Positions 1 to 64,000 of a stretch of DNA of 64,000 bases are shown piece by piece. Every line of letters starts with the position of its first letter. Positions within the stretch are counted from its first letter, which is position 1. Source of the DNA: Nanobdellota archaeon (GTDB lineage Archaea; Nanobdellota; Nanobdellia; Pacearchaeales; GW2011-AR1); the NCBI GenBank assembly GCA_038045705.1, contig JBBSXO010000005.1, positions 21,136 through 85,135 on the forward strand, given 5' to 3'. The notes beneath the pieces were generated by a model. That model had not been told where the DNA came from. It saw only the letters and a list, made by a program, of their open reading frames with translations, and did no database searches. The translations under genes and the position numbers were made by a program.

Positions 1-7
1 TATAATT

Positions 8-355
8 ATGAAATTTATAGCAGACGAAAATATACCTTTAGAAGTAGTTGAGATTTTAAAGCGGAAAGGAATTGATATCATCTCCCTTAGTCTAAAAGAC
101 CCAGGCATGAAAGATTATGACGTTCTTAATTTATCCATAGAAGAACAGAGAACATTAATTACATTTGATAGAGATTTTAGCAAACTTATCTTTAAATTAA
201 AGAAACCTAATTATGGAGTCATATTTCTAAGAATGCACCCTCAATCTACAGAACATATTGTTAAATTATTAGAAAAATTATTTAATATGGAGATCCCCTT
301 TGAAGAATCATTTTGTATAGTGACTTTGGATAGAGTAAGAGTTATTCCAATATAA
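8..355 (+). CDS. DUF5615/VapC45-like PIN-domain protein (putative toxin)
   Basis: N-terminal MKFIADENIP plus KDYDVL and LITFDRDF motifs; 115 aa. Confidence 0.85.
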   Translation: MKFIADENIPLEVVEILKRKGIDIISLSLKDPGMKDYDVLNLSIEEQRTLITFDRDFSKLIFKLKKPNYGVIFLRMHPQSTEHIVKLLEKLFNMEIPFEESFCIVTLDRVRVIPI

Positions 356-399
356 ATAATGCCTGTTGAATTTTGAAAGGAGTTAATTATTTTCAACTC

Positions 400-669
400 T
401 CATTGTCTTGCTAATGCAAGTGCCTTATTAAGATCTTCTTTAGTTAAGTTATTTTTCTTTGCGTGATCTCTAGTTTTTTTAATTATTTCTTGAAATTCTT
501 CTCTTGTTGGAGGTTCAAGTCTCTTTAACATAAGAGTTCCATTTTGTTCAACCACCATAAATTTTTCTCCCTTCTTTAGTCTAAGGTTCTCTCTAAATAT
601 CAAAGGTATAACTATCTGTCCGCGTTCTCCAAGTCTTGTTACTTCAAATTCCATTTTAAATTCAATCAT
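400..669 (-). CDS. AbrB/MazE/SpoVT-family DNA-binding protein
   Basis: TRLGERGQIVIP...RENLRLKKGEKF swapped-hairpin signature. Confidence 0.9.
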   Translation of the reverse strand: MIEFKMEFEVTRLGERGQIVIPLIFRENLRLKKGEKFMVVEQNGTLMLKRLEPPTREEFQEIIKKTRDHAKKNNLTKEDLNKALALARQ

Positions 670-681
670 ACTAGTATGATT
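664..681. promoter_or_regulatory. Perfect 18-bp palindrome over the AbrB start codon, putative autoregulatory operator
   Basis: AATCATACTAGTATGATT equals its own reverse complement and lies between a TTTAAA box and the ATG. Confidence 0.6.
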
Positions 682-750
682 ATCCTATTTAAACTTTTCT
701 CTTCATTCAAATAAACCAAGTTTTAATTAACCAATTATCTAATAAATTTA

Positions 751-2142
751 ATGAATTTCAGTAAGCTTTACAAAAACAAACTATTAATTGCCTTAGCTCT
801 TATTCTAATTTATGCTTTAATCCTAAGAGTTTACGCCTTAGGCTCAAGTCCATTATGGTTTGATGAGACAATCTCAAGTCTCGCAAGTCAAAAAATAGCA
901 GAAAAAGGTTTTCCTATTTTTGATTCTGGCTTTTTCTATTCAAGAGCTTTAGTCTTTCATTATTTACAGGCTTTCTTTATTTTATTATTTGGTTCAACTG
1001 ACTTTGTAGTAAGATTAGCCTCTGTTCTTTTTGGGTTAGGAACAGTAGTTCTAGCTTTTTTCATATGTAAAGAATTCAATAAACCTGCAGGAATAATTGC
1101 AGCATTACTTACCTGTTTTCTTTTCCTTGAAGTAGTTTATTCTCGCCAAGCTAGATTTTATCAGGCTTTTCAGTTCTTGTTTTTCCTAACACTTTTCTTT
1201 TTATATAAATCGAAAACTAGCAAGAAGTATGCTTGGCTTGCTTCTGTATCTTTGATAGTTTTAGTTCAAACACAAATAGCTGGTCTTGTTCTTGTGCCTT
1301 TCTTTATTTGGATATTCATCAGAGAGCATAAAGACTGGAAGTTATTCATTATTCCACTATTAGTTGGAATTTACTTTGGTTTATCTTTTCTAAGTATAGG
1401 TACAACATCCACAGGTAGTGTTTATGCAGAAGAGTACACTTCTCAGATCTTTAATGGACTACGAGCATTTGCCCTTATTTCTCTACTTGGGATGCCATTT
1501 GCCTATAAAATGAATAAAAGAATGTTCTATCTTATGTTATTGCCTTCACTAATAATGTTTGTAGGATTATTCTTTGTCAAGGTTTTTGCTTTGCGTTATG
1601 CCTACTTTGTAACTTTATCAATAATATTTTTTATTGCAGTAACTTTCTCATATCTCTATCAAAATAATAAGATCATTGGGATAGCCATACTCACTCTTGC
1701 CATAATTTATCCTTCTAATATTTTCTTTAGTGATAATTATCTGACTGTTGTTAAGCCTCAAGCAATAAACTCTTATTCTACAACAGAACCAGTAATAGAT
1801 TACAAATCTTTAAGTGAAAATACTAAAGATGTGATTAGAAACAACACTTTGGTTACTTTGTCAAGTCCAGGTGTAGAATGGTATCTTAAGAAACCAGATT
1901 ATATTATCCCATTTTCATTAAACGGTTTAGAAAGTGGATATGCTTTATACAATGGAGTTGATGTATACACAGGAGCAGAAATCTGGAATAATCAAACTAA
2001 TTTTATTTTCCTAGAAGATTTATTCGCCTATTCTAAGCTAGGCCCAACCCAAATAGAAAATCTAAATCAAATGAAAAATAATTGTAGTCTAATAGAACAA
2101 TTACGAACGCTAAGAGCTTATTCTTGTAAAAAAATACAATAA
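751..2142 (+). CDS. GT-C fold membrane glycosyltransferase (family 39/PMT-like)
   Basis: LRVYALG..LWFDE, VRLASVLFG and SRQARFY motifs; many TM segments. Confidence 0.85.
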   Translation: MNFSKLYKNKLLIALALILIYALILRVYALGSSPLWFDETISSLASQKIAEKGFPIFDSGFFYSRALVFHYLQAFFILLFGSTDFVVRLASVLFGLGTVVLAFFICKEFNKPAGIIAALLTCFLFLEVVYSRQARFYQAFQFLFFLTLFFLYKSKTSKKYAWLASVSLIVLVQTQIAGLVLVPFFIWIFIREHKDWKLFIIPLLVGIYFGLSFLSIGTTSTGSVYAEEYTSQIFNGLRAFALISLLGMPFAYKMNKRMFYLMLLPSLIMFVGLFFVKVFALRYAYFVTLSIIFFIAVTFSYLYQNNKIIGIAILTLAIIYPSNIFFSDNYLTVVKPQAINSYSTTEPVIDYKSLSENTKDVIRNNTLVTLSSPGVEWYLKKPDYIIPFSLNGLESGYALYNGVDVYTGAEIWNNQTNFIFLEDLFAYSKLGPTQIENLNQMKNNCSLIEQLRTLRAYSCKKIQ

Positions 2143-2173
2143 TCTTTATAAATCAGATTTTTTCCAGATTTAA

Positions 2174-2779
2174 ATGATAAGAGGAAGTCTAAATGTCAGA
2201 GCAGTTCAGCAAAAAGATAGTCTTCAAGGATTTATCAGAATAAATCACTTTTATAGGGGAAATCATAGAGTTAGTGGAATTTGCGGAGAATTTACAGCAT
2301 CTCAAAGATTTCAAGAGATAGATTATGGAAATGGTCTAGATAAACTATTTTTTTACGGTGATGAACGAGATTTAACAGCAAATTACAGAAACCAAGATAA
2401 AGCACGTTCGATTCAAAGAATATTTCATGTAATTTACAACCATAGAAATTCAGATGATGGTGGACAAATTGAATTTGGAGAAATTCCTGCGACAAGACTT
2501 GATTTAACTAGAGAACAAACTGATCTTATAAGAGATATTCTAAACTATACTTCTTCTTTTCTAAGAAATTCAACAAAAGTAAAGTATGTAAAGATGCCAG
2601 AAGAAGGAAGTTCTTTAAGAGCTATTAGAAGTAGTCTAAGTAGGATGTTTCCTCCAGGTGTGCTTAAATTAGTAGAAGATGCTGGTGGTTATTGGGATTT
2701 AACAGAATCAATTAGACTAAACACCGATAAGTTTCCAGATTTTCCTAAAAGTCTAATTAAAGCAAACAATATTTCATAA
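2174..2779 (+). CDS. Hypothetical protein
   Basis: 201-aa ORF preceded by a TTTATAAA box; no recognised motif. Confidence 0.6.
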   Translation: MIRGSLNVRAVQQKDSLQGFIRINHFYRGNHRVSGICGEFTASQRFQEIDYGNGLDKLFFYGDERDLTANYRNQDKARSIQRIFHVIYNHRNSDDGGQIEFGEIPATRLDLTREQTDLIRDILNYTSSFLRNSTKVKYVKMPEEGSSLRAIRSSLSRMFPPGVLKLVEDAGGYWDLTESIRLNTDKFPDFPKSLIKANNIS

Positions 2780-2789
2780 ACAATCTATT

Positions 2790-3458
2790 TTATTTCATTT
2801 CTTGGCTAATAACTGCGCCATGAGTCACTGAATTCAGTTTATCATAGAAATCTATCTGTAGTCCAGATGGAATATTCATTACAACTTGCAAATCTCCATT
2901 TCCAAGCCATTCTTCGCTTTCCTTATAATCTTTAAGCATACCATAAACTTGAGCACTATATCTAGCAGGTATTGTCAATTTAACTTTCTTAGTCTCTACT
3001 TTAATCGGAATTACTGTTGCTAGTTTAGTAATCAATTCAGGCATCTGTTGTTCTGCAGGTCTATTATCAAAATTAAAGTGCACTTCATGAATAGCTTTTC
3101 TTATGCGTTCATCAGTATAAGGTCTACCATGCTGATCTACAGCATTGCGTAAAATTAAATCAATTACTTGCTTTATCCTCTTCTCGCGTTCAGCATCCCT
3201 AAATTCTTGATCTTTTTGAATTTCTCCTTTAGTCATTATTTTTTCAGCTATTGCATAAACATCAGATGTATCAAAAGTAGCATCAAGTTCAGCCTTTGAA
3301 GCAACCATTCCTTTCTTTAAATCAGTATAAATAGCTGGAGAGTTCAAAGCAGTATTAACATTACCTTTTCCAGCTCTAACTTTAAGAGCCTCATCTAAAT
3401 CAACAGATATTTCAAACTGTTTACCTTTTACCTTAATGCGTGCTTCGACGTTTGCCAT
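2790..3458 (-). CDS. sdo1: Ribosome maturation factor SBDS/Sdo1
   Basis: ARIKVKGKQFEI, IYTDLKKG, IAEKIMTKGEIQ and FYDKLNSVTHG motifs; near psmA as in the conserved archaeal gene order. Confidence 0.92.
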   Translation of the reverse strand: MANVEARIKVKGKQFEISVDLDEALKVRAGKGNVNTALNSPAIYTDLKKGMVASKAELDATFDTSDVYAIAEKIMTKGEIQKDQEFRDAEREKRIKQVIDLILRNAVDQHGRPYTDERIRKAIHEVHFNFDNRPAEQQMPELITKLATVIPIKVETKKVKLTIPARYSAQVYGMLKDYKESEEWLGNGDLQVVMNIPSGLQIDFYDKLNSVTHGAVISQEMK

Positions 3459-3612
3459 AATCGGTAGGGTTTTATAGATTATTTAAAGATTTAGTTAAAA
3501 TGTTTTCTAAGTTGACCTATAACTAATATCAATATGATTCATCACCTAAGGCAAATATCAAAAATGGCGTGGTTTTCAGGAGACATCGAGACATAACAAA
3601 GTTTAAATATTA

Positions 3613-3651
3613 ATGTTAAATATAATTGACATATGTTAAATATAATTGACA
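3613..3651 (+). repeat. Tandem 19-bp direct repeat, quasi-palindromic, over the wHTH-MNT start
   Basis: ATGTTAAATATAATTGACA at 3613-3631 and 3633-3651. Confidence 0.85.
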
Positions 3652-4142
3652 ATCTAGAACTATTTTTTGAAGATTGTTATAGGAGGATCAATGTTCGAGA
3701 ATATGCTAGATTAATGAAAATTTCACCTCCGACCGCATCAAAGATACTTTCTGAACTCAATAGTCAAGGATTACTATCAATGGAGAAAGATAGAAACTAC
3801 ATTTTTTATTATGCTAATAGAATTGATAAAACATTCATAGATTTATCTAGGATTTATTGGAAAATTAAGCTGAATAGCTTTATTAATTATTTTGATAAAC
3901 ATTTTACAAACTATTCAATGATTCTTTTTGGATCTTTGTCTAAAGCTGAAGCAAAGAAAGATTCAGATATAGATGTATGCATAATTGGACATAGTAAAGA
4001 AGTTGATATTAGGAATTTTGAAATTAAGTTGAATAGAAAAATACAATTGTTCTTCTTTAGTTCATTAGAAAGCATAAAAAATAAAGAATTGGCAAACAAC
4101 ATAATAAATGGGTATATCTTACAAGGGAAATTGAAATTATAA
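3633..4142 (+). CDS. wHTH-fused minimal nucleotidyltransferase (MNT antitoxin)
   Basis: N-terminal HTH (VREYARLMKISPPTASKIL) and LFGS...DSDIDV MNT motif. Confidence 0.88.
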   Translation: MLNIIDNLELFFEDCYRRINVREYARLMKISPPTASKILSELNSQGLLSMEKDRNYIFYYANRIDKTFIDLSRIYWKIKLNSFINYFDKHFTNYSMILFGSLSKAEAKKDSDIDVCIIGHSKEVDIRNFEIKLNRKIQLFFFSSLESIKNKELANNIINGYILQGKLKL

Positions 4143-4549
4143 TGGATTTTAATGAGTGTCTCAAAAAGAGAATAGCTAAGAAAGTAGGCGAAGATAAAGA
4201 GCTTATTATTTCCCTTTTAAAAACAAGCCAGAATAAACTTAATTCTCAAAGGAAACTTGAACTAAATGAAGTAACTTCAAGCTCTAAGATATCCCTTTTG
4301 TATGATTCATTAAGAGAAATTTTAGAGGCTTTAGCCATTAAAAATGGATACAAAATATATAATCATGAATGTTATACTCATTTTCTAAAAGAAATCTTAA
4401 ATGAGAGCATTGATGGAGATGAATTTGATGAGTTGAGAAAGATAAGGAATGGTATAAATTATTATGCTAAAGATACTTCTACTGAAGAAGCAAAAGAAGT
4501 TTTAGAAAGAATACAGAAACTTAGAGAGAAAATCTTGAAGTTAATTTAA
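4142..4549 (+). CDS. HEPN-domain protein (putative toxin of an MNT-HEPN pair)
   Basis: Coupled to the MNT gene; helical protein with RKIRNGINY (RxxxxY variant of Rx4H). Confidence 0.75.
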   Translation: MDFNECLKKRIAKKVGEDKELIISLLKTSQNKLNSQRKLELNEVTSSSKISLLYDSLREILEALAIKNGYKIYNHECYTHFLKEILNESIDGDEFDELRKIRNGINYYAKDTSTEEAKEVLERIQKLREKILKLI

Positions 4550-4552
4550 CTA

Positions 4553-5155
4553 TTAAAATCGTTCCATATTTTCATATTCTTCTCTTATCTTGTCTGTCGT
4601 TCTTTTTATTACCATGAGGACTGCCTTATCGGCTGTATCACCTTCATAGTCAGTTTCTCTTGCTATATCATTCAATTTTCTCCCTTCAATAAATCGCATA
4701 TTTAATATTTTTCTTTTTTTAGGCGATAGTCTGGAAATAATCTGTAATATTTTTGATAATCTAACACTGTCATCTTCTTCCTGGATATATTTTGATAATC
4801 CAGAATCATCTTCTAACTCTCGCATTTGATTTGATTTTTCTTTAAAAGAATCTCCATCTTGATCTGTTTCTTGGCAGAAGCTACTTAATGTACTTTCTTT
4901 TTTTCTACGTCTATAATTTCTCTTAAAGCATCTTCCTAAATGTCTTAAAACGCAAACCCTCACATATCCTGGAAAAGAATCAATTCTTTTTAGGTCATAT
5001 CTACCTGCAACCCTCCAAAATTTTTCCAAAGCATCAGCTCTCATTTCTTCTGAATCATAGATAAATTCCAGAGGTCTTCTATTTCTTCTAAATTCATCAA
5101 TTATTCTATCCACTTCAAAGAGATTTTCTCTAAAGAGAGTCAAGTCATCTGTCAT
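4553..5155 (-). CDS. Sigma70/ECF-like protein (regions 2 and 4)
   Basis: EEMRADALEKFWRVAGRYD...SFPGYVRVCVLRHL resembles region 2; ISRLSPKKRKILNMRFIEGRKLNDIARE resembles region 4 HTH. Confidence 0.7.
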   Translation of the reverse strand: MTDDLTLFRENLFEVDRIIDEFRRNRRPLEFIYDSEEMRADALEKFWRVAGRYDLKRIDSFPGYVRVCVLRHLGRCFKRNYRRRKKESTLSSFCQETDQDGDSFKEKSNQMRELEDDSGLSKYIQEEDDSVRLSKILQIISRLSPKKRKILNMRFIEGRKLNDIARETDYEGDTADKAVLMVIKRTTDKIREEYENMERF

Positions 5156-5185
5156 TCAATTTTCAGAAATAATTAGTTTTTAAAA

Positions 5186-5911
5186 TTACTTAATATACTT
5201 ACGTAGTTCTTCACCATGTAATTTAACAAGTCTTCCTTCTTTAAGAGCAATCATCCCCACATCAAATCTTGAAATTTCAAAATTTTTACCAAGAATCTCT
5301 TTAAATATTTTCATCACAAACTTGATTCCCTCTTCCATACTCATGCTTTCACTTATGCCCTTACGTAATTCTTCCTTTACTTGTTCATCATTCTCTCCGA
5401 TAGAGTTAGCCTTGTAAGCAAAGAAGTTTCCAGTAATGTCTGATGTATACAAATGAGGCCTTCCTTTTGAAACACCAGCAATCATTATTGAAACACCATA
5501 AGGCCTAGAACCGCCATATTGAGTATATGCTTGTTTATTATCTGCAATCATTTGAATGACACTTATAGGATCAATAGGTGTTCCGTAAGAAACTCTGTGT
5601 TGTTGCGCTAATAATCTAGATCTATCAATAAGAACCCTAGCATCAGAAGCAATTCCAGCAGCAGTAGCCATTACATGGTCATCAACTTCAAAAACCTTAA
5701 CAGCAGATTCAGGAGCAATTAAATTATCTCTAATTCTCTTATCAGCAACAATTATTACACCATCTTTACATATAATTCCTACACTATTGCTTCCAAGTTT
5801 AACAGTTTTTTCAGCATATTCAACTTGAAGCAAATGTCCTTCAGGTGAGAACATTGTCGCAGCTCTGTCGTAACCCATTGCTTGATGTTGCATTTCTGTA
5901 GGCATATCCAT
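5186..5911 (-). CDS. psmA: Proteasome subunit alpha
   Basis: GYDRAATMFSPEGHLLQVEYA and YTQYGGSRPYGVS; ATG at 5911 preferred over the TTG at 5929. Confidence 0.96.
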   Translation of the reverse strand: MDMPTEMQHQAMGYDRAATMFSPEGHLLQVEYAEKTVKLGSNSVGIICKDGVIIVADKRIRDNLIAPESAVKVFEVDDHVMATAAGIASDARVLIDRSRLLAQQHRVSYGTPIDPISVIQMIADNKQAYTQYGGSRPYGVSIMIAGVSKGRPHLYTSDITGNFFAYKANSIGENDEQVKEELRKGISESMSMEEGIKFVMKIFKEILGKNFEISRFDVGMIALKEGRLVKLHGEELRKYIK

Positions 5912-6093
5912 TTTATTGTGTTTCTCCAAGGTTATATAAAATGGTTGCTAGAAAATAAACTTCCATTTTCTTTATATCCATTTTATTAGTAAAAACCTCT
6001 TAGATTTACTAATCTGCAGATATATGTCTATTTAAAATTTGCTATTTCTCTAAGGATTCTTTTCTCTTTCAAATAAAAATTATCTCCCAAAAT

Positions 6094-6363
6094 CTACTTT
6101 GAAAGTCCTTTCAAAGTCCCAGAAATTCTCAAAACAGTCAATTCATCTTTTGCAAGAGCAAATGCAGCCTTAATTTGATTAAGTGATTTTCTATTAACTG
6201 CAAGAATAACTTCATTTGAAACTTCGGAAACAAAAACGGGAGAAGCTTCAGCCCATCCTAAAACTCCTATAAATTCAAGAATCGCTTTTTCAACTGAACT
6301 CCTAAGTCCTCTAATAAGAAGATATCTTTTATTATCTCTTGCAGAAGGTTTTAGCTTAAGCAT
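6094..6363 (-). CDS. pop5: RNase P protein Pop5/Rpp14
   Basis: LKPSARDNKRYL and C-terminal ISGTLKGL; upstream of psmA. Confidence 0.85.
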   Translation of the reverse strand: MLKLKPSARDNKRYLLIRGLRSSVEKAILEFIGVLGWAEASPVFVSEVSNEVILAVNRKSLNQIKAAFALAKDELTVLRISGTLKGLSK

Positions 6364-6364
6364 T

Positions 6365-7183
6365 TTATATTATGTCCACACCAACTATCTCATTAGTTTT
6401 AACTCTTAACATATTACTTTCAAGAGCAAAACCTAAACCTTCAGCTTCCCCAACTTTAAAATTAGCCATTCCTATTACTCGTCCATCTTTGTCAACTAAA
6501 GGCCCACCAGAATTTCCAGGGTTTAAAGTAACATCAGTCTGAATATAAGATTGTAAACCATTAGGGCCTTCTCTATCTAATGCAGAAACAATTCCTTCAG
6601 TTACTGTAAATGAAAGTCCTAGGGGATTTCCAATTGCAATTGCTTTTTGACCTATAGAAACAGAATCAGAATCTGCAAGTTCAAAACTATTTATAGATCC
6701 AGAAATTCTCAAAACAGCCAAATCCGCCAAAACATCTGTTCCGACAATTTCGGCAACGTAAACTTCATCACTGTATGTTTGAACTTGTATAACTGCACTT
6801 CCCTCAATAACGTGATTGTTAGTTAAGATGTAGCTCCCATCAGAAACGGCAAATCCAGTTCCAGCAGAAATATCTGTAGTAACAGTAACTACTTTTTTTA
6901 ATGCTTCTTCAACAACAGCAGACAAGTCCTGTTGTGTAGACTTTAGTAAATCTATTTGAGTTTCAAAATCACTTCTTTGTTGAGATATTGTTCTAACAAT
7001 CTCTCCTATTCTATATTGGTTCTCTTGTCTTACACTACCCAAAAATCCTTTGATTTCTTCTTCAAAGTTATTTTGTTGAGCAATCAATTTAGCGGACTGT
7101 GAGCTAATAAATGTAAATGATACTAATTGAACAACAAGAAGCAAAATCACAGCCCCATATAAAACATTGATGTGGTGTTCCAT
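6365..7183 (-). CDS. Membrane-anchored HtrA-like trypsin serine protease without PDZ domain
   Basis: TNNHV, ADLAVL and NPGNSGGP catalytic triad; N-terminal TM and coiled coil. Confidence 0.9.
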   Translation of the reverse strand: MEHHINVLYGAVILLLVVQLVSFTFISSQSAKLIAQQNNFEEEIKGFLGSVRQENQYRIGEIVRTISQQRSDFETQIDLLKSTQQDLSAVVEEALKKVVTVTTDISAGTGFAVSDGSYILTNNHVIEGSAVIQVQTYSDEVYVAEIVGTDVLADLAVLRISGSINSFELADSDSVSIGQKAIAIGNPLGLSFTVTEGIVSALDREGPNGLQSYIQTDVTLNPGNSGGPLVDKDGRVIGMANFKVGEAEGLGFALESNMLRVKTNEIVGVDII

Positions 7184-7261
7184 AAAATAAAATTATCTCA
7201 TATGTATTTATAGCTTTTCAATGTCAACAATATTTAATAAGGTAAAAGATTAATCTACGTA

Positions 7262-7504
7262 ATGGATAATGAAGATGACTCTAAAAAAGATTTAGTAAGA
7301 GGAATAGCCGAAAATCAACTAACAGGTATAATTCCTCAAAGAACATTAGCTAAAGCAGTAGGTAATATGTCTACAGAAAGATTTGCAGATGGAATTGATG
7401 GTTTAGTTGATGAAAACGTTTTAAGCAAACCCTCATACGATTCAAGAAAAGGAATAGTTTATACTTTTTATCCTGACAAGGCGAGAACAAAAGGTTATCT
7501 ATAA
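7262..7504 (+). CDS. Small hypothetical protein, possible winged helix
   Basis: 80-aa ORF with helix-turn-helix-like pattern and C-terminal beta wing. Confidence 0.5.
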   Translation: MDNEDDSKKDLVRGIAENQLTGIIPQRTLAKAVGNMSTERFADGIDGLVDENVLSKPSYDSRKGIVYTFYPDKARTKGYL

Positions 7505-7549
7505 TAATTTTTCACAAACCATTATAAACTTACAGCCCAGTAAATAAAT

Positions 7550-8887
7550 ATGTTAAAAATTCATGCAGTTGGTGGTTTTAGTGAAGTGGGCAAAAATATG
7601 ACTGCCGTCGAGTCAAGAGATGATGTAACCTTATGTGATGCTGGTTTATTTATCCCAGCGTTAGTTGGAGTAAGCGAAAGAGAAAAAGTACCAACAGAGC
7701 AAGGAATGAGATCAATTGGAGCATTACCAAACGACCATTACTTGGATGAAAAGAAACTTAGAGATAAAGTAAGATCTATTGCAGTTTCACACGCTCACTT
7801 AGACCATGTAGGGGCAGTCCAATATTTAGCCCATAGGTACAAGGCAGGAATCTACGGAACCCCTTACACCATGGAAGTTCTAAAAAATTTATTGCCTGAA
7901 AGAGGTCTTCCTGCAGGTAATAAAATGCATACTGTAAAATCAAATGGAATAGCACAAATTAATGGAAAAAATAAATACAAAGTAGAGTTCATTAATATGA
8001 CTCATTCGACATTGCAATGTGCTTTAGTTGCAGTCCATACTCCTGATGGAGTAGTCTTATATGCAAATGACTACAAGTTAGATAATACTCCTGTAATTGG
8101 AGATAAACCAAATTACAAGAGACTAAAGGAAATATCCAAAGAAGGAGTAAAAGCGCTAGTAGTAAACTGTCTATATGCACATTCAGAGAAAAAAACACCT
8201 TCAGAGCAAGTTGCAAGAGATATGGTAAGGGATACAATGTCTAGTTTACAAGGAAATAAAGAAGGTCTAATAGTAACAACCTTTGCATCACATATAGCAA
8301 GATTAAAATCAATAGTAGACTTCGGACAAAAATTGGACAGAAAAATAGTTTTTATTGGTAGAAGTCTGGCAAAATACGTTTTAGCAGGGGAATCAATAAA
8401 TCAAGTTCCTTTCAAAAGTAAAATAATAATGGCTACTTACAAAAAACAATTAGAAAAAACTTTAAGACAAGTAGATGCAAATAGAGATAAGTATCTTGTT
8501 GTATGCACAGGTCATCAAGGAGAAAAAGGTTCAGTTCTTGATAGAATGTCAAGGAATCAATTACCTCTAAGAATACAACCAGGAGATAACATTGTTTTTT
8601 GCTCAAAAACAATTCCAGCTCCTGAAACAATTGCTTCTAGATCAGAATTAATGAGGCGTTTAGATGAGTTCAAACCAAGAATACATGATAATCTTCACGT
8701 TTCAGGTCACGGTTCAAAAGAAGACCTAATGGAATTAATTAAATTAACAAATCCTGAAAATGTAATTCCATCTCATGGAGACCATGCAAAAACGATACCT
8801 GGAATGCACGTTGCTGAAGAAATGGGTTATAAAAAAGGTTATAATGTTCACTTACTCTCAAATGGTGAGTCAATAAAAGTAGCATGA
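7550..8887 (+). CDS. rnj: Ribonuclease J (beta-CASP metallo-beta-lactamase)
   Basis: GGFSEVGKNM, SHAHLDHVGA, CTGHQGE and HVSGHG motifs. Confidence 0.93.
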   Translation: MLKIHAVGGFSEVGKNMTAVESRDDVTLCDAGLFIPALVGVSEREKVPTEQGMRSIGALPNDHYLDEKKLRDKVRSIAVSHAHLDHVGAVQYLAHRYKAGIYGTPYTMEVLKNLLPERGLPAGNKMHTVKSNGIAQINGKNKYKVEFINMTHSTLQCALVAVHTPDGVVLYANDYKLDNTPVIGDKPNYKRLKEISKEGVKALVVNCLYAHSEKKTPSEQVARDMVRDTMSSLQGNKEGLIVTTFASHIARLKSIVDFGQKLDRKIVFIGRSLAKYVLAGESINQVPFKSKIIMATYKKQLEKTLRQVDANRDKYLVVCTGHQGEKGSVLDRMSRNQLPLRIQPGDNIVFCSKTIPAPETIASRSELMRRLDEFKPRIHDNLHVSGHGSKEDLMELIKLTNPENVIPSHGDHAKTIPGMHVAEEMGYKKGYNVHLLSNGESIKVA

Positions 8888-9372
8888 GAGATGATATAGT
8901 TGGAATGTTGAAGAATGCCATAGATCACGGTGGTAACCCTCAAAGAGTTGCTCAATCTTTGATTAATTCAGGTTATCCTATGAAAGATGTAAAAGAAGCA
9001 TTTGATTACATAATGATTAGTAATCCAGCCCTTCAAACACAACAACAGCAACAAGTTAATCAACAAACCCCTCAAATGCAAATTAGTGAGCAACCTCAAA
9101 AACAACCCCAACAACCATCTGCACAATATCAAACACAACAACAATTTCCCCAGCAAAAACAGATGCCAAATCCGCCACAATACAAAGCACCCGTGACACC
9201 TATACCACCAATACAACCTCTAAGGCCACTAAAACCTCTTCCTTCCCAAAAGACAAGCCCTTCTGGAATGGGAAAAATAATAGTCTTGATATTCATACTT
9301 CTTTTATTAGTCCTCTCTTTAGTTTCAGTAATAATCTTTAAAGATGATATTTTAGAATTATTAAGCTTATGA
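8884..9372 (+). CDS. Q/P-rich tail-anchored membrane protein
   Basis: N-terminal helical domain, Q/P linker, C-terminal TM. Confidence 0.7.
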   Translation: MRDDIVGMLKNAIDHGGNPQRVAQSLINSGYPMKDVKEAFDYIMISNPALQTQQQQQVNQQTPQMQISEQPQKQPQQPSAQYQTQQQFPQQKQMPNPPQYKAPVTPIPPIQPLRPLKPLPSQKTSPSGMGKIIVLIFILLLLVLSLVSVIIFKDDILELLSL

Positions 9373-9905
9373 GCTTAGTATATCAACCAGCAGAAGATTC
9401 TTATCTTATTGAGTCAACAATAAAAAAATATGCTAAAAACAAGTCAGTTCTGGATATATGTACAGGTTCAGGAATTTTAGCTATCAAAGCTTTAGAATCA
9501 GGAGCAAAATCAGTTACGGCAGTGGATATAAATCAAGATGCTCTGGATAGCATAAAAGAAAAAAGAATAAAAAAAATCAAGTCAAATATCTTTAGCAAAG
9601 TCAATAAAAAGTTTGATTTAATTATCTGTAATCCACCCTATCTTCCAGAAAACAAACAGGAAGACAAAGAAAGTAGATTAGCAACTACAGGTGGAAAAAA
9701 AGGAGATGAATTCATTCTAAAATTGCTCAAACAAGCCAAAAAGTATCTAGAAAATAATGGAATTATTCTCCTTTTAGTCTCTTCTTTAACTCCAATGAAA
9801 AGAATAAATAATTTATTAGAAAAAAATAAACTTAAGTCAAAAGTCATAGATTCAAAGAATTTTTTCTTTGAAAAATTAGAGGTTTTAGAAATAAGAGATA
9901 ACTAA
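9369..9905 (+). CDS. HemK2/PrmC-like N5-glutamine methyltransferase
   Basis: VYQPAEDSYL, LDICTGSG and NPPY motifs. Confidence 0.9.
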   Translation: MSLVYQPAEDSYLIESTIKKYAKNKSVLDICTGSGILAIKALESGAKSVTAVDINQDALDSIKEKRIKKIKSNIFSKVNKKFDLIICNPPYLPENKQEDKESRLATTGGKKGDEFILKLLKQAKKYLENNGIILLLVSSLTPMKRINNLLEKNKLKSKVIDSKNFFFEKLEVLEIRDN

Positions 9906-9913
9906 AAAACTAG

Positions 9914-10270
9914 CTACCTCATTAAATGATTAATATTTTGAGCCACAAAATCATGCTCTTCATTCTTAACTCCTAAATCTTGTTTTGTCAAAAACCATGC
10001 AAATTTTAAGAAATTCTTAACAGTAGGATTTTCAAGATTCAGTATATACATATCTGATTTTCCAACTCTTCTTGTCTTAACAATAATCTCCTTATCAAGA
10101 AATTCTTCAAAAAAACTCTTTAAAGAATTATAACTGATATTTGATTCTCTTGCCATGTCAGTCATGTTGAAGTCAAAAAAGTGATTTCCAATTAAGAAAT
10201 CCAGAAATCTTAGTTTCGGAGTATCGCCAAAATATTCCAAAAATGCAGATTTGTTTTCTTCGTTTTTCAT
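9914..10270 (-). CDS. Winged-helix transcriptional regulator
   Basis: FGDTPKLRFLDFL...MTDMARESNIS...TRRVGKSDMYILN. Confidence 0.75.
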   Translation of the reverse strand: MKNEENKSAFLEYFGDTPKLRFLDFLIGNHFFDFNMTDMARESNISYNSLKSFFEEFLDKEIIVKTRRVGKSDMYILNLENPTVKNFLKFAWFLTKQDLGVKNEEHDFVAQNINHLMR

Positions 10271-10369
10271 AACTTCTTTAAATCTTGTCTTTATTTAAAT
10301 CTTTCTCTTAAAGACAATTTAACTATCAAAGTAAGAAACATTTAAATAACTTTCAAGTTTATAATCTCA

Positions 10370-10627
10370 ATGGAAAAAGAGAAAGCACAGCTTATGTTTA
10401 AACTTGCTTACTCAAAGAAAAACTGGGGACACAAATATGACAGATTAGAGCATTTCAAAAGATTTCCAAACTTAAAACAAGTAGTAAAAGAACTCTCAAA
10501 TAAAGGATGGATTCTAATATACAACAAGCCAAATTTCATAGGCATCTCATTAAATACTCAATTCAAGAAAGAAATCATCTCATTCATAGAAAATCATCTT
10601 CCGCATTTGAATGGTATGATTGGATAA
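10370..10627 (+). CDS. Hypothetical protein
   Basis: 85-aa ORF with TTTAAATA box upstream; divergent from the wHTH gene. Confidence 0.6.
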   Translation: MEKEKAQLMFKLAYSKKNWGHKYDRLEHFKRFPNLKQVVKELSNKGWILIYNKPNFIGISLNTQFKKEIISFIENHLPHLNGMIG

Positions 10628-10735
10628 AATAATGCAATAATATTGATAGTGTTTCACACAAACATATGTCGAAGATATAGAGCTCAAGCATAATAACACA
10701 ACAATACCTAAAAACTAAGTATCTCAGCAAAACCT

Positions 10736-11884
10736 ATGAAGTTTGGTCATTTAGCAGATTGCCATTTAGGTGGTTGGAGATACCCAGAGTTGCAACAACT
10801 CAATTTTGAGAGTTTTAAGAGCGCCTTAGAAACATGTAAAAAAGAGAAAGTAGATTTCATCCTTATAGCTGGAGATTTATTTGATTCCCCATATCCACCA
10901 ATAGAAATAATAAAAGATGCTTTTAATGAATTTCGTAAGTTAAAAGAAGCAAATATACCAATCTTCTTTATAGCTGGAAGTCATGATTATTCAATTTCAG
11001 GAAAAAGTTTTCTAGATGTAATGGAAAAGTCAGGTTTTGGAACAAATGTTTTCAAGGCTCAAGAAAAAGACGACTCTATAATTTTAGAGCCAACAATTTA
11101 CAAAAATGTTGCCATTTACGGTTACCCTGGAAAAAAAACAGGATTAGAAGTTTATGATATTCCTAAAATAAAGTTGCAAGATGCCCCTGGATTATTTAAA
11201 ATATTGATGTTACATACTACAATGAAAGATGCTCTGCCAGGTTTAGATATTCCATCAGTAGATAGAGAAAGTCTACCTAAGGTAGATTATTTAGCACTAG
11301 GGCATTTACATCTACAGTATGAAAAAGGAAATGCAAGATATGGGGGACCAATGTACCCAAATAATGCAAGCGAGTTAGAAGATTTACAATATGGAACTTT
11401 CTATATAGTTGACACAAACAAAGAAATCAAGAGACATAACGTAAAACTAAAGGATGTTCTAGTTCTAGACTTAGAAATAACAGACTCTTTAATAGGAACA
11501 GAGACAATTTTAGAAGAATTAAAAAAACATTTATTAAAAGATAAAATTTTAATTCTAAAATTAAAAGGAGTTTTAGAAAGAGGAAAAATAACAGATATAA
11601 ATTTCAATAAAATTGAAGAATTCTCAAGAAAACATGGAGTATGGTGTTTTATGAAAAACACTACTAGGTTATTTTTTCCAATAGTAGAAGTTGATGTAAC
11701 TCCTCAGACAGAAGACTTTGAAAAAGAAATAATAGATAGTTTCTGTAGCAAGCATCCTCATGATCTAAACAAACACATACAATTACTTTTATTAATGCTT
11801 AATATGGAGAAAAAAGAAGATGAAACATCTAGAACTTTTGAAGATAGGTTATTTGGAGATTCAATAAAAGTTCTATTCCCATGA
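10736..11884 (+). CDS. mre11: DNA repair nuclease Mre11
   Basis: ADCHLG, AGDLFD, GSHD and LGHLH phosphoesterase motifs; overlaps rad50. Confidence 0.92.
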   Translation: MKFGHLADCHLGGWRYPELQQLNFESFKSALETCKKEKVDFILIAGDLFDSPYPPIEIIKDAFNEFRKLKEANIPIFFIAGSHDYSISGKSFLDVMEKSGFGTNVFKAQEKDDSIILEPTIYKNVAIYGYPGKKTGLEVYDIPKIKLQDAPGLFKILMLHTTMKDALPGLDIPSVDRESLPKVDYLALGHLHLQYEKGNARYGGPMYPNNASELEDLQYGTFYIVDTNKEIKRHNVKLKDVLVLDLEITDSLIGTETILEELKKHLLKDKILILKLKGVLERGKITDINFNKIEEFSRKHGVWCFMKNTTRLFFPIVEVDVTPQTEDFEKEIIDSFCSKHPHDLNKHIQLLLLMLNMEKKEDETSRTFEDRLFGDSIKVLFP

Positions 11885-13932
11885 TTTTCAAAAGTATAAG
11901 ATTAAAAAATATAAGAAGTTACAAAGAACAGGAAATAAAATTTCCAGAAGGAGCTGTGCTTCTTGCAGGAGACGTAGGCTCAGGGAAGACATCTATTCTT
12001 TTAGCAATAGAGTATGCATTATTTGGTTTGCAACCAGGGCAAAGAGGTTCATCACTTCTATCCAATGGAGAAGAGTATGGTGAAGTCTCTTTAGAAATGG
12101 ATATTAATGGAGTTCATACAATAATAGACCGAGGATTAAAGAGAAGTTTGAAATCAATAAATCAGGATTTTGCTGCGATAACTATAAATGGGAGCAGATT
12201 CGAATCTTCAGTAACAGAAGTAAAATTAAAAATTCTAGAATTATTGAATTACCCCCTAGATTTTGTAAGAAAAAATAACCTTTTGTATAAATACACAGTT
12301 TATACACCTCAAGAAGAGATGAAACAGATAATTCAAGAAAGCACAGATGTAAGGTTAGATGTTTTGAGGCATGTATTTGGAATAGACAAATACAAAAGGA
12401 TACAGGATAATATTCAAAGAATTGCAACAATGATACGAGATGAATCAAGAATATTACAAGCAGAATCTGCATCAATAGAATCAAAAAAGAGTGAGTTAGA
12501 TTCAAGTCTAAAATTTGTTAATATATTAGAGTCAAACATTGTTGCTAAACAGGAAGAAGTAAATAAATTAAAATATGAAAAAGAGTTGAAAGAAAAAGAA
12601 GTAGACTCCTTACAAAAATTAGTTGCAGATAAAGAAAATTTCAAGAAGGAAATAGAAAAGTTTTCAATAATGGGAAGAAATAAACAGGAGCAGATATCAA
12701 GATTTGTAAAAGACCTCAAAGATGTAGAAGATTTATTAGAAGGCTCCAAGATAAATGACTCAAACACTAATATCAAAACAATTATAGATCAAATATCTAA
12801 AGAAAAGTCCACAATAAATTTGTTAGAAAAAGAATATCTTGAATTAAGTTCAAAAAGCAGTTCTTTGGATATGTTCAGACAGCAAGAAATAAGTAAGAAG
12901 AATAAAATATTTCAGTTAAAACACTGCCCTACTTGTTTGCAAGATGTCCCAGAAGCTCACAAACATAACATAATGAATGATACCGAATCAAAAATAAAAA
13001 AAGCAATAGATGATAAATCAGTTTTGTTGTCTGAAATTCAAAAAATTGAGTTTGAATTAAAAAAACATAAAGAAATAACTAATGTTTTAGAACAGGAGAG
13101 AATAGCTATGGAGATTCAAAATGCAAGACAAGAAAACTTGAACAAGCATATGATCAAAAAACAAGAACTCTTAAAATTAAAAGAAGCTTTTGAAAAAGAT
13201 GTTTTATTGATAAATGAGCAAATAGATTCTCTAAAAAAACATTCTTTTGAATATACAAAATTTGAAAATTTATTAAAAATAAAGAAAGACGAACTATCTA
13301 TTTTAGCAGAATCAGAAAAAATGAGAGAGATAGAATTTGCAGAAATAAGAAAAGAAATAGAATTAACAAATAAGGAAATATCAAAATATAATATTGAAAT
13401 ACAGAAGGGTCAGGAATCTAGAAATAAACTGGTAAGAATGTTAGAAGTAGAAGGCTGGTTATCAAACAATTTCACAAATTTAACAAAGTTCACTGAAAAG
13501 AATATTCTCATTGCATTGAGAAAGGAATTTACAAAAATATTTAATAAATGGTTTTCAATGCTTACCACAGATGCCTTTGAAGTGTATCTAGATGAAAATT
13601 TTTCTCCAGTAATTGTTCATAATGAATTTGAATTAGACTATGAATTTCTTTCAGGTGGAGAGCGAACAGCAGTAGCTCTGGCTTACAGACTAGCACTAAA
13701 CCAATTAATAAACTCAGTTTTAAGTAAAATAAAAACATCAGATGTAGTCATTTTAGATGAACCTACAGAGGGATTCTCAGAACAGCAATTAGACAAAATG
13801 AGAGATATGTTGCGTGAGTTAAATGTAAAACAACTCTTAATAGTTAGTCATGAAACAAAAATAGAGAGTTTTGTAGACCATGTAATACGTTTCAGAAAAA
13901 CTAATGGAATCTCAAAGGTAGTAGCAGAGTAA
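11881..13932 (+). CDS. rad50: Rad50 SMC-like ATPase
   Basis: Walker A GDVGSGKTS, zinc hook CPTC, LSGGE signature, LDEPT Walker B. Confidence 0.92.
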   Translation: MIFKSIRLKNIRSYKEQEIKFPEGAVLLAGDVGSGKTSILLAIEYALFGLQPGQRGSSLLSNGEEYGEVSLEMDINGVHTIIDRGLKRSLKSINQDFAAITINGSRFESSVTEVKLKILELLNYPLDFVRKNNLLYKYTVYTPQEEMKQIIQESTDVRLDVLRHVFGIDKYKRIQDNIQRIATMIRDESRILQAESASIESKKSELDSSLKFVNILESNIVAKQEEVNKLKYEKELKEKEVDSLQKLVADKENFKKEIEKFSIMGRNKQEQISRFVKDLKDVEDLLEGSKINDSNTNIKTIIDQISKEKSTINLLEKEYLELSSKSSSLDMFRQQEISKKNKIFQLKHCPTCLQDVPEAHKHNIMNDTESKIKKAIDDKSVLLSEIQKIEFELKKHKEITNVLEQERIAMEIQNARQENLNKHMIKKQELLKLKEAFEKDVLLINEQIDSLKKHSFEYTKFENLLKIKKDELSILAESEKMREIEFAEIRKEIELTNKEISKYNIEIQKGQESRNKLVRMLEVEGWLSNNFTNLTKFTEKNILIALRKEFTKIFNKWFSMLTTDAFEVYLDENFSPVIVHNEFELDYEFLSGGERTAVALAYRLALNQLINSVLSKIKTSDVVILDEPTEGFSEQQLDKMRDMLRELNVKQLLIVSHETKIESFVDHVIRFRKTNGISKVVAE

Positions 13933-14015
13933 GATGGTATACAAACATAATTCCACAAGATGAAAAAATTTAAATACTATGATTAAAACATAACTTAAGG
14001 GTATTTTTTATTCTC

Positions 14016-14690
14016 ATGAATGAAGACATTTCAAAACACGTTCTAAAAACTGGAACATTAACAATTGGCATAGTATGCAAAGACGGCATAGTTGTAGCTG
14101 CAGATAGAAGGCAATCTTATGGTGGTCAGGGTGGAGGAGTTTCGTATCTTGCAGGCGCAGCCAAGAAAGTCCTAGAAATTACAGATAGAATGATTGCCAC
14201 AACTGCTGGTACTGCATCGGATACAAGGAAGGTCTTGGAAATAATGAGGGCAGAATTTAAATTAAAAGAACTAAGAACTAGAGAAAGAATAACCGTTCCA
14301 GAAGCAGCTAATTTTTTAGCAAATATGGTTTATGGAAACATCAGAACACCATCAATGATTCCAAGCATAACACATTTTATAATTTCAGGATATGATGAGA
14401 AAGGAATTTATCTTTATGATATATCTCCAGATGGGTATATCCAGGAATCAAATAGTTATGTGGCAACAGGGAGTGGAATAATGCAGGCACACCCTATTTT
14501 AGACTCAGAATATAAGAAAAATATGACTATTGATGAGGCTATTTTAATGGTTACTAAATGTATTAAAGCCGCAACAGCAAGAGAACCATCAGTTGGAGCT
14601 GGAATTGATATTTATACAGTAAAAAAAGGTGAAATTAAACAGGTAGTAGATAAGGAAGCTATAGTAAGTTTCGAAAATCATACAAAGTAA
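14016..14690 (+). CDS. psmB: Proteasome subunit beta
   Basis: KTG|TLTIGIVCKDGIVVAAD propeptide and Thr1; ATGSG. Confidence 0.95.
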   Translation: MNEDISKHVLKTGTLTIGIVCKDGIVVAADRRQSYGGQGGGVSYLAGAAKKVLEITDRMIATTAGTASDTRKVLEIMRAEFKLKELRTRERITVPEAANFLANMVYGNIRTPSMIPSITHFIISGYDEKGIYLYDISPDGYIQESNSYVATGSGIMQAHPILDSEYKKNMTIDEAILMVTKCIKAATAREPSVGAGIDIYTVKKGEIKQVVDKEAIVSFENHTK

Positions 14691-14697
14691 AATTCTA

Positions 14698-16593
14698 ATG
14701 AGTGAAATATTGAAAGCAATAAAAAGTGAATTACCTAATGGTGTAGTTAGTGAAGCAATCTTCGAAGGAGCTAACATAGTCCTTTATACAACAGATAAAG
14801 AATTTTTTAGAAATAGCGATGAAAAAATAAGAGAGGTAGTAAAAAAAGTAAAGAAAAGAATAGAAATTAGAGCAGATACAAGTTTATTAGCACCACAAGA
14901 AGAAACTGAAAAGACTATTAGAGAACTAGTTCCAACAGAAGCAGAGATAGAATCAATAATTTTCGACGTTCAAAGAAGCACAGCTATAGTAGAAGCAAAA
15001 CGTCCAGGGATAGTAATCGGAAAACAGGGAGGAATTCTTAAGCAAATAAGGGATTCAACAATGTGGACAATCCAGACACAAAGAAGTCCTGCAATTCATT
15101 CAAAAATTACTGAAAAGATAAGAGACGTTTTATATGCAAATAATAATTATAGAAAGAAATTTTTAAATGATATAGGAAAAAAGGTTTATGAAAACTGGAA
15201 TCCTGAAAAGATGGATATATGGGTTAGACTCACATATCTAGGAAGTGGTCGTCAGGTAGGTCGTTCATGTTTGCTTTTACAAACTCCCAAATCAAAGATA
15301 GTCTTTGATTGCGGAATAAACCCGGGAATACTCCACGGACCTGAAAAGTTCCCTTATCTTGATGTCTCAGAAATAGGAGATCTTGGTTCAATTGACGCAA
15401 TAGTATTATCGCATGCTCATTTGGATCACAGCGGAGTTATTCCTTACCTCTACAAAATGGGGTATCGTGGTCCAGTATATATGACTCCCCCTACAAGAGA
15501 TATAGCAGCATTACTTACTCTTGATCTTGTAGGAGTTGCTTACAAGCAGGCAGAATCTCCATTATACAGACCAGATGATGTGAAAGAAATGGTTAGACAT
15601 TCTATTTGTCTTAACTACGGAGAAGTTTTTGATATAACTCCAGATATAAGGATAACTTTCTATAATGCGGGTCACGTACTCGGTTCAGCGGTTACTCATG
15701 TAAATATTGGAAATGGTTTGCACAACTTTGTTTATACAGGAGACTCAAACTATAGAAAAACAAGGTGTTTAGATCCAGCAGTAAACTTTTATCCAAGAGT
15801 TGAATCAGTAATGGTTGAATCAACTTATGGTTCTAAAGATCAGATTCAGCCACCTGCTTCAGAAGTAGATGAAAGGTTTTTTTCTTTAGTTAATGAAACA
15901 ATAAAAAGAAACGGAAAAATATTGCTTCCAGAATTGGGCTTAGGTCATGCACAAGAAACTCTTTTAAGAGTTGAAGAGGCAATTCGTACAGGTAAACTCC
16001 CAGAAATTCCAGTTTACCTAGATGGAATGTTATGGGATATTACTGCCATTCATACAGCATATCCAGAATTTTTAGGAAGCAATTTAAGAAATAGGATATT
16101 CCAAGATGAGAATCCTTTCGTTTCACCATATTTCAAAAGAATAGGTTCTCCTACAGAGCGTAAGGAAGTAATTGAAGGAGGACCATGTATTGTTATAGCT
16201 ACTTCAGGAATGTTAGCAGGGGGAGCATCAGTTCAATACTTTAAAGAATTTGCAGAGAGTGAAAATAATTTAATAATCTTCGGATGTTACCAAGCGCCTA
16301 ATTCATTGGGTAGACAAGTTTCTGAAGGAAATAAAGTTGTAAAAATAGATGATCAATTAGGTGGAGAAACAGTTAAAGTTAATATGCAAGTAGAAACAAT
16401 GTCTGGATTATCAGCTCACTCAGGTCGTGGTGAATTAATGCAGTTCATAGCAAGAATGTCTCCAAAACCTAAAAAAATAATTTTAAGTCATGGAGAACAA
16501 TCAAGATGCCTTGATTTAGCTTCAAGCATTTATAGGCAGTATGGGATAGAGACAGTTGTCCCAAGAAATTTAGAAACAATAAGATTAAAATAA
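14698..16593 (+). CDS. fttA: aCPSF1 (KH + beta-CASP ribonuclease, termination factor)
   Basis: FEGANIVLYT, KH region PGIVIGKQG, HAHLDH and SAHSGR; follows psmB as is typical. Confidence 0.95.
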   Translation: MSEILKAIKSELPNGVVSEAIFEGANIVLYTTDKEFFRNSDEKIREVVKKVKKRIEIRADTSLLAPQEETEKTIRELVPTEAEIESIIFDVQRSTAIVEAKRPGIVIGKQGGILKQIRDSTMWTIQTQRSPAIHSKITEKIRDVLYANNNYRKKFLNDIGKKVYENWNPEKMDIWVRLTYLGSGRQVGRSCLLLQTPKSKIVFDCGINPGILHGPEKFPYLDVSEIGDLGSIDAIVLSHAHLDHSGVIPYLYKMGYRGPVYMTPPTRDIAALLTLDLVGVAYKQAESPLYRPDDVKEMVRHSICLNYGEVFDITPDIRITFYNAGHVLGSAVTHVNIGNGLHNFVYTGDSNYRKTRCLDPAVNFYPRVESVMVESTYGSKDQIQPPASEVDERFFSLVNETIKRNGKILLPELGLGHAQETLLRVEEAIRTGKLPEIPVYLDGMLWDITAIHTAYPEFLGSNLRNRIFQDENPFVSPYFKRIGSPTERKEVIEGGPCIVIATSGMLAGGASVQYFKEFAESENNLIIFGCYQAPNSLGRQVSEGNKVVKIDDQLGGETVKVNMQVETMSGLSAHSGRGELMQFIARMSPKPKKIILSHGEQSRCLDLASSIYRQYGIETVVPRNLETIRLK

Positions 16594-17082
16594 TTATCTA
16601 AATTCTTCAACAGCTTTTAACACATTGTTTACAAGATCCTTTGTAATAAACAAAGAAGACTGATTATACAATTCGTTTATCTTATTAATAGTTGTTTTTT
16701 TATCAATTATTTTTTGTCTAAAAGCACGAAGTACAATTCCAATAGTCCCATGAACTTCTAGAGAATAATCTTTAGCGACAATTCGCGCATCAAGATCATC
16801 AGTTATAAAGTAGTTTATTTTTTCTTGTAATGCGAGCGCAATTGCAGATGATTCACCAATATCTAAATTATATTTATTTGTAAATAATTTAACCATATCT
16901 TTAGAAGAATGAGACAAATTCTTAAGTTTTACTTTTTTTGGAAGACCTATCTTATATTTTAACAACTCATCAATTACTTCCTTAGAAGTAAAGATACTAG
17001 AAAATATCTCCAAAGCATCTATAAAGCTTATTTCAGTTAAATGTATTATTGGACCAGTATTAGAAACAGCTTTATTTTCCAT
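16594..17082 (-). CDS. PIN-domain toxin (DUF3368-like)
   Basis: VSNTGPIIHL, LDIGESSAIALA, ITDDLDAR and HGTIG motifs. Confidence 0.85.
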   Translation of the reverse strand: MENKAVSNTGPIIHLTEISFIDALEIFSSIFTSKEVIDELLKYKIGLPKKVKLKNLSHSSKDMVKLFTNKYNLDIGESSAIALALQEKINYFITDDLDARIVAKDYSLEVHGTIGIVLRAFRQKIIDKKTTINKINELYNQSSLFITKDLVNNVLKAVEEFR

Positions 17083-17284
17083 ATAATCCCCATTGAATAT
17101 CTTCCTTTATAGCAGACTCCAACTGGACAATTTTCTGTTTTTTAACGAGTTCACGGACAGCATCACGAATTAATTCAGACCTGTTTGCATACCATCCTTG
17201 TTTTATCAACTCTTCCATTTCATCAATTATTCTTTTTGTTAGTTTTGCTGGAACAGTTTCCATATCTGACTTATTAACTTCCAT
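17072..17284 (-). CDS. Ribbon-helix-helix (CopG-like) antitoxin
   Basis: GWYANRSELIRDAVREL; overlaps the PIN gene. Confidence 0.85.
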   Translation of the reverse strand: MEVNKSDMETVPAKLTKRIIDEMEELIKQGWYANRSELIRDAVRELVKKQKIVQLESAIKEDIQWGLYGK

Positions 17285-17308
17285 ATAGTATCACCTGAGT
17301 AATACTAT
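17285..17308. promoter_or_regulatory. Inverted repeat directly upstream of the RHH start, putative operator
   Basis: ATAGTAT-N10-ATACTAT between the TTTAAA box and ATG. Confidence 0.5.
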
Positions 17309-17379
17309 TTAAACATTTTTATTTTCATTTTCACCACATTTAAATATATACATCATTTATATAAATTGAAAGAGAAAAA

Positions 17380-18312
17380 ATGAAGCACACAGTAAAAATT
17401 ACATTAATTCTGATAAGTTTATTCTTTGTAGCACAATTAATAGGAATTTATGTAGCACACGCATATTTGCCTGAAATAAAACAGGTTGTAAATGAAACAA
17501 CAGGCGAAGTAACAAATGAAACTATTTACAATTTACCTTACGGGTTAGATCCACCAACAGACATTAAGCCTCAAGAATCAATTTTATCAATAATAATAGC
17601 ATTATGCATCGCAGTCACTCTTATGTTATTCCTGATGAAGTTAAAAGCAGAAACTTTTCTAAGGGGATGGTTCACGATAGTAGTCATTTTGGGACTTTCA
17701 ATAGCTCTTAATGCATTTTTAATGCCTATTCCCAAAGCTGCTTTGATTTCAGTTATAATTGCAATTCCACTAGGGATATTAAAAATATTTCATAGGAATA
17801 TGTTTGTACACAATGCAACAGAGCTTCTAATCTACCCAGGTATTGCGACCGTTTTTATACCAATTCTAAACATTTGGTCAGTAGCAGTTTTATTAGTAAT
17901 AATCTCTGTATATGACATATATGCAGTATGGCATGCTGGTTTCATGCAAAAAATGGCTAAGTTCCAAATTCAAAAATTAAAACTGTTTTCAGGTTTCTTT
18001 GTTCCATATATGAGAAAAGAAGATAGGTTAGTTCTAAGCAAAGTAAAATCTATGAAAGAGAAAGAAAACAAATTGAAAAAGATAAGAGTAAATCTTGCAA
18101 TTTTAGGCGGAGGCGACGTAGTATTCCCTATAATTCTAGCAGGAGTAGTATTGAGAACAATGGGCTTGTGGCAGGCATTCATAATAGCATTAGGGGCTAC
18201 TTTAGCCTTAGCATATTTATTCTATAGGTCAGAAAAAGGCAAGTTTTATCCAGCAATGCCTTTCATATCAATAGGTTGCTTTATCGCTTTAGCAATTGCT
18301 TATTTAATTTAA
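17380..18312 (+). CDS. Presenilin-family (GxGD) intramembrane aspartyl protease
   Basis: VYDIYAVW, LGGGD and PAMPF motifs; multiple TMs. Confidence 0.9.
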   Translation: MKHTVKITLILISLFFVAQLIGIYVAHAYLPEIKQVVNETTGEVTNETIYNLPYGLDPPTDIKPQESILSIIIALCIAVTLMLFLMKLKAETFLRGWFTIVVILGLSIALNAFLMPIPKAALISVIIAIPLGILKIFHRNMFVHNATELLIYPGIATVFIPILNIWSVAVLLVIISVYDIYAVWHAGFMQKMAKFQIQKLKLFSGFFVPYMRKEDRLVLSKVKSMKEKENKLKKIRVNLAILGGGDVVFPIILAGVVLRTMGLWQAFIIALGATLALAYLFYRSEKGKFYPAMPFISIGCFIALAIAYLI

Positions 18313-18376
18313 TATAAGTGTAATTTCAAAGTAAACCACAAATTAGATATATAAGTTAATTTTAGAGTTAAACACC

Positions 18377-18586
18377 ATGGATAAAAATAAAGCACTTGTT
18401 GTATTTCAAGATAAGAAAATAAGAAGAACATGGTTTAATGATAAATGGTGGTTTGTTATCGAGGATATTGTTGCCATACTAACAGATTCTCAAGACCCCA
18501 AACAGTATATTAATAAAATGAGACAAAGAGATAAACCGCTTGAACAAGGGTGGGTACAGATTGTACATACCCATCCAGTCACTTGA
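18377..18586 (+). pseudogene. Truncated Bro-N domain gene
   Basis: FQDKKIRRTW...WWFVIEDIVAILTDSQDPKQY; stops after 69 aa in the middle of the domain. Confidence 0.65.
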
Positions 18587-18733
18587 AAATCTACCTTTAC
18601 ATTTTGAAGTTTCATAATATCAGTTAAGCCTTATACTCAGTCCTGAAAAGAGGTATTTAAGTTTATCTTAATATAACCCCTTTAAAGTTACAACATTAGA
18701 AACATTTAAATACCCTCAGTTTTTTGCTCCTTT

Positions 18734-19495
18734 ATGATACTAAAACAAGAAACAGTAAGCAAAGTAAAAGAACACTTTGATCTTAATATTTACGAAACCA
18801 AAGTTTGGCTGGCATTACTTTCTAAAGGCATAGTTACTGCTGGAGAAACAGCTGAAATTTCAGGAGTTCCTAGATCAAGAACTTATGATGTTCTAGAGTC
18901 TTTAACAAAGAGAGGATTTGCAATAGTAAAAATGGGAAAACCTGTAAGATATATAGCAGTAGAACCAAAAACAGTTTTAGAAAGAATACAAACAAATACT
19001 CTAAATAAAGCCCAAGAAAAAGTAACTACTCTTTCAAACTTAAAAAGCACGCAAGAATATGATGAATTAGTTCAATTACATAAGGAAGGAATATCTCCTG
19101 TAAAGATTGAAGAGTTGTCTGGACATATTAAAGGCAGATCAAACTTAATTTCAAAATTAAAAGAAATGATTGGTTCAGCAGAAAAAGAAATAGTAATTCA
19201 TACAACTGCAGAAGACTTTGAAGACAAATCAAGAATTCTTTTACCAATATTAGGCAAAATCAATAAAGAAGTAAAAATAAAAATATCATTATCTGGAGAT
19301 TCATATAAAGTTAAGAGAATGGCATCAAGAAATGAACTTAAGATAAAAGAATCTGGTCAGATAGGTAAATATTTTATCATAGATAAGAAAGAAATGTTGT
19401 TAATGATTCATCCAGAAAACATGCAAGAAGAAGTAGGTGTTTGGATAAATTCACCTTATTTTGCTAATTCTTTGTCAGGCCTATTGGAGAAGTAA
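18734..19495 (+). CDS. TrmB-family transcriptional regulator
   Basis: LNIYETKVWLALL...SGVPRSRTYDVLESL..RGF. Confidence 0.92.
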   Translation: MILKQETVSKVKEHFDLNIYETKVWLALLSKGIVTAGETAEISGVPRSRTYDVLESLTKRGFAIVKMGKPVRYIAVEPKTVLERIQTNTLNKAQEKVTTLSNLKSTQEYDELVQLHKEGISPVKIEELSGHIKGRSNLISKLKEMIGSAEKEIVIHTTAEDFEDKSRILLPILGKINKEVKIKISLSGDSYKVKRMASRNELKIKESGQIGKYFIIDKKEMLLMIHPENMQEEVGVWINSPYFANSLSGLLEK

Positions 19496-19496
19496 G

Positions 19497-19814
19497 ATGA
19501 GTTATATATCTCAATCGATAAAAGTAGGAAATTATACGGGTGTTGCTAAAAAGTGTTTTGAAGATTTAGATAATTATGCTAACCTTATGTCACAGAAAAG
19601 ACCTGGAACTACTATTTTATTTAGAACAGAAAATGCAATATTCATGCATCTTTTAGATTGTAGTGTCTTTTTTGAATATAAACCTAGTGAAAATAAAGGA
19701 AAAATAGATTTAACATTAAAAGTAGCTGGAAAAAATAGAAATGATACTTTTGAGGGGTTAGAAGATAAAGTTTTAAAATTTAATCCAAGTAAAACAGAAA
19801 CAAGAAACTTTTAA
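19497..19814 (+). CDS. Hypothetical protein
   Basis: ORF with ATG immediately after the TrmB stop. Confidence 0.55.
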   Translation: MSYISQSIKVGNYTGVAKKCFEDLDNYANLMSQKRPGTTILFRTENAIFMHLLDCSVFFEYKPSENKGKIDLTLKVAGKNRNDTFEGLEDKVLKFNPSKTETRNF

Positions 19815-19825
19815 GAATTATTAAA

Positions 19826-20538
19826 ATGAACCATCCAACATTTAAAGTTTCAAAAGATAGAGAAACAGTTGAAGTTGATGGTCTTACTTATGTTTTAAAA
19901 CCTGTTATAGTAAATAAAGATGACTTATTAACCAAAAGATGACAAAACAAAACTTTGATACAACATCAGAAGCAATTTCAAGGATGTGGACAGACTATTG
20001 TTTCAAACTAGCAAAAGAAAATGCTCCAGATTTTTCTAGAGAGTATGGACTTGATGTTTATTTATTTTATGGACCGCAAGGTATTAGTCGTGCAGTTGCA
20101 GTAGGAGATATAGTAAAGACTTCTGAAGGCATTTATGTAAACCCCCCAAGAGATAAAGAAGGAATAATCATTACAGATGAATATTCATTGAAAAAATTAA
20201 GGGATAAATCAATAATAAAGATTGTTCCAATGATGGGATCATTTTATTTGGGGGAGAATTGTTTTGGCTTTGCAGAATATTCCTCTTTTACAAGAGGTGG
20301 TCAGAGTGTAACAACATTTGTAAAAGAAGGTCTGGCTAGAGTTTTAGAAGGTAGAGATGATGATATAAAACCATCTACACTTGGTAAACTAGCATATGAA
20401 GAACCGCACAACCGAAGAGTTACTATATGGGGATTTGAAAAGGTGTCAAGACCTTCAGCATCTCGCATCTATATTGACACTGCTAGGAGTTTTTCAGGAT
20501 CCGCATTAAAGATATTTGAAGAGGCAATTAACAAATAA
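19826..20538 (+). pseudogene. Split gene (38-aa ORF 19826-19942 plus 199-aa ORF 19939-20538), possible relative of the 31965 protein
   Basis: MNHPTFKVSKDRETVEVDGLTY resembles the N-terminus of 31965 (MSRPTFRILS...PVEVNGVLY); the two ORFs overlap by ATGA. Confidence 0.45.
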
Positions 20539-20744
20539 TGTCTCAATGTCTTTTGAAAACCACTAAACAGAGAATATAGAATTTTACGCTAAAATCCCAA
20601 ACATATATATTTTAGCCCACACTAAAATATCTCAAACACTAAAAATAGTGTAAAGTCGAAACATTTAAATACTCATTTACTCTAAAGTTACTAACTAGTA
20701 CATTTTAGTGTAAATTAAAATATACTAAATAGTAAAAATAGAAT

Positions 20745-22001
20745 ATGTTTAAAAGAAAAATATATCCAAGTTTATTGAATCAATCAAAAGACAAAAAAGT
20801 CTCAATCTTACTTGGGGCAAGGCAAGTAGGTAAAACCACAATCCTTAAAACACTTCATGAAGAACTCTCAAAAACAAGCAAGTGTCTATATCTTGATCTA
20901 GACATTTTATCCAACTATGAAATGATAAGTACATTTGAATCACTTTTAAACACATTAAAAATTCATGGATATGAAGAAAATAAAGAAGACTTCTTCTATC
21001 TCTTTCTTGATGAGTTTCAAAAATATTCTGCAGTAACAAAAATATTAAAAAATGTTTATGATAATCTGCAAAATGTTAAAATATATGCTTCTGGCTCATC
21101 TTCTTTAGCAATAAAAAAAGAAGTTCAGGAATCACTTGCAGGAAGAAAGATAATTACAAAGATTTACCCTTTAGACTTTGAGGAATTTTTAATATTTAAG
21201 CAAAAAGATGAAATCATTAAAAATTATGGCAATCTACATAAGCTGAATGGAGCTAACTTGGCTATATCATTAAAAGAATACGATTCATTACTAAAAGAAT
21301 TTATGATATTCGGAGGCTATCCTGAAGTAGCTCTTAAACAAACAAAAGATGAGAAGATAAACGTCTTAGATAGTATATTTGATTTATATGTAAGGAAAGA
21401 TCTCGTAGACTATCTTAAAATAGATAAAATTTTAGGTGCTAAAAAGCTAATAGAGTTTTTGGCAGTAAATAATGCTCAAAAAATAAAACATGATCGATTG
21501 TTAAACCTAGTACCTCATAGTCTTAAAGAAATAAAGAATATTTTAGAAATATTAGAAGAGACATTCATAATTAAAATTATTAAACCATTTTATACAAATA
21601 AAAATAAAGAAATAGTAAAAATCCCAAAAATTTACTTTATAGACAATGGGGTAAGGAATTATTTTATAAAGAATTTTAATGAATCAAGCTTAAGAGAAGA
21701 TTCAGGATTCTTATTTGAAGGATTTGTCCTATCTGAACTAATTAAACATAATTTTAAAGAAATAAAATTCTGGCAAGATAAGAACGATAACGAAGTTGAT
21801 TTTATAATTGATGGTGAATTAATAATACCAATAGAAGTAAAGTTCAAAAGCGAATTAAATTCAAGTGACTTTAAAGGTATTAAGAAGTTTATTGAAGAAT
21901 ACCCAAAGACAAAGAACCCATTTTTAATAAACTTAAACGCTCAAAAGAAAGAAAGAAATATTAATTTAATATTACCATATTCAATTAATAATATTATTTA
22001 A
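20745..22001 (+). CDS. AAA_14 ATPase with DUF4143 / C-terminal PD-(D/E)xK-like domain
   Basis: GARQVGKTT, LFLDEFQ, SGSSS, GGYPE, KIYFIDNG and EVDFII...PIEVK. Confidence 0.9.
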   Translation: MFKRKIYPSLLNQSKDKKVSILLGARQVGKTTILKTLHEELSKTSKCLYLDLDILSNYEMISTFESLLNTLKIHGYEENKEDFFYLFLDEFQKYSAVTKILKNVYDNLQNVKIYASGSSSLAIKKEVQESLAGRKIITKIYPLDFEEFLIFKQKDEIIKNYGNLHKLNGANLAISLKEYDSLLKEFMIFGGYPEVALKQTKDEKINVLDSIFDLYVRKDLVDYLKIDKILGAKKLIEFLAVNNAQKIKHDRLLNLVPHSLKEIKNILEILEETFIIKIIKPFYTNKNKEIVKIPKIYFIDNGVRNYFIKNFNESSLREDSGFLFEGFVLSELIKHNFKEIKFWQDKNDNEVDFIIDGELIIPIEVKFKSELNSSDFKGIKKFIEEYPKTKNPFLINLNAQKKERNINLILPYSINNII

Positions 22002-22065
22002 TTTCTGGGTTTAATACCCCGAGGCTTATATCGGTTCGGTAGGAGATTTCAGAAAGTTTCCTTAT

Positions 22066-23358
22066 TTAATCCTCAACTTTAAATTCAGTTATATGCATTT
22101 GTTTCATTAATACTCTAGACCCAGATTTCCAAGAATCTAAAAATTCCCTCAAATTGAATTTAATATCAAGTCTTGCATGAATATGTTTGTTCTTTTCAAA
22201 AGTAACTGCGTGTTTATTTTTAAAACTCATTACAGCCTTTTTCATATGTAATGGTGGTCCTATCCGAACTATTTCTTTTTTCGGCTTAGCGATTAAATAA
22301 CCATTTCCCGTGTTTCCTCCAGAGTATTTGAAATAAATATCTTTTAGGATAAAATTATTTTTAACTTCTCTAATCACTAAATCAAAAAACTTTTTCAGTT
22401 TAGTTCCAGCAATATCTCCAGCTTGTTTATCTGTTCCAAGGTGAATAGAAACAAAATCTAATTTTTTTGATTCAGCTTTTTTTCTAACACTATCAATACT
22501 AATATCTTTATTCTCAAAAAACTTTAAAGAAGGGTTTCTTAGAAAATCCCTAGCACTATCTTGAAATTTAGCAAAAGTATCATGAGAAAGTGCAGCAAGT
22601 GCATTTCTTTCCTTGTAAGTCGGGTCAATCAAGATTACAGGGCTATGAATTTTAGCTTCATTCAATTGAATAAAAACTTCATTTATTTTTTTGTAGTGTT
22701 TAGCCAAATCAATAACTAATCTTTTTTCACTAGTCACTTTAATAAGTTCTTTAAGCATTTTAACAAAACTCTTATATTTTATTATCAATAATTCAACAGT
22801 ATACCCAGAAAAACCTTTTACATAAGTCTCTGCACCATATACCTCTTGAGCTTTAAGAAATTTTTTAGCAACTCTAACTTGGTCTTCAAGTTTAGAAATT
22901 CTTTTTTTAACATAAGGTCCATGAAAATAAGTTAAGTCGGTTACATTTTTTTCTTCAGTTGGTTTTCTTATTTTCATAACTGGAATTATTTCAAAATATC
23001 CTGGCATGTCTCTTAAGCGAACAATAAAATAATCACGCGATCCGTGAACTCTTTCAATATTAGTATCGGAATTTATATTTAAGTTTCTAAGGAATTTATC
23101 TAGCATATCTGAGATATTTTCATACTTAGCATCAAATCTAACAAAGATATCCACATCATAATTATCTGCCTTTAGTAAAGTCCCTTTAGCAAAGCTTCCA
23201 CCAACAAAAACATCAGCATTAACTTTGGCTTTAGATATTTCTTTTTCAAGTTTAGCAATAAAATCTTTGCTTCTTTTATTAAGTTCCTTAATTGCTTCAA
23301 CATCTGGTTTTAGTTTTTTAATCTGTTCAGAAACAACTCTTTGTATTTGATTAGACAT
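22066..23358 (-). CDS. cca: Archaeal class I CCA-adding enzyme
   Basis: GGSFAKGT...YDVDIFV, YGAE...GFSGYTVELL and LIDPT...RNA motifs. Confidence 0.93.
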   Translation of the reverse strand: MSNQIQRVVSEQIKKLKPDVEAIKELNKRSKDFIAKLEKEISKAKVNADVFVGGSFAKGTLLKADNYDVDIFVRFDAKYENISDMLDKFLRNLNINSDTNIERVHGSRDYFIVRLRDMPGYFEIIPVMKIRKPTEEKNVTDLTYFHGPYVKKRISKLEDQVRVAKKFLKAQEVYGAETYVKGFSGYTVELLIIKYKSFVKMLKELIKVTSEKRLVIDLAKHYKKINEVFIQLNEAKIHSPVILIDPTYKERNALAALSHDTFAKFQDSARDFLRNPSLKFFENKDISIDSVRKKAESKKLDFVSIHLGTDKQAGDIAGTKLKKFFDLVIREVKNNFILKDIYFKYSGGNTGNGYLIAKPKKEIVRIGPPLHMKKAVMSFKNKHAVTFEKNKHIHARLDIKFNLREFLDSWKSGSRVLMKQMHITEFKVED

Positions 23359-23445
23359 ACATTACAAGAGTTATAATTCCTTTAAAACCTTTACAGAGGA
23401 TAGAAATTCATGGTTCTAGAAAAGCTCATATGGTCTTAGAATAAT

Positions 23446-23832
23446 TCATCTCTTTTTAATGGTAGAAGCTAAATCAATGACATATTTACCATCTTCTAAT
23501 TTGTAAACTAAAGGCCTATCTTTACTAAACAAGTTAGGAATATCAAGCAAGTATTTTCCAGGACTAGTTACTTTAACAGTTTCTAAATCAAGAATTACAG
23601 GAGCATCTATCTCTTCTATCCCAGTTATTTCACGAATATCTTCTTCAATATTCTTCTTATCTTCTGGAGTTAATTCGGCTAGTGGGGCTGGTTCGGTCTT
23701 TCCTTTAATTTTCAGCAATTTCTCTTCGCTTAAGTAAAAGAAAAATCTGCTTCCGCATTTTGAACATCCTTCTAAAGTCTGTTTAGCACCATCATGATAA
23801 ACTTCAGCACAATGAATACATTGATTTGGCAT
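23446..23832 (-). CDS. oapC: OapC/ArvC zinc-ribbon protein
   Basis: MPNQCIHC...GCSKCGSRFF...PGKYLLD; third gene of the oap cluster. Confidence 0.85.
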   Translation of the reverse strand: MPNQCIHCAEVYHDGAKQTLEGCSKCGSRFFFYLSEEKLLKIKGKTEPAPLAELTPEDKKNIEEDIREITGIEEIDAPVILDLETVKVTSPGKYLLDIPNLFSKDRPLVYKLEDGKYVIDLASTIKKR

Positions 23833-23866
23833 AAAATGTTCGAGATTTTTATATTAATAAATCTAG

Positions 23867-24265
23867 CTACCCAAAAAATACTTCTATCTTAGAAGGGTCT
23901 TTCTTTATTTCCTTAACAATCGATGCAGGACCAATAACTGTAAGGGAATTAGATTCTCCTGTTAATCCACGAGCAATTCCTCTTCTCATCTTTAAAAAGA
24001 ATCCAGATTCATCGCGGTTAGCATCAACAACCGCTAATTCAATTCCCTTAAAAGATTTAATGTGGTCTACCATTGCCATAGTATCTTCTATAAGCCTTAT
24101 TTCTTCTTCAGGACGCAATCTACCCTGTAAAATCACCACTCTATTCCCCAGGATTAAATTGAGTATCTTCTTCACTCTTTCAGTTATTGTAAGCTCTCTT
24201 ATCTCTGAATATGGCATTATATGTATACTCAATCCTTTAAGCTTCGCGTTTTTTTTCACACTCAT
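23867..24265 (-). CDS. oapB: OapB/ArvB (DUF2073) protein
   Basis: LRPEEEIRLIEDTM...FKGIE...LTVIGPA. Confidence 0.85.
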   Translation of the reverse strand: MSVKKNAKLKGLSIHIMPYSEIRELTITERVKKILNLILGNRVVILQGRLRPEEEIRLIEDTMAMVDHIKSFKGIELAVVDANRDESGFFLKMRRGIARGLTGESNSLTVIGPASIVKEIKKDPSKIEVFFG

Positions 24266-24293
24266 TTTAAATCCATGTTTATTTAAATCCGCT

Positions 24294-24923
24294 TCAAACT
24301 TTTTTAGTTAGTTTGAAGAGTGCATCATAAAATTCATTCATATTCATAGCCTTTTTAGCAGATATTCCAACAACAGGGTATTCTGGAAAAGCTGCTTCTA
24401 TTTTTTTAATATTAGCTTTTCTCAAGTCTATCTTATTGGCAACAACCAATACAGGTATTTTTCTTGCTAGTAAATTGCCAATAATTGTTAAATTAACTTG
24501 AGAGTATGGATTTTCAGACGAATCAAGAACAATAACGACAGCATCCATATCATCTAACCATTTTATTGCCTCAATAATCCCTTGAGTTGCTTCTTTAGCT
24601 CTTCTTTTAGCTTCTTGTTTTGCAATTCCAAAACTTAAAAAGTCTTCATAATCAATTTTAGTTGCTATTCCAGGGGTATCAACAATTTTCAACACCATTT
24701 TTTTACCCTTATGTTCTATTTCTACTTTCTCTTTAAATTGAACTTGTCTTGTTTCATGAGGCACTTCACTAACGCTTCCAAGCTCTTCTCCAGTCCAATC
24801 CATGCACAATAAATTTGCTAAACTAGTCTTACCAGCATTAGGAGGCCCATAGAACCCTATTTTCAGATTATCTCTTTTCTTAAATACTCCAAATATTTTT
24901 GATAATAGTTTTAACATGTTCAT
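24294..24923 (-). CDS. oapA: OapA/ArvA Era-like small GTPase
   Basis: GFYGPPNAGKTSLAN, PHETR, DTPG and ANKIDL motifs. Confidence 0.9.
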   Translation of the reverse strand: MNMLKLLSKIFGVFKKRDNLKIGFYGPPNAGKTSLANLLCMDWTGEELGSVSEVPHETRQVQFKEKVEIEHKGKKMVLKIVDTPGIATKIDYEDFLSFGIAKQEAKRRAKEATQGIIEAIKWLDDMDAVVIVLDSSENPYSQVNLTIIGNLLARKIPVLVVANKIDLRKANIKKIEAAFPEYPVVGISAKKAMNMNEFYDALFKLTKKV

Positions 24924-27679
24924 GTGTAATAAGGTCTTTTAATAAATCTTGCGTTAATTACACCTTGTGGCTGTCTATCAGCTATCTGTTTGACAGTCTC
25001 TTTATGTTCTCTCCAAGTAAATATAGGTATCTCAAACATTCCAACCCTCTTGCCATTTATCTTTCTAAGCGCAAATCTAATTCTTTCATTAGACCATTTT
25101 TGCTGTTTGAGTCTCGATTTAATATCTGAATCAGAAAGTCCAGATTTTCTGGCATTATATATGAAATTAACTAAATTATATAAATCATTAGATTCAGGAA
25201 ATAAACTATTTTGATAATATTTTTTATACCATTCCTGTAATATTATATAAGCTACAAATGCAAATATTATTAATATTACCCATCCAATCAATGTAAATTT
25301 AAACCATCTTTTAGAACAATCTTCAGGACAACTTCCAGCAGTCTCATCATTCTCACAAATGTTATTAATATTGCATTCACCACTAGGAGCTTCAATATTA
25401 CTTAAAATTTCAAGAGATGGAGAAATGTAAGCACCAAGAGTTTCAGCATCAATGTCTCCTTCAATAAAGAACTCAAATAATTGAGAAGATGATGTGTCAA
25501 GCAAAATATAATCAACTCCAGATGTAACTGATAGAGGATTATAGTTTGTTTTATACAAACCAACACTATCAATATTTTGTCCAAGAATTAAATAAGTATT
25601 TGTACTGATTGAAACAAGAGGATTTGTTCTTATTGTAAATAATGTTCCTATAGGTTCTACGCCATTATCTCCTGTTTTTTCTATTTTTCTAAATGATATC
25701 TGGGAATTAAAATTATCATCCATCCAAGCAATTATTTGGTCTTTCAAAGCAACGTTGTCTGAAAAGTCTTCGTTTTCAATTTGTTCAATATAATTTGAAT
25801 TAATATTTTCATAACCTATGCTTAACGGAAGATTATCTGCGGAACTTCTAGAAGAAACATAAGCAGGAACATCTAGATCAATTAAATCAAGCATAATATC
25901 TTGATAATCTTGTTCAGTAGAAGCATTGTTATAAGATAATTCTATATAATTTAACCCAGATGTTAAATTGTTAAGCCTTACCAAGCTTTGTATTTTTTGA
26001 ACAGCCCAGGATGGATAAGAATTAATCTGATTAGTTATATTAGTTATTCTTCTTCGATATTCAATTATGGTTAAATTAGCAATATCTCTAGGATTTCCTA
26101 CAAACACCCTAAACTGTCTAGTTGTTTGAGTCTGATTGTTTATTGCAGTAACATTAATATCAAATGAAGAATTATTTCTGGTAAATGCATGAAATATAAA
26201 ACTCCCATTAACTGTTTGAACAGGAGTCCCATCTCCAAAATTCCAAATTGTTCTAGTAATATTAGTAGAATTTGAAAAAGCAGTAAATCTAGTATTCTGA
26301 CCGAATGCAACTGATTTGGGAGTTATGTCAAAAGAAAAACTTCTTCTAATAGAAATAGTTTTATCAAACAACAAGTCACCATCAAAGTATAATTCAAATT
26401 TATTGCGATTACTTTCTATAGGAATCATAAAATTTGCTTTAGATATATCAAGAGTTAAGTTATTCGAGGTTATTCTAGTAGCATAATGATCCAGTTCCTG
26501 AATCTGTTGAGTACTTGGACGAGAAGCTCCAAAACTTTCATAATTTAATTCAGCATCATTAAAGTCAACTATTTGATTTGTTCCAAAAATCCCTAATGGT
26601 ATAAAACAAGAACTACTTTGGCAATCTCCACCATAAACATTTTGAACATATTGGTTAATAATCTGTCCAAGATCCTCATAGCTTGTTTGATTTATTACTA
26701 AACTTGGAGATGAAGCATACATCATAGTTTCAGCAAATAAATCAAAATCACTATTTAGCTGACCAAATCCTTGAGCAGTACCACAAGTAGGAGATAAAGT
26801 TTCTTGACCTATTTGGTATCCATTATTTAAACTTGTTGTGATGCAAACATAGTATTCGTCAGCTTCATAAGAGGAGTGATTTACAACACAGCTTAATTCT
26901 TGGGTGCTTTGACTATTTGGGCTATTTTGAGGCAATTTACAAGATCCAAGAAAAGAAGTAGTATCAAAATCATAGAGTTTCATAGTTAAATTAGAATTTC
27001 CAGTACCTCTATTTATTTCACCACCAACTATAAAAGATGGACCTGCAGGAATAACTATCTTTTCACAATATTCTCTTCCCGTAACAATTGTTGCCAAACC
27101 CACATTTGAAGAGTCATAACATCCTGTATGTTTTACACCGCAGCTTTCACCACTGCCCCGATTACTCGTGAATATATTTTGTCCATCTGCAAGTAAATCT
27201 ACATAAAGATTAGGAATACAACTTGAAGGAGCATTTGAACTTACTCTTAATTTAGCATCCATTATTTCGATTCCAGAACCTTGAACTTCAAATCCGACAA
27301 ACCCAGTCTCACCTGAACTTAATTGCATCTGATTGACATTTCCAGAAGAAGTATAATCATTTTGACAACCATTAGTAGAGCAATTATAATTGACCCCTTC
27401 AACTAATCCAGATTGATTTTTTATCAAATCAATCAATGTCAAGCTCCCAGGAAAATTGCTTGTTACCTCAACATCTCCAGGATGATTAGCAAGTCTTAAG
27501 TTAAAGTTTCCCCTTATTACTTCACCACTAGAATAGTTTGAATATATGTTATTATGCAAATAGTTTACACTTGCGGAAACTCCGATAATTGTAAAAGAAA
27601 TTAAGATAATTATTAATCCATTTATATAAAATAAATTTTTATTTCGCATATATCTTTCCCTTAAAAAAGTTGAACACAA
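24920..27679 (-). CDS. Large Cys-containing PKD-domain surface protein with C-terminal TM and cytoplasmic tail (start probably near 27649)
   Basis: Signal peptide, WNFGDG PKD motif, CNINNICENDET..SCPEDC motif, TM near the C-terminus. Confidence 0.8.
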   Translation of the reverse strand: MCSTFLRERYMRNKNLFYINGLIIILISFTIIGVSASVNYLHNNIYSNYSSGEVIRGNFNLRLANHPGDVEVTSNFPGSLTLIDLIKNQSGLVEGVNYNCSTNGCQNDYTSSGNVNQMQLSSGETGFVGFEVQGSGIEIMDAKLRVSSNAPSSCIPNLYVDLLADGQNIFTSNRGSGESCGVKHTGCYDSSNVGLATIVTGREYCEKIVIPAGPSFIVGGEINRGTGNSNLTMKLYDFDTTSFLGSCKLPQNSPNSQSTQELSCVVNHSSYEADEYYVCITTSLNNGYQIGQETLSPTCGTAQGFGQLNSDFDLFAETMMYASSPSLVINQTSYEDLGQIINQYVQNVYGGDCQSSSCFIPLGIFGTNQIVDFNDAELNYESFGASRPSTQQIQELDHYATRITSNNLTLDISKANFMIPIESNRNKFELYFDGDLLFDKTISIRRSFSFDITPKSVAFGQNTRFTAFSNSTNITRTIWNFGDGTPVQTVNGSFIFHAFTRNNSSFDINVTAINNQTQTTRQFRVFVGNPRDIANLTIIEYRRRITNITNQINSYPSWAVQKIQSLVRLNNLTSGLNYIELSYNNASTEQDYQDIMLDLIDLDVPAYVSSRSSADNLPLSIGYENINSNYIEQIENEDFSDNVALKDQIIAWMDDNFNSQISFRKIEKTGDNGVEPIGTLFTIRTNPLVSISTNTYLILGQNIDSVGLYKTNYNPLSVTSGVDYILLDTSSSQLFEFFIEGDIDAETLGAYISPSLEILSNIEAPSGECNINNICENDETAGSCPEDCSKRWFKFTLIGWVILIIFAFVAYIILQEWYKKYYQNSLFPESNDLYNLVNFIYNARKSGLSDSDIKSRLKQQKWSNERIRFALRKINGKRVGMFEIPIFTWREHKETVKQIADRQPQGVINARFIKRPYYT

Positions 27680-29852
27680 AGTAAACTGAAGCTATCAACA
27701 GAATAGCAAATAAAAATTGTCTGATTCCAAAGAAACTAAGTTCAAAATTTAAAGAACCACAAGGAACAGTTACAGAAGGTCTACTAGGACAAGTTCCAGA
27801 CACAACATTATAGCTTATTGTTTTTCTTCCATTAATACATTCACTCGTAGTTGTAGTGTAAGCACAATTACCTCCAAGAATAGGTCCCCCTCCAACATTA
27901 CATGCACCCGTAGAAGTATTAGCATATTGTGTTGCTCTAACACCACAACGGCTAGATGCAGTATCCCAAAAGCATTGTAAAAAAGTGCATGGAGGGGGGT
28001 TTCCACCATAAGAAGCTAAGGGAATAGCAGTATTGTTATTACTGTTACAAGCATTTTGATTTGTGAAATCACTACATTCTAAAGTTATGTTTCCAGATAT
28101 TTGACAAGAATAAAGAGCCCGATTATCTACACCAGGCATGCATCTAAGTCCAGCGGCGCAACAGTCGTCTGCTGTTCCTGCAATAAAGTCTCCACCTTTA
28201 CAATAATCATTTTCCTGATTAGTAGAGTAACTTAAAGAACCTGAAGCATAATATGTATTCCCATTATTCAAACATCTACCTAAGGTAAATTCTCTTTCAA
28301 ATACTGCATTTGCTCCATTAGTATGAGTTATAGAAACACTCATGTGCTTATCATTTACACTATTTGATAAATCATCATACTGTGCAGTTCCTTGATAAAT
28401 TCCATTTCCTTCAAAATTGATCCATTCATCACTCCAATCCTGATCCCAAAATCTCCAGTTAAAATTCAATGTATTGTAAAGATTATTTCCACCAGTAGCA
28501 GAAGTTATTGAAATTCCACCAGAAGGGTTAGGAGTACAACCAGCAGGAACATTCTTAGTTTCAGCAGGACAATCTCCACCAATACACTGAACACTACATC
28601 CATTTACATCAACTGCAAAACTATCAGAAGCATTAAATGGAACGCTTTGAGGAAAATAAGGTCCAGAAGTAGGTGGTGTTGTATATACAAATTCATTAAA
28701 TTCAGGCTCTTGTATATAAGCAAGAACATAAGGACTGGCAACAATCAACATCTGACTTTCAGCAATGTCATAATTTCCAGCCAAATCAGTACATCTTAAT
28801 TTAACATTTGTTTGTCCAGGACTAGTAAATCTATGCGGAAAGTTAGATCCAGTTCTTGTAAAAGAATTAGATCCTTGAGTTATCGTCCATTCATTTTGAA
28901 CAGGTCCAATTTGACTTGTACATCCAGATACAAAATTAATATCGCTATTGCTATTGAGAAAATAAACTCCTCTATGAACTGGAGCAGTAATATTTGCAAT
29001 AGGACTTGAAAATGAACATAAGCTTGAGTTATCTTGATAATAGATATCATAAGATTCATTAGAATATGTAGAATAATTTGCTCTGAAAAATAGTTCCAAT
29101 CTATTATCTCCATCAGGAAGTTGTCCTTGTATCACTTGTCTAATGACTGAGTCACTTAAATTTAGAATAATATTTGCTTGATTGTTTAGCACAGGTGCAA
29201 ACAAAGTAGCAATTTTATCATCACGACCTAAATCTCTATCATAGAAATTAAACTGAATCTGACTATTATCTGCCATCGAAACAGTCTGAACACTCGCAGT
29301 AATAATATGATTAGAGCAAATATTAGCTCCAGCAGGAATCACAGTTCCATCATAATATTTCCATATTGGATTATATATTTGAGGAGAGTTAGTTCTACAG
29401 CAAATTCTAGTGTTATAATTACTAGATCCAGCAGTCCCAAGATGAGCATTTGTATCAGCAGAGAGAGAAACAACTTCAGTCTGTCCAGATGGACAAGCAC
29501 TTGTACTACTAACGCAAATTAAATCTCCATAACAAACATTTCTAGGATAATTTATTCCAGTGTAATCTGGAGTTTGAGCATGAGCATTAGTATAATCACT
29601 AAGTCTTAAAACTAAATTAGTCCCAGTACAATCATGAGGGTTAGGTCCAACAGGATAACCAGGAAACAAACTGGGAAAACATATTTGAGTTCCATAATTT
29701 CCAGCCCCATTATATACTTCCCCATGAGCATTAGATATATCTGATATCCTTAGAATTCTTTGATTATCTGTGCAAGTTTGAGCGCTAACATTTAGAGTGA
29801 GTAAAAAAATACAAAACAAACTACAAAATAATAACATCACCAATCTCTTCAT
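27639..29852 (-). CDS. Large Cys-rich secreted/anchored surface protein with three NAH repeats
   Basis: Signal peptide, three S-x-x-[ST]-N-A-H units, PKD-like segment, many Cys, C-terminal TM. Confidence 0.8.
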   Translation of the reverse strand: MKRLVMLLFCSLFCIFLLTLNVSAQTCTDNQRILRISDISNAHGEVYNGAGNYGTQICFPSLFPGYPVGPNPHDCTGTNLVLRLSDYTNAHAQTPDYTGINYPRNVCYGDLICVSSTSACPSGQTEVVSLSADTNAHLGTAGSSNYNTRICCRTNSPQIYNPIWKYYDGTVIPAGANICSNHIITASVQTVSMADNSQIQFNFYDRDLGRDDKIATLFAPVLNNQANIILNLSDSVIRQVIQGQLPDGDNRLELFFRANYSTYSNESYDIYYQDNSSLCSFSSPIANITAPVHRGVYFLNSNSDINFVSGCTSQIGPVQNEWTITQGSNSFTRTGSNFPHRFTSPGQTNVKLRCTDLAGNYDIAESQMLIVASPYVLAYIQEPEFNEFVYTTPPTSGPYFPQSVPFNASDSFAVDVNGCSVQCIGGDCPAETKNVPAGCTPNPSGGISITSATGGNNLYNTLNFNWRFWDQDWSDEWINFEGNGIYQGTAQYDDLSNSVNDKHMSVSITHTNGANAVFEREFTLGRCLNNGNTYYASGSLSYSTNQENDYCKGGDFIAGTADDCCAAGLRCMPGVDNRALYSCQISGNITLECSDFTNQNACNSNNNTAIPLASYGGNPPPCTFLQCFWDTASSRCGVRATQYANTSTGACNVGGGPILGGNCAYTTTTSECINGRKTISYNVVSGTCPSRPSVTVPCGSLNFELSFFGIRQFLFAILLIASVYFVFNFFKGKIYAK

Positions 29853-29895
29853 AAAGAGTCATGCCGTCGCCACTTTATAAAGATTATTAAAATAA

Positions 29896-31338
29896 CTATC
29901 CTTTTACAACTCCAAGGGGTTTGAGTCTGGCAACCATTTTTCCAATGCCAAGTTCATCACTTATACGAACAACTTCGTTAACATCTTTGTATGCTTCAGG
30001 AGCTTCGTCAACAGCACCTTTCAAACTCCCAGTTTGAAGAACAACATCTTTGTCTTGTAATTCTTTTTGCAAGCTTTCACTATTTATTGTTTTAGACGCT
30101 TCGCTTCTAGATAAAAGGCGTCCAGCACCATGAGCAGTGCTTCCAAAAGTTAGTTCTTCAGCTTTTTTAGTTCCAACTAAGACATAAGAATAAGTGCCCA
30201 TACTTCCAGGGATAAATATTGGACAACCTACCTTTCGATAGATTAAAGGCAATTCATTTCTACCAGGTCCAAAAGAACGAGTAGCACCCTTTCTATGCAC
30301 AAGTAATTTTCTTTTAACCCCATTTACAATATGTTCCTCAAATTTTGCAATATTATGTGCAAGATCATAAACTAAATTTAATTCTGATTTAGGGAAATAT
30401 TTTTTAAAGATTTTCCTAATTTGATGCATAATCAAATGTCTATTAGCAAATCCAAAGTTAGCAGCTGCAGCCATTGCAGACAAGTAATCTCTTCCTAAAT
30501 CAGATTCTATCTTAGCATAAGCTAATTGTCTATCAGGTAGATGTTTAAACCCATATTCATCCTCCATCTTTTTCATATAATCAGATGCAACTTGATGTCC
30601 AACCCCTCTACTACCTGAATGTATCATTATAGTAATTTGTCCAATTTTATTTATTCCAAATATTTTTGCAATCTTCTCATCATAAATTTGTTCAACTTCT
30701 TGAATTTCAAGAAAATGATTTCCAGCGCCAAGAGTTCCAAGTTGATTCATCCCTCTTCCACGCGCTTTAGCAGAAACTTTAGAAGCATCAGCCCCAAGTA
30801 TTTTTCCACTATCTTCACATTTATCTTTATCTTTTACATCACCATATCCCTTTTCAATAGCCCAACCAACCCCATTTAATAAAACTCGATCAATTTCTTT
30901 ATTATTTAACTTAAATTCACTTTTCTTTCCAACTCCAGAAGGAACACTGTTGTAAATATCCTTTAAGATATTATTTCTCTCATTCAAGAATTCATTTTTA
31001 GTTAAGTTTGTAGAGACTAAACGCACCCCACAATTAATATCAAAACCTATCACTCCTGGGCTAATAATTCCTTTTTTAGCATCAAATACAGCAACTCCTC
31101 CAACAGGAGCACCATAACCCTGATGTGCATCCATCATAGCCATAGAGTATCCAACTATCTCAGGCAATTTTGCTACATTTTTAACTTGAGTCAATGTTAA
31201 GTCGCTTTTTATTTTTTCAAACAATGCTTCAGAAGCGAATATTCTCCCAGGAACATTCATGCCTTCTTGTTTAGATAATTCATAAACAAATTCAGATATC
31301 TTTTTAATTTTTTCTTTCATTTTAATCATATATATCAT
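29896..31338 (-). CDS. rtcB: RNA-splicing ligase RtcB
   Basis: DAHQGYG, GFDINCG, GNHFLE, HSGSRG, HRKGAT and HGAGR motifs. Confidence 0.96.
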   Translation of the reverse strand: MIYMIKMKEKIKKISEFVYELSKQEGMNVPGRIFASEALFEKIKSDLTLTQVKNVAKLPEIVGYSMAMMDAHQGYGAPVGGVAVFDAKKGIISPGVIGFDINCGVRLVSTNLTKNEFLNERNNILKDIYNSVPSGVGKKSEFKLNNKEIDRVLLNGVGWAIEKGYGDVKDKDKCEDSGKILGADASKVSAKARGRGMNQLGTLGAGNHFLEIQEVEQIYDEKIAKIFGINKIGQITIMIHSGSRGVGHQVASDYMKKMEDEYGFKHLPDRQLAYAKIESDLGRDYLSAMAAAANFGFANRHLIMHQIRKIFKKYFPKSELNLVYDLAHNIAKFEEHIVNGVKRKLLVHRKGATRSFGPGRNELPLIYRKVGCPIFIPGSMGTYSYVLVGTKKAEELTFGSTAHGAGRLLSRSEASKTINSESLQKELQDKDVVLQTGSLKGAVDEAPEAYKDVNEVVRISDELGIGKMVARLKPLGVVKG

Positions 31339-31362
31339 TAATTAGATATTTTTAAACAATAG

Positions 31363-31788
31363 TCATACATCCAAAACAACTTGACATTCCCATATTTTAT
31401 CTTTTTGTTTAACATACATCTCAGCATAAGTCGGGGACTTAATTGCATCTAATGACTTATAATTTAATGTACTATCTCCATATAAAATAGCATTAATATT
31501 ATTTTTATTCAAATTTACCTTAGCATTTGAAACAACAAACTGCTTAGCATCAAACAAGTAAATTAATTCTTCAATGAATTTATACAATAAAGATTCATAA
31601 TCACTTCCAGAAATAGAAATTTCCTTATTTTTCAATGGTCTAATTTTTTCCCCTCTTGAGAATACTGAAGAAACTGCAAGAACACAGTTTTCAAACATTT
31701 CATTCAGGTTTTTACCATGAGCTATAAATTTTAGGTCTCCAGTATGCTTTAAAAATTCAAATCCTTTATTCATTTTTCTAAACAGCAA
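31363..31788 (-). CDS. Archease (RtcB cofactor)
   Basis: FLKHTGD, IKSPTY and C-terminal VLDV; adjacent to rtcB. Confidence 0.9.
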   Translation of the reverse strand: MLFRKMNKGFEFLKHTGDLKFIAHGKNLNEMFENCVLAVSSVFSRGEKIRPLKNKEISISGSDYESLLYKFIEELIYLFDAKQFVVSNAKVNLNKNNINAILYGDSTLNYKSLDAIKSPTYAEMYVKQKDKIWECQVVLDV

Positions 31789-31964
31789 TTATTGTATAAA
31801 TAACTTCGCTCTTAATAGAATTTATAATTCAGCTTCTAATAAAAAACTCAAACAAATCATCAATAAAGTTCTTAATTAGTTTAAAAGCGTACTCAGATAA
31901 AATATTACCTCTTTATAATAACAACAATAAAAAAGTTTAAATACATCAAATTTATCTAAAAAAT

Positions 31965-32666
31965 ATGAGTAGGCCAACATTCAGAATTTTATCGAAAGGA
32001 TTATCAAAAGGAGTGACTCCAGTAGAAGTAAATGGAGTACTTTACAATGCATCCTCAAAAGGTCCAGGAAACTTTAACAAATTAAGGCAAGCAGATTATG
32101 GACCGAGTTTTAGGCAAGGAACATTTGGAAACCAACTAGATATACTTCACGGAGCACATCTTAATCCAGGAGTAGATGGTGCATACAGAGTTACTCAAAC
32201 AGCAAGAACCTCCATTGTTTCAGGAAACACAGCAATGCTTTGCACTCCAAGAATAATCTTAGTTCAAAATAGACCTCAAGTTACAGATGGAAGAATTGTC
32301 ATGGATGAAGAGGATTTAACAAATAGGTTAACTGGAGATACGATAAGAGGGGTTACATTTGATAGAGCTAGAAGCATAGCTGGAATTCCGTATGGTCTTG
32401 CAAAAGAATGGCAAAATTCAGAACAAATGAGAAATAATCCAATTCCAATTGTATTAACAATGGATGAATCAGCTCCAGAAAAATTGGAGGAAATTCAAGA
32501 GGAAATAGGTAAAAGAAGCTATGTTTATGTTCTAGATCAAATTCAAGTTTCAAAACCAGAAATCACAGTTCCTGTTTTGGACGAGGACGACGTCAGGTTG
32601 AATCTCTTCGGCTTTGACCGGTACGTCTTGGATGGCCTCAGGCGATCGTTTGGGATATGTCAGTAA
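31965..32666 (+). CDS. Hypothetical protein with a C-terminal DGR-like variable region
   Basis: Last ~32 codons are GC-rich and enriched in NNC/NNT codons; ends RSFGICQ. Confidence 0.6.
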   Translation: MSRPTFRILSKGLSKGVTPVEVNGVLYNASSKGPGNFNKLRQADYGPSFRQGTFGNQLDILHGAHLNPGVDGAYRVTQTARTSIVSGNTAMLCTPRIILVQNRPQVTDGRIVMDEEDLTNRLTGDTIRGVTFDRARSIAGIPYGLAKEWQNSEQMRNNPIPIVLTMDESAPEKLEEIQEEIGKRSYVYVLDQIQVSKPEITVPVLDEDDVRLNLFGFDRYVLDGLRRSFGICQ

Positions 32667-32740
32667 TTCACACTCCAGATTTCACTCTTACTAAATTGAA
32701 GTCTTAAAAACAAACAACGTATTTTCTAGAAAATAATTGG

Positions 32741-33145
32741 TTATTCAACCCATAAAAATAATCTTAACTTAATAGGATTAAAATCACTCTTACTTGTGCT
32801 TATTATTCTTTCTGCAGAGAATACATTCCCTACATAAGCAGATTGTCCACAAGAACTAGTTATCACACAAGACCTTAACTCAAAGCTAATATAATCAGGT
32901 AGACTATTATTCACAAAAGCAAGAGTATTTACCATATTATTAACATTTGTTTGTTCACGTATAATTTCATTTCTTAAATTCTCTCGTACACTTATTTCAG
33001 ATAGTAAATCTCTAGCAAATTCAGATAAATCTTGAGTTTCCTGGCTTGGTAAATTTTGTTTATATGCAAGAATTAAAATTATAGAAATTAAAATTATTGC
33101 AATTAGTAGTTCAATCATTCTAGCAATTCCTTTCCTACTTACCAT
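32741..33145 (-). CDS. Class III signal peptide protein (minor pilin-like)
   Basis: MVSRKG|IARMIELLIAII. Confidence 0.7.
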   Translation of the reverse strand: MVSRKGIARMIELLIAIILISIILILAYKQNLPSQETQDLSEFARDLLSEISVRENLRNEIIREQTNVNNMVNTLAFVNNSLPDYISFELRSCVITSSCGQSAYVGNVFSAERIISTSKSDFNPIKLRLFLWVE

Positions 33146-33834
33146 ACTAACACCCTAATATCCGCATACTCTCTTCTTCCAGAATTTCTTATTATTTCAA
33201 TTCTATCATTTTTTGATAAAACTTCAACATTATCAGGAATTTCATTTAAACTCATTATTTGAGAGTCACTAAACTGAACAGCAAAACCAAAATCCAGCCT
33301 ATTGGGTAAATTAAGTTCTCGTTTTAATTCAGTATAATTAGAAAAATAACTTCTATTAAGTTCGAGAAACAAACTTTCAAAATACAGCTCTTCAGTATCT
33401 GAAGAAGAAATAAAATATTTATTTTCAATAGACTGACCATTTATAGAAGCCGGAGAGTTCTTTATTATTGGAGAGTACCTTATCCTAAAAAAGTATGTTC
33501 CATTTCTATCAAAATGGACAAATCCATTGTTTTTATAAGTCTCAATAATTACACCATCTTCATCTTCAACAGTAGCATTATAATTCATAGAAATTCCAGG
33601 TATTTTTAAAGAAACTATTGAGGGTACTAATTGACTGCTATCAATAGAAATAGCATAAGTTTCAACAATTTCTTTGGTCTCTTCAGAGACTTCTATCCAT
33701 GCATAGTCCATAGTAGACTTCAAAGTTCTTTGGCTTTGCAATGGATTAAAAAACACAAAAGCAAATACAACAAATCCTATAAATATAACAAATGAAATCA
33801 CAAATTCTATGTGACTCAACCCCTTTTTTGACAT
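33139..33834 (-). CDS. Class III signal peptide protein (minor pilin-like)
   Basis: MSKKG|LSHIEFVISFVIF with Glu at +5. Confidence 0.75.
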   Translation of the reverse strand: MSKKGLSHIEFVISFVIFIGFVVFAFVFFNPLQSQRTLKSTMDYAWIEVSEETKEIVETYAISIDSSQLVPSIVSLKIPGISMNYNATVEDEDGVIIETYKNNGFVHFDRNGTYFFRIRYSPIIKNSPASINGQSIENKYFISSSDTEELYFESLFLELNRSYFSNYTELKRELNLPNRLDFGFAVQFSDSQIMSLNEIPDNVEVLSKNDRIEIIRNSGRREYADIRVLVW

Positions 33835-33866
33835 TAAACTGGGAAAATTAGCTTTATTTATATAGA

Positions 33867-34649
33867 TTGCCCCTTATTAGAAACATGGAAAACCTAGTAA
33901 GAAAAATAAAGGAAAAATATGAGCTAAATAGTCTTCCAGACAGCCTTGTTAAGTCAACTTTAGAAACATATTTGTTAAAAAACAAAGTAAAATATATAAA
34001 TTCAGAAAAGAGTCAAAAAATAATAGTAAAAGAGGTCAGAAAAGAGCTAAGAAGATATACAGGACAATATGCTTCTAAAACAAACATAAAAAATAGGCAG
34101 GAATTAATAAAAAAAGAAGATATAATTGGATTGTTAAAAGAACATTCATCAACAAGAGAGAGATTAGAAGATTATCCATTAGTAAAAGATATAATAAAAA
34201 AAATCAATCCGAAAAGTATATTAGATTTAGGCTGTGGTGTCAATCCAATAGCAATAGCTTCAAAAGGGATAAAGTATCACGCTTATGACATCAACCAAAA
34301 TGATTTGGAAATAGTAAATGAGTTCTTCAAAATAAACAAGATAGAAGGAGATATTTATCACAAAGACATCAGAGAAGAAAGTCTGTTTCCAAAAGTAGAT
34401 CTATGTATTATCTTTAAAGTTCTAGACATTTTAGGAGATGATAGAAATAAAGTTACAAAAGATATTTTAACAAAAGTAGATTCGAAGTATTTCTTAATTA
34501 GTTTCGCAACAAGAACTTTATCAGGCAAACCAATGAATAGCCCATACAGAAGATGGTTTGAAAAAATCCTACAAGTTTTAAATTATAAATATGAGGTCAA
34601 AAGAACAAGGCAGGAATTGTTTTATATTATTCAGAAGACTACAGCATAA
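33867..34649 (+). CDS. ArmA/Rmt (FmrO)-like SAM-dependent rRNA methyltransferase (start probably 33885)
   Basis: HSSTRERL, LDLGCGVNP, YHAYDI, IFKVLD and ISFATRTLSG motifs. Confidence 0.8.
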   Translation: MPLIRNMENLVRKIKEKYELNSLPDSLVKSTLETYLLKNKVKYINSEKSQKIIVKEVRKELRRYTGQYASKTNIKNRQELIKKEDIIGLLKEHSSTRERLEDYPLVKDIIKKINPKSILDLGCGVNPIAIASKGIKYHAYDINQNDLEIVNEFFKINKIEGDIYHKDIREESLFPKVDLCIIFKVLDILGDDRNKVTKDILTKVDSKYFLISFATRTLSGKPMNSPYRRWFEKILQVLNYKYEVKRTRQELFYIIQKTTA

Positions 34650-34675
34650 TACTTTATCAACGTAAGAATTCTTTT

Positions 34676-35047
34676 TTAAGAGAAGCTATATCTTATTCTT
34701 GCCCAAATACCTGGCTTAGTCTTCATTATACATTCCTTTTTAGATGTTTTAAAGTCAGCTTTGCATTTTTTCATATCAGTTTTGTAATCATTCTTGCATT
34801 TCTTTGTCTGAGCAGTATCATTACCAACAGTAGTTATACACTCCCCTCTTATCCCTTTTACAGTATCATAACAAATGTTTTTTATGCCAACGGCTTCAAC
34901 AACACATTGACCATAAGTCATGTTTATTTCACTTCCCCTACCAGCATTAGAATTATTATTTTCATTATTTTGAGCAATTACCATGCCCGCAGATCCAACA
35001 AATAGAAACAAAACAATAGAAACCAAAACCATGCTAACTTTATTCAT
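34676..35047 (-). CDS. Small secreted protein with six regularly spaced Cys
   Basis: Signal peptide; CX10CX10C-X13-CX10CX10C. Confidence 0.7.
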   Translation of the reverse strand: MNKVSMVLVSIVLFLFVGSAGMVIAQNNENNNSNAGRGSEINMTYGQCVVEAVGIKNICYDTVKGIRGECITTVGNDTAQTKKCKNDYKTDMKKCKADFKTSKKECIMKTKPGIWARIRYSFS

Positions 35048-35117
35048 ATATCATAATCTAGTCTCTTATTTATAAATATTCTCAAACAATATGCTAACCA
35101 TCCATCAATTAAATAAT

Positions 35118-35981
35118 TCACAAAAATAGTTTAGCCCCTGTAGATATCAAAAATGCAGCAATAGTCATAACAAAAGAATGTTTTACCCCCGCTTTTATTG
35201 AGCCTTCTGAAAGTTTTCCTATAGCAAGACCACTAAATAATCCTTGAAGTAAAAGCATCCATAATAATGGTCTGGATAAATCATCAGTAGAGAAACTATC
35301 TCCACTAGAAACAGGTAATCCTGACTGTCCAAATCCGCTACTACCTATTCCTTCCAAACCACCCACATTTTGCACATCTTCAGTCAATGGAATAATTTTA
35401 AATTGCATAACTAACATTATTCCTATGAATATAAAGAATATTATATATCCCTGAACAACTAAACTTGAAATAGAAGCAGCCCTTTCTTTTTTCAATTTTT
35501 CAATTTGGTAAATAGAAGAAGCCACAGAGTCAAGAATATCATCTATTTTACCACCAGCCATTTCTGCTTCCTTAATTAAGCCAATTGCTCTTTTTACAGT
35601 AACACTTCCAATATCTCCAGCAAACGTATCTAAAGCCCTGCTCATAGGAATTCCCATAGATATTTGATTAGCAAGTTTTCCTATGTTTTCAGTTAAAGAA
35701 CCAAAATTTTTATTCTTCATATTTCTTATGCTCTGTCCTATAGGAGTCCCACCTTTAACATTTTCAGCAAGTGCACGAGCAAATTCAAGAAACTGTTCAT
35801 TTTTTTCCTTCTCAAGGTTTGTTTCAAATATAGTTGTTGCAACAAAAGGTAGTGCTATTATAGTCATAGCTATTCCAACAAGAAAGTAGAAAAGATTTTC
35901 CCCAAAGAAAAATATAAAATCTATAACAATTAAGATTAATCCAAATATTATTCCTATCCAGTTTGCTTTTTTTAGTATCAT
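35118..35981 (-). CDS. Type IV pilus platform protein (TadC/FlaJ-like, T2SS-F)
   Basis: FARALAENVKGG...GKLANQISMG...EAEMAGG; C-terminal GKLSEGSIKAGVKH. Confidence 0.88.
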   Translation of the reverse strand: MILKKANWIGIIFGLILIVIDFIFFFGENLFYFLVGIAMTIIALPFVATTIFETNLEKEKNEQFLEFARALAENVKGGTPIGQSIRNMKNKNFGSLTENIGKLANQISMGIPMSRALDTFAGDIGSVTVKRAIGLIKEAEMAGGKIDDILDSVASSIYQIEKLKKERAASISSLVVQGYIIFFIFIGIMLVMQFKIIPLTEDVQNVGGLEGIGSSGFGQSGLPVSSGDSFSTDDLSRPLLWMLLLQGLFSGLAIGKLSEGSIKAGVKHSFVMTIAAFLISTGAKLFL

Positions 35982-35982
35982 T

Positions 35983-37275
35983 TTAATAGTTTGGCTGTTT
36001 CATATGCAGAAATGCAATGAACAAAACATTTACAATTGCTACTAGTCCAATAATAGCTGTAGTCATTTGAGTAGGATTGAAACCAGTGCTTATTTTAGAT
36101 ATGGATATTATAACAAGTAGCATAACCATAATCATAGGAGTAGCAATTACTATGCTAATATACAAATCCATAAAAGTTTCAGCAGACTTATTAGCTTTTT
36201 CTCTTTCAAGTCTATACTCAAGTAATAAACTTTCAGCTCTTTTCTCAAAAAATTTCCTCATATCCCCACCAGAATTTATTGTAACTGCCATCCCATTAAG
36301 TAACTCAGAGAATCTGGAGCTAGGGGTAGATAAAGAAACATTTCTTAGAGCGGTACTCAAGTCATAACCATAAAGGTTTGTTTGGTTTAATATTTTTCTA
36401 AATTCATTTCCAGCAAATTCATATTCTTTACTTGTTGCAATTATCTTAAATAATTCAATGGGTTCAATTCCACTTCCAGAGATAGAGGCCATATGAATAA
36501 CAACAAAAGGAATTTCTTGATTTATTTTTCCAGAGGTAGATTTCTTCTCAGCAGCAGGATAAGAATAGAAAAGCAAGAAAGCAACTCCAGGAAATGCAAG
36601 AGGTATCCACAAAATTTTAATTAAGCGCAATATGTAAGATTCTGAATATATTTTTATTGACAAGTTAAAAAAATCTACAGTAAAAAATAGCATAAATATC
36701 ATAACAAATATACTTACAAAAGATGCAACTAAAATAGACATAAACATCATAGACAAATAAGTGGTTGAAAGTATATTTAGATTACTTTTCTTTATATCAA
36801 GTATAAGTGATTTGAAAGAACCTTCATTAACGAGTCTCTGTGAGAAATTGAAGAAAAATCTATTCGAAGTTTTCCCATACCAATTTGTAGTATTAAATTT
36901 TTCTATTCTTTTTGGTTTTTCTTTCTGTCTCTTCTTTATTTTTTTAAGTAACTGAGAATCAATATTAAGTTCTTTCAAGAACTCATTCCTTCCCCTCTCA
37001 GAAACAAAAACTGAAACCTCTTTTAACGGAATTACTTCTAGTTTTTTAAATTTTTCAGATTGATTCTTTGACAAATCAAAATTATCTATTTTATTTATTA
37101 ATTCAGGCAAACTATTATTCAATATTTTTATTCTTTTTATCAAAGACTCGGCTATTTGAGAATATATTCTAATTTCTTCAGAATCAAGCTGAGACTCATT
37201 AGAGTAAATATTATCAAGCTCACGTATCATCCCTATTTCAGCATCAATATTAGATTTCAAACTTTTAATGATCAT
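35983..37275 (-). CDS. Type IV pilus platform protein (TadB/FlaJ-like, T2SS-F)
   Basis: INQEIPFVVIHMASISGSG...GYDLSTALR...TPS...INSGGD. Confidence 0.88.
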   Translation of the reverse strand: MIIKSLKSNIDAEIGMIRELDNIYSNESQLDSEEIRIYSQIAESLIKRIKILNNSLPELINKIDNFDLSKNQSEKFKKLEVIPLKEVSVFVSERGRNEFLKELNIDSQLLKKIKKRQKEKPKRIEKFNTTNWYGKTSNRFFFNFSQRLVNEGSFKSLILDIKKSNLNILSTTYLSMMFMSILVASFVSIFVMIFMLFFTVDFFNLSIKIYSESYILRLIKILWIPLAFPGVAFLLFYSYPAAEKKSTSGKINQEIPFVVIHMASISGSGIEPIELFKIIATSKEYEFAGNEFRKILNQTNLYGYDLSTALRNVSLSTPSSRFSELLNGMAVTINSGGDMRKFFEKRAESLLLEYRLEREKANKSAETFMDLYISIVIATPMIMVMLLVIISISKISTGFNPTQMTTAIIGLVAIVNVLFIAFLHMKQPNY

Positions 37276-37433
37276 AGTATTTTATCAAAACTCCTTTGTA
37301 GTTCAAACAACTTTTCTTTTAGTTGAGAGACCATTTCAAATTCATGTTTTTCCAATGCATTATCCAGTTTGTTTACAATATCTTTCATCTGAACGAGCAT
37401 TTTGTAAGCTAAAACAACATCCTCTTTCCTCAT
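37272..37433 (-). CDS. Small coiled-coil protein (53 aa) in the pilus operon
   Basis: Translated by hand: MRKEDVVLAYKMLVQMKDIVNKLD...; its stop overlaps the next ATG. Confidence 0.5.
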   Translation of the reverse strand: MRKEDVVLAYKMLVQMKDIVNKLDNALEKHEFEMVSQLKEKLFELQRSFDKIL

Positions 37434-37471
37434 AAAACTGAAAGGAGAAATTGCTTTATATATCTTTTAAT

Positions 37472-38995
37472 CTACTCTATGCCAAACCTTTGTAAAACAA
37501 GTTTAGAATTTCGATAATAATCAACAACTATCTTCCTAACTTCATCAAAACCAAATATTTTTCTCCTATAAAGTTCATACAACAGTTTTGTTCTATTTGC
37601 AAACTCTTTTTGTAATTCTTCTACAGTCAATCCATAACGAACAGATATTTTCTCGAAAACTTTACTTTCTTTCTTAAAATAGAAAGTATCTTGACCTGGA
37701 TTCCATACAAAAGGAGTATTAACCAAAACCATTCCATCTCCTTTTACATTAATTATCTCAACTATCTCTCTTAATCTTCTAGTTTCATTCTTCTTTATTA
37801 GTGCATGAGTCATTATAGCTACACAGTCAAGAGAGTTCACGAGAGTAGGTGAAAGCTCAATAGGGGGAGTTTCCAAACGTTTTATCAAAGTATCAACAGA
37901 ATCAGCGTGCATTGTGCTTATAGAAGGGTGTCCTGAAGCCATTCCCTGGAATAATACGAAAGCCTCTTTACCTCTAACCTCTCCAACGATAACATAGTTA
38001 GGATTCTGTCTGAAAGAATTTTTTAACAAATCAAATAAGTCTACTTCTCCAACACCTCCTTTACCAATAGCAACTCTGGAAACTGCAGGAATCCAATTTT
38101 CTCTAGGTAAGTTTAGTTCTCTAGTATCTTCAATACTAACGACATGAGCCTCTGGAGGAATAAAAAATGCAATAGCATTAAGTAATGTAGTTTTACCCGA
38201 AGAAGTTCCTCCAGCAATAAATATGTTTGATTTGTATTGCACAAGAATCCAAAAGTATGCAAGCATCTCAGGACTTAAAGTATTGAATGATATAAGTTGT
38301 ATCGGGGTCCATGGTATTTTCGTAAATTTACGAAGAGTGAAAGTAGGTCCTTTAGAGGTAACATCTTGGGTATATGTAGCATTTACTCTAGATCCGTCAG
38401 GTAATGTTCCATCAAGCAAAGGTTCAGAATAAGAAACATATTTTCCAGACCTTTGAGCAAGCTTCTCAACAAAACTTGACAAGTGATCTATCTCGCTGAA
38501 TTTTAATGTAGTTCTAATATTACTATATACTCTATGAACTATGTAAATCGGAGTATTAACACCATTACACTCAATATCTTCTATAAAATAGTCTCTCAAT
38601 AAAGGTTCTATTTCATTAAAACCTACAAAATCCCTATATAAATAATAGAATATCTTTTCATAACTTCCTTCTTCAATTTTAATATTTAATTCACTTATAA
38701 GAAATTTAGCAGTTTTATCAACATACTCCATTATTTTTTCAGGAGTTTTTTCAGTAACTACATTGACATTAATTAGTTCAATCATAGCATCTTCTAATTT
38801 CTTAATTACGCCCTTTTCATCTTCTTTTAAAAGTGGTTCTTCAACATCATAAATGAGCTCTTCAGAATTATCATCCCAATAAATATGAGCATTAGCAAAA
38901 GGTTGTATTAATGCATACCTAACGTCAATTTTTGTTCTATCCATTGTCTTAGGTAAATCAGGTACAATAGGATTAGGATTTATAGTTATCACCAT
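37472..38995 (-). CDS. Type II/IV secretion (pilus assembly) ATPase
   Basis: IEDIECNG, GGTSSGKTT, SIEDTRE, VGEVRG and GH..ISTMHA motifs. Confidence 0.93.
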   Translation of the reverse strand: MVITINPNPIVPDLPKTMDRTKIDVRYALIQPFANAHIYWDDNSEELIYDVEEPLLKEDEKGVIKKLEDAMIELINVNVVTEKTPEKIMEYVDKTAKFLISELNIKIEEGSYEKIFYYLYRDFVGFNEIEPLLRDYFIEDIECNGVNTPIYIVHRVYSNIRTTLKFSEIDHLSSFVEKLAQRSGKYVSYSEPLLDGTLPDGSRVNATYTQDVTSKGPTFTLRKFTKIPWTPIQLISFNTLSPEMLAYFWILVQYKSNIFIAGGTSSGKTTLLNAIAFFIPPEAHVVSIEDTRELNLPRENWIPAVSRVAIGKGGVGEVDLFDLLKNSFRQNPNYVIVGEVRGKEAFVLFQGMASGHPSISTMHADSVDTLIKRLETPPIELSPTLVNSLDCVAIMTHALIKKNETRRLREIVEIINVKGDGMVLVNTPFVWNPGQDTFYFKKESKVFEKISVRYGLTVEELQKEFANRTKLLYELYRRKIFGFDEVRKIVVDYYRNSKLVLQRFGIE

Positions 38996-39041
38996 TTTTC
39001 ACCTCTACAAAATAAAATCAACGAGACATTTAAACCTATCT

Positions 39042-39569
39042 TTAAGAACCTTCAGTTATGTCTATCCAAGGCTTATTATTTACAATACCCCTATTCTCAA
39101 CAAAGAACTCATAAGGGATGCTTACTGGAGTAAAAGTTTGTTTTTGTCTATCTGATCCATCATAAGTAATGTTATAAACATAAGGTAGCGATAAAGTTAT
39201 TTTATATCTTTCAGTAAGCTCTTCAGTCAAAACTTTTATTCTTCCAAGATTTAATTCAACCCCAGGTTCTGAATAACGCACATTAGATTCTTCAAGCACA
39301 TATTCAAGTTCATTTTCTATCGAATCTACTGAGATCGCGCCCCTGTCTAATCTAAAATTAATTTTTCTCTTATTTCCAGGAGCATCAAGTATCTCTACAA
39401 TTTTTGAATCAAATGTGTTTAGAGACCCTATTGTTTGTTCAATCACGGATCTATCTCTAAACTCCTTTACTTTAGGTGTTAATATTGCAAGAACAAGTCC
39501 TATTAATGCAAGACCTATTAGAGTATAGATTACAGTCTCAACCCAGATTTGTCCCCTTCTAAAATTCAT
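39042..39569 (-). CDS. Class III signal peptide protein (pilin-like)
   Basis: MNFRRG|QIWVETVIYTLIG. Confidence 0.75.
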   Translation of the reverse strand: MNFRRGQIWVETVIYTLIGLALIGLVLAILTPKVKEFRDRSVIEQTIGSLNTFDSKIVEILDAPGNKRKINFRLDRGAISVDSIENELEYVLEESNVRYSEPGVELNLGRIKVLTEELTERYKITLSLPYVYNITYDGSDRQKQTFTPVSIPYEFFVENRGIVNNKPWIDITEGS

Positions 39570-40075
39570 TAGAAACTAACTCCGTTGCAAGGCTCAAACT
39601 CAATAGTATCCGCAACAGAACACACTTCACCAGATGCAGTCAACGCAGAGATTTCTGCTTTCTGGTAAACTCCAGTAGTTACATAAGTCCTCTGACCACC
39701 AACACTAGGGAAAGTTAAAGGATCATCAGGATTAGCTCCAAGAACTCTTAAATTAGAGACAGTTGAACCATTATAAATATCATAAACATCAGAATTTCCA
39801 TTATTATTAATAAGTCCAACTTTAACTTTTGATATCTTTTCTTTGTTTATCTTAACAGAAAATCCAGTTTCGCTAGAATTAGAATCATAACAATTAAATC
39901 TACTCTCAGGAAATTCTACGCCTTCAAATGTATCCAGGCAGTCCTTACTGTCCCCAAGTTTATCATTAACAAAAGGTATTACAACAGAAAATACTATTCC
40001 TCCAATAATTATTGTTAAAACAAGTAAGAGTACAGTAGCAACAACAGGACTAACAGCTTTTCTAAACATCACCAT
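39569..40075 (-). CDS. Archaeal type IV pilin
   Basis: RKA|VSPVVATVLLLVLT. Confidence 0.85.
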   Translation of the reverse strand: MVMFRKAVSPVVATVLLLVLTIIIGGIVFSVVIPFVNDKLGDSKDCLDTFEGVEFPESRFNCYDSNSSETGFSVKINKEKISKVKVGLINNNGNSDVYDIYNGSTVSNLRVLGANPDDPLTFPSVGGQRTYVTTGVYQKAEISALTASGEVCSVADTIEFEPCNGVSF

Positions 40076-40113
40076 AAAGTATAAAGCAAAAAATAGTTTT
40101 TATATCTTTTCAA

Positions 40114-40584
40114 TTAGTAAACAACCGTCTGTCCATCTTTTTCAGGACAAGTATAAGCTATTTTTCTTTCTTCCTTTTCAGCAAGCAGTTTAGGTATCAC
40201 TCTAAATTTATCTCCGCTATTAACAGTAAATCCTAGGCAAGCATAAGAAGACATTCCAACTTTCACAGTACCGCCATTAAATGCCTGGTCAATAACTTCT
40301 ACAGAGCCAGTAGCATCGTCGTACTGAAGAACTTTAGCCCCATAGATAGGGATATTTCCGATGTTGTTGATGTCTATTGCACTTCCAGTGCATTGAGAAG
40401 CAGTTAGAGCTATCTGCACTTCAAATCTTACATCTTCACAAGAACTTTCAACAACTCTATCTCCTTTGGTAGCACTTTCAGATAAAAAGCCTCTGGCCCA
40501 AATAAAGATAATAGCTGCAAGAACAACAACAATAACAATTAGCAAAACTGTAGCCACAACAGGACTAACACCCTTTTTGAACAT
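40114..40584 (-). CDS. Archaeal type IV pilin
   Basis: KKG|VSPVVATVLLIVIV. Confidence 0.85.
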   Translation of the reverse strand: MFKKGVSPVVATVLLIVIVVVLAAIIFIWARGFLSESATKGDRVVESSCEDVRFEVQIALTASQCTGSAIDINNIGNIPIYGAKVLQYDDATGSVEVIDQAFNGGTVKVGMSSYACLGFTVNSGDKFRVIPKLLAEKEERKIAYTCPEKDGQTVVY

Positions 40585-40646
40585 CTTTTAGAAAGAAAAC
40601 ATTTGTTTTTATATGTTGACATGCATCGACACTAGAAGAAATAAAA

Positions 40647-41186
40647 TCAAGGTGCAACACAAGGAACTATTTTAGTAACAACTGCTTCAGGACAAAGAAC
40701 AGGCTCATTTTCTATCCATATAACTGGCTGAACACTTATCTCTTGTACTTGAGTAGGTACTAAATTATAAGTATATGTCTTACAAAATTTTTCACCTGGA
40801 TTTAAGACACTCGTGTTTCCATTACATATTGAATTTAAATTTAAATCAAGATTCAAATTCTCTCTAAATGCTCTATTGTAATCTCCTATTTTTACGTACG
40901 CACCTTCGACTTTGAATAATCCTCTATTAGTTATATTCAAATTTATTGTTGAAAAGAGCGGATTTGTAGGGCGGTTCAGAGTACAGGAAGCATAATCTAT
41001 TGATAGTTTAATATCAACATCACATTCAGGTCTTTCATCAGGTAAATAAAGTTTTAAGTAAAAGAAAACAGCCGTTGATAATGCTACAGCAATAGCTATA
41101 AGTAAAACATATCCCACCATAAGGCTAACTGCTCTTTTATTCAACAGTAACAAATTTCTCTCCATCTTCATCTTTAGATAATACAA
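40647..41186 (-). CDS. Archaeal type IV pilin-like protein
   Basis: NKRA|VSLMVGYVLLIAIAV; true start probably downstream of 41186. Confidence 0.8.
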   Translation of the reverse strand: MYYLKMKMERNLLLLNKRAVSLMVGYVLLIAIAVALSTAVFFYLKLYLPDERPECDVDIKLSIDYASCTLNRPTNPLFSTINLNITNRGLFKVEGAYVKIGDYNRAFRENLNLDLNLNSICNGNTSVLNPGEKFCKTYTYNLVPTQVQEISVQPVIWIENEPVLCPEAVVTKIVPCVAP

Positions 41187-41658
41187 AATAAAAGTTCTGT
41201 CCAGGTTTTAAATTAAATACATAATCTACACCCTCAATTCTTATTCTAACACTATTCGAGGCTCCAGTATATTCAGCTTCAATTTCTTCTCCGCTTTGTA
41301 TAGTAATCGGGACAAGTATCCCGTCAAGAAGAGTAACTCCAACAACTTGCACACTTTCATAATAATATGCATAAATTCCAGTTTGAGCATTTCCATACAC
41401 AAATGCAACATCTTGGTTTCCTATATTTTCACTGTAACTGTTTAATAATTGTGATGCAAGTCTACTGACATTTGAGGATGTTACAACACCATAATCAAGA
41501 ACTCTTTTAGTTTCAAAATTAATTTCATCTCCTAAATCAAAAAATGCTTCGGGCTTATCTCTAGTTGTACTCTGATTTGAGATTCTTACTAGACTTATCA
41601 CTATCCCTACAATTATAAGTGCAGCCATCAAAAAAACCTGTCCTCTTTTATTCATCAA
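41137..41658 (-). CDS. Class III signal peptide protein (minor pilin-like)
   Basis: MMNKRG|QVFLMAALII. Confidence 0.7.
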   Translation of the reverse strand: MMNKRGQVFLMAALIIVGIVISLVRISNQSTTRDKPEAFFDLGDEINFETKRVLDYGVVTSSNVSRLASQLLNSYSENIGNQDVAFVYGNAQTGIYAYYYESVQVVGVTLLDGILVPITIQSGEEIEAEYTGASNSVRIRIEGVDYVFNLKPGQNFYFVLSKDEDGEKFVTVE

Positions 41659-41710
41659 ATAATCAAAGTAAATGTAATTTTTAAACTGTATGTATTAAGA
41701 AAAGAATAAC

Positions 41711-41967
41711 GTAGGCGGGGAGTTTGCTTGACGTCAAAAAATCGTTTGACCTTCTACCATCCTCGGTATCGCACTCCGGTAAGCACCGAAGCTTCTGCTT
41801 AGGGCTGCTCCGATCAAGGTCTGACCCAGTTCACAGGAGCACGGTCGAACAGGACAATACCTCAACGTCCGGTAAAAGACGAGAGTTTGTTCGTTTCACG
41901 TACTCCTTTAAGTTCACTTGAAGCCCGCGGGTGTAACAGCACAGGGCTAACGTGCCAACTCGCCTAC
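41711..41967 (-). ncRNA. ffs: Archaeal SRP RNA (7S) with Alu domain
   Basis: Ends pair (GTAGGCG/CGCCTAC); Alu hairpins with complementary loops AGCCC/GGGCT and a UGU motif; helix 8 GAAC..GGGTCAGACC...GGAGCAGCCC. Confidence 0.88.
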
Positions 41968-41991
41968 AATAAATCGATTATAATGTGCTTT

Positions 41992-42294
41992 TTAAGTGTT
42001 TCTAGAAGGTTTAATTCCATTAACTATTGAACCTAAGTCATCCAATTCATAATAAGATAACGACTCAGCTTCTATTCCAGCAGGCAAATTTCTTCCATTT
42101 TCCGAAATACCATTTAAGACAGTGACATTCTTAGTTCTAGTTCTGACTCCAGTTAAATATCCTCTCAAATAATCAATACTTTCTTGATAACTATTTTGAC
42201 GCTGATCTCCAGACCAAGTGTGTATTATTAAAAATCTTTGTGAACATTTGATCTTAGCAATGTAAATTGTTTCAGTATTTTCCATCAAACACAC
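41992..42294 (-). CDS. Hypothetical protein
   Basis: 100-aa ORF, no recognised motif. Confidence 0.5.
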   Translation of the reverse strand: MCLMENTETIYIAKIKCSQRFLIIHTWSGDQRQNSYQESIDYLRGYLTGVRTRTKNVTVLNGISENGRNLPAGIEAESLSYYELDDLGSIVNGIKPSRNT

Positions 42295-42498
42295 TCATTA
42301 ATCTTCAGAAACCTTTTCCTTTATCTTAATCAAGTCTTTACTCAAATATTTATTTTCTTTTATTTTATGATTCTTCTTACTAGAAAAGAAAAGAAGGACA
42401 ATCAAAACTACGAAAGAAACCCCGGTACTCATCAACAAAACTTGTTCAATACCTATCATGGAGCTTTTAGAATTCTTCAGGCGTATTTAAAGATTACC

Positions 42499-42822
42499 TC
42501 ACTGCGATAGTCTTTTAATAAATTCTTCTTTCAATAATCTTTTCTTCTTTTCAGAAAGATGAAATAACTTGCGACTAACCATTTCTTCTGAAACTGTTAC
42601 AATGCTGTTAAGCTTTATTATGCTATCTGTAATTGCTCCTTCAGATTTACTAAGAGGAATGCCTTCCATTTCCAAGTTACTTGTTATTCCAGCACAGACA
42701 ATATTTCCAAATTCCTCAAATAATACAACAGCTGGTCTAGGCTTTATTTCAAATGTATCAACATACTGAACCCGCGCGAGAATAACTTCTCCAAACTTAT
42801 ACATTATCCCATATTTCGTCAT
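42499..42822 (-). CDS. MazF/PemK-family toxin
   Basis: GEVILARVQYVDTFEIKPRPAVV...AGITSN. Confidence 0.85.
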   Translation of the reverse strand: MTKYGIMYKFGEVILARVQYVDTFEIKPRPAVVLFEEFGNIVCAGITSNLEMEGIPLSKSEGAITDSIIKLNSIVTVSEEMVSRKLFHLSEKKKRLLKEEFIKRLSQ

Positions 42823-43024
42823 GTTTAGTTCCCCATAACTCTTTCATTTTTGGCTTCTGTATTTCATGAAGAAATTTGTCATATTGATTGCGTTTTTTTA
42901 AATTTAAATAGATATTAATAATTTTTCTTAAAATTTCGTCATAAGTTTCTCTGGGATTATCTTTTGCTTCTTTCAAAAGATTTATGACTTCTTTACTTAA
43001 CAAAATTGTAGATCCTTCTGCCAT
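42797..43024 (-). CDS. Putative antitoxin
   Basis: STILLSKEV..LLKEAKDNPRETYDEILRK; overlaps the toxin gene. Confidence 0.75.
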   Translation of the reverse strand: MAEGSTILLSKEVINLLKEAKDNPRETYDEILRKIINIYLNLKKRNQYDKFLHEIQKPKMKELWGTKHDEIWDNV

Positions 43025-43061
43025 TATACATCTGTTATATATGCATTATATATAAATTTTT

Positions 43062-44735
43062 CTACATCTCATCAAGCGTAGGTATTCCAAGCAAATGCAA
43101 CGCATTTTCGAGTACTTGTACAAAAGCAGAAACCAAAGCAACCCTAAATTTTTCTTCTTTGCTTCCAATAACAGCACAAGTATGATAAAATTCATTAAAC
43201 ATTTGCGCTAAACTGTAAGAATAATGTGCAATTAGGTTTGGAGATAAATTTTTAGAAGATCCATCAACTATTTCAGGAAATTTAGCTAATTCATTTATTA
43301 GTTTTCTTTCATATTCATCCACTTGATGAATTATAAAATTACCCTTTATTTTATTAGATTTTTTTAAAATACTATTGGCTCGTGCCAAGCTATAAAGCAA
43401 ATAAGGTCCAGTATCTCCTTCGAATCTAATTGCCTCTTCTTTATTGAATATAATTACTTTGTTTGTATCTTGTTTTATCATAGGATACTTCATACCAGCC
43501 ACTGCAATTGCAATAGCTCTTTTTTCTGCATCAACCTCGCTCAGCTTTTCTCTCTTATTTATTTCTTTTTTAGCAGCCTCAACCAATTCATTTCTAAAAT
43601 CCGCGTAAAGAATATTGTTTCCAGTTCTAGAAGACATTTTTCCTTCAGGGAGTCTTACAGACTCATAACCTAAATGATAATACTTCTCCCAATTCTTGAA
43701 CTTCATAATTTCGAGAGTTTTTTTTAGTTGTTGAAAATGTAAATTTTGTTCAACACTGGTTATAACTAAAGATTCATCAACATCATATTTATCAAATTTC
43801 TTCTCTGCAAGAGCAAGGTCTTTAGCAGAATATAAAACAGTTCCATCTCTTCTAAGTAGAACCCAGACTCCTAGATTTTTATCTTTTAGATTTATAATTG
43901 TTGCACCATCAGATATCTCTGCAAATCCTTTTTTAACTAATTCATAAGAAATATTTTTTCCAGCCAATTCAAATTGACTTTCAAAAAAATGTTCATCAAA
44001 TTTAACATCAAGATCCTTGTAAACTGGTTTCCAAGCAGTTATAGATTTAGACCTAGTGTCTTTCCACAATTTCAGAAGTTTATTATCTCTTTTCTCATCA
44101 AGTTTTTTATTTATCTCTAAAACTTCATTTTCCCCATCTTCATTTCCATCAAGTTTTTGAACTGCCTCAACATATATTTTAGCAAACCAACTTTCATCAT
44201 TTTGTATTTTCTCTTTTTTGTGAAACTTAGTGTAAGCCCATAACCACTTTGCAATATGCATCCCAGTATCTCCAGAATAATTAGCTCTTATTACATCATA
44301 TCCAGAAAATTCTCTTAGCCTGGCTATACTCTCACCAAGTGATGTCCCTCTAATATGTCCAACATGAAATGCTTTATGGGTATTTGGTTGAGAAAACTCC
44401 ATCATAAACTTTTTACCTTTGCCCACTTTATTTGACCCATACTTTTTCTTCTCTTTAGAAATTGTCTTTAGTAGATTATATGCAAATTTCTTTGAATCTA
44501 GAAAGAAATTAATATATCCTCTAGTGGCCTCAACTCTTTCAAAACCATCTTTATTTATTTTGTCAGCAATTTCTTTAGCAATTTCTAAGGGATTTTTTCT
44601 CATAGTCTTAGATAAAATAAAACAAGGAAATGCATAATCTCCATTAGTCAAATCTTTAGGTATCTCCACCAATTCTTCAATAGTCTTAGGATCAAGACCA
44701 GTTATTTTCAATGCATTAATTATCTTAGATTTCAT
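43062..44735 (-). CDS. argS: Arginine-tRNA ligase
   Basis: PNTHKAFHVGH, KMSSRTG, FEGDTGPYLLY and DALR-type C-terminus. Confidence 0.96.
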   Translation of the reverse strand: MKSKIINALKITGLDPKTIEELVEIPKDLTNGDYAFPCFILSKTMRKNPLEIAKEIADKINKDGFERVEATRGYINFFLDSKKFAYNLLKTISKEKKKYGSNKVGKGKKFMMEFSQPNTHKAFHVGHIRGTSLGESIARLREFSGYDVIRANYSGDTGMHIAKWLWAYTKFHKKEKIQNDESWFAKIYVEAVQKLDGNEDGENEVLEINKKLDEKRDNKLLKLWKDTRSKSITAWKPVYKDLDVKFDEHFFESQFELAGKNISYELVKKGFAEISDGATIINLKDKNLGVWVLLRRDGTVLYSAKDLALAEKKFDKYDVDESLVITSVEQNLHFQQLKKTLEIMKFKNWEKYYHLGYESVRLPEGKMSSRTGNNILYADFRNELVEAAKKEINKREKLSEVDAEKRAIAIAVAGMKYPMIKQDTNKVIIFNKEEAIRFEGDTGPYLLYSLARANSILKKSNKIKGNFIIHQVDEYERKLINELAKFPEIVDGSSKNLSPNLIAHYSYSLAQMFNEFYHTCAVIGSKEEKFRVALVSAFVQVLENALHLLGIPTLDEM

Positions 44736-44736
44736 T

Positions 44737-45180
44737 TTAGTTTAAACAATCACTATATTTAAGCAACTTTCTATATTTTAATAATAACGTTGCTTTATTA
44801 ACATATAATTCAAAGTCAAGCTCTTTATTTTTATTAGCTTTTTTTATTGCATCACACAGCCCAATTTCTCCGATTACAGATTCATAGCCTTGTGGCAATA
44901 TTACTTTAATATCTTTATCTGTATTTTTTCCATCAGATAAAATAACATTTTTTCCATCTATCTCATAAGTCTTACTACCTATAATCAACTCTAAAGATGA
45001 GCTTTTAGGCAATGATTCAACTGCAGGATGTGTCTCAAGATAATTTGGAAAAGATTCTGTGTTTACAACAAGCCCTGTTGCCTCATTTAAATTTCCATTG
45101 AATGAATCAATAAAAAGAAACATCACAAATGCCAAAGCAAGAAATATAATTACAGATAGAGTAAACAGTTTAGCAGACAT
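44737..45180 (-). CDS. Hypothetical membrane-anchored protein
   Basis: N-terminal TM followed by ATGLVV motif. Confidence 0.6.
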   Translation of the reverse strand: MSAKLFTLSVIIFLALAFVMFLFIDSFNGNLNEATGLVVNTESFPNYLETHPAVESLPKSSSLELIIGSKTYEIDGKNVILSDGKNTDKDIKVILPQGYESVIGEIGLCDAIKKANKNKELDFELYVNKATLLLKYRKLLKYSDCLN

Positions 45181-45218
45181 ATGTTTTAAAAAACATCTAC
45201 CTTTTTATTCTTTTATAC

Positions 45219-45291
45219 GCCTCTGTAGCTCAGCCGGTAGAGCACCAGTTTCGTAAACTGGGGGTCGGGGGTTCAATCCCCTCCAGAGGCT
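45219..45291 (+). tRNA. tRNA-Thr(CGT)
   Basis: GCCTCTG/CAGAGGC acceptor stem, CCAGT-TTCGTAA-ACTGG anticodon arm, GGTTCAATCC T arm; CCA not encoded. Confidence 0.95.
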
Positions 45292-45361
45292 TATAACCAA
45301 ATCAACTTGTTGATTTAGTGTTTCCAATAAGTTTAAAATTTAAGATAAGCACATTATCTTT

Positions 45362-45436
45362 ATGAGTTATTATATTCTAATTAGAGGACCATTAGGCATT
45401 GGGAAAACTACGATCTCCATTAGAGATTACTGTTGA
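45362..45436 (+). pseudogene. P-loop kinase N-terminal fragment
   Basis: MSYYILIRGPLGIGKTTISIRDYC*: Walker A followed almost immediately by a stop. Confidence 0.55.
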
Positions 45437-45677
45437 AGATGAATCAGGTGAATTCCCTAGAGATGCATCTATTGAATTATTATTAAATTCCACAATTTTA
45501 GGAGCGGTTACAGGCATGATAAATGGATATGGAAGTCATTCTTTTTAGGTGGATATTTTATTGGAGGATTAGCACCACTCACATGGTATGTTCTCTTTAA
45601 AAATAAATATAATAAATCAATATAATAAATCAATATAGTGCAAGAATCCTTAAATACTAATAATTATCAAGTGCTTC

Positions 45678-45836
45678 ATGAATAAGGAAAAAGATTTACA
45701 TCTTGCAATTATTGCTGGAGCAACAAGTGCTTTAGAACATTTAAAACAAAACAGAAATGCAACTCACGATGATGCTTTAAGACACGTCATAGACAATGCT
45801 GACGGAATAATAAACAATATAGACTTTTCTCAATAA
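45678..45836 (+). CDS. Small hypothetical protein (52 aa)
   Basis: MNKEKDLHLAIIAGATSALEHL..., translated by hand; TTAAATA box upstream. Confidence 0.5.
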   Translation: MNKEKDLHLAIIAGATSALEHLKQNRNATHDDALRHVIDNADGIINNIDFSQ

Positions 45837-45848
45837 AAACAATCAAAA

Positions 45849-46712
45849 TTAGTTAGCTTTAACAATTCCAAATCTCTGTCTGTTATAAACAAATAATCCA
45901 ACTACCCCAACAACAACTAACAATATTCCCAAACCTAAAGCACCTTTGTTTCCAAGAACTCCAATAACTGCTCCAGTAATTTTAGAAAATCTAGAGTCAC
46001 TTTCATCTTCAGAAGATGTGCTCAATTCTTCTAATGGCAATGTTATTGTGTTTAATCTTCTACCATTTGATTCATCATCGTTATTATTTGAGTTTCTACC
46101 ATTACCATTATTATTTCTACCACTATTATCATCATTGTTATTTGATGAAGGATTAACAGGGTTAGTCGGCCCTGATATAACTATTATCTGAGGATCAACA
46201 GGTGCAATGGATGTAGGAATCGAATTAACAGAAGGAACTATTGGAGCTATAGGTACAGGGTTTGAGGTAACCACATAACCTGAATCAACAGGTGCAATAG
46301 GTACTGGCATAGAATTAACAGGATTTACTGGAACGATAGATACAGGATTCGAAGTAACTAAAATCCTAGGTCCAGCAGGTATAATAGGAGTAGCACTAGC
46401 AGAAGCCTCAATTAAAACAGGTGCAATAGGTGTTGGTATAGAATTAATAGAAGGACCTATAGAAAAAGGAGGTACACTATTAGAGACAGGACTAGTTGAC
46501 TCAACAGAAACTGGCGTAGATAAACTAGTAGGAACAGTTGAAATTGGCGTAGATGATGCAGAAAGATCATTAGCTACAGGAACAGCATTGTAATTTCCAG
46601 ACCAAGAATGCATTGTCTCAGGTTCAGAAACTAAACTTTGTCCCATAGATGTCAAAGACACAGCTAAAACCATCAAAGCAATAAACACGAACTTCAAATT
46701 CATAAAAAACAA
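45849..46712 (-). CDS. Pro/Ser/Val-rich repetitive surface protein with C-terminal TM anchor
   Basis: Signal peptide; recurring NS[IM]PxxIAPV and VTSNPV units; Asn-rich linker; ITGAVIG plus TM. Confidence 0.75.
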   Translation of the reverse strand: MFFMNLKFVFIALMVLAVSLTSMGQSLVSEPETMHSWSGNYNAVPVANDLSASSTPISTVPTSLSTPVSVESTSPVSNSVPPFSIGPSINSIPTPIAPVLIEASASATPIIPAGPRILVTSNPVSIVPVNPVNSMPVPIAPVDSGYVVTSNPVPIAPIVPSVNSIPTSIAPVDPQIIVISGPTNPVNPSSNNNDDNSGRNNNGNGRNSNNNDDESNGRRLNTITLPLEELSTSSEDESDSRFSKITGAVIGVLGNKGALGLGILLVVVGVVGLFVYNRQRFGIVKAN

Positions 46713-46970
46713 TGTTTCTTAAGCTATTTAAATCTTTCTGTCACTATTTAGTAATATCCTATTGGAAATGACTGCTTCAAATTCTCTTAAAAAAACCTGC
46801 TGATGGAAAGTCAATTTAGAGATGATAAATTCAAGAAGTGACTCTTTTTGCGCTCTCCGTATAATGCCTCCCACCGCTTTCCGCTATTTTCTCTATAATC
46901 TAACAATTTCCTTATCCTGTTATTTCTATATAGTGGTACTAATACAAATATTTAAAAAGCAAGATGTTGC

Positions 46971-48380
46971 TTGTTTTCTATAGTATTGGATCTTGATTAT
47001 AGAAGCAGCGAAGGCGCAGAAATAGCACTTTTAGATAGAACTTTAGAAATGCTTGCTAGAACTGATAGGGGTCAGAGAAGAGTTGTTAGAGCATATGAAT
47101 TAGGAGAAATTAACGCTAAGCATGGAGCACTAAGAGAAATAAAAAATAATCAAGAAGTTAAAGATTATGTAAAATCCTTATTTGGTGTTAAAGGAAAGGA
47201 AGAATGGGAAGAGACTACTTTTTCTGGAATTAGAGATTTAGAGCATGCTGTTGGAGGTAGACAAAGAGATAGAGGCTTTTCTGATTTAGATTATGCTAGA
47301 TATTATTTTTTAAATTTAGGTGAAGAACTTGGGAGACTTTCTGAAAAGTTAAGCGAAGCTCCACATATAGAAGACAGATACTTAGCTGAACTGCTAGATA
47401 AGGCTAAATCTTTTGAAGGTAATAAATTATATACTGGTTCTAGAAAATTAATGGAGTTAGTCACTAAAATTAATGAATTAGGAAAGAAACCTACTAGAAA
47501 TTTCTTTAAAATAAGAAGAAATAAAAAAGAACAGAAGAGCTTAACTTTAGATTTAGTAAGCTCTTTCTTAAAGGGATCTGATGATAAAAGTATAGATGTA
47601 GCATACGATTCAATTGCAAGAATTGACGAACTTAATGCTTATGATAGCTATGCAGAGAGCTTACCTGTTGCTTCTTTGCCAACTGTAGTAGATTCTCCTA
47701 AACATTTTTTTAGAGCAACTAACTTAGTAAATGGAGTAACAGCTATAAAAAACAGAGATTATACTCCGAATGATGTAGAATTAGATGAAAATAGAATTGC
47801 ATTTCTAACAGGACCTAACACTGGCGGAAAGACTTCTTTAGTGAAATCTATTGTTTATGCGCAACTTCTTGCTCAAAAAGGTTGTTATGTGCCTGCAGAG
47901 TCTGCTACAGTAAGTGTAGCTGATAGAATATTTTTGTTTACAGGAGAACCTAACTCTATCCACGATGCTGAAGGCAGTTTTGGAAGAAATATGTCTCGTG
48001 CAAGAGAAATAGTCTTTGGGTCAACTCCTCGTTCTTTAGTTATAGTTGATGACTTAATAGAAGGGACTAGGCCACAGGAAAGGGACGTACATATTAGAAA
48101 TATTTTACAAGGATTATATCATAAAGAACCAACCGTTGTTTACATAACTCATGATGATTCCTTAGTGGATGATTTCGCTGAAGTTGGAGCTGGAGAAGGT
48201 GTAGAAATGGAATTTGATGGAACAAGACCTACATATAAACTTAAAAAAGGTATTGCTCGTAACAGCCATTCAGACTTAGTGGCCAGACGAGTTGGTTTAG
48301 ATAAAGATAGTATTGTAAAACATTTAATGGAAAATGGGCATATACAATCAGCAGATGAATTTGATATATTGAGAAAGTAA
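46971..48380 (+). CDS. MutS domain-V ATPase lacking the mismatch-recognition domain
   Basis: LTGPNTGGKTS, LAQKGCYVPAESA, SLVIVDDL, ITHD and TYKLKKG motifs. Confidence 0.8.
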   Translation: MFSIVLDLDYRSSEGAEIALLDRTLEMLARTDRGQRRVVRAYELGEINAKHGALREIKNNQEVKDYVKSLFGVKGKEEWEETTFSGIRDLEHAVGGRQRDRGFSDLDYARYYFLNLGEELGRLSEKLSEAPHIEDRYLAELLDKAKSFEGNKLYTGSRKLMELVTKINELGKKPTRNFFKIRRNKKEQKSLTLDLVSSFLKGSDDKSIDVAYDSIARIDELNAYDSYAESLPVASLPTVVDSPKHFFRATNLVNGVTAIKNRDYTPNDVELDENRIAFLTGPNTGGKTSLVKSIVYAQLLAQKGCYVPAESATVSVADRIFLFTGEPNSIHDAEGSFGRNMSRAREIVFGSTPRSLVIVDDLIEGTRPQERDVHIRNILQGLYHKEPTVVYITHDDSLVDDFAEVGAGEGVEMEFDGTRPTYKLKKGIARNSHSDLVARRVGLDKDSIVKHLMENGHIQSADEFDILRK

Positions 48381-48517
48381 TATCTGAGGATATCTGCAAA
48401 AAAATTGGTTATGAATGCATGCTTCTTGAATTTATAAGATGTACAAATTGGATAGATATTTAGAAATTAAGAGAAAAAGCGAATTAATGTTTTTTGGAAT
48501 AAAATATAAGTTAAATT

Positions 48518-48814
48518 TTACTCTTCAACTTTATGCTCTTCTAGGAATGGTGTATCATGTACGCCGTTGTCCATTGTTTCAGGATTTTCGTTTGACAGAT
48601 TCTTAATCATTTCTTCATACATCTCCCCGGTTTCATTAATCCACGTTTTATTTCCTTCGAGACTTTCTTTTTTATCATTGAGCATCTCTAATCTATGTTT
48701 GTTCCAAGCCTTTAATGCGCCTTCTTTAGTTTTATGAACACTTTCAATAGAGTAATGTTCTGGACCATAATCTCCTATAATGAAAACTTTCTTTTCATCT
48801 TTCTCCCAAAACAC
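48518..48814 (-). CDS. Hypothetical protein
   Basis: 98-aa ORF, no recognised motif. Confidence 0.55.
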   Translation of the reverse strand: MFWEKDEKKVFIIGDYGPEHYSIESVHKTKEGALKAWNKHRLEMLNDKKESLEGNKTWINETGEMYEEMIKNLSNENPETMDNGVHDTPFLEEHKVEE

Positions 48815-48830
48815 AATATTTATATAGTGT

Positions 48831-48846
48831 TATCATTATAATGATA
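48831..48846. promoter_or_regulatory. Perfect 16-bp palindrome 2 bp upstream of the HTH gene start, putative operator
   Basis: TATCATTATAATGATA is self-complementary. Confidence 0.6.
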
Positions 48847-48848
48847 GT

Positions 48849-49490
48849 ATGGATATTGAGACTTTAAACCCTTATGTCATTAGAATTTTGATTTCTGCTA
48901 GAGATCAGGATAGCATGAGCTCTATTGCAAAGAGAATAGGCTTATCTTATGGTTGGACCCATAAGTGGATTAGTGTATTAATCAAAGAGGGAGTATTCAA
49001 AGAAAAATGGAATGGAATAATATTGCAGGAGGATAATCAAAGTTATAAAAAAATAATGCAGTTCATCAAGAATACTATAAATCCAATTAATTTATACTAT
49101 TCAACATTACCTTTAATGGGAATATCTTATTCATTGACGCAAACTGATGCAGTTTATGTATGGACTAATGGAGGATATAATATTGCAAGATACAAAGAGT
49201 TTTATCCAATATTTATAAAAATTGAAAAGAAAGATTATCAAACATTTTTGTATTACTGTAATAAATTGGGATTAAATATTAAGGCTAAGGACGGGACTTT
49301 TTATGACCCTAAATTAGTTAAAAAATTAATCTCTGTGAAAAATGGAAAGTATGATGTGGACTCTTTAGAAGAAACCATCGATTTTATGAAGAATAATATT
49401 TATAATTTTGAACCTGCTTTAGAGATGATCGATGAAATGTATCATAAAAAGTTAGGATATGAATATAAAGAAGTAAGTTCATTATCATGA
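48849..49490 (+). CDS. N-terminal HTH protein, putative AbiEi-like antitoxin
   Basis: SMSSIAKRIGLSYGWTHKWISVLIKEG; overlaps the downstream nucleotidyltransferase gene. Confidence 0.6.
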   Translation: MDIETLNPYVIRILISARDQDSMSSIAKRIGLSYGWTHKWISVLIKEGVFKEKWNGIILQEDNQSYKKIMQFIKNTINPINLYYSTLPLMGISYSLTQTDAVYVWTNGGYNIARYKEFYPIFIKIEKKDYQTFLYYCNKLGLNIKAKDGTFYDPKLVKKLISVKNGKYDVDSLEETIDFMKNNIYNFEPALEMIDEMYHKKLGYEYKEVSSLS

Positions 49491-50158
49491 AGGAATTAAT
49501 AATTAAGGAAAACAATATTTTTGATATTTTGCAGAGATTTATCGATGCAAAATTAGATTTTGTAATTGTTGGGGGATATGCTGTTTCATCTTATAAGCAC
49601 CGATTCTCTGTTGATGCAGATATAGTTATTCAATCCAAAGACTTAGAAAATTTTGAGTTAATACTAAAAAAGGAAAAGTTCAAGAAGGGTTTTGAAAAAG
49701 ACCTAGATAATCCTTACTCTTCAAGATTTATGAGATATGAAAAAGATTCTGCAAGCATTGATTTGCTTATTGATGGTATCGCCTCAAGAACAACAAACGC
49801 TTCCTTTGGTTATAACCTTCTGCTTCAAAATTCATCAAAAAGAAAAGTAATAGGCATAGAAAGAGAAATTACAGTTATGGTTCCAAGTAAAGAATTATTA
49901 ATCATTATGAAGATCCATTCTGGAAGGTTAACTGATTTTAGAGATATTGCAGCTATAGCAAAAGAAACTAATCTTGAAATAATAAAGAAGTTAATGTTTA
50001 TTGGAGACTTAAAAGTATTACATGAGAATTTAGAGAAACTTAATCATGCAGTTCATGACAAAAACTTTATCGATTCATTTAAAGGAGTCTTCATAGAGAA
50101 AAAGTTTGATGTTGATTTAAAACAAGTAGAAAAAATAAGTCATTTAAAGGAAGGTTGA
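49487..50158 (+). CDS. Nucleotidyltransferase (AbiEii/DUF6036-like)
   Basis: VIVGGYAV...RFSVDADIVI...LIIMKIHSGRLTDFRDI. Confidence 0.8.
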   Translation: MKELIIKENNIFDILQRFIDAKLDFVIVGGYAVSSYKHRFSVDADIVIQSKDLENFELILKKEKFKKGFEKDLDNPYSSRFMRYEKDSASIDLLIDGIASRTTNASFGYNLLLQNSSKRKVIGIEREITVMVPSKELLIIMKIHSGRLTDFRDIAAIAKETNLEIIKKLMFIGDLKVLHENLEKLNHAVHDKNFIDSFKGVFIEKKFDVDLKQVEKISHLKEG

Positions 50159-50332
50159 TTTAACCAATCAATCAATCTTATCTTGACAATACCTTTAAAC
50201 TCTAGCAATCTTTGAGGTGTTATATATTATTTGGTGATCGAGGCATTTACGGACCAAAAAAGCTTATAATTTGACTAAACTACAACGATATTGATGATAA
50301 GAGGAGTTGCACGCACCTAACTTATAGATTAA

Positions 50333-50461
50333 TGCGGGAGGGAGGATTCGAACCTCCGAAGGCACTAAGCCACGAGATGGCTTACATCTCGCTTAGCTAC
50401 TCGCTCTAATGAGAGAGTGACGTCTTAAGTCTCGCGCATTTAACCGCTTTGCTACCCCCGC
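50333..50461 (-). tRNA. tRNA-Leu(TAA) with a 45-nt canonical-position intron (50379-50423)
   Basis: GCGGGGG/CTCCCGC acceptor, CGAGA/TCTCG anticodon stem, long variable arm, GGTTCGAATCC; bulge-helix-bulge CTTA-AGA / TAAG-CCA. Confidence 0.93.
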
Positions 50462-50617
50462 AATCGGCATATCTGTCCACTGCGCGGATTTCCCCGAGCA
50501 GTTCAGCTGATAGTATAAGAAGAGCAGAAGCGTTGCTGATGCTCATCTGTGACTGTCTGCTAACAGGCAAGACACACCGCAGGGGCAACACATGGAGGCT
50601 ATTTAACACTATCGAAC

Positions 50618-51820
50618 ATGCATGAGGTAAACAACACTGAGGACGAGAGAATACGACCAGTTGATGTAGTTGCGTCACTAGAGCGCGCGACCACTCGGTT
50701 TATGGCCAGGTCAGACATCAGTCAGGCCAACAAGGATCATGTCGCCAAGTTCTTGCGAGAAGCAGCACTTGGCAAGACCGTCGTGGGGCGCGCGAGAAAA
50801 CAGATCGGCCCGGAGCGACGCCATTTATACCTGATGCAACTGACTATTCTGATCGATTTCGTGGGAAAGAACCTCGACGAGGTTGTGATGTCCGATATGG
50901 AGAGGTTCGTTGAGGCTCTGGACGGCGACAAGATTCGTTCGCGCCGGCCACAGCGAAAGGGGCAGAAGCTGGTCGTGGAACCTAGGCCCTTGAGCAGGCG
51001 GTACTGCGCCGACATCAAGATCACCGTCCGAAAGTTTTACATGTGGCTCTGGGGTGGGAATCGGCGAGTGCCGGAACTCGTGGACTGGTTTGACACTTCC
51101 TTTGAACTAAAGGATGTGCCCGCGCTCACCGAGGCAGATGTTGGGCGCATGCTGGACCACTGCAGGACTGTGCAGCAGCGCGCGATCATTCAGGTCTTGT
51201 TCGACGGAGGACTGCGTCTGGGGGAGCTACTAAACGTTCGCCTACGGCATGTCTGGAGAAGAACGGTCGTGCCGAATGATCCAATGACGGTTTGTTATTT
51301 CGTGCGTGTGCCTTTCAGCAAGACTCTCCGTCGAACCGTCGTGCTCCCCATGCGCGACAGCACTCGTGCTCTCGGTCTGTGGCTCGAGAAACACCCCGGT
51401 CGACCAGTTGTGCTCCCCGACGGTACTCTCGACGCGGACGACTTGAGCCTGCAACTTTTCCCCATGACCGGAGAGGCGATCAGGCAGATGCTACGCAGAG
51501 TGGGTAAGTGTGCTCTCGGTCGCCGGGTGTATCCACATCTCATGCGCCACACCTCAGCCACATTCTGGAGCAACAAGGTTTCCTACTTCAAAATGTGCAA
51601 GCGCTTCGGTTGGACCATGGTCAGCAAGATGCCCCAGCGCTACATCGATCGAACTGGCGTTGATGAGGAGGAGATCGCCAACATCTATTTTGCCAAACAG
51701 AAGGGCGAGTCGCAACGAGGGGCAGACGAGCTTCTGATTGAAACGCCCGAGGTTCAGGCTGAGGTCAAGCCCGTCAAGGGATCGTTGCCGCGTCCGCAGT
51801 CCATGCGTTCCGCAAGCTAA
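50618..51820 (+). CDS. Tyrosine recombinase/integrase
   Basis: LFDGGLRLGELL (R), SKT (K), PHLMRH (HxxR), FGW and RY catalytic residues. Confidence 0.92.
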   Translation: MHEVNNTEDERIRPVDVVASLERATTRFMARSDISQANKDHVAKFLREAALGKTVVGRARKQIGPERRHLYLMQLTILIDFVGKNLDEVVMSDMERFVEALDGDKIRSRRPQRKGQKLVVEPRPLSRRYCADIKITVRKFYMWLWGGNRRVPELVDWFDTSFELKDVPALTEADVGRMLDHCRTVQQRAIIQVLFDGGLRLGELLNVRLRHVWRRTVVPNDPMTVCYFVRVPFSKTLRRTVVLPMRDSTRALGLWLEKHPGRPVVLPDGTLDADDLSLQLFPMTGEAIRQMLRRVGKCALGRRVYPHLMRHTSATFWSNKVSYFKMCKRFGWTMVSKMPQRYIDRTGVDEEEIANIYFAKQKGESQRGADELLIETPEVQAEVKPVKGSLPRPQSMRSAS

Positions 51821-52112
51821 GAACTGTGGCTAATGGTGCTGGCGGCCACTACCCAGTTGACTGAGAAATGCGGATCTGGTCAGTCTGCGTCGGCCTTTCT
51901 GGCGCAGCGGTGCTGGCGCATAGAGTGCCGCGTCGCGGCGCATGCGTGAGGTGACGTCGGTGCACGGAGGTTGTGACCGGCCAGCTGTTGCGTTGCACGG
52001 CCGATGACCTGAGTCGTGCGTTCTCGTTGCGCGTTCCGTGACGGGCGGTCGCGGCGCGCGCCAGCATTGGGATGTTCAAAGCCCGCCGGAAGAAGCGGGA
52101 AGGTGAGAGTTT

Positions 52113-52469
52113 TTAGGCAGTCTTTCGCGACAATCCAACAATCGACAGACACCCAACCAATCCAGCCAGAATCAACTCGCCGCGCCAGGTCATTAGGAGC
52201 CAGTTGCCAACGCAGCCACAGACGGCCGGCCGCACGACGATGGCGTGCCCTGTCCCTAAGAACGCAATCACGACCCCGACGAATAGCCCAAGGCGTCGAT
52301 ACCGACTCCAGCAAAGCAGCACGGCAGTTGCAGTTTCGAGAAGCGTGACTCCCCAATAAAGAGACTGTGAATACGAAACACCCACTGGGACACCGCCAAC
52401 AACTTTGGCGACGGCGACCGTGCCAAGCAATACCGCCAACACCAAAGGCACAACTATCCCTCTAGCCAT
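52113..52469 (-). CDS. MauE/DoxX-like membrane protein
   Basis: Several TMs with AVAK, LLE and CGCVG motifs; start MARGIVV at 52469 chosen to avoid overlap. Confidence 0.6.
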   Translation of the reverse strand: MARGIVVPLVLAVLLGTVAVAKVVGGVPVGVSYSQSLYWGVTLLETATAVLLCWSRYRRLGLFVGVVIAFLGTGHAIVVRPAVCGCVGNWLLMTWRGELILAGLVGCLSIVGLSRKTA

Positions 52470-52516
52470 AGCCTTACCATGGTTTGTTGTCCGACCGAGT
52501 CCACCGTTTGCTCCCG

Positions 52517-53119
52517 CTAGTCTATTGGCGGCATCGTTAGGGTGTAGCAGCTGAAATTGCAATCTCGGCAAATTGCCACAAGCTTCAGCTGGCACTCAGC
52601 TGCAGGTGGGCAAGCAGTGCCTACACAGGCAGCAAGGGAACGTGTCACTTTGCACTCACTCCATGTGTTGCACCCAGCTGCAGACGCCACAAGTGGGTCG
52701 CCGCTCTCTGTTGGCCCTACGAAGAACCCCCAGTCGGTACAAGTTGGGCCAGTGGTCGTACCGTCGAAGTTCCTTCTGGTATAGCAGTAGCTATCCGCGT
52801 GAGTAGTCGCATTTCCGCCACGGAACAATGGCATCGACACAGTCATTATGCAAGTAGGAGTCGACTCTATGCACTGGCGAAGTTCGTTCTCCTCTTCGCA
52901 AACACAATAACCGTCTCCAGTAGCATCAACCATGACGAAATCGTACAAGTCTCCGCCGTAGCAAGGCGGCGGGACGGCGCCAATGTCGGGTCCATAACCG
53001 TACTGCGGCTTGCACCCATACCACTCACAATCGGTATCGATCGGACTATCGACCGCCGCGCTTGCTGCGATCGAGAGAAACATTGGCACCAAGAAGACGC
53101 CGACGAACGATGAAGTCAT
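52517..53119 (-). CDS. Secreted Cys-rich protein
   Basis: Signal peptide and 17 Cys in the mature region. Confidence 0.65.
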   Translation of the reverse strand: MTSSFVGVFLVPMFLSIAASAAVDSPIDTDCEWYGCKPQYGYGPDIGAVPPPCYGGDLYDFVMVDATGDGYCVCEEENELRQCIESTPTCIMTVSMPLFRGGNATTHADSYCYTRRNFDGTTTGPTCTDWGFFVGPTESGDPLVASAAGCNTWSECKVTRSLAACVGTACPPAAECQLKLVAICRDCNFSCYTLTMPPID

Positions 53120-53143
53120 GAGAGAGTCCTTATTTCTTGTTGG

Positions 53144-53971
53144 TTACTTACCATCCCATGTAACGCGTCCCTGAATGTTGCTTAGTAGTTGTTTTGCTTC
53201 CTCAGACGTAATAGTGCCTTCACGACAGAACCATACTACAATCAAACCTAGCAGCTCTCGTCCCTTTTCATGCATTACCGCCTCTCCAAGTGAGCTTCCG
53301 GGCATCATATCGCGATTCGCCATATGCACTGTATCACCAATTGTCTGAATCATGTTGTAGCCACTAGCCTCTGGCGGCAACACGCCTGAGCGAAACCGTG
53401 TTCCGCGTGGCAGAGTGACGGTTGCAGTCCCGCTCTTAGCTCGGAGTTCGGCCATTTCCTTTGCGGCGATCTCATGTCGAACGCGCAAAATGTTTAGCAG
53501 CTCACGTTGCGGGCCACGGAGCAAACCCTCCAGCTCGCGCCTCTTGTCAGGGGGTAAGTAAACGTCGCGCGGGTTTAGCATTTCATGCCGGAACAGGCTA
53601 TTCGCTGTAACCGCTACTGCAGACGTGATGATATACCTAGTGAGAGGGTATCTCTGAACACGGATAGCCTGCCACTCCGCGTCCGATTCAGGACTCGGCG
53701 CATGCTCATTCGTACTCTGAGCATTTGGTTCGAAAGACTCTAAGCTGTCATAGTCTACTGTACTATTCGCGGAAGAGAGAACGGCGGTTGCAAGAGCTTC
53801 GGCATCGCCCGTACCTGACGTGGGCACGATTGCGTCTCCCGGAGTGACGACCAACGGCGTTGGCCGCGGTATTCTTGCAAGCCAGACACCAACAGCGATT
53901 CCTGAGAGCGCGACTAGCGCCAAAGCCCAGCGGTGCTTTTTCGAGGTAGCCAAGTTAACCTCTCGATGCAA
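53144..53971 (-). CDS. Hypothetical protein with N-terminal TM anchor
   Basis: 275-aa ORF, co-oriented with the Cys-rich and MauE-like genes. Confidence 0.6.
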   Translation of the reverse strand: MHREVNLATSKKHRWALALVALSGIAVGVWLARIPRPTPLVVTPGDAIVPTSGTGDAEALATAVLSSANSTVDYDSLESFEPNAQSTNEHAPSPESDAEWQAIRVQRYPLTRYIITSAVAVTANSLFRHEMLNPRDVYLPPDKRRELEGLLRGPQRELLNILRVRHEIAAKEMAELRAKSGTATVTLPRGTRFRSGVLPPEASGYNMIQTIGDTVHMANRDMMPGSSLGEAVMHEKGRELLGLIVVWFCREGTITSEEAKQLLSNIQGRVTWDGK

Positions 53972-54755
53972 GCTGGCCGTGAGCCAGCAGAAGAAGTCGA
54001 GTGGAGCAACTGCAAGAGACGGTAACGGGTGTTGCGCTAGAAGTCAATAGAGAAGCAGAATCTTGCAGCTAGCAACCGGGTCTGGATCTCACCCTGGAAC
54101 AAGCGACCGAGCTTGCTGCCACCGGCAGTGGTGGCCGCGAGTGGCCGCGGTGACATGTTGTTAATTTGCTACTTGTACAAGACATCGCCTCTCCGTAACG
54201 GATGGAGGATGCTCATCCCAGTATTCGAGGAGAGGCGGGCCGCAGCTCTGGAAGCCGCGGAACGTAGGAAGCCCCGTCGGGTGATTCACGCAACCTCACC
54301 GGAAGGACACGATCCAGGGCCGCCTCGTACCAGGCCGCCAGTTCCTCGCGCCGCGCTGGGCGCTCGCCAAGTTCGATTCTTCGCATGGCGACACCTGCCC
54401 GCCTCAGCGGCGCGATCCAGGAACAGCGGCTCACCCATGCCTGGCAGACGACCCTGTTCCACGGCAACCACACCCATGCCGAACCGGTGGACAAACCGCC
54501 CCGTCCAAAGGAGCCCAGCAGCAACGTTCGCCAGCAATACCACGAGAAGTGATCGGAGCGTTCTCCCACACCATACGAGCTTCCATCCCGAAAAGCGAAG
54601 TACTGGTAGCTCAAGCCTTGAGCGCCGAGATACGCGACGGTATCGAACGGAGATCTTGAGATACGTGCAACCAATCGCGACGGCTACAGACACAGCTAAT
54701 GGGCAACCTACTGGCACTTCCATACGAGTCCTTCCTTGCGTTCGGTTGCCACTAT

Positions 54756-55094
54756 CTAGAGCGTATAGACCAGTCTTGGTCTGGAGTCCGCAGGATCGCA
54801 GACAGCTTCATACAAGTAGATGACTGGTTGCCGGTTGGCATCGAGTATCTGATACCTACGAAGTTGCGGTGGCAGGTCCTGACGGCGAATACGTCGACCA
54901 TCGTGTTCGAGCGATTTGAGTGCAGTGGCCACAGCAGACAGCGACTCCCCCAGCGCTACGCTGATTTGACATGTGGACTGAGGACCCTCATCGAGTAAAT
55001 ACGCCACCACACGATCCTCCAACGCTCCTACGTCGTGGATAGAAGGGGAGTCCCCGCCATAAAGCCCGCCTATGCTCATGTCTGTTCTCAACAC
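54756..55094 (-). CDS. Small winged-helix protein
   Basis: RVVAYLLDEGPQSTCQISVALGESLSAVATALKSLEHDG. Confidence 0.5.
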   Translation of the reverse strand: MLRTDMSIGGLYGGDSPSIHDVGALEDRVVAYLLDEGPQSTCQISVALGESLSAVATALKSLEHDGRRIRRQDLPPQLRRYQILDANRQPVIYLYEAVCDPADSRPRLVYTL

Positions 55095-55484
55095 CTGAGA
55101 GATTAAGAAGGTGCGCCACTACTACCTTGTAGTGCCTGGATTCTATTTATCCAATTTTCGTTTGAGTCAGTCTTTGGGAGTAAGCTCGACAACCCTCGAA
55201 AACGGGAAGAACGTTATCAATCTAAACGACCCGAGTTTGGCAAGCAACCACAATTCTCGATTGAGCCATGACGACCATCGGTATGGCAGCTACTTGTGAA
55301 CACCGTCAGCGTGGCCAATGGTATTATCATCGAGGTAGGAATCCTCCTGCACCGGCGAACGACTGGGTCGCGCACCCCGGGTCCCTTCTTCGCCAGCTTT
55401 TGCCAAGTGAACTCCATCGTCGAGCTGAACGGCCTGAACGAGAACCGTACTCCGTAGGCCACATGGGAACGGCATTGGCGACTT

Positions 55485-56150
55485 TCACTTTGGCGGTGGC
55501 ACAGTTTGACCAAAGGTAAGTGAATCGATCCCAAGGAGTTTGCGGGAGAACTCCTCCTGAATCGCTGCATGAGTCCTTCTCCTCGTTCTCTCAAACAATG
55601 CGAGAAGTGTTGGTGCAACCGTGTGTGTTGGCACCACCTGAGTGGACTCCATGGTCTCAAGCGGTCCTCGCCATGACTGTCGGACGGCAAGTAGCTCCAA
55701 GTCTTCGGCCACAACAATCCCAAGGCCAAGAAGATTGCTACGTACATTAGTGAATGCGTCCCAAACGGCGGCTTCGATCCTTAGCCAGTCGTTGGCGTTG
55801 CGATCATCTTCTCCGCGGACCCTGGATAGGAGTTGATCACGGGTGCTACTCGTCACTCCGGAATACGTGTCAGCGTTTTCCATGGCCTTCGCAAGCCAAC
55901 TGTCGATTTCGAATCTCCTTTTGATCGTCCCTTGAAGCGTAATCGTCTCCGCCCTCGCAGCTTCCTGTTCGAGGTTCGCGCTGATGCATGCTGCGGCCGT
56001 AAACCCGACCATGGCGACCAAGGTAGCCCATCCCTTTCCATTCAGCTTGTACCTGGTTTTACCATCGTAGCGCCGTATTTGCGTCTTGCAAGTTAGCCAC
56101 TCGGCTGCGAGGCCACAGAGAGCTACGGCGATTACGAAAACCACAGTCAC
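55485..56150 (-). CDS. Hypothetical protein with two N-terminal TMs
   Basis: Two hydrophobic segments followed by a helical domain. Confidence 0.55.
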   Translation of the reverse strand: MTVVFVIAVALCGLAAEWLTCKTQIRRYDGKTRYKLNGKGWATLVAMVGFTAAACISANLEQEAARAETITLQGTIKRRFEIDSWLAKAMENADTYSGVTSSTRDQLLSRVRGEDDRNANDWLRIEAAVWDAFTNVRSNLLGLGIVVAEDLELLAVRQSWRGPLETMESTQVVPTHTVAPTLLALFERTRRRTHAAIQEEFSRKLLGIDSLTFGQTVPPPK

Positions 56151-56355
56151 ATTTACTGCTCCGAGTTAGCTGTACTAGTTCACTGCAGGCATGTAGAGTC
56201 TTGAGGTCCAACACAAGTAAATGCTCACTGCCCTATGTCTGGAGGTAAACCGCCACACGACGATGGCGCTCCTGGTATCGGTTCAGGGGACGCTGGGGAA
56301 CGCTTTAGCTGACTCCCAAGCGCGCAATATTCTAACCAACGAAGGTTGAAGCCGG

Positions 56356-57345
56356 CTAGCGTATGATCGTGGCTTGGCTTGATGCGATACCCATCGCAAA
56401 CAATGGTGAGAACGTAATGCACTGTGTTACGGCTGACAGTCCCGAAGCTGGCCCTGAATACGTGACTGGAAGTCCGGCCACACCTCCTGTGAAGAATAGG
56501 AGCGGATCGTTGACGTCGAAGTTCACCAAGATACCTGGAAGGCTTGGGGAGTTTGGGACAGCGGGACGAAAGCTCACCGCGACGAAGTGTAACGCTTGGG
56601 CGTCATTAGAATTGATCATAATTGTGGCAACTCCAATCCCGGGAACGGTGGCTAGGCAATACGCAGATCCGATGGCTCCGTTTACGTAGAGACGTGCCTC
56701 GGGCTTGTTCTCCTGGTAACTTGGCAATAGTCCACCGGTTACCCTGACAGTGTACTCCTCGATGTCACCGAAGAAAGAACCGGACGGTGGTGGAGGCCCA
56801 GGGTGACCGAACCCAACCCTTATGCGAGTCTCCGCAACGGCATTGCTAGGAACTCGAATACTTGCGCTGAAGAACACGACCTGGTTGACGCTCACGAGGT
56901 TCAAGTCGTAGCGCTCACCAGCGTCGTCGAAGTACCGATTGCCATTCCAATCGACGTACGCCCGTGCTTGTCCGATGAGCCCATTGTTGAAGACACCAAG
57001 GGTTAGGAGCACTGTCTGGCAGGGAACCACTATAGCTGTCTGGTTAAGGAAGCTTGAGAAGCCAGAAAACCCCGGTGGACACAGGGGGCTGGGTATCGTT
57101 GTGTCATTCACGACACTAGCGAAAGACACCAAGTTTACGTACGAGCGAAGAAACCCAAGATGACACACGTCACCTACCGTTGTCGGATAGGCCTCCAGGT
57201 TGGTATTGACGCAGAGGTTGACCGTGGGGCACTGGGTTATGAGCGGCCGGCTGAATGGGATTACCATCAGCAAAAACAACACGCGTGAAGACATCGCCAT
57301 GGGACGTGTGGTATGAGTTGGTAGTGTGGTTCGAGGTGGTCGCAT
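56356..57345 (-). CDS. Secreted GEVED-domain protein
   Basis: AYVDWNGNRYFDDAGE...TRIRV...GDIEEYTV matches the GEVED pattern. Confidence 0.7.
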   Translation of the reverse strand: MRPPRTTLPTHTTRPMAMSSRVLFLLMVIPFSRPLITQCPTVNLCVNTNLEAYPTTVGDVCHLGFLRSYVNLVSFASVVNDTTIPSPLCPPGFSGFSSFLNQTAIVVPCQTVLLTLGVFNNGLIGQARAYVDWNGNRYFDDAGERYDLNLVSVNQVVFFSASIRVPSNAVAETRIRVGFGHPGPPPPSGSFFGDIEEYTVRVTGGLLPSYQENKPEARLYVNGAIGSAYCLATVPGIGVATIMINSNDAQALHFVAVSFRPAVPNSPSLPGILVNFDVNDPLLFFTGGVAGLPVTYSGPASGLSAVTQCITFSPLFAMGIASSQATIIR

Positions 57346-57490
57346 GCGTCAGTGCCGAGTCAGCATTCGCATGAGTTCCGAATTCACAAAGTAGCGGCTG
57401 ATTGAATGTTTCTGACACAAACTGCTGGATCAATACGGATACTGCCTCTGTGGTTTCATGATTGATGGCTTTCTTGACTGAATGCCTATT

Positions 57491-58360
57491 CTATTCTAGA
57501 AACTCAAGCGCTTCCTTCAACAGTTTTGCGACCTTGTCCTTCTCGATCTGGGGGGCGTCCTTTGTAATCGAGAACGGATAGACACGCAGACCATCCTTGC
57601 TCTTCTTGATGTAGAGCTTCTTGCGACCAGGTTGCCGCTTGCCTGCCTCCTGACGGAGGACACGCTTCAACTGCTTAGCGCTGAGAGTCTCCGACTCGAT
57701 ACGCTTCTTCCACTCCGAAGGACTCTCGACGCCAAAGTCGTGCAGCGCCTTGGCGTGCGCCATCGTGACGATCTTGCCGTCGAGGCATTTCTGTAGCGCG
57801 CTCGAGAAGCTCAACAGCTCCAGATAGCGATCAACCTGCTTTTGGGAGAGGCCGAAGAGTTCCTGGAGATCGTTCTTCTTCAGACCCTGCCTTTGCGCCA
57901 ACCAGAGGGCATTGGCTCTATCCACCGGTGCCAGATTCTTGCGCACGACATTCTTCGTGAACGCGACCCGAAGCGCCTGGTTGTCGGCCATCTCGTGCAC
58001 GACAGCCTGAATCGAGGACCAGCCCAGTTCCTGCGCGGCCCTGCAGCGTCTGAAGCCATCGATGATCCGATACGGCTTCGGGCCGAGGAGATCGACGGGT
58101 TGCTCGAGTCCATCGTGCTCCAGGCTGCGCCGCACATCTGCAACGGCCATGGAAACGCGGCACTGAAACGTCGTGTTCGACGAGTCGATGTCTGCAAGGC
58201 TGATGGTCTGGTAGGCACCATCGAGTGCTTTGGGAGGCGTGATGCGTTCCTCCAACTTCGACGCTCCATCGCTTGATGTGTCTACGGCATGCCGGCGCCG
58301 GTCGGCTCTGCGTTTCGGCCCGGCATCAGAGTCTCCTTCGGGTTGCATTCCGCTCTCCAT
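57491..58360 (-). CDS. ParB/Spo0J-like protein
   Basis: SLEHDGLEQPV, YRIIDGFRRCRAA..LGW, NVVRKNL, then HTH. Confidence 0.85.
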   Translation of the reverse strand: MESGMQPEGDSDAGPKRRADRRRHAVDTSSDGASKLEERITPPKALDGAYQTISLADIDSSNTTFQCRVSMAVADVRRSLEHDGLEQPVDLLGPKPYRIIDGFRRCRAAQELGWSSIQAVVHEMADNQALRVAFTKNVVRKNLAPVDRANALWLAQRQGLKKNDLQELFGLSQKQVDRYLELLSFSSALQKCLDGKIVTMAHAKALHDFGVESPSEWKKRIESETLSAKQLKRVLRQEAGKRQPGRKKLYIKKSKDGLRVYPFSITKDAPQIEKDKVAKLLKEALEFLE

Positions 58361-58679
58361 GCGTAGTCTCCACCGGGGATGGCGTGATGTCGGACACCGT
58401 GTCTTCCAGACCCTTACTCTAGTGCTGGTGGCAGCTTAGCGACGGCGCACCCCGAAATCCGTTGCTCTGGCTTCCACTACAACGCGCAGGCAGCCGACTT
58501 ATGTATCCCTGGGGGTAGCGACTGTCAACAACGTTCTTTGCCCGACAGGGCGCATGACAAGACACAAGTGTCTGGGTCCGCGCATGGGACACACGACAGG
58601 CATGGAACTACAGTCTGCTTGGCCGGCCAGTTGATCGTCGACGACCTTCGGCCCGCAGCAGCTCAGCCCCGACGATCTT

Positions 58680-59030
58680 TGGAGGAGATCCACGTCAAGA
58701 CGCTCGACCGCGACGACGAGGTCAAGGCCGCGATCATCCTGTTCTTGAGCATGCTCCATGAGAAGCAGCGGCGGCTTGGTTTGCACCCCGAGTGTCGCAT
58801 CCAGCTCGGTCGCGAGAACGCCGGCGTCCGCAAAGGCAAGGTCGACCACGAGTTGGTCGCCGACGCCCTCGAACGGTGGCACCTCGCATGACGGGGCACC
58901 CCCCGCCGCGATGCGACGTCGAGCCGCTGCGCTAGATCCTGCATCGCACGCTCCCTTGCTGGAACTACACCATCTCACCGGCGATCGCTTCGGCATGATC
59001 GCGCGAAGTAGTTCTTGGTCTGCCCCCTGA
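58680..59030 (+). pseudogene. Internally deleted ISAzo13-like transposase remnant
   Basis: DEVKAAIILFLSMLHEKQRRL and, in another frame, HRTLPCWNYTISP resemble the two ends of ISAzo13-type transposases (from recall). Confidence 0.45.
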
Positions 59031-59133
59031 CAGCTGACAGATGGGAAGACTGTTGGAGCTGACGGCCCCGCGCGGTAGCCTCTGCTCAACCCCTCCGAGA
59101 AGCACCAACAAGAAGCGAGGTCAGAGGGTTATT

Positions 59134-60135
59134 GTGACGTTACTTGGAACGCAACTCGACGATGGCTGGGTGGTGACCCGGGAAGTGGTGAGGAGCATCA
59201 AAGCTACCGGCGGGTGCTTCTCTAAGTCCTACATCGTGACGAGGAACGGGAAGGAAGCGTTCATGAAGGCGTTAGACTATATGCAGGCTCTGCAAAGCGT
59301 AGACCCGGCGACGCTCTTGCATACGCTGACCCAAGAGTTTCTTTTTGAGAAAGGTATTCTACGAGAGTGCGAGGCTCGTCGGATGCGAAGAGTAGTTCGG
59401 CAGATTGGTCACGGGATCCTGAAGCTCACACTTGGTGGCTTACCAATCACGGTGCAGTACTTGATACTTGAGAAGGCTGACGACGATCTGCGGCATACCC
59501 TGGACGGAATGACCGCCTCCGTAAGGGCGCGGGCGTTGCAGCAGGTTGCGATTGGGTTGACGCAGTTGCACAGAATTGGTGTCGCGCATCAGGACATCAA
59601 GCCATCCAATGTACTCCTATTTCGAGGAGACGGTGCAAAGGTTGGTGATCTTGGGTGCGCGTTTCAGAAAGGCATCGCACGTGTTCGCGACCAATACAGA
59701 GTAGCGGGCGATCCGCGATATGCACCTCCAGAATTATTGTATGGGTTAGGGTCCCAGGACTATCGGTTGCGAAGACTGGGCTGTGACGCGTACCATTTGG
59801 GTAGTCTAATATTTTTAATGTGGTCGAAGCTGTCGCTGACTAGCGATATTCAAGGCCGCCTCGAACCAAGATTCAGGTGGCAAAAATGGAACGGTCAATA
59901 CGTGGACGTGCTTCCTGAGTTGCAGTCGGCGTTCGAGGATGCTCTCCGCTCATTCGCGACGTTACTACCACCATACGCTTTGGAGTTGGTAGAGTTTGTG
60001 CGTGAGTTGTGCGACCCGGACCCAATGCGACGTAAACTTACGCAGAGTGGCAGCGACATCCCCTTGGAAGTGTACGTTAGCAAGCTTGACAGAGTGGCAA
60101 AGGTCTGCGAGTGGAGGGAGCGCAAGGGTCCATGA
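59134..60135 (+). CDS. Hanks-type Ser/Thr protein kinase
   Basis: TGGCFSKSY, AFMKALD, HQDIKPSN, DLG and YAPPE motifs; GTG at 59134 with upstream GAGGG preferred over 59041. Confidence 0.9.
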   Translation: MTLLGTQLDDGWVVTREVVRSIKATGGCFSKSYIVTRNGKEAFMKALDYMQALQSVDPATLLHTLTQEFLFEKGILRECEARRMRRVVRQIGHGILKLTLGGLPITVQYLILEKADDDLRHTLDGMTASVRARALQQVAIGLTQLHRIGVAHQDIKPSNVLLFRGDGAKVGDLGCAFQKGIARVRDQYRVAGDPRYAPPELLYGLGSQDYRLRRLGCDAYHLGSLIFLMWSKLSLTSDIQGRLEPRFRWQKWNGQYVDVLPELQSAFEDALRSFATLLPPYALELVEFVRELCDPDPMRRKLTQSGSDIPLEVYVSKLDRVAKVCEWRERKGP

Positions 60136-61625
60136 CTGTCTATGCAAAGGATGACGATAGGCGCTTGATTCCGCGATGGCACTGGTTGCAAAGCGAGCCT
60201 GCAAGGCTTGAGCAGCATTTCGGAGGAGACCAGGGTGCAGGTGAACCTGATCCTGCCTTAGCAGCTCTGCTTGAGGAATCACTTGTGGACTGGGTTGCGC
60301 AGAAGGGCGATGTGGTGGCTGGCGAGATATGCTCGGCGGCAATCTTGAGCGGCCGGTTGGAGCTGGCTCGCGATGCAGCAATCGCGCTCAAGGCGGGGAG
60401 CCCGATAGAGAGTGGCATCTATCATGTGGCTGCCGAGGTGCTCGGACAAGCCACAAAGGGTGAGTCCCTAGGAGCAGAAGGCATCAGGGTTGTTATCGGG
60501 CGCCTGCGAGCGCTGCTACGTGATGGGGCTCGGGATCCGATACGGTGGACAGACTTGTCTCGAGCCTTTGCGATCATAGGTAAGCTGAAGTCTGCCAAGC
60601 GGGCGATGTTAGTTGCTACTGACCTGGCGAGTGAGAGCCGCGCCATTGTACGAGCGGCTTCTAGGCTTCTGATCCACGTGGACGAGGCCGACAGAGCGCA
60701 TGATGTACTGATGCGGTCACGACGTATTGTGGTTGACCCATGGGTCATGGCGGCCGAGATTGCTGTGACAAATCTGATGGGCCGGCCATCCGAGTACGCA
60801 AAGAACGCAAGGAAGGTAATCAAGTCCGGGAGGTATGGCGATAGAGATCTCGCCGAACTCCGCGTTGCCCTGGGATCGCAGGAAATATGGTTTGGGAATG
60901 CAAAGCTGGGCAAGCGACTATTGCGCGACGCACTGGTTGCGCCTACCGAAAACGCGATCGCACAGGTTGCATGGTTCATGAGGCGCGAGTATCTGGCCCT
61001 TGGTGTATTTGATGGAGACTCCCTTGGAAGCGCGGAAGCGGACGCCTGGGCGAAGCGGCAGCGAAAAGAGTGGGCGGATTGTCTGCTTGCCTGTGACCGG
61101 TGGTGGAGCATTGAGCCATTCTCGAGCAGGCCATCTGAGTTGGCATCTTACATAGCTTCAACTGTTAGTGGAGATCCCGATCGGTGCGTCGAATACGCGC
61201 GTAGAGGGCTCATCGCCAATCCTGAGAGTGTCGTGTTATGGAATAACTTGGCCGTCGGCTACGCTGAGCGTGGGCTTGTCCGACAAGCAGTGGAGTGTTG
61301 GCGGCGAGCGAGCGCGTTGGACCGAGAAGATGCCTTCCGGGTCACGCTGCAGGCCACGAGAGGCTTGATCGCCTTCCGTGAAGGGCGGTATGCAGAGGGG
61401 CGCAAATTGTATGAGGACGCTGTGGCTTTGGCGAGAAAGGAGGGGAAACTGGAGGTGATGGCAACTTTGCACCTCTTGCGAGAGGAACAGCGGTGTGGGG
61501 GTGCGCCTACGAGTTTGCTTGCTGTCGCGAGGGAGGCGACCAAATCTCCTGATGTTGTTGTAGCAACGATGGCCACCCGTCTGTTGAGTGCGGAAGAGCT
61601 AACGAGGAGTCCTGGGGGTGAGTGA
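60132..61625 (+). CDS. TPR-containing helical protein coupled to the kinase
   Basis: ATGA overlap with the kinase stop; C-terminal TPRs (LWNNLAVGYAERG, ATRGLIAFREGRYAEGRKLYEDA). Confidence 0.8.
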   Translation: MTVYAKDDDRRLIPRWHWLQSEPARLEQHFGGDQGAGEPDPALAALLEESLVDWVAQKGDVVAGEICSAAILSGRLELARDAAIALKAGSPIESGIYHVAAEVLGQATKGESLGAEGIRVVIGRLRALLRDGARDPIRWTDLSRAFAIIGKLKSAKRAMLVATDLASESRAIVRAASRLLIHVDEADRAHDVLMRSRRIVVDPWVMAAEIAVTNLMGRPSEYAKNARKVIKSGRYGDRDLAELRVALGSQEIWFGNAKLGKRLLRDALVAPTENAIAQVAWFMRREYLALGVFDGDSLGSAEADAWAKRQRKEWADCLLACDRWWSIEPFSSRPSELASYIASTVSGDPDRCVEYARRGLIANPESVVLWNNLAVGYAERGLVRQAVECWRRASALDREDAFRVTLQATRGLIAFREGRYAEGRKLYEDAVALARKEGKLEVMATLHLLREEQRCGGAPTSLLAVAREATKSPDVVVATMATRLLSAEELTRSPGGE

Positions 61626-62073
61626 GGCTGCGAGATTCGTGGCGCCGTAGTTATCGTGCGCCGCGTTCCTTGAGACGGGGGCGCGCCATTCCCCGTGAGC
61701 CTCGGGGAACACCTCAAGTCCGGCCAGTCGGGAACACCTGAAAACCGGCCAGTGGTGAGAGTGGTCGCGGACGTTGACGTCGCCTGGCACATGGTGTCGC
61801 TCTGTGACCTTCCGGTGAGGGTGCGTAGCCCGTTTTTTCTGAGCGTTGCGGTCAGCGGTTGGGCTAGGACGAGGGCGTGGTTGCGACCGCGGCCAGCTTG
61901 TAGTTCCAGGGCAGCCAGGCCGGAGTCGATTTGGCGCTGCGGCGCGGCTTGTCCCGATCGATACGCTTCGTTACTCTTCGTCTGAGTCGGTCGCGCTGGC
62001 CCGACTCTGCACCTCTCTCATTCTCATCGGCTCGACCGCCCAGCGCGGTCTTACCCAAAAACCAATAGGACAA

Positions 62074-62994
62074 ATGCAACCAAACAACGTTCGTGAATAC
62101 GAGAACCTCCGTTCAGAACTCGACAAACTTCGCGACTGTATCAACACATATGTTAGCTTTGTCTTGGGGGGATCAGGAGCGGCCTTGGTTGGATTGCTCG
62201 CAGCCATAGGACTGAAAGAGGCCTGGTTTGGAGTATGCCTCGGCGCGCTGGCACTGGCATTGGTGATCACAATTATTCAGAATGTCCTTATGTACAAGTT
62301 CCTCAGCCACAATCGTTATGCTGGATATTGCAAATTGCTATCACAAGAATGGTATGAGGCGAAATCCTTGGACGTTTTCCTTTGGGAGCCCTCCCTAGAG
62401 CAGCTCCGCTATTCTGATTTTGACAACACAGAGGCTGTCGATCGCTGTCGAACAACGGTCATAAAGGGTGTCTCTGGCAGGGCTCTATCGCGCGCGCTTC
62501 TTCGTTTCGGAGGCGACGAACCATCCGCGGACAAGAAGAAGCGACGGCGCGGAGCATGGATAGTATTTTGGGCAATTAGGGGGCATACAACGTCCGCTTC
62601 CTGGGGGTACCCTGTGTACGTAGTTGCGACCTTGTTTATTGTAACGCTACTATTCTGGGCAGTCCATGCCGCGTTCGCCTTCATGTCCTTACAATGGTAT
62701 CTTGGCGTATTACTGCTCTTCTTAAGTGCAGTCCTGGTAGGCATGATGTGGGCGACGCACTTCGGACGGCTTTCTGCCCTTATGGGTCGGAGCAGATCCA
62801 TAGATGCTTACTGTTGGAAGTTCATGTATTTCCGTTTTGCTATCCTTACGTCCCTTGGCGCACGCTCGTACACAATCGTCGCTGGCAAACAACCTTGGCA
62901 GTACCTGCACGCCTATCGCGCAGACAGGCGGTGGATAAGGCAGAGTCTAGCATACAAACTTCGCAACTATCCAGGGCGAGTGCGGCCACGATAG
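62074..62994 (+). CDS. Four-TM membrane protein
   Basis: AGGA-N3-ATG start; EYENLRSEL helix, then two TM hairpins separated by a soluble region. Confidence 0.7.
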   Translation: MQPNNVREYENLRSELDKLRDCINTYVSFVLGGSGAALVGLLAAIGLKEAWFGVCLGALALALVITIIQNVLMYKFLSHNRYAGYCKLLSQEWYEAKSLDVFLWEPSLEQLRYSDFDNTEAVDRCRTTVIKGVSGRALSRALLRFGGDEPSADKKKRRRGAWIVFWAIRGHTTSASWGYPVYVVATLFIVTLLFWAVHAAFAFMSLQWYLGVLLLFLSAVLVGMMWATHFGRLSALMGRSRSIDAYCWKFMYFRFAILTSLGARSYTIVAGKQPWQYLHAYRADRRWIRQSLAYKLRNYPGRVRPR

Positions 62995-63076
62995 CAAATC
63001 GCTCGGGCTGATTTATGAATTGGAAGAGAAGGGCGGACAGACCGTAACGGCGTCGTAAAGTCCTTCACGCCCGACT

Positions 63077-63277
63077 TCAAGGCACCCTTCTCGGTCGTGG
63101 GCGCCTGGGCGCCTCCTCTGGATCGGCGACAGCGATCTCGACGTCGAGGCAGTCCTCGCTGCAGAAGAGTTTGCTCTCGAGGTTGATGAAGTCTCTCGTG
63201 CCAAGGACACCTTTGGCGACCTGGTAGCAGTCGTCACCCACGTGGATCTCCCTGTCGCAGATTGCACAGCTACTCAT
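63077..63277 (-). CDS. Small Cys4 zinc-finger protein (TRASH/YHS-like)
   Basis: CAIC...FCSEDC; start overlaps the ECF sigma stop. Confidence 0.6.
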   Translation of the reverse strand: MSSCAICDREIHVGDDCYQVAKGVLGTRDFINLESKLFCSEDCLDVEIAVADPEEAPRRPRPRRVP

Positions 63278-63765
63278 GCGTCACCTCGTTCACGGAGAAG
63301 ACCACGGAGAGCCTGGCGGGCTCGAGCAACACGGGACTTCATGACTCCGGTTGTCGTCCTCTGGCGCTCAGCCAGCTCCCTGCACGATAGTCCCTCCAGG
63401 TAGTAGCCCGTCGCAGCATCTGCCAGGCACTGGCTGAGTCCTCCGATACGTTCGAGAACGCGTTGATGCGTCTCCCTCGTCGACGCCATCGCCCATGGTT
63501 CCAGACTCGAAAGCGGTTGATGGTCGTCGACGTCGTAGCTTCTCACGCTCGTACTGACGCGAGCGAAGGCAGGTCTGATCGCCACGCGCTTGGCGATCGT
63601 CCAGAGCAACGCCACTGGCTCGCCCACTCGACGGGTGGATCCGCTTACGTAGCGAATGGCCTCGCAGAAGGCCTCCTGGACAACATCGTCGGCGCTGGCC
63701 CGGGGGAAAGAGTACCTGACGCGGTAAAGAATGAGGTCGTAGTGCCTCGCGAAGTCTGCTTCCAT
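63274..63765 (-). CDS. ECF-type RNA polymerase sigma factor
   Basis: ADDVVQEAF (region 2); YYLEGLSCRELAE...GVMKSRVARARQALR (region 4). Confidence 0.85.
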   Translation of the reverse strand: MEADFARHYDLILYRVRYSFPRASADDVVQEAFCEAIRYVSGSTRRVGEPVALLWTIAKRVAIRPAFARVSTSVRSYDVDDHQPLSSLEPWAMASTRETHQRVLERIGGLSQCLADAATGYYLEGLSCRELAERQRTTTGVMKSRVARARQALRGLLRERGDA

Positions 63766-64000
63766 ATCCTTGTGGAAGCAAGACTTATAGAATAGGCTTC
63801 AGGTGAAATGGCGTGGGTCAGATTCAGATTGCCGCCAGCAGGCCTCGGATACCCCAGCACTCAGGTACAGATGGTGCGAGATCCTGCGAGACCACCCGGA
63901 CCTGGCGCTGATCCTCCGGGCGTGGCCCGCGCCTACCGGAGGTCACTCCGCGACGGGATGGTGGCGATGGTGAATTCGGCGGTGACGTGAGGGATGACGA

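Follow-up and report, generated by a model that had tools for sequence, protein, structure and literature searches.

Transcription initiation in bacteria is defined by sigma factors, and archaea use TBP and TFB. Sigma-like genes have reportedly been noticed in DPANN archaea since a single-cell genomics paper of 2013. Sigma-70-family genes of these archaea were described in 2021 as the family fam00359 (Castelle et al., Front Microbiol, PMC8204110), and a 2025 study found diverged genes resembling rpoS in viruses of DPANN archaea, a prophage among them (PMC12647753). A literature search found no functional study of any DPANN sigma-like protein. Here we describe a gene of this kind from a Nanobdellota archaeon, located in a contiguous stretch of 64,000 nucleotides (the window) and first pointed out in an earlier note made from the sequence. 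The features of the locus are collected in the table below.

The host is an 844-kb DPANN archaeon whose genome is 91.5% complete, with a contamination estimate of 0.45%. It encodes TBP and TFB along with one Rpb1-type, one Rpb2-type, and one alpha/RpoD-type polymerase gene; its Rpo1N matches the A' model for archaea, NF006336, with 1002.5 bits (cut-off 819), and no bacterial-type RNA polymerase was found in the 91.5%-complete genome. These data agree with initiation by TBP/TFB, which the earlier note gave as established for archaea, and because an archaeal RNA polymerase is the only one present, the protein considered here cannot act as a classical sigma factor. Counting its gene, the genome has five AT-rich sigma-like genes. 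Farther along the same contig, beyond 50.3 kb, GC content rises to 52–59% and a bacterial-looking ECF sigma gene is found; when we looked for the second attachment site that an integrated GC-rich block might have, only other tRNA-like matches came up.

Table. Features of the psmA–SBDS region (coordinates within the window)
Feature	Position	Strand	Basis or remark
SBDS, downstream flank	2790..3458	-	SBDS_N E 3.8e-18, plus domain II and C-terminal domain
Strain-specific block (MNT, HEPN-like partner, sigma-like gene)	3459..5185	.	1727 bp; splits the SBDS/psmA junction
wHTH-MNT nucleotidyltransferase	3633..4142	+	NTP_transf_2 E 4.4e-8; PADLOC PDC-M05A E 7.3e-16
HEPN-like partner of MNT	4142..4549	+	PADLOC candidate family PDC-M05B E 3.1e-8
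Sigma-70-family gene (ECF-like, two-domain)	4553..5155	-	200 aa, intact ORF; TIGR02937; AF2 model; fold matches are sigma factors
Sigma-4-like domain (predicted), residues 119–200	4556..4801	-	HTH turn with 3–4 residue acidic insertion; structure match and alignment
Acidic disordered linker (predicted), residues 93–118	4802..4879	-	Stands where sigma-3 would be; low pLDDT; pI 4.05
Sigma-2-like domain (predicted), residues 1–92	4880..5155	-	AF2 model; superposition on SigE and sigma70 region 2
TATA-like box (predicted) TTTTAAAAA	5177..5185	-	-30 to -22 from the ATG of the sigma-like gene; abuts the psmA stop codon
psmA (proteasome alpha subunit), upstream flank	5186..5929	-	Proteasome E 1.6e-49; same strand as the sigma-like gene

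Profile matches and a predicted structure together make it very probable that the gene encodes an intact, much-diverged two-domain protein of the sigma-70 family. The NCBIfam model TIGR02937 (sigma70-ECF) aligned residues 17–171 of the protein with positions 16–146 of its 165, taking in both region 2 and region 4, at a significant E-value of 3.5e-10 and a score of 39.8 bits, below the cut-off of 42.9. Pfam Sigma70_r4_2 covered residues 135–168 only (E 2.4e-5; 24.3 bits, below its cut-off of 25.7), Sigma70_r4 reached 19.5 bits (cut-off 24.1), and Sigma70_r2 gave no match even at E ≤ 1. Of the two Pfam models that the earlier note had proposed as a check, Sigma70_r2 and Sigma70_r4, the first thus finds nothing and the second matches below its cut-off; both sigma regions are recovered by TIGR02937, and although its E-value is significant, the protein exceeds the trusted cut-off of none of the curated sigma-70 models. 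A profile combining the protein with 18 DPANN and metagenomic relatives matched the solved structures of SigW (E 4.6e-25), AlgU (4.3e-24), and sigmaE (2.6e-22) with both domains covered, and a profile of its four-sequence subfamily matched WhiG best (8.9e-9) and also FliA (3.2e-6, over query positions 46–183). Sigma factors were reached by profiles only; the sole match in a single-sequence search of solved structures was a terpene synthase (E 0.013), which we rejected as chance.

Among the residues of regions 2.2–2.4 that serve core binding and -10 recognition in bacterial sigmas, one stretch deserves separate mention. Where the ECF consensus reads 'aeDvvqda', the protein reads S-E-E-M-R-A-D-A. 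In alignments, the 'D-x-x-Q-E'-type stretch, which from work on E. coli sigma-70 we take to be important for core binding in bacterial sigmas, is replaced by R-A-D, R-S-D, or Y-A-D in all four subfamily members; each has A or S at the position of the consensus glutamine, and the F and Y of the next loop and helix are retained.

The AF2 model (mean pLDDT 87.7) consists of two helical domains spanning residues 1–90 and 119–200, with helices at 4–88 and 104–199. Between them pLDDT falls to 49–60 (residues 91–120), a low-confidence linker lying at 97–118, and the predicted protein has neither sigma-3 nor region 1.1, its sigma-2 and sigma-4 domains being joined by this short linker. In the model, residues 2–81 superpose on the sigma-2 domain of SigE (8b3z_C; Z 10.9, rmsd 1.6 Å, 74/74 residues), and the domain likewise matches sigma70 region 2 (1sig_A; Z 10.0, rmsd 1.5 Å over 72) and 3ugo_A (Z 9.2, rmsd 1.5 Å over 72), versus Z 7.5 and rmsd 3.5 Å for the best non-sigma chain. 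Modeled residues 118–200 match the sigma-4 domain of SigL (3hug_A; Z 10.5, rmsd 2.8 Å, 79/80 residues), and residues 127–199 match sigmaE region 4 on -35 DNA (2h27_D; Z 9.8, rmsd 1.7 Å, 69/69). A structure search of 48,161 chains with a method other than Foldseek placed sigma factors or a sigma-2-based scaffold at ranks 1–28. GerE-type chains match residues 138–200 only (Z 7.8–8.2, below the sigma-4 matches), and the protein falls outside the LuxR/GerE-type regulators because its N-terminal domain has the sigma-2 fold. Region-2-like and region-4-like segments in ECF spacing, read from the letters in the earlier note, therefore reappear as sigma-2 and sigma-4 domains in a confident structure prediction, and the generic HTH lacking a sigma-2 fold that would have spoken against that reading is not what the model contains. 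The HTH itself is atypical: in the subfamily alignment its turn is 3–4 residues longer than in relatives, the additional residues are acidic, and residues 161–199 are net negative (pI 4.5; 7 K+R versus 11 D+E), which argues against canonical -35-type DNA binding.

The reading frame begins with ATG and contains zero internal stops, and the N terminus of the protein aligns from residue 1 with that of its nearest relative. GC content of the gene is 0.317 and GC3 0.209, compared with a GC3 of 0.13–0.23 in its neighbors and a GC of 0.313 across positions 1–50000 of the window, so the described match to the AT-rich host composition holds. Among 46 ORFs of the AT-rich part, TATA-like patterns start in the -30 to -26 bin in 26 cases and in any other 5-nt bin in 0–4. 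Host-like base composition and a TATA-like box at the host's canonical -30 mark the gene, as far as sequence can, as native to the archaeon, and the predicted box suggests that it is set up for expression from a host-type promoter. No RNA data set was listed among the eight runs found. The stretch is identical in contigs of four runs from two studies, though the source sample itself may account for some of these; single contigs from two of the runs cover it without difference (one 2700–6400, SBDS through pop5, and one 3248–6400), and in the four runs no variant contig (≥80% identity) was found over the gene.

The surroundings of the gene are archaeal (psmA, pop5, SBDS, and RNase J) and syntenic with 10 relatives; psmA is 69–90% identical across 15 congeners. 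For the psmA–SBDS junction, we compared 10 loci drawn from 23 relatives with a psmA match. SBDS follows psmA directly in all 10, across a gap of 15–579 bp versus the far longer block here, and in a relative co-occurring in the same samples, a contig joins position 3458 to 5249 with 511 other bases between. The 10 gaps yielded no remnant of the sigma, MNT, or HEPN-like genes below E 0.1, and the 10 small ORFs within them bore no resemblance to our protein (blastp E ≤ 0.01; family profile E ≤ 10); Pfam detected Sigma70_r4 in one of these ORFs and no sigma domain in the remaining nine. The neighboring pop5–psmA gap of one congener encodes a 138-aa protein with a Sigma70_r4 domain only (E 5.4e-10). 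Different small genes occupy the gap site in each congener, so it is variable, and by this sequence comparison the psmA–SBDS junction is a clean before-and-after insertion site. A conserved archaeal gene order interrupted by the sigma-like gene and an MNT–HEPN pair, as originally proposed, is therefore what we find.

The identities of the neighbors were mostly borne out. psmA, SBDS, pop5 (E 1.3e-4; 22.4 bits, just below its 23-bit cut-off), and MNT all stand, the last with a match to MntA_antitoxin (E 6e-6) below that model's cut-off. The label 'HEPN' fared less well: the partner of MNT has no Pfam HEPN or NCBIfam match and is placed by PDC-M05B only. This HEPN-like gene is convergent with the sigma-like gene, their stop codons 3 bp apart. 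The 1.7-kb block contains no integrase, repeat, or other mobile-element gene, and beside the sigma-like gene there is no anti-sigma factor, no membrane protein, and no zinc-binding anti-sigma domain.

Relatives of the protein are exceedingly sparse. No ortholog was found in any of 16 congeneric species, and none of 40 relatives gave a match at E ≤ 1e-3. A search of 1.84 billion representative proteins recovered only four distant relatives at 25–37% identity, and a word-indexed search of 5.8 billion proteins recovered, among 93 candidates, only the protein itself; the subfamily profile matched 5 proteins among 2725 candidates. Of 200 genomes of the order, 10 contained matches to this profile, all weak and partial, and the 5 genomes of the genus contained none. 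One distant relative had no match in genome contigs, and in metagenome contigs the protein had none and that relative a single, uninformative match of 25 residues. The earlier note had taken the gene for an old acquisition from bacteria. Its absence from all 16 congeners, together with 10 of 10 junctions free of the sigma gene or a remnant, instead indicates a copy that is young at this site, and no bacterial donor can be named, the four distant relatives being of uncertain origin. 'Old' may hold for the sigma-70 family in DPANN archaea: of 41 genomes of the order, 17 have a member that scores above the cut-off of the model; only matches over the cut-off are counted, as those at E ≤ 1e-5 or 0.01 are unreliable, with 3–4 control archaea also matching.

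The pace of change in the family was followed on sigma-like genes of congeners. At two conserved positions, such genes are 21–33% identical between congeners, against 72–95% for the genes that flank them. Positional orthologs occur at a thrS-side locus and at an EF-1alpha-side locus. Positional orthologs of one paralog from three congeners have dN/dS values of 0.25–0.31, indicating that the sigma-like family is kept by selection. From these alignments, positional orthologs diverge several times faster than their neighbors and appear still to be under purifying selection.

The best explanation of the whole, to which we give rather less than an even chance, is that a diverged sigma-70 protein of recent arrival regulates, in an accessory role, the polymerase of the archaeon itself. 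The gene entered the variable psmA–SBDS gap recently, either alone or with the MNT/HEPN-like pair, and would be expressed from the host's own type of promoter through the TATA-like box 30 nucleotides before its ATG. Docking would take place through sigma-2, on the coiled-coil of the Rpo1N clamp, which is homologous to the clamp helices of bacterial beta-prime and is where TFE and Spt5 bind; sigma-4 would be left to touch DNA or some other protein. Docking is the mechanism we favor over others, but as a tentative proposal that leans toward the unlikely, and we infer expression, polymerase binding, and any regulatory effect.

Co-folding with archaeal Rpo1, another check put forward in the earlier note, bears on this contact. 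ESMFold2 runs with Rpo1N residues 1–400 and residues 1–95 of the protein scored 0.44, 0.44, and 0.36, compared with 0.08 for the best of three controls, a result classed as "weak support"; the runs share at least 66% of their contacts, with partner pLDDT of at least 73. In calibration on 157 solved complexes and 215 mismatched pairs, 116 of the former and 2 of the latter attained the pass mark; of these, only 18 solved complexes but both mismatches scored 0.60 or under. The score thus lies above its controls, but the pass is weak by the method's own calibration. It may moreover stem from solved sigma-2/beta-prime complexes that the model has memorized, and it therefore speaks to likeness, not binding. 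Contact between sigma-2 and the coiled-coil of the Rpo1N clamp is one concrete, testable proposal, and if true, it would represent a hybrid of the bacterial and archaeal initiation systems. By extension, and as a decided long shot, DPANN sigma-like proteins might generally dock through sigma-2 on the archaeal clamp coiled-coil, at the TFE/Spt5 site, adding a bacterial-style swappable layer of selectivity or blocking to a TBP/TFB-driven polymerase; in that case, the arms-race pace at fixed positions would be a product of conflict, be it with viruses or the host cell.

Archaeal regulation proceeds chiefly through HTH proteins, and the protein could instead be a stand-alone DNA-binding regulator of LuxR/GerE-like character, its sigma-2 domain serving folding, dimerization, or auto-inhibition without contact to RNA polymerase. 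Such a role would fit the sigma-4 domain, which is the part best conserved by sequence (the Sigma70_r4_2 match) and whose fold also resembles that of HTH regulators (archaeal transcription factor 8hno_A, Z 8.2; DesR, Z 8.1; EsrB, Z 7.8), as well as the congener's Sigma70_r4-only protein in the pop5–psmA gap. It accords poorly with an HTH that is net acidic and has an acidic loop inserted in its turn, with the retention of a complete, confidently predicted sigma-2 domain (rmsd ~1.5 Å) of little use to a protein that only binds DNA, and with a co-fold pass on the archaeal clamp that, weak as it is, lies well above controls. We consider this reading unlikely, though with a real chance of being correct.

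The gene is strain-specific, and the small genes found in its gap differ from congener to congener. This raises a further alternative: that it is cargo of a DPANN virus or mobile element, dropped along with a toxin–antitoxin or defense pair, and either takes part in genetic conflict (takeover or blockade of transcription) or is a stranded passenger. The adjoining MNT/HEPN-like pair matches the PADLOC candidate defense system PDC-M05, the contrast in identity between sigma-like genes and their flanks is typical of conflict genes, and the rpoS-like genes described for DPANN viruses (PMC12647753) offer a precedent. The nearest ESM Atlas clusters, found by language-model features, contain small sigma-like proteins and several are 81–100% viral, a lead only, as it comes without an alignment. 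Several results speak against such an origin: the 1.7-kb block has no integrase, repeat, or mobile-element gene; the protein and three distant relatives used as queries had no relative in IMG/VR; tblastn gave no match in 50,697 phage records; and composition and promoter-like box are those of the host. phrog_1740 matches residues 4–198 (E 8.2e-12), and we rejected 'phage-type sigma' as a designation on this basis, because the family matched all 11 sigma-like proteins scanned (our protein, three subfamily relatives, four AT-rich paralogs, the GC-rich copy, and two congeners' genes) and so provides no pointer to viral origin. Mobile cargo is an unlikely source.

That the gene is functionless and on its way out, its frame open only for want of time to break, is improbable. 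The decaying singleton that the earlier note had named as the outcome that would undo its reading is half present: the gene is a singleton among the genomes searched (0/40 relatives, and four distant ones in 1.84 billion representatives), its scores lie below curated cut-offs, and its HTH is atypical, but we see no sign of decay. Two hundred codons run uninterrupted in a 31% GC genome, where stops arise easily; both domains are confidently predicted, the promoter-like box lies at the distance canonical for this host, and in congeners the family evolves under purifying selection.

That the protein is transferred to a bacterial partner and acts on the RNA polymerase there, an alternative suggested in the earlier note, is very improbable and finds no footing here. 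Proteins with this fold bind the core polymerase of bacteria, and DPANN archaea reportedly live in attachment to other cells, but the known hosts are other archaea (PMC8204110 for both points). Furthermore, no signal peptide or membrane segment could be read in the protein sequence, no secretion genes adjoin its gene, and the stretch matching the bacterial core-binding motif is altered. A bacterial contaminant or assembly artifact, suggested by the GC-rich, bacterial-looking and perhaps foreign part of the contig or bin past 50.3 kb, has a negligible probability, as the gene lies between archaeal psmA and SBDS at a distance of 45 kb from the GC junction, does not differ from these two genes in GC3, is spanned without difference by single contigs of two runs, and belongs to a genome with the low contamination estimate given above.

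Returning to an accessory regulator of the archaeal polymerase as the preferred reading, we can set the protein beside known systems. With bacterial group 4 (ECF) sigmas (E. coli sigmaE, 1or7 and 2h27; B. subtilis SigW, 5wuq; M. tuberculosis SigL and SigH) it shares a sigma-2 plus sigma-4 build of about 200 aa without sigma-3 or 1.1, and its modeled folds lie within rmsd 1.6–1.9 Å for sigma-2 (SigE) and 1.7 Å (2h27_D) to 2.8 Å (3hug_A) for sigma-4. It differs from them in its sub-cut-off scores, the changed D-x-x-Q-E position, and the acidic HTH loop, as well as in having neither a bacterial core polymerase in the genome nor an anti-sigma partner. Group 3 sigmas of the sigma-28 type (FliA, WhiG, SigF) are those that the subfamily profile matches best, and two of three subfamily relatives have motifs similar to the group 3 region 4.2 pattern; unlike group 3 sigmas, the protein has a 26-residue disordered linker in place of sigma-3. 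Small sigma-like proteins of tailed viruses (phrog_1740, phrog_351, and ESM Atlas viral clusters) and the rpoS-like genes of DPANN viruses (PMC12647753) are similar in size and two-domain build, but the protein has no sequence relative in the viral collections searched.

The closest counterparts are the DPANN sigma-70 genes of fam00359, with which we compared the gene by their published description, as far as the accessible text of PMC8204110 extends. Both are sigma-70-class proteins of genuine DPANN chromosomes that also carry genes for TBP, TFB, and an archaeal polymerase, and neither has an anti-sigma factor nearby; ours is far more diverged, falling below curated cut-offs and having no ortholog among 16 congeners. 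A psmA–SBDS insertion, an archaeal-type promoter box, an acidic HTH insertion, and very fast positional orthologs do not figure in the accessible description of fam00359. Taken alone, the gene adds little, being a further case of the sigma-70 genes already published for DPANN archaea, and its usable additions to that picture are a clean insertion site, an archaeal promoter-like box, five paralogs in 844 kb, and fast positional orthologs that appear to be under purifying selection.

The protein encoded between psmA and SBDS belongs to the sigma-70 family, weakly so by sequence and clearly so by its predicted fold. In profile searches, the region-2-like and region-4-like segments described in an earlier note were recovered in part: the Pfam model Sigma70_r4_2 matched residues 135–168, the start of region 4 only (E = 2.4e-5; 24.3 bits, cut-off 25.7), and the NCBIfam model TIGR02937 (sigma70-ECF) covered both regions, aligning residues 17–171 with profile positions 16–146 of 165 (E = 3.5e-10; 39.8 bits, just below the 42.9-bit cut-off), while region 2 was not found in the Pfam search. 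An AF2 model built from a 19-row alignment (mean pLDDT 87.7) consists of helical domains at residues 1–90 and 119–200 and a low-confidence linker (97–118). All 50 matches listed by Foldseek against the PDB were sigma factors, with E-values of 4.8e-3 or weaker because the relative placement of the two domains varies from structure to structure. Superposed domain by domain, the model bears out the proposed sigma-2 and sigma-4 folds: residues 2–81 fit the N-terminal domain of SigE (8b3z_C; Z 10.9, rmsd 1.6 Å over 74/74), residues 118–200 match SigL sigma-4 (3hug_A; Z 10.5, rmsd 2.8 Å over 79/80), and residues 127–199 match sigmaE region 4 on −35 DNA (2h27_D; Z 9.8, rmsd 1.7 Å over 69/69). To control for the promiscuity of helical bundles, we aligned all 48,161 representative chains to the model. 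Ranks 1–28 went to sigma factors or to a sigma-2-based scaffold; outside these, the highest-ranked match to the N-terminal domain had a Z of 7.5 and an rmsd of 3.5 Å. The predicted model, on which these fold assignments depend, thus speaks against a protein with only a generic HTH and no sigma-2 fold.

Coordinates of the sigma-like genes and associated features (C2 and C3, contigs of the same genome; L006, a locus on C2)
Feature	Location	Strand	Remarks
Sigma-like gene	window 4553–5155	−	200 codons, ATG start, intact
MNT gene and overlapping partner	window 3633–4549	+	match PADLOC candidate defense system PDC-M05 (A 7.3e-16, B 3.1e-8)
AT-rich sigma-like paralogues	one on C3, one on C2, tandem pair on C2
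Tandem sigma-like pair	L006:808–1938 (C2)	same as EF-1alpha	183 aa + 169 aa
tRNA-Glu(CTC)	window 50333–50406	−	
Tyrosine recombinase, XerA-like	window 50618–51820		E 1.9e-13; first gene of GC-rich block
GC-rich ECF sigma gene	window 63274–63765		Sigma70_r2 26.8 bits, above cut-off

The 844-kb genome (10 contigs, the window lying on C5; estimated completeness 91.5%, contamination 0.45%) encodes both TBP and TFB, together with one Rpb1-type, one Rpb2-type, and one RpoD/alpha-type gene, and its large subunit scores 1002.5 bits against the archaeal A′ model (cut-off 819). Judged by its gene content, the host is an archaeon with a single archaeal polymerase. The start codon of the sigma-like gene is sound, since the alignment with its nearest relative begins at residue 1, and its composition (GC 0.317, GC3 0.209) is host-like, agreeing with its neighbors (GC3 0.13–0.23) and with the window's AT-rich portion (GC 0.313). 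TATA-like hexamers were mapped upstream of 46 ORFs in this portion (window 1–50000; ORFs non-overlapping and ≥120 aa long): 26 start at −30 to −26 relative to the ATG, against 0–4 in each of the other 5-nt bins, a fixed position that suggests mostly leaderless mRNAs. The 30-bp spacer from the psmA stop to the ATG of the sigma-like gene opens with TTTTAAAAA at exactly −30. A box at equal distance also precedes SBDS, MNT, and a paralogue (locus L001); the sigma gene in GC-rich DNA at 63.3 kb has none there. The gene thus appears to carry a host-type promoter, a pattern in sequence and no proof of transcription. For psmA itself, the TATA distance rule and the alignment of relatives favor ATG at 5911 over TTG at 5929 as the probable start.

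On the minus strand, an HtrA-like protease, pop5, psmA, and the sigma-like gene follow one another, and SBDS lies past a 1727-bp block (3459–5185) that also holds the HEPN-like and MNT genes, convergent with the sigma-like gene and placed between it and SBDS. Matches to psmA were found in 23 relatives, and we compared 10 loci (8 from the same genus, 2 from other families). SBDS directly follows psmA in all 10, across gaps of 15–579 bp, and pop5 is upstream of psmA in 9, so that the conserved order is indeed interrupted here; no remnants of sigma, MNT, or HEPN-like genes were detectable in these 10 psmA–SBDS gaps. Sequence identical to the locus occurs in contigs of four public runs from two studies (the source sample may be among them); one contig (X1) contains the whole of 2700–6400 and another (X3) 3248–6400. 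In a contig from a co-occurring relative, SBDS and psmA are joined by 511 other bases where the present genome has 1790. The intact junctions in relatives, the lack of remnants, and the public contigs mark the block as strain-specific and recently inserted into a gap that is variable. The observation of the earlier note is confirmed as a whole (intact frame, predicted sigma-2 and sigma-4 fold, locus), and its interpretation holds for the sigma-70 family, the archaeal host, and the interrupted gene order but not for an "old" acquisition at this site. The MNT/HEPN-like pair may have arrived together with the sigma-like gene or separately.

Both gaps flanking psmA (5930–6093 and 3459–5185) vary across the genus (loci L063–L070), and those of congeners hold differing small ORFs of 110–138 aa, mostly without a family match. 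Ten were scanned: two are mutually related, one has Sigma70_r4, and the others are unrelated. The one with Sigma70_r4 (E = 5.4e-10, the sole domain) is 138 aa long and lies between pop5 and psmA in a congener (G006). The MNT gene is a wHTH-MNT; its "HEPN" partner had no Pfam or NCBIfam match and reads R-K-I-R-N-G-I-N-Y-Y where, we assume, an R-x4-6-H motif would be expected.

Searched as a single sequence against 40 relatives (16 of them congeners), the protein matched nothing at E ≤ 1e-3, and exhaustive phmmer against 1.84 billion representatives returned five hits: one is its own 48-aa fragment, and the other four share 37, 31, 27, and 25% identity with it. A profile of its four-sequence subfamily gave weak partial matches (26–40 bits) in 10/200 genomes of the order and none in the 5 genomes of the genus. 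TIGR02937 was above cut-off in 17/41 genomes, this one included; looser thresholds give unreliable counts, as control archaea match too. By these sequence matches, the sigma-like family is common in the order, unlike this copy. The genome itself holds four further AT-rich sigma-like genes, 10–22% identical to it, of which the tandem pair is directly downstream of EF-1alpha, with the polymerase genes rpoB/rpoA′ ~10 kb away, and two additional copies in GC-rich DNA. Short, putatively archaeal contigs of several relatives of the order (L010, L012, L016, L018–L020) carry longer frames (294–363 aa; ECF model 58–108 bits) that may be larger sigma types or fusions; genome G029 has two of them in tandem.

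For two of the paralogues, congeners hold an orthologue at the matching position. At the first, next to a threonyl-tRNA-synthetase-like gene, the sigma-like protein shares 21–27% identity with those of four congeners, against 78–83% for the flanking proteins; between two closer congeners the values are 58% and 86%. Beside EF-1alpha (95% identical), sigma-like identity is 29–33%, and two congeners have a single gene in place of the tandem pair. Three congeners have copies that still align well; between these, dN/dS is 0.25–0.31 (dN 0.22–0.28, dS 0.87–1.03), and dN is ~3-fold that of the flanking gene. Together with the identity gap to the flanks, these values indicate that the family is kept by selection, yet diverges several times faster than its neighbors or is replaced in place; either process may explain the orphan look of the present protein.

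From 50333 to 64000, GC is 0.52–0.59 up to the end of the contig, against about 0.30 before, the jump falling exactly at a tRNA-Glu(CTC) gene. The 5′ end of this tRNA adjoins the GC-rich side; integrated elements usually sit on the other side. Judged from the translations, proteins of ParB-like, TPR, and Ser/Thr-kinase-like type are also encoded in the block. Either a foreign element has integrated here or the join is chimeric, and another locus of the bin (L004, on contig C6) is also 60% GC.

A single-cell genomics study of 2013 reportedly mentioned sigma factors in archaea already. Castelle et al. (2021; PMC8204110) described sigma-70-class genes (fam00359) in DPANN, especially Woesearchaeota; in the passage concerned, mis-binning is ruled out, anti-sigma factors were not found, the mechanism is called unclear, and rapid evolution of positional orthologues is absent. 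To this known oddity, our protein adds a new member that is strain-specific and evolves fast. Our literature search found no functional study of a DPANN sigma-like protein.

On bacterial polymerase, sigma-2 docks on the beta-prime clamp helices, which have a homologue in Rpo1N, and the stretch around residues 217–263 of this genome's A′ subunit hardly varies across 25 genomes of the order. The sigma-2 domain might be pictured docking on the clamp region of Rpo1N, in the archaeon's own polymerase. Co-folding Rpo1N 1–400 (25-row alignment) with residues 1–95 (19-row alignment) scored 0.44, 0.44, and 0.36 (best of three controls, 0.08), or "weak support" against a mark reached by 116/157 solved complexes and 2/215 mismatched pairs; passes at ≤0.60 include only 18/157 solved complexes but both passing mismatches. 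The runs share at least 66% of contacts, with partner pLDDT of at least 73 and no interface in the output, and, since solved sigma-2/clamp-helix complexes exist, the pass may reflect likeness alone. Docking on the polymerase is the likeliest single mechanism, if a doubtful one. A stand-alone DNA-binding regulator comes next, followed by virus or mobile-element cargo working in conflict: several language-model neighbors of the protein are recorded as viral, a defense-type gene pair accompanies it, and a 2025 report describes rpoS-like genes in DPANN viruses (PMC12647753), but viral collections yielded no sequence relative. A classical sigma role in the organism's own cell is excluded by the absence of a bacterial core enzyme.

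Like ECF sigmas, the protein is ~200 aa long and has no sigma-3 domain; its linker is acidic (26 residues, pI 4.05). A profile of the protein and 18 DPANN or metagenomic relatives matches solved ECF sigmas over both domains (SigW 4.6e-25, AlgU 4.3e-24, sigmaE 2.6e-22), whereas the subfamily profile best matches group 3 sigmas (WhiG 8.9e-9, FliA 3.2e-6), and we therefore call it ECF-like in architecture only and assign it to no group. Its HTH turn is acidic and 3–4 residues longer than in 2 of 3 relatives, and the HTH segment (161–199) is net negative (pI 4.5; 7 K+R, 11 D+E). Where the ECF consensus reads "aeDvvqda," it has S-E-E-M-R-A-D-A, and the glutamine position of that consensus is A or S in all four subfamily members.

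What the first reader, a model, noticed from the sequence alone, without database searches (positions are those of the whole stretch)
50462..64000. Candidate inter-domain integrative element: bacterial-type GC-rich island joined to a DPANN-like chromosome at a tRNA
Seen: composition switches at the tRNA-Leu 5' boundary, the first gene is an intact integrase, and the cargo is bacterial in type (ECF sigma, GEVED protein, MauE-like protein, ParB-like protein, SD-led starts). A random chimera need not break at a tRNA next to an integrase. Inference: either a bacterial-derived element recently integrated in the archaeon, or integrase-mediated joining of archaeal and bacterial replicons. Either would point to intimate contact with a bacterial partner. 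Misassembly via a shared att-like sequence remains possible.
Basis: partly seen in the sequence, partly recalled or inferred. Interest (0 to 1): 0.9.

Follow-up and report, generated by a model that had tools for sequence, protein, structure and literature searches.

The report
Bacterial-type island in a DPANN tRNA
About 27.6 kb of GC-rich, bacteria-like DNA carrying its own integrase is genuinely inserted into the start of a leucine tRNA gene of a tiny AT-rich archaeon, a freshly caught case of DNA moving between very distant microbes.

Summary
GC jumps from about 31% to about 56% exactly at the 5' end of an intron-bearing tRNA-Leu(UAA) (window 50333-50461, minus strand), and an intact tyrosine integrase follows.

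It is not a misassembly. The window ends at the end of contig C5. Contig C6 overlaps it by 55 nt, carries 14 kb more GC-rich DNA, then returns to AT-rich archaeal DNA. An 11-bp direct repeat, the first 11 nt of the tRNA, sits at both borders. In 13 of 16 same-genus genomes the tRNA directly abuts the C6 flank, which is the empty site. Both flanks are syntenic in relatives. Contigs from two studies join the tRNA to the island, and island depth tracks host depth.

The element is about 27.6 kb. It carries integrase, ParB, a PDC-M71 kinase/TPR pair, a STAND NTPase, a cyclodipeptide synthase, a sigma-like factor and decayed mobile-gene fragments.

The integrase falls in a 100/100-supported clade of 10 bacterial sequences (mostly Phycisphaerae) plus one other DPANN GC-rich island. 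Bacterial origin is likely, but the donor is unidentified.

The insertion separates the only tRNA-Leu(UAA) gene from its promoter.

Contact with a bacterial partner is not shown.

The parts
50333..50461 (-). tRNA-Leu(UAA) with a 45-nt archaeal-type intron. It is the only tRNA-Leu(UAA) gene found in the assembly and is the integration target.
   Evidence: ARAGORN with intron search. Rfam RF00005 at 47 bits. 87-95% identical to the tRNA-Leu of same-genus genomes.
50451..50461 (.). Left copy of the 11-bp direct repeat (+ strand GCTACCCCCGC), which is tRNA positions 1-11. The second copy lies at C6/L001 14074-14084, at the other GC boundary.
   Evidence: Homology to the empty sites of relatives breaks exactly at this 11-mer.
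50462..64000 (.). Left 13.5 kb of the GC-rich island. It continues on contig C6 (L001 56-14073), for about 27.6 kb in all.
   Evidence: GC profile. C5's last 55 nt equal C6's first 55 nt. The DNA is found in 0 of 16 same-genus genomes.
50618..51820 (+). Intact tyrosine integrase, 156 nt from the att core and divergent from the tRNA.
   Evidence: Pfam and PHROGs integrase. 115 homologues. 100/100 clade with 10 bacterial sequences and one DPANN sequence.
54114..63945 (.). 9.8-kb inner segment that seems to be missing or replaced in part of the population.
   Evidence: Logan contig joint 54113->63946 at depth 7. Depth steps from 26.5 to 15.2 in X1 and from 11.3 to 8.6 in X3. No repeats at its borders. 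63946 is the first base of the C5/C6 overlap.
56356..57345 (-). Secreted-type protein with a GEVED domain.
   Evidence: Pfam PF20009, E 1.2e-8.
57491..58360 (-). ParB-like protein (ParB_N plus HTH_ParB). It is the only cargo gene shared with another GC-rich DPANN island (L041).
   Evidence: tblastn hit to L041 at 30% identity, E 2e-30. 58 homologues, the best at 67% identity, none of the close ones named.
59041..60135 (+). Ser/Thr-kinase-like protein, matching PADLOC PDC-M71A.
   Evidence: Pfam Pkinase. PDC-M71A E 1.9e-89, profile positions 9-346 of 352.
60111..61625 (+). TPR protein matching PADLOC PDC-M71B, overlapping the end of the kinase gene.
   Evidence: PDC-M71B E 1.1e-91, profile positions 1-474 of 515. 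Atlas look-alike clusters are listed as 'Bacteria 100%'.
63274..63765 (-). Divergent sigma-70/ECF-like factor.
   Evidence: Sigma70_r2 above cut-off and r4_2 below. TIGR02937 below cut-off.
46100..50330 (.). AT-rich variable stretch on the 3' side of the tRNA. It holds a MutS_V-like gene (46971-48380), an AbiEii/DUF6036-like gene (49487-50158) and a copy of a dispersed repeat (50228-50268). It is not part of the island.

Best explanation
A site-specific integrative genomic island of about 27.6 kb, foreign to the lineage and most likely of bacterial origin, has recently recombined into the chromosome of a small AT-rich DPANN archaeon. The host belongs to the same class as genomes labelled Candidatus Woesearchaeota.

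Mechanism. The island's own tyrosine integrase exchanged strands within an 11-bp core shared by the element (attP) and the first 11 nt of the host's intron-bearing tRNA-Leu(UAA) gene (attB). This duplicated the core at both ends. It placed the island between the tRNA and its TATA-type promoter, the rarer '5'-fragment' configuration of tRNA islands.

Cargo. The island looks like a bacterial defence or accessory island: a PDC-M71 kinase/TPR pair, a DUF4062-NB-ARC-TPR STAND NTPase, a cyclodipeptide synthase with a transporter-like gene, a sigma-like factor, a GEVED protein and ParB. It also holds decayed mobile-gene remnants.

What is shown and what is inferred. Shown: the insertion, its borders, the empty site, the intact integrase and the phylogenetic position of the integrase. 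Inferred: that this integrase did the job, that the donor was a bacterium, and that the event is recent.
For: (1) Both junctions exist. GC-rich DNA occurs only at the C5 end and the C6 start, joined by a 55-nt exact overlap. C6 returns to about 30% GC at about 14085.

(2) The 11-bp direct repeat lies at both GC borders.

(3) Empty sites. In 13 of 16 same-genus genomes the tRNA-Leu match and the C6-flank match abut or overlap by 11-14 nt. Five were read base by base: the promoter block, then the repeat, then the tRNA are continuous.

(4) Synteny. In G013 and G010, C5 genes lie 0.6-3 kb from the tRNA's 3' side and C6 genes lie on its 5' side.

(5) Independent k=31 contigs join the tRNA body and intron to the island in two studies: X1 record 7 (50344-54109) and X3 record 10 (50344-51620). 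Host versus island depth is 34 vs 26.5, 13.7 vs 12, about 5.5 vs about 5, and about 3 vs about 2.5 in four runs.

(6) Island DNA is in 0 of 16 congeners. GC and codon use are not ameliorated: UUA is 4% of Leu codons in the island against 42% in the host.

(7) The integrase is intact. It sits in a 100/100 clade of 12: 10 bacterial sequences (six Planctomycetota, of which five Phycisphaerae; Gemmatimonadota; two Krumholzibacteriia; one unclassified), L009 and the window. It is nearest to Fontivita pretiosa at 54%. In the host phylum the best relative is 42% identical, with 24 of 400 other genomes holding a relative.

(8) In bacterial loci the integrase GC equals that of its flanks. In DPANN loci L009 and L041 it heads GC-rich islands of 7 and 9.7 kb flanked by 36-43% GC DNA. 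Both genomes encode TBP.

(9) The same integrase family makes a classic tRNA 3'-end insertion with an 18-bp repeat in a Woesearchaeota-labelled genome (L045, which is G422, same class as G000).

(10) Cargo. Atlas look-alikes of ParB and the TPR protein are in bacterial clusters.
Against: Donor unidentified.
- The closest integrase relatives (72-66% identity) and ParB relatives (67-54%) are unnamed metagenome proteins.
- No ParB relative at E<=1e-25 was found in 301 Planctomycetota genomes.
- Of the 27 island ORFs tested, only the integrase recurs beside the bacterial integrase loci. The one exception is a weak match to the methylase C-terminus in L011 and L013.

The family is not purely bacterial.
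- It is interleaved between domains: 9 label changes on the tree, at least 6 forced by well-supported branches.
- Its outgroup is archaeal.
- Its only PLSDB hits are 3 haloarchaeal plasmids at 25-27% identity.

Cargo is not diagnostic. Sigma-70-type genes are common in this DPANN class, in 70 of 301 genomes (PMC8204110, passages). The sigma-like gene is therefore no bacterial hallmark here.

Junction gaps.
- No Logan contig bridges 50344-50360, the tRNA T-arm that is shared with other tRNAs.
- The C6 junction was not examined in reads.
- The 11-mer alone is at chance level as a match (E 0.46).
- The core was not found next to bacterial integrase relatives.

Cost to the host. The insertion removes the promoter from an essential single-copy tRNA. 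That is hard to reconcile with a stable state unless the island end supplies a promoter.
Confidence: 0.72

Rival explanations
1. The integration is real, but the element does not come from a bacterium. It would belong to a pool of GC-rich mobile elements of archaea, for example of a GC-rich archaeal host of the DPANN cell, or to elements that circulate in both domains. Its bacteria-like genes would then be older acquisitions.
For: - The integrase family is mixed between domains, with an archaeal outgroup.
- Its only PLSDB hits are haloarchaeal plasmids.
- The ParB gene is shared only with another DPANN island (L041) and was not found in 301 Planctomycetota genomes.
- The nearest integrase and ParB relatives are unnamed.
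- Sigma-70-type genes are frequent in this class.
- A 2026 preprint reports gene clusters shared between DPANN and bacterial chromosomes and mobile elements in groundwater (10.64898/2026.05.20.726742, passages).
Against: - Within its 100/100 clade, every non-DPANN member is bacterial, 10 of 10. These include a complete genome of a cultured planctomycete and contigs of up to 997 kb.
- In those genomes the gene's GC matches its surroundings.
- The best relative in 400 genomes of the host phylum is only 42% identical.
- PDC-M71, DUF4062-NB-ARC, GEVED and rve fragments are typical bacterial-island content.
Confidence: 0.2
2. Assembly chimera: a GC-rich contig of another organism was wrongly joined to DPANN DNA through shared tRNA sequence.
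For: - The tRNA T-arm and acceptor region (50332-50373) is shared with other tRNAs in the metagenome.
- k=31 contigs break there: X1 records 6 and 7, X3 records 9 and 10, with loose ends at 50373.
- Island depth is 10-25% lower than host depth next to the junction, and lower still further in.
Against: - A chimera would need two independent misjoins at the same 11-mer, which is far shorter than any assembly k.
- The right junction is internal to a 117-kb contig.
- The breakpoints coincide to the base with the empty site of relatives.
- The flanks are syntenic.
- The intron-bearing tRNA is contiguous with the island in contigs from two studies, and depth co-varies over a tenfold range.
- Two other DPANN contigs hold whole GC-rich islands headed by integrases of this family, with both flanks on a single contig.
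Confidence: 0.04
3. An integrated provirus or a conjugative element (ICE), rather than a plain genomic island.
For: Integrase plus ParB is a common backbone of temperate phages, plasmid-like prophages and ICEs. PHROGs recognises both.
Against: - No capsid, portal, terminase, relaxase, coupling-protein or VirB4-type match turned up in the ORFs scanned with Pfam, PHROGs and NCBIfam.
- IMG/VR holds no relative of the integrase family or of ParB.
Confidence: 0.04

Closest known systems
tRNA-gene genomic islands integrated by tyrosine integrases (the kind catalogued in the Islander database, PMC4383910, passages read)
   Same: An integrase gene sits next to a regenerated tRNA gene. A displaced tRNA fragment marks the far end. 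The island has foreign composition and accessory or defence cargo.
   Different: The displaced piece is a 5' fragment of only 11 nt. Islander counts 159 islands with a 5' fragment against 3760 with a 3' fragment. The target is an intron-bearing archaeal tRNA in a DPANN genome, yet the integrase clusters with bacterial ones. The insertion also separates the tRNA from its upstream archaeal promoter.
Integrative elements of the same integrase family in DPANN genomes (L045 and L047 next to tRNA-Gln, L041 next to tRNA-Glu, L026 next to tRNA-Asp)
   Same: Same integrase family, adjacent to intron-bearing tRNAs in 4 of these 5 loci (L026's tRNA-Asp has no intron). L045 has an 18-bp att repeat.
   Different: In those loci the integrase follows the 3' end of the tRNA on the same strand. 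Most have host-like GC. The window's element lies at the 5' end, is divergent from the tRNA, is GC-rich, and its integrase belongs to the bacterial clade. L009 shares that clade and L041 shares the ParB gene.
Bacterial genes in DPANN genomes, including sigma-70 factors (Castelle et al. 2021, PMC8204110, passages read), and cross-domain gene clusters in groundwater (preprint 10.64898/2026.05.20.726742, passages read)
   Same: Bacteria-like genes in Woesearchaeota-type genomes. Groundwater setting. Mobile elements are implicated.
   Different: Those reports concern gene families and shared clusters. Here the vehicle itself is seen in place, with att sites, an empty site in congeners and unameliorated composition.
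SSV-type archaeal integrases (recalled knowledge, not tested against a reference)
   Same: Integration of an archaeal element into a tRNA gene.
   Different: SSV-type integration splits the integrase gene. Here the integrase is intact and the core lies 156 nt upstream of it.

Membership tests
tRNA-targeting integrative genomic island (tyrosine recombinase) | Intact tyrosine recombinase with the conserved active-site residues | tested here: met
   Pfam Phage_integrase above cut-off. R200, K235, H307, R310, W332 and Y342 are invariant in the 28-sequence alignment. Their assignment as catalytic residues is recalled knowledge.
tRNA-targeting integrative genomic island (tyrosine recombinase) | A regenerated tRNA gene at one end and a displaced tRNA fragment in the same orientation at the other | tested here: met
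   Full tRNA at window 50333-50461. An 11-nt 5' fragment at L001 14074-14084, in the same orientation and on the upstream side.
tRNA-targeting integrative genomic island (tyrosine recombinase) | An uninterrupted target (empty site) in related genomes | tested here: met
   13 of 16 same-genus genomes by coordinates. Five were read at base level.
tRNA-targeting integrative genomic island (tyrosine recombinase) | Excision to a circle carrying attP, or recombination activity of the integrase | not testable with these tools
   The contig-level data show no circle junction. Raw reads were not available.
Integrative conjugative element (ICE) | Relaxase, coupling protein and a type IV secretion ATPase | tested here: not met
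   None among the ORFs scanned. Several ORFs remain without any match.
Provirus | Capsid, portal and terminase genes, or relatives in viral collections | tested here: not met
   PHROGs names only the integrase and ParB; one further ORF matches a PHROG of unknown function. IMG/VR scans with the integrase and ParB alignments found nothing.
ECF sigma factor | Sigma-70 regions 2 and 4 above the curated cut-offs | tested here: inconclusive
   r2 26.8 against 24 (met). r4_2 19.5 against 25.7 (not met). TIGR02937 35.2 against 42.9 (not met).
PDC-M71 candidate defence system (PADLOC) | Adjacent A (kinase) and B (TPR) genes matching both profiles over their full length | tested here: met
   A: E 1.9e-89, profile positions 9-346 of 352. 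B: E 1.1e-91, positions 1-474 of 515. The genes overlap by 25 nt. No defence function was tested.
SSV-type integration (integrase gene split by integration) | The att site lies inside the integrase gene, which is split on integration | tested here: not met
   The integrase ORF is whole, and the core lies outside it.

The most novel reading that the evidence does not exclude
One clade of tyrosine-integrase elements moves repeatedly and currently between GC-rich bacteria (Phycisphaerae-like and others) and Woesearchaeota-type DPANN archaea in groundwater. It lands in archaeal tRNA genes through short stretches of tRNA identity. This would mean that some of these DPANN cells live in physical contact with bacteria, or routinely take up and express bacterial mobile DNA. 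The window's island (27.6 kb), L009 (7 kb, same integrase clade) and L041 (9.7 kb, shared ParB) would be three independent landings.
Probability: 0.2. Interest if true: 0.9.

Novelty: new variant of a known kind. Interest (0 to 1): 0.72.

Why it matters
Many bacterial genes are known in DPANN genomes, but the vehicles and the moment of transfer are rarely seen. Here the vehicle is still in place. It has an intact integrase, exact att borders, an empty site in 13 of 16 congeners, untouched donor-like composition and within-population variation.

This makes several questions directly testable:
- Can an integrase of a bacterial clade work on an archaeal tRNA gene?
- How does an essential tRNA survive the loss of its promoter?
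- Are bacterial defence genes (PDC-M71, a STAND NTPase) expressed in an archaeon?
- Which organism is the donor, which bears on whether some DPANN archaea associate with bacteria?

It is also a caution for binning pipelines. A 27.6-kb region with 25 points higher GC, on a genome of 844 kb (about 3.3% of it), is genuine chromosome content here, not contamination.

Tried and rejected
- Direct repeats around the L041 and L009 islands: only 8-10-mers at chance level. No tRNA was found beside L009.
- Empty site for the L041 island: 20 relatives of G190 were searched. The left flank is conserved (16 of the 20 relatives; 17 of 21 genomes counting G190 itself). The right flank was found in none, and there is no same-genus genome. 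Inconclusive.
- Metagenome scan with the single integrase found nothing. With alignment A2 it gave 13 loci at 40-55% identity, GC 0.37-0.65. ARAGORN made only two calls there, with introns of about 1-1.5 kb, which I treat as spurious. This did not help identify the donor.
- Search for the 11-bp core (up to 1 mismatch) near 20 integrase relatives: no consistent site.
- Repeats at the borders of the variable segment 54114-63945: none.
- Extra copies of the tRNA-Leu 3' end in G000 that would delimit the AT-rich variable stretch: none.
- PADLOC gave no match for the STAND protein.
- Rfam on the island found only a sub-threshold tRNA fragment at L001 12048-12100 (22.4 bits, E 0.87).
- 'MauE-like' was not confirmed.
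- Logan contigs do not bridge 50344-50360, and parts of the island have no cover in the low-depth runs X6 and X7. I draw no conclusion from these holes.
- The protein database lists the STAND protein on a contig of 15,396 nt. I could not follow this up.
- The first tree (quick method) was replaced by the careful one.
- Rows left out of the tree: L054 (internal stop), and L058 and L059 (weak partial matches).
- Supplements of the papers were not opened. Supplementary Table 3 of PMC8204110 may list the sigma-factor families.
- Literature searches turned up no description of this element or of a tRNA-integrated bacterial island in DPANN. That is as far as the claim 'not in print' goes.
- Papers were seen only as search listings, except PMC8204110, 10.64898/2026.05.20.726742 and PMC4383910, of which I read passages.
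- The tally of 24 of 400 includes the unpublished genome G273 (one match, E 4e-25). No other claim rests on it.

Full report
OBSERVATION

The window is G000:C5:21136-85135, so its last base is the end of contig C5. GC is 0.25-0.365 in every 1-kb window up to 50000 and 0.52-0.62 from 51001 to 64000. 100-nt windows put the switch between about 50250 and 50400.

Default ARAGORN saw only a 'tRNA-Glu' in the 3' half. With intron search the gene is tRNA-Leu(taa), minus strand, 50332-50462, with a 45-nt intron. Rfam's tRNA model gives 47 bits over 50333-50461.

The first ORF (50618-51820, +) is a full-length tyrosine recombinase.

The host is an archaeon with a small genome:
- 844 kb in 10 contigs at about 32% GC;
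- 91.5% complete and 0.45% contaminated;
- it has a TATA-binding protein gene, whose two TBP repeats both match;
- it belongs to the same class as a genome that NCBI labels Candidatus Woesearchaeota (L045 is G422).

IS IT REAL?

Both junctions are assembled. Across the whole assembly, 2-kb windows above 0.42 GC occur on the last 14 kb of C5 and the first 14 kb of C6, plus one window of 0.43 GC on C1. The last 55 nt of C5 are identical to the first 55 nt of C6, on the same strand. C6 drops from about 55% to about 30% GC at about 14085.

The borders carry a direct repeat. At the C6 border lies GCTACCCCCGC. The same 11-mer forms tRNA positions 1-11 at window 50451-50461. As a bare match the 11-mer is at chance level (E 0.46). 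Its position is what counts.

Relatives have the empty site. In 13 of 16 same-genus genomes the match to the tRNA-Leu (87-95% identity) and the match to the C6 flank (72-80%) abut, overlapping by 11-14 nt. The other three are as follows:
- G004 has both on one contig, about 330 nt apart.
- G008 has them on different contigs.
- G015 gave no flank match.

Five of the 13 were read base by base (G001, G005, G010, G013, G014). A conserved block with a TTTTAAA box, then GCGGGGGTAGC, then the rest of the tRNA is continuous in all five. In G000 the same block is followed by the 11-mer and then island DNA, while the tRNA is preceded by island DNA and the 11-mer.

The wider neighbourhood is conserved.
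- In G013, C6 genes run colinearly up to the tRNA. About 3 kb further come tRNA-Thr and the C5 genes.
- In G010, C5 genes, 630 nt, the tRNA and C6 genes follow each other.

Other assemblies agree. Eight runs from two studies hold the junction region. In Logan's k=31 contigs of four of them:
- The tRNA body with its intron is contiguous with the island in both studies: X1 record 7 (50344-54109) and X3 record 10 (50344-51620).
- Host and island depths run in parallel over a tenfold range: 34 vs 26.5, 13.7 vs 12, about 5.5 vs about 5, and about 3 vs about 2.5.
- No contig bridges 50344-50360. This is the T-arm, where contigs of other tRNAs branch off, with loose ends at 50373. The link from the left flank to the tRNA therefore rests on the original assembly and on synteny.

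A chimera would need two misjoins at one 11-mer that happen to coincide with the empty-site breakpoints. I give that 4%.

ANATOMY

The island measures 27,557 nt between the repeats: window 50462-64000 plus C6 56-14073.

Window part:
- integrase (50618-51820, +);
- several unassigned ORFs;
- a GEVED protein (56356-57345, -);
- ParB_N plus HTH_ParB (57491-58360, -);
- a kinase (59041-60135, +) and a TPR protein (60111-61625, +), which match PADLOC's PDC-M71A and B over their full length (E 1.9e-89 and 1.1e-91);
- a membrane protein (61846-62994, +);
- a divergent sigma-like factor (63274-63765, -).

C6 part, in L001 coordinates:
- an operon-like run on the minus strand: an unassigned 424-aa ORF, a tRNA-dependent cyclodipeptide synthase (1713-2453; TIGR04539 at 89 bits) and a 496-aa protein with weak symporter similarity;
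- a small sigma70_r4 HTH protein (5978-6304);
- an N6/N4 DNA methylase split over two frames (6440-7060 and the end of 6387-7397);
- an rve_3 transposase fragment (7017-7448);
- a 1334-aa DUF4062-NB-ARC-TPR STAND NTPase (7522-11526);
- a C-terminal integrase fragment (11768-11998), followed by a sub-threshold, intron-less tRNA fragment (12048-12100, 22.4 bits);
- two more unassigned ORFs.

No capsid, terminase, relaxase or type IV secretion gene was recognised. IMG/VR holds no relative of the integrase family or of ParB. I therefore read it as a plain integrative island with defence and accessory cargo and decayed remnants of older mobile elements.

The population is not uniform. In X1 the depth falls from 26.5 to 15.2 at about 54100, and a contig of depth 7 links 54113 to 63946. 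X3 shows 11.3 falling to 8.6. 63946 is the first base of the C5/C6 overlap, which explains why the assembly broke there. No repeats flank this 9.8-kb segment.

WHERE DOES IT COME FROM?

Integrase homologues and tree. The integrase has 115 homologues in the protein collection. The best three other than the window's own (72, 70 and 69% identity) are unnamed. Named ones are Fontivita pretiosa (57%), Phycisphaerales (49%), a Woesearchaeota archaeon (50%) and 'archaeon' (42%). A scan of species-representative genomes gave 56 loci in many bacterial phyla and in DPANN lineages.

A careful IQ-TREE tree of 54 rows left out L054, L058 and L059. It was rooted on Thermoplasmata-type sequences, and 11 rows were flagged for composition. 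It places the window's integrase in a 100/100 clade of 12:
- six Planctomycetota, five of them Phycisphaerae;
- one Gemmatimonadota;
- two Krumholzibacteriia;
- one unclassified bacterium;
- L009 (Woesearchaeota-labelled);
- the window itself.

The domain label changes 9 times on the tree, at least 6 of them forced by well-supported branches.

Distribution in the host lineage. In 400 other genomes of the host phylum, 24 have a relative, the best at 42% identity (the count includes the unpublished G273). None of 16 congeners holds island DNA.

Composition. In bacterial loci the integrase has the GC of its surroundings. In L009 it heads a 7-kb block of 0.51-0.62 GC inside 0.36-0.45 GC DNA. In L041 an integrase of the family follows an intron-bearing tRNA-Glu and heads a 9.7-kb block of 0.52-0.63 GC inside 0.31-0.40 GC DNA. 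Both genomes encode TBP. L041 is G190, in the same class as G000.

The ParB gene. The L041 island carries the only relative of the window's ParB found in 400 genomes of the phylum (30-32% identity). 301 Planctomycetota genomes have none at E<=1e-25.

Points against a simple bacterial origin:
- The closest ParB relatives (67-54%) are unnamed.
- The STAND protein's named relatives are Chloroflexota, other bacteria and a Methanosarcina, at 25-45% identity over part of the length.
- The integrase's only plasmid hits are haloarchaeal.
- Sigma70_r2 occurs in 70 of 301 genomes of the class, as already reported for Woesearchaeota (PMC8204110).

My reading: a bacterial donor, possibly planctomycete-like, at about 0.65-0.7 given that the integration is real. 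The rival is a mobile-element pool that is not bound to bacteria.

HOW IT WORKS, AND WHAT IT DOES TO THE HOST

Inferred mechanism. A circular form of the element carried attP, that is the island's right end, the 11-bp core and the island's left end, with the integrase gene 156 nt from the core. The integrase recombined it with attB, the first 11 nt of the tRNA-Leu gene. The same family makes a textbook 3'-end insertion elsewhere: in L045 an 18-bp repeat of the tRNA-Gln end recurs 9.4 kb away, with a third copy further on.

The window's case is the rarer configuration with a displaced 5' fragment. Islander lists 159 such islands against 3760 with a 3' fragment (PMC4383910).

Consequence for the host:
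- In 34 of 41 tRNA genes of G000 a TATA-like hexamer lies at -45 to -21. The tRNA-Leu(UAA) is one of the 7 without it.
- Its own promoter now points into the right end of the island.
- This is the only tRNA-Leu(UAA) gene found.
- UUA is the commonest Leu codon of the host: 41.8% of Leu codons and 38.7 per 1000 codons in 327 ORFs, against 4.2% in 12 island ORFs.
- An RNase P RNA candidate is present (83.1 bits against a gathering score of 84), so a longer leader could be trimmed.
- A weak TATA-like 'ttatacta' lies at about -57 to -50 in island DNA. Whether it serves as a promoter is open.

The route of entry (contact with a bacterium, uptake of free DNA, or a shared vector) cannot be told from these data. 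How the integrase would be expressed in an archaeon is equally open.

COMPARISON AND NOVELTY

tRNA-integrated islands are a well-known kind, and bacterial genes in DPANN are well known too. A 2026 preprint reports gene clusters shared across domains in groundwater. What is new here is the combination:
- an island with donor-type composition, caught in place in a DPANN chromosome, with exact att borders and an empty site in congeners;
- an integrase of an otherwise bacterial clade acting on an intron-bearing archaeal tRNA;
- insertion at the 5' end, which uncouples an essential tRNA from its promoter;
- two further DPANN genomes with similar GC-rich islands.

I rate it a new variant of a known kind, with interest 0.72. 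Three literature searches found no description of such an element.

Noticed in passing
window 50228-50268; ends of G000 contigs C1 (start), C7 (start), C6 (end), C9 (end); a second repeat at C2 (start), C3 (end), C4 (end): A multi-copy sequence of about 55 nt ends four contigs identically. A 92-95% copy of it lies 64 nt from the tRNA-Leu 3' end. A related sequence ends three more contigs. It is probably the terminus of an unassembled repeat element that fragments this assembly. Copies also occur in same-genus genomes.
   Followed up: partly
window about 46100-50330: An AT-rich variable stretch lies on the 3' side of tRNA-Leu. It holds a MutS_V-like gene (46971-48380) and an AbiEii/DUF6036-like nucleotidyltransferase (49487-50158) with an upstream 213-aa partner. 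It is absent at this place in G010 and G013, and lies elsewhere in G001, G003 and G016. The tRNA-Leu locus is a hot spot on both sides.
   Followed up: partly
L045 9743-9854, 19219-19236, 20837-20850: In a Woesearchaeota-labelled genome of the same class, an integrase of the same family follows an intron-bearing tRNA-Gln. The tRNA's 3' end is repeated 9.4 kb away (18 bp) and again 1.6 kb further on (14 bp). This looks like a tandem or remnant array.
   Followed up: partly
L009 about 9900-17000 and L041 9893-19665: Two other DPANN contigs carry GC-rich islands headed by integrases of this family. L009 has a DUF87/HerA-like ATPase and a resolvase at its right edge. L041 has ParB_N and a trypsin-like peptidase, and a stretch near its right end that I read by eye as an integrase-like fragment.
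   Followed up: partly
host class, 301 genomes: Sigma70_r2 matches occur in 70 of 301 genomes of the host's class, 67 of them above the Pfam cut-off, but in 0 of 4 well-known control archaea. This agrees with the sigma-70 families reported in Woesearchaeota (PMC8204110).
   Followed up: partly
L001 (C6) 6387-7448 and 11768-12100: There is gene decay inside the island: a DNA methylase split over two frames, an rve_3 transposase fragment, and a C-terminal integrase fragment next to a sub-threshold, intron-less tRNA fragment (anticodon loop CUUCGGA). These look like remnants of older insertions in the donor.
   Followed up: partly
G001:C3:30892-30913: The closest relative has an exact 22-nt copy of the tRNA-Leu 3' end about 92 nt downstream of its tRNA-Leu. 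This looks like a scar of another integration event.
   Followed up: no
window 50378-50428 in run X1: A Logan contig of depth 8.85 skips 49 nt of the tRNA (most of the intron) and has TTTG in their place. It is probably a tRNA of another organism in the sample without this intron.
   Followed up: no
G000 contig C1, last 70 nt: By eye, the contig seems to end in the 3' end of a 16S rRNA gene. Yet the archaeal SSU model finds no match in the assembly. The rRNA operon is evidently unassembled.
   Followed up: no
L001 7522-11526: The protein collection lists the island's STAND protein on a contig of 15,396 nt, although C6 is 116,995 nt long. There may be another assembly in which this part of the island stands on a short contig.
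   Followed up: no

Follow-up and report, generated by a model that had tools for sequence, protein, structure and literature searches.

Stand-alone Ser/Thr kinases such as PD-T4-6 and Stk2 are single-gene abortive-infection defences. PDC-M71, the described family closest to the locus analyzed here, is a multi-gene "phage defence candidate" present in PADLOC-DB v2.0.0 and dating from 2023; it is one of 145 "guilt-by-embedding" PDCs, a set assembled from genes that lie within BREX, DISARM, type I RM and Hma systems and labelled as untested by its authors (Payne et al., bioRxiv 10.1101/2024.01.29.577857). Such embedding was the route by which PDC-M71 was discovered and is not a rule of membership. 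The literature searched, supplements excluded, held a survey mention of PDC-M71 and no published test of it. Other PDCs have been tested with mixed outcome, 4 of 8 being protective in one study and none of 2 in another.

Identity of the kinase and its TPR partner

We analyzed a window, meaning the whole 64,000-nucleotide stretch of contig JBBSXO010000005.1 from a Nanobdellota archaeon, in which a kinase gene is followed by a gene for a tetratricopeptide-repeat (TPR) protein:

59134..60135, plus strand: PDC-M71A kinase, a stand-alone Hanks-type Ser/Thr kinase of 333 aa, non-RD (HQD), with a DLG variant of DFG
60132..60135, plus strand: ATGA start/stop overlap indicative of translational coupling (kinase stop TGA at 60133-60135, partner ATG at 60132)
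60132..61625, plus strand: PDC-M71B partner, a 497-aa all-helical TPR solenoid, predicted to bind the kinase

Judged by profile matches, the pair belongs to PDC-M71, a candidate family of PADLOC. The PDC-M71A profile matched the kinase with an E-value of 1.9e-89 (298.5 bits), residues 31-357 of the long ORF aligning to positions 9-346 of the 352 in the profile. The partner matched PDC-M71B through PDLC04781 (E 1.1e-91, profile positions 1-474 of 515) and PDLC04782 (5.9e-44). The first-pass annotation of this DNA had recognised no named system. Both proteins match PDC-M71 nearly end to end, and as a match to a described system was, by that annotation's own criterion, the end of novelty, the novelty is gone. 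We consider it probable that this PDC-M71 pair forms a self-sufficient conflict module that spreads horizontally and is most likely directed against phage.

The longest ORF of the kinase, on the plus strand of the ORF list, spans 59041-60135. However, the GTG at 59134 is a better start than 59041, since a GAGGG lies 6 nt upstream and both the PADLOC profile and the homologues also start there. Pkinase (PF00069; 2.9e-15, 56.8 bits, cut-off 31.7) is the sole Pfam domain. With a maximum Kyte-Doolittle 19-residue mean of 1.45 there is no membrane segment, in agreement with the earlier description of a soluble HQD and DLG kinase lacking a sensor or transmembrane domain. The HQD, DLG and APPE motifs begin at 59587, 59647 and 59722, and the catalytic set is complete, comprising the Gly-rich loop, the VAIK Lys, the alpha-C Glu, the catalytic Asp and Asn, the DFG Asp and APE. 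Across 60 family members the K, E, HQDxKPSN, DLG, APE, D and R positions are each 93-100% conserved, and the residue before the catalytic Asp is Gln in 56 and Leu in 4, never the Arg of RD kinases. These conserved residues indicate a soluble Hanks-type Ser/Thr kinase that is competent for catalysis. The absence of the HRD Arg places it in the non-RD subclass, still within the Hanks family; the activity of non-RD kinases is independent of activation-loop phosphorylation. The AF2 model has a bilobal kinase fold (pLDDT 93.6). The best Foldseek structures were ERK5, CLK2 and IRAK4 (E about 1e-12) and the nearest solved relatives by sequence were PknB and PknA (about 1e-14); as both searches returned generic kinases only, no specific kinase subfamily was assigned.

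The longest ORF of the partner, also on the plus strand, covers 60111-61625, and the form starting at ATG 60132 has the 497 aa of the gene caller's version (P0003). Its only Pfam matches are TPR families (TPR_2, 40.3 bits against a cut-off of 27), with no DNA-binding domain among them, and no membrane segment is present (maximum Kyte-Doolittle 19-residue mean 1.30). The AlphaFold model is a single helical solenoid of 27 helices over the entire chain (pLDDT 87.9, pTM 0.81), for which Foldseek returned only generic TPR superhelices (for example OGT, BBS4 and APC3; TM about 0.3-0.4). The protein had been described as all-helical, of about 500 aa and with three distinctive motifs, and this holds: RRLIPRW lies at 60159-60179, PTENAIAQVAW at 60942-60974 and EPFSSRP at 61113-61133. 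The placement of TPRs at the C-terminus holds for the Pfam matches, which are confined to the C-terminal third, but not for the modelled solenoid, which spans the whole chain. An alignment of 33 sequences has 19 invariant columns, and the best-conserved stretch is mid-solenoid (residues 201-285, mean column identity 0.58). Since the best-conserved parts lie there, a conserved ligand would suit the partner better than variable phage proteins would, and on its sequence it does not look like a fast-evolving phage sensor.

Conservation and neighbourhood of the pair

A pattern search of 185,579 species genomes gave 174 matches, at 164 of which a partner relative is encoded, and 80 loci were kept, all bacterial and spread over many phyla. 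By tblastn the kinase was found at 74 of these 80 partner loci, and in five of the remaining six the contig leaves no space upstream. In all 71 clustered pairs the kinase lies upstream of the partner on a common strand. The ATGA overlap that the first-pass annotation had reported is present in our sequence, and under a longest-ORF rule the same -4 overlap occurs in 24 of the 71 pairs, with 67 of the 71 falling between -53 and +13. Conservation of the pairing had been proposed earlier as a check, and its recurrence in 74 of the 80 related loci bears it out. The flanks vary between loci and no third conserved gene was found, the next largest family occurring in only 4 of the 80. By this comparison of gene content, the kinase and the partner are the sole conserved unit across the 80 bacterial loci. 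At the present locus, neither the 382-aa ORF downstream of the pair (61846-62994) nor the 196-aa ORF upstream has a Pfam or PADLOC match, and in a promoter and terminator scan of 58300-62100 sites were no more numerous than in shuffled sequence.

The family is common in environmental bacteria. The partner by itself accounts for 2,486 clusters (50% identity) when 1.84 billion representatives are searched at E<=1e-30, and metagenome contigs yielded at least 480 confirmed kinase stretches. The closest partner protein found is at most 60% identical to the present copy.

We compared the genes beside the pair with those at arbitrary sites. The neighbourhood set consisted of the two nearest ORFs of at least 150 aa on each side at 37 of 79 loci, giving 131 of 269 ORFs and leaving out the 138 ORFs of loci L040-L082; the controls were 126 ORFs at 40 arbitrary sites in 10 pair-carrying genomes. 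PADLOC matches at E<=1e-10 were found for 34 of the 131 ORFs against 15 of the 126 controls (p 0.003), and at E<=1e-40 for 20 against 3 (p 0.0002), at cut-offs picked post hoc and with ORFs of one locus not being independent. At the threshold set first, the contrast between sites was weak (matches at 18 of the 37 loci and at 13 of the 40 controls, p 0.11). The enrichment near defence genes that had been suggested as a check is thus seen in the stronger matches and less clearly by site. The matched neighbours include type I, IIG and III RM, HmaA, HmaB, PtuA, AbiE, PD-T4-3, PycC, CBASS E2 and other PDCs, and relatives of the pair have as neighbours HmaA (L008), HmaB (L020) or genes of type I RM (L029, L032). 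The earlier reading of the locus as an anti-phage or conflict system is therefore supported in part, by the conserved, coupled pair, by its defence-rich and variable flanks and by the nomination of PDC-M71. The view that the system was unnamed does not hold.

Partner genes were carried by 3 of 72,556 plasmids and by none of 50,697 phage records; the latter result is neutral as to defence and offers no link to prophages. The copy on a Deinococcus plasmid adjoins a two-component system, and among the bacterial pairs is one from Enterobacter (L069).

These distributions bear on two other explanations. The genes could form an ordinary signalling pair, in which a regulatory Ser/Thr kinase and a TPR scaffold serve a cellular process with no role in conflict. 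Hanks-type kinases and TPR scaffolds are widespread in bacterial signalling, the nearest solved relatives (PknB and PknA by sequence; ERK5, CLK and IRAK4 by fold) are generic, and the Deinococcus neighbour would suit such a role. However, the pair is patchy over many phyla with neighbours that are never alike, strong defence-gene matches are enriched beside it, its genes decay frequently, and its carrier is one of 401 genomes of the host phylum, all of which makes a signalling pair quite unlikely. Alternatively, the kinase may be counter-defence cargo with which an element phosphorylates and disarms the defences of its host or its competitors. The pair lies on an integrative element here and the partner on three plasmids, and a phage T7 kinase is reported in a 2026 Nature paper to disarm defences. 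Against this stand the lack of the partner in all 50,697 phage records and the several copies that lie within or adjoining chromosomal RM and Hma loci instead of recognisable elements, and we regard counter-defence as very improbable.

Predicted complex and possible mode of action

Co-folding, another of the checks proposed at first, gave a predicted complex of kinase and partner with an ipSAE of 0.80 (0.78, 0.80 and 0.82 in separate runs), compared with 0.00 for the best of three controls. Of 157 solved complexes, 116 reach the mark that this value passes, as do 2 of 215 mismatched pairs, rates that are only rough here because our own alignments were used. The runs share at least 80% of contacts, and the partner has a pLDDT of at least 86. 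Roughly the first 200 residues of the partner are modelled on the C-lobe of the kinase, where they contact residues 157-158 of the catalytic loop, 192-195 of the P+1 loop and 228-277 of alpha-F, alpha-G and alpha-H. Predicted contacts include a helix (60-72) and a loop (133-138) of the partner and residues 257-268 of the kinase. The N-terminal half of the partner is therefore predicted to cover the substrate-docking lobe of the kinase. The invariant partner motifs DPW, EL, PTENAIAQ, EA, W and FS fall outside this interface; the invariant groove includes DPW 202-204, N274, Q278 and FS 330-331. The predicted binding fits the suggestion of the first-pass annotation, in which the TPR protein would be sensor or inhibitor and the kinase would act as effector.

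In the resting cell, the partner would gate the kinase, either by occluding its docking face or by selecting what reaches it; we infer gating from the position of the partner in the model, on the face where protein substrates dock. The free middle of the solenoid and the C-terminal TPRs may then sense that an infection is under way or that some other element has invaded, upon which the kinase would phosphorylate proteins of the host or the invader, and infection would be stopped, possibly at the cost of the cell. At the present locus, the module is carried by a GC-rich element of 27.6 kb that has inserted at a tRNA-Leu gene in a small archaeal genome.

A covered kinase could also be a restrained toxin. 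In an addiction module of the toxin-antitoxin kind, the kinase would arrest growth and the TPR protein would be its antitoxin, the two stabilising mobile elements with no sensing of phage. The predicted covering of the substrate-docking face and the carriage of the module on mobile DNA would suit such a role, as would the pattern of gene decay at loci found through the partner, where, among 72 that could be judged, the kinase alone is broken in 7 and the partner alone in none. However, this asymmetry was dropped as evidence for a toxin, since the reciprocal set did not reproduce it: the 51 loci found through the kinase include 3 with stops in the kinase and an intact partner, 1 with the reverse and 2 with no partner. 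We conclude that the 7-to-0 difference is largely a matter of ascertainment. Orphan kinases also exist, one apparently intact and followed directly by an IS66 transposase (L144) and one with a stop within the partner (L125), which indicates that an unguarded kinase is not always lethal and speaks against the conflict module that we favour, too. Furthermore, the partner lacks a DNA-binding domain with which it could autoregulate, and a 497-aa protein with invariant motifs away from the interface far exceeds the needs of a simple antitoxin. Addiction would in any case not be exclusive of defence, and as the whole explanation it seems unlikely.

With this analysis, the PDC-M71 catalogue entry becomes a concrete hypothesis with named residues, a kinase face predicted to be covered and an invariant partner groove that would read a signal. 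The examples of kinase-based immunity met here, PD-T4-6 and Stk2, are single proteins only; a two-protein design of kinase and TPR partner would place sensing and phosphorylation on separate polypeptides.

Carrier island and comparison with known systems

The pair lies on an island of 27.6 kb with ~57% GC in a host genome of 0.84 Mb with 32% GC. Its main features are:

50333..50461, minus strand: tRNA-Leu(UAA) whose anticodon loop carries a 48-nt insert (Rfam tRNA, 47 bits, E 2.1e-7)
50462..64000, no strand assigned: left 13.5 kb of the island, beginning where GC jumps from 0.30 to 0.52-0.59 and continuing on the next contig (L002) to its position 14073
50618..51820, plus strand: tyrosine integrase at the left island end (Pfam Phage_integrase, 2.1e-8)
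7522-11526 of the next contig (L002), same island: STAND gene (DUF4062-NB-ARC-TPR) encoding 1334 aa

The first-pass annotation had placed the pair in an integrase-headed island, and the tyrosine integrase does occupy its left end. A tRNA-Glu called by ARAGORN at 50333-50406 was rejected in favour of the tRNA-Leu(UAA) with its anticodon-loop insert that Rfam supports. The att core is the 11-bp GCTACCCCCGC, whose left copy (50451-50461) is the first 11 nt of the tRNA-Leu; a second copy marks the point on the next contig where GC falls again (L002 14074-14084). The integrase has 115 homologues at E<=1e-20, the nearest named one being from a planctomycete with 57% identity, and relatives of it were found in 70 of the 401 host-phylum genomes, among which the present genome is the only carrier of M71B. 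No SSU rRNA was found in the host assembly, and TBP and ribosomal protein L20 served as host markers in its place. Neither BREX, DISARM, type I RM nor Hma was found on the island, where PADLOC matched only a methylase fragment. The host is archaeal and the related loci listed are all bacterial, so it is doubtful that the pair functions in its archaeal host. Among the public runs listed for this sequence, none was an RNA run.

One may ask whether the island belongs to this genome, as GC-rich DNA of another organism could have been joined in assembly through the conserved T-arm of a tRNA, in which case the pair would not be archaeal. The 25-point difference in GC would be consistent with such an artefact, as would the bacterial origin of all related loci listed and of the nearest named integrase relative. 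Moreover, the independent k=31 Logan contigs of 4 public runs end without exception at 50344-50378, a segment of high depth and many branches that none of them bridges. However, low-GC DNA bounds the island on both sides, the last 55 nt of the present contig (C5) being identical to the first 55 nt of contig C6, and the identical 11-mer at both borders corresponds to the start of the tRNA. The right border has no long repeat able to mislead an assembler. An independent contig runs without a break from the 5′ half of the intron-bearing tRNA into the integrase, and AT-rich DNA carries a relative of this tRNA that has no intron. Island and flank occur together in 4 of 4 runs (depths 7.3 against 11.5 and 26.5 against 49), and related integrases are found in the 70 genomes of the host phylum noted above. 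An artefact of assembly is thus decidedly improbable.

A bolder, joint reading is possible but held only tentatively. It would combine a new-mechanism immune system, in which an always-competent non-RD kinase is held at its substrate-docking lobe by the N-terminal TPR half and an invariant central groove formed by DPW, PTENAIAQ and PFSSRP reads a conserved infection signal, not a variable phage protein, that releases or redirects the kinase, with a recent transfer of the whole defence island from a bacterium into the tRNA-Leu gene of an archaeon via a planctomycete-like element. If long reads confirm it, a 57%-GC island with cargo of bacterial type in a 32%-GC, 0.84-Mb genome would be a clean case of defence genes having recently crossed from one domain to another, here into an archaeon of DPANN type.

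The conflict module that we favour shares single traits with several known systems. As in STAND/Avs NTPases, ligand binding would fall to a long TPR solenoid, but the present pair has no NTPase domain. HipBA and DS-6 (DefensePredictor, PMC13092281) have a kinase effector that is neutralised by a directly binding partner, an arrangement that is predicted for the present pair, and defence by DS-6 requires the catalytic residue. The HipA fold differs, however, and the partners described there are DNA-binding or DUF3037/DUF1829 proteins and not TPR solenoids (PMC13092281); the HipA family is absent from the Pfam matches of the present kinase at E<=1, which are of the Pkinase type instead. The BcTir/BcTpr system of Bacillus cereus, reported as anti-phage (bioRxiv 10.1101/2023.05.26.542521), likewise has an effector gene and a separate TPR gene in one operon. 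Its effector is a TIR protein and not a kinase, and the likeness is one of architecture.

With PD-T4-6 and Stk2 the present kinase shares its superfamily, and its effector logic is presumably the same, by analogy. In PADLOC the core matches PD-T4-6 at 2.1e-14 (residues 139-260) and Stk2 at 3.1e-7, but only the catalytic core matches, some 75 orders of magnitude more weakly than M71A. Furthermore, those systems are single proteins with extra domains of their own, whereas the present kinase has an obligatory separate TPR partner. PDC-M71 is the closest of the known systems. The present copy differs from it in residing in an archaeal genome and in lying outside BREX, DISARM, type I RM and Hma systems, while its gene order, strand and adjacency are those of all 71 related pairs.

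The gene pair and its distribution

An ORF scan of the window returned two + strand ORFs, 59041-60135 and 60111-61625. The kinase most likely starts, judging from the sequence, at GTG 59134, as the first-pass annotation had proposed, with GAGGG 6 nt 5′ of the GTG and with the PADLOC profile and the homologues starting there. We also recovered the ATGA overlap that it had described, in which the partner ATG 60132 lies on the kinase stop TGA 60133-60135; the 497-aa form of the partner is the gene caller's own protein. All of the motifs named in that annotation were found in the sequence. A membrane-like segment is absent from both proteins, as had been claimed for the kinase, and Pfam returned only a protein-kinase domain for the first and TPR families, and nothing else, for the second, which agrees with the TPRs assigned to it.

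Genes of the pair and upstream of it
56356-57345 (-), GEVED-domain protein, on the opposite strand
57491-58360 (-), ParB-N/HTH (ParB-like) protein, on the opposite strand
59134-60135 (+), kinase
60132-61625 (+), TPR partner

The GEVED and ParB-N/HTH genes did not recur beside the pair at other loci. Just past the partner stop, at 61705-61753, a 24-nt unit is repeated in tandem at a period of 25; its two copies, GGGAACACCTCAAGTCCGGCCAGT and GGGAACACCTGAAAACCGGCCAGT, share 21 of their 24 nt.

In PADLOC-DB v2.0.0 the kinase matches PDC-M71A (E 1.9e-89, profile positions 9-346 of 352) and the partner PDC-M71B (E 1.1e-91, positions 1-474 of 515), while the runner-up kinase models, PD-T4-6 (2.1e-14), mad6, MkoA and Stk2 (3.1e-7), matched the catalytic core only. 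By these profile matches the pair, initially taken for an unnamed system, is the catalogued 'phage defence candidate' PDC-M71. Since the PADLOC catalogue listed it earlier, the system is not new; its reading as a candidate conflict system, which the catalogue had anticipated, is supported.

A word-indexed search gave 35 relatives of the partner, the top one with 60% identity and the others with at most 43%, and when 1.84 billion representatives were searched in full with a profile, 2,486 clusters reached E ≤ 1e-30; all of the 150 top-ranked ones are end-to-end matches of 465-657 aa. Among 185,579 species genomes, 164 of 174 partner pattern matches were confirmed, and the 80 loci kept are bacterial throughout and span many phyla. 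Conservation of the pair, suggested earlier as a check, was evident: tblastn placed the kinase directly upstream of the partner in 74 of these 80 loci, the six misses being five loci with less than 140 nt of upstream contig and one decayed locus (L011). The order was kinase then partner on the same strand in 71 of 71 clustered pairs, and their spacing by the longest-ORF rule was an overlap of exactly 4 nt in 24 and between -53 and +13 nt in 67. Every other gene family was confined to at most 4 of the 80 loci, and the module therefore consists of two genes in ever-changing surroundings. Three plasmids out of 72,556 carry the partner, and no phage out of 50,697 does; on a Deinococcus plasmid the two genes bear the annotations "protein kinase" and "hypothetical protein", and Pycsar genes lie a few kb from them.

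We considered whether decay of the two genes carries a toxin-antitoxin sign. Among the 72 judgeable loci found through the partner, both genes were intact in 63, the kinase only was broken in seven (by a 1.2-kb insertion in two, a frameshift in four and a truncation in one) and both were broken in two; a broken partner with an intact kinase was seen in none of the 72. As these loci had been picked by partner similarity, a reciprocal set of 80 metagenome loci was drawn through the kinase motif HQD[LVI]KPSN, for which at least 601 stretches matched and at least 480 were confirmed. Both genes were intact in 44 of the 51 kinase-ascertained loci with downstream room. Three had kinase stops and an intact partner, one (L125) had a partner stop and an intact kinase, and in one (L191) both genes were doubtful. 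Two lacked any partner: in L144 an intact M71A kinase is directly followed by an IS66 transposase in the partner's place, and in L141 a beta-propeller-like gene comes after a kinase whose C-terminus is divergent. The 7 vs. 0 was not reproduced in this set, and decay asymmetry was dropped as a toxin-antitoxin sign; it is mostly ascertainment. In two bacterial relatives, L008 (5698-7956) and L058 (1734-3906), the kinase is split by an insertion of ~1.2 kb and the partner is intact.

For the proposed check of enrichment near defence genes, the two nearest ORFs of at least 150 aa on each side of the pair were sampled at 37 bacterial loci (L003-L040; 131 of 269 prepared ORFs), and 40 round-number sites in 10 of the same genomes received the same treatment as controls.

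Matches to PADLOC models beside the pair and at control sites (one-sided Fisher test; the E ≤ 1e-40 threshold was picked post hoc, and ORFs of one locus are non-independent)
ORFs at E ≤ 1e-10: pair 34/131, control 15/126, p 0.003
Sites at E ≤ 1e-10: pair 18/37, control 13/40, p 0.11
ORFs at E ≤ 1e-40: pair 20/131, control 3/126, p 0.0002
Sites at E ≤ 1e-40: pair 14/37, control 3/40, p 0.0014

Matches beside the pair include restriction-modification of type I (L029, L032), type IIG (L004, L010, L014) and type III (L013, L031), HmaA (L008), HmaB (L020), PtuA (L010), AbiE (L021), PD-T4-3 with an OLD/Gabija-like ATPase (L029), a Pycsar cyclase (L035), CBASS E2 and PDC-M32A (L031), and further PDC-S35, PDC-S41 and PDC-S15. 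Matches at the control sites were mostly to the promiscuous mad1/2/3/8 models. The association of the pair with defence genes is real but moderate. Nine of the 126 control ORFs, ordinary ABC-ATPase, methylase and HTH genes, matched mad1, mad2, mad3 or mad8 at E ≤ 1e-10, and raw HMM matches to these models should not be taken as defence.

Predicted structures of kinase, partner and complex

Across 60 members of the kinase family, the VAIK Lys, the alpha-C Glu, H-Q-D-x-K-P-S-N, D-L-G, GD..YAPPE, the subdomain IX Asp and the subdomain XI Arg are each 93-100% conserved, and 56 of the 60 carry Gln in HQD. AlphaFold predicts a bilobal kinase fold with confidence (pLDDT 93.6, pTM 0.92), and the nearest solved folds and sequences are all generic (ERK5, CLK2/3, IRAK4, PknB, PknA). 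Catalytic conservation together with the confident fold suggests a functional enzyme. Kinases of the non-RD class, such as this one, need no phosphorylation of the activation loop, which fits control by a protein partner.

The partner was modeled as one solenoid of 27 helices (AlphaFold; pLDDT 87.9, pTM 0.81) that resembles generic TPR superhelices only (Foldseek). Nineteen columns, invariant among 33 sequences, cluster in an N-terminal peptide (R..P.W) and in the mid-solenoid (DPW 202-204; EL 242-243; P271/N274/A277/Q278; EA 302-303; W324; FS 330-331). Conservation peaks in the mid-solenoid (0.58) and is lowest in the C-terminal 57 residues (0.35) and in two loops (0.26-0.31). The invariant groove argues for a putative conserved ligand.

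When the two proteins were co-folded, as had been suggested, the model passed its controls (0.80 vs. 0.00 for the best of three; 0.78, 0.80 and 0.82 per run). Of 157 solved complexes, 116 attained the score mark, as did 2 of 215 mismatched pairs; both counts are rough because the alignments were our own. Contacts agreed by at least 80% between runs, with a partner pLDDT of at least 86. The predicted interface comprises partner residues 19-202 and kinase residues 120-124, 157-158 (catalytic loop), 192-195 (P+1 loop), 228-277, 294 and 299, where, going by the kinase model, 228-277 covers the alpha-F end, alpha-G and the helix after it; the partner's invariant groove falls outside it. This face would be the usual dock for protein substrates and pseudosubstrate inhibitors, and the partner residue closest to the catalytic loop in the model is a Val, not a Ser/Thr. 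We know of no solved complex resembling the kinase-TPR model, and a Foldseek search with the partner found none; it therefore seems unlikely that the score came from a memorised structure. Binding of the kinase by the partner is supported, not shown, by the complex model.

The island and its archaeal host

The window is the final 64 kb of its contig, in an assembly of 0.84 Mb and 10 contigs (completeness 91.5%, contamination 0.45%). The host is an archaeon, with TBP present and bacterial ribosomal protein L20 absent from the assembly. GC is ~0.30 to position 50,000 and then 0.52-0.61 to the window end. Elsewhere in the assembly, GC-rich DNA longer than 1 kb occurs only in the opening 14 kb of the next contig (L002), whose first 55 nt are the last 55 nt of the window's contig. 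The joined GC-rich segment measures 27,557 bp (window 50462-64000 and L002 56-14073; ~57% GC vs. 32% for the genome) and has the 11-mer GCTACCCCCGC at both borders (window 50451-50461 and L002 14074-14084). A tRNA-Leu(UAA) gene at 50333-50461 (-) begins with this 11-mer; the Rfam tRNA model fits the gene as class II with a 48-nt anticodon-loop insert, probably of the archaeal kind by its size and place. The 74-nt tRNA-Glu(ctc) called by ARAGORN at 50333-50406 is a partial misreading of the gene that Rfam fits over 50333-50461. The description of an integrase-headed island holds, as an integrase lies at the left end of the GC-rich island carrying the pair.

Integrase and cargo of the island
50618-51820, integrase
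56356-57345 and 57491-58360, GEVED-domain and ParB-like proteins
59134-61625, PDC-M71 pair
63274-63765, ECF-sigma-like protein
L002 1713-2453, cyclodipeptide synthase
L002 7522-11526, DUF4062-NB-ARC-TPR STAND NTPase, 1334 aa
L002, sigma-70 region-4 HTH protein; methylase fragment

The host DNA flanking the att site encodes a MutS-domain-V-only ATPase (46971-48380), which has weak mad8/LmuB-like matches, and an AbiEi/AbiEii-like pair (48849-49490, 49487-50158; DUF6036 8.5e-7, AbiEii 3.2e-4). The tRNA site thus borders host defence-like genes.

At least half of the junction words were present in eight public runs from two studies. In all four runs examined, the low-GC flank and the island were both present, with depths of 11.5 vs. 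7.3 in one (X1) and 49 vs. 26.5 in another (X5). The k=31 contigs of these four runs all break in the tRNA T-arm (50344-50378), a high-depth, many-branched segment that none of them bridges. One independent contig continues unbranched from the tRNA 5′ half, including the intron, into the integrase and beyond, and in another public-run contig, AT-rich DNA holds a relative of this tRNA that lacks the intron. Given the independent contigs, the two-sided GC borders and the att repeat, it is highly probable that the island is truly integrated in part of the population.

The PDC-M71B profile matched 1 of 401 sampled genomes of the host phylum, the window's own. Integrase relatives, at no more than 42% identity, occurred in 70 of these 401, a count that includes two unpublished genomes, G248 and G401 (68/399 without both). 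In a large protein collection the closest relatives of the integrase are unnamed (72-69% identity), and named ones include those from the planctomycete Fontivita pretiosa (57%), a Woesearchaeota archaeon (50%) and a Phycisphaerales MAG (49%). The island cargo looks bacterial, and the island is a candidate for a recent transfer from a bacterium to an archaeon. Sharp GC steps, from 0.54-0.58 down to 0.36-0.39, were also observed at integrase relatives L111 (G165:C21:84785-88666) and L110; GC-discordant elements may be recurrent in small archaea of this phylum.

Comparison with known systems

According to the source preprint, the PDC set goes back to genes that lie within BREX, DISARM, type I RM and Hma loci, and its authors call PDCs untested (bioRxiv 10.1101/2024.01.29.577857). 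Results for other PDCs are mixed: 4 of 8 candidates protected E. coli in one study (PMC12881386), and PDC-M63AB and PDC-S04 had no effect in another (PMC12409345). For PDC-M71 itself, a search of main-text literature returned a mere listing in a soil-virome survey and nothing else. To this catalogue entry our analysis adds conservation restricted to the pair, a family-wide non-RD catalytic signature, a control-passing model of predicted binding that would place the partner on the substrate-docking lobe of the kinase, the invariant groove of the partner, a controlled yet moderate defence-gene association, and an unusual carrier and host.
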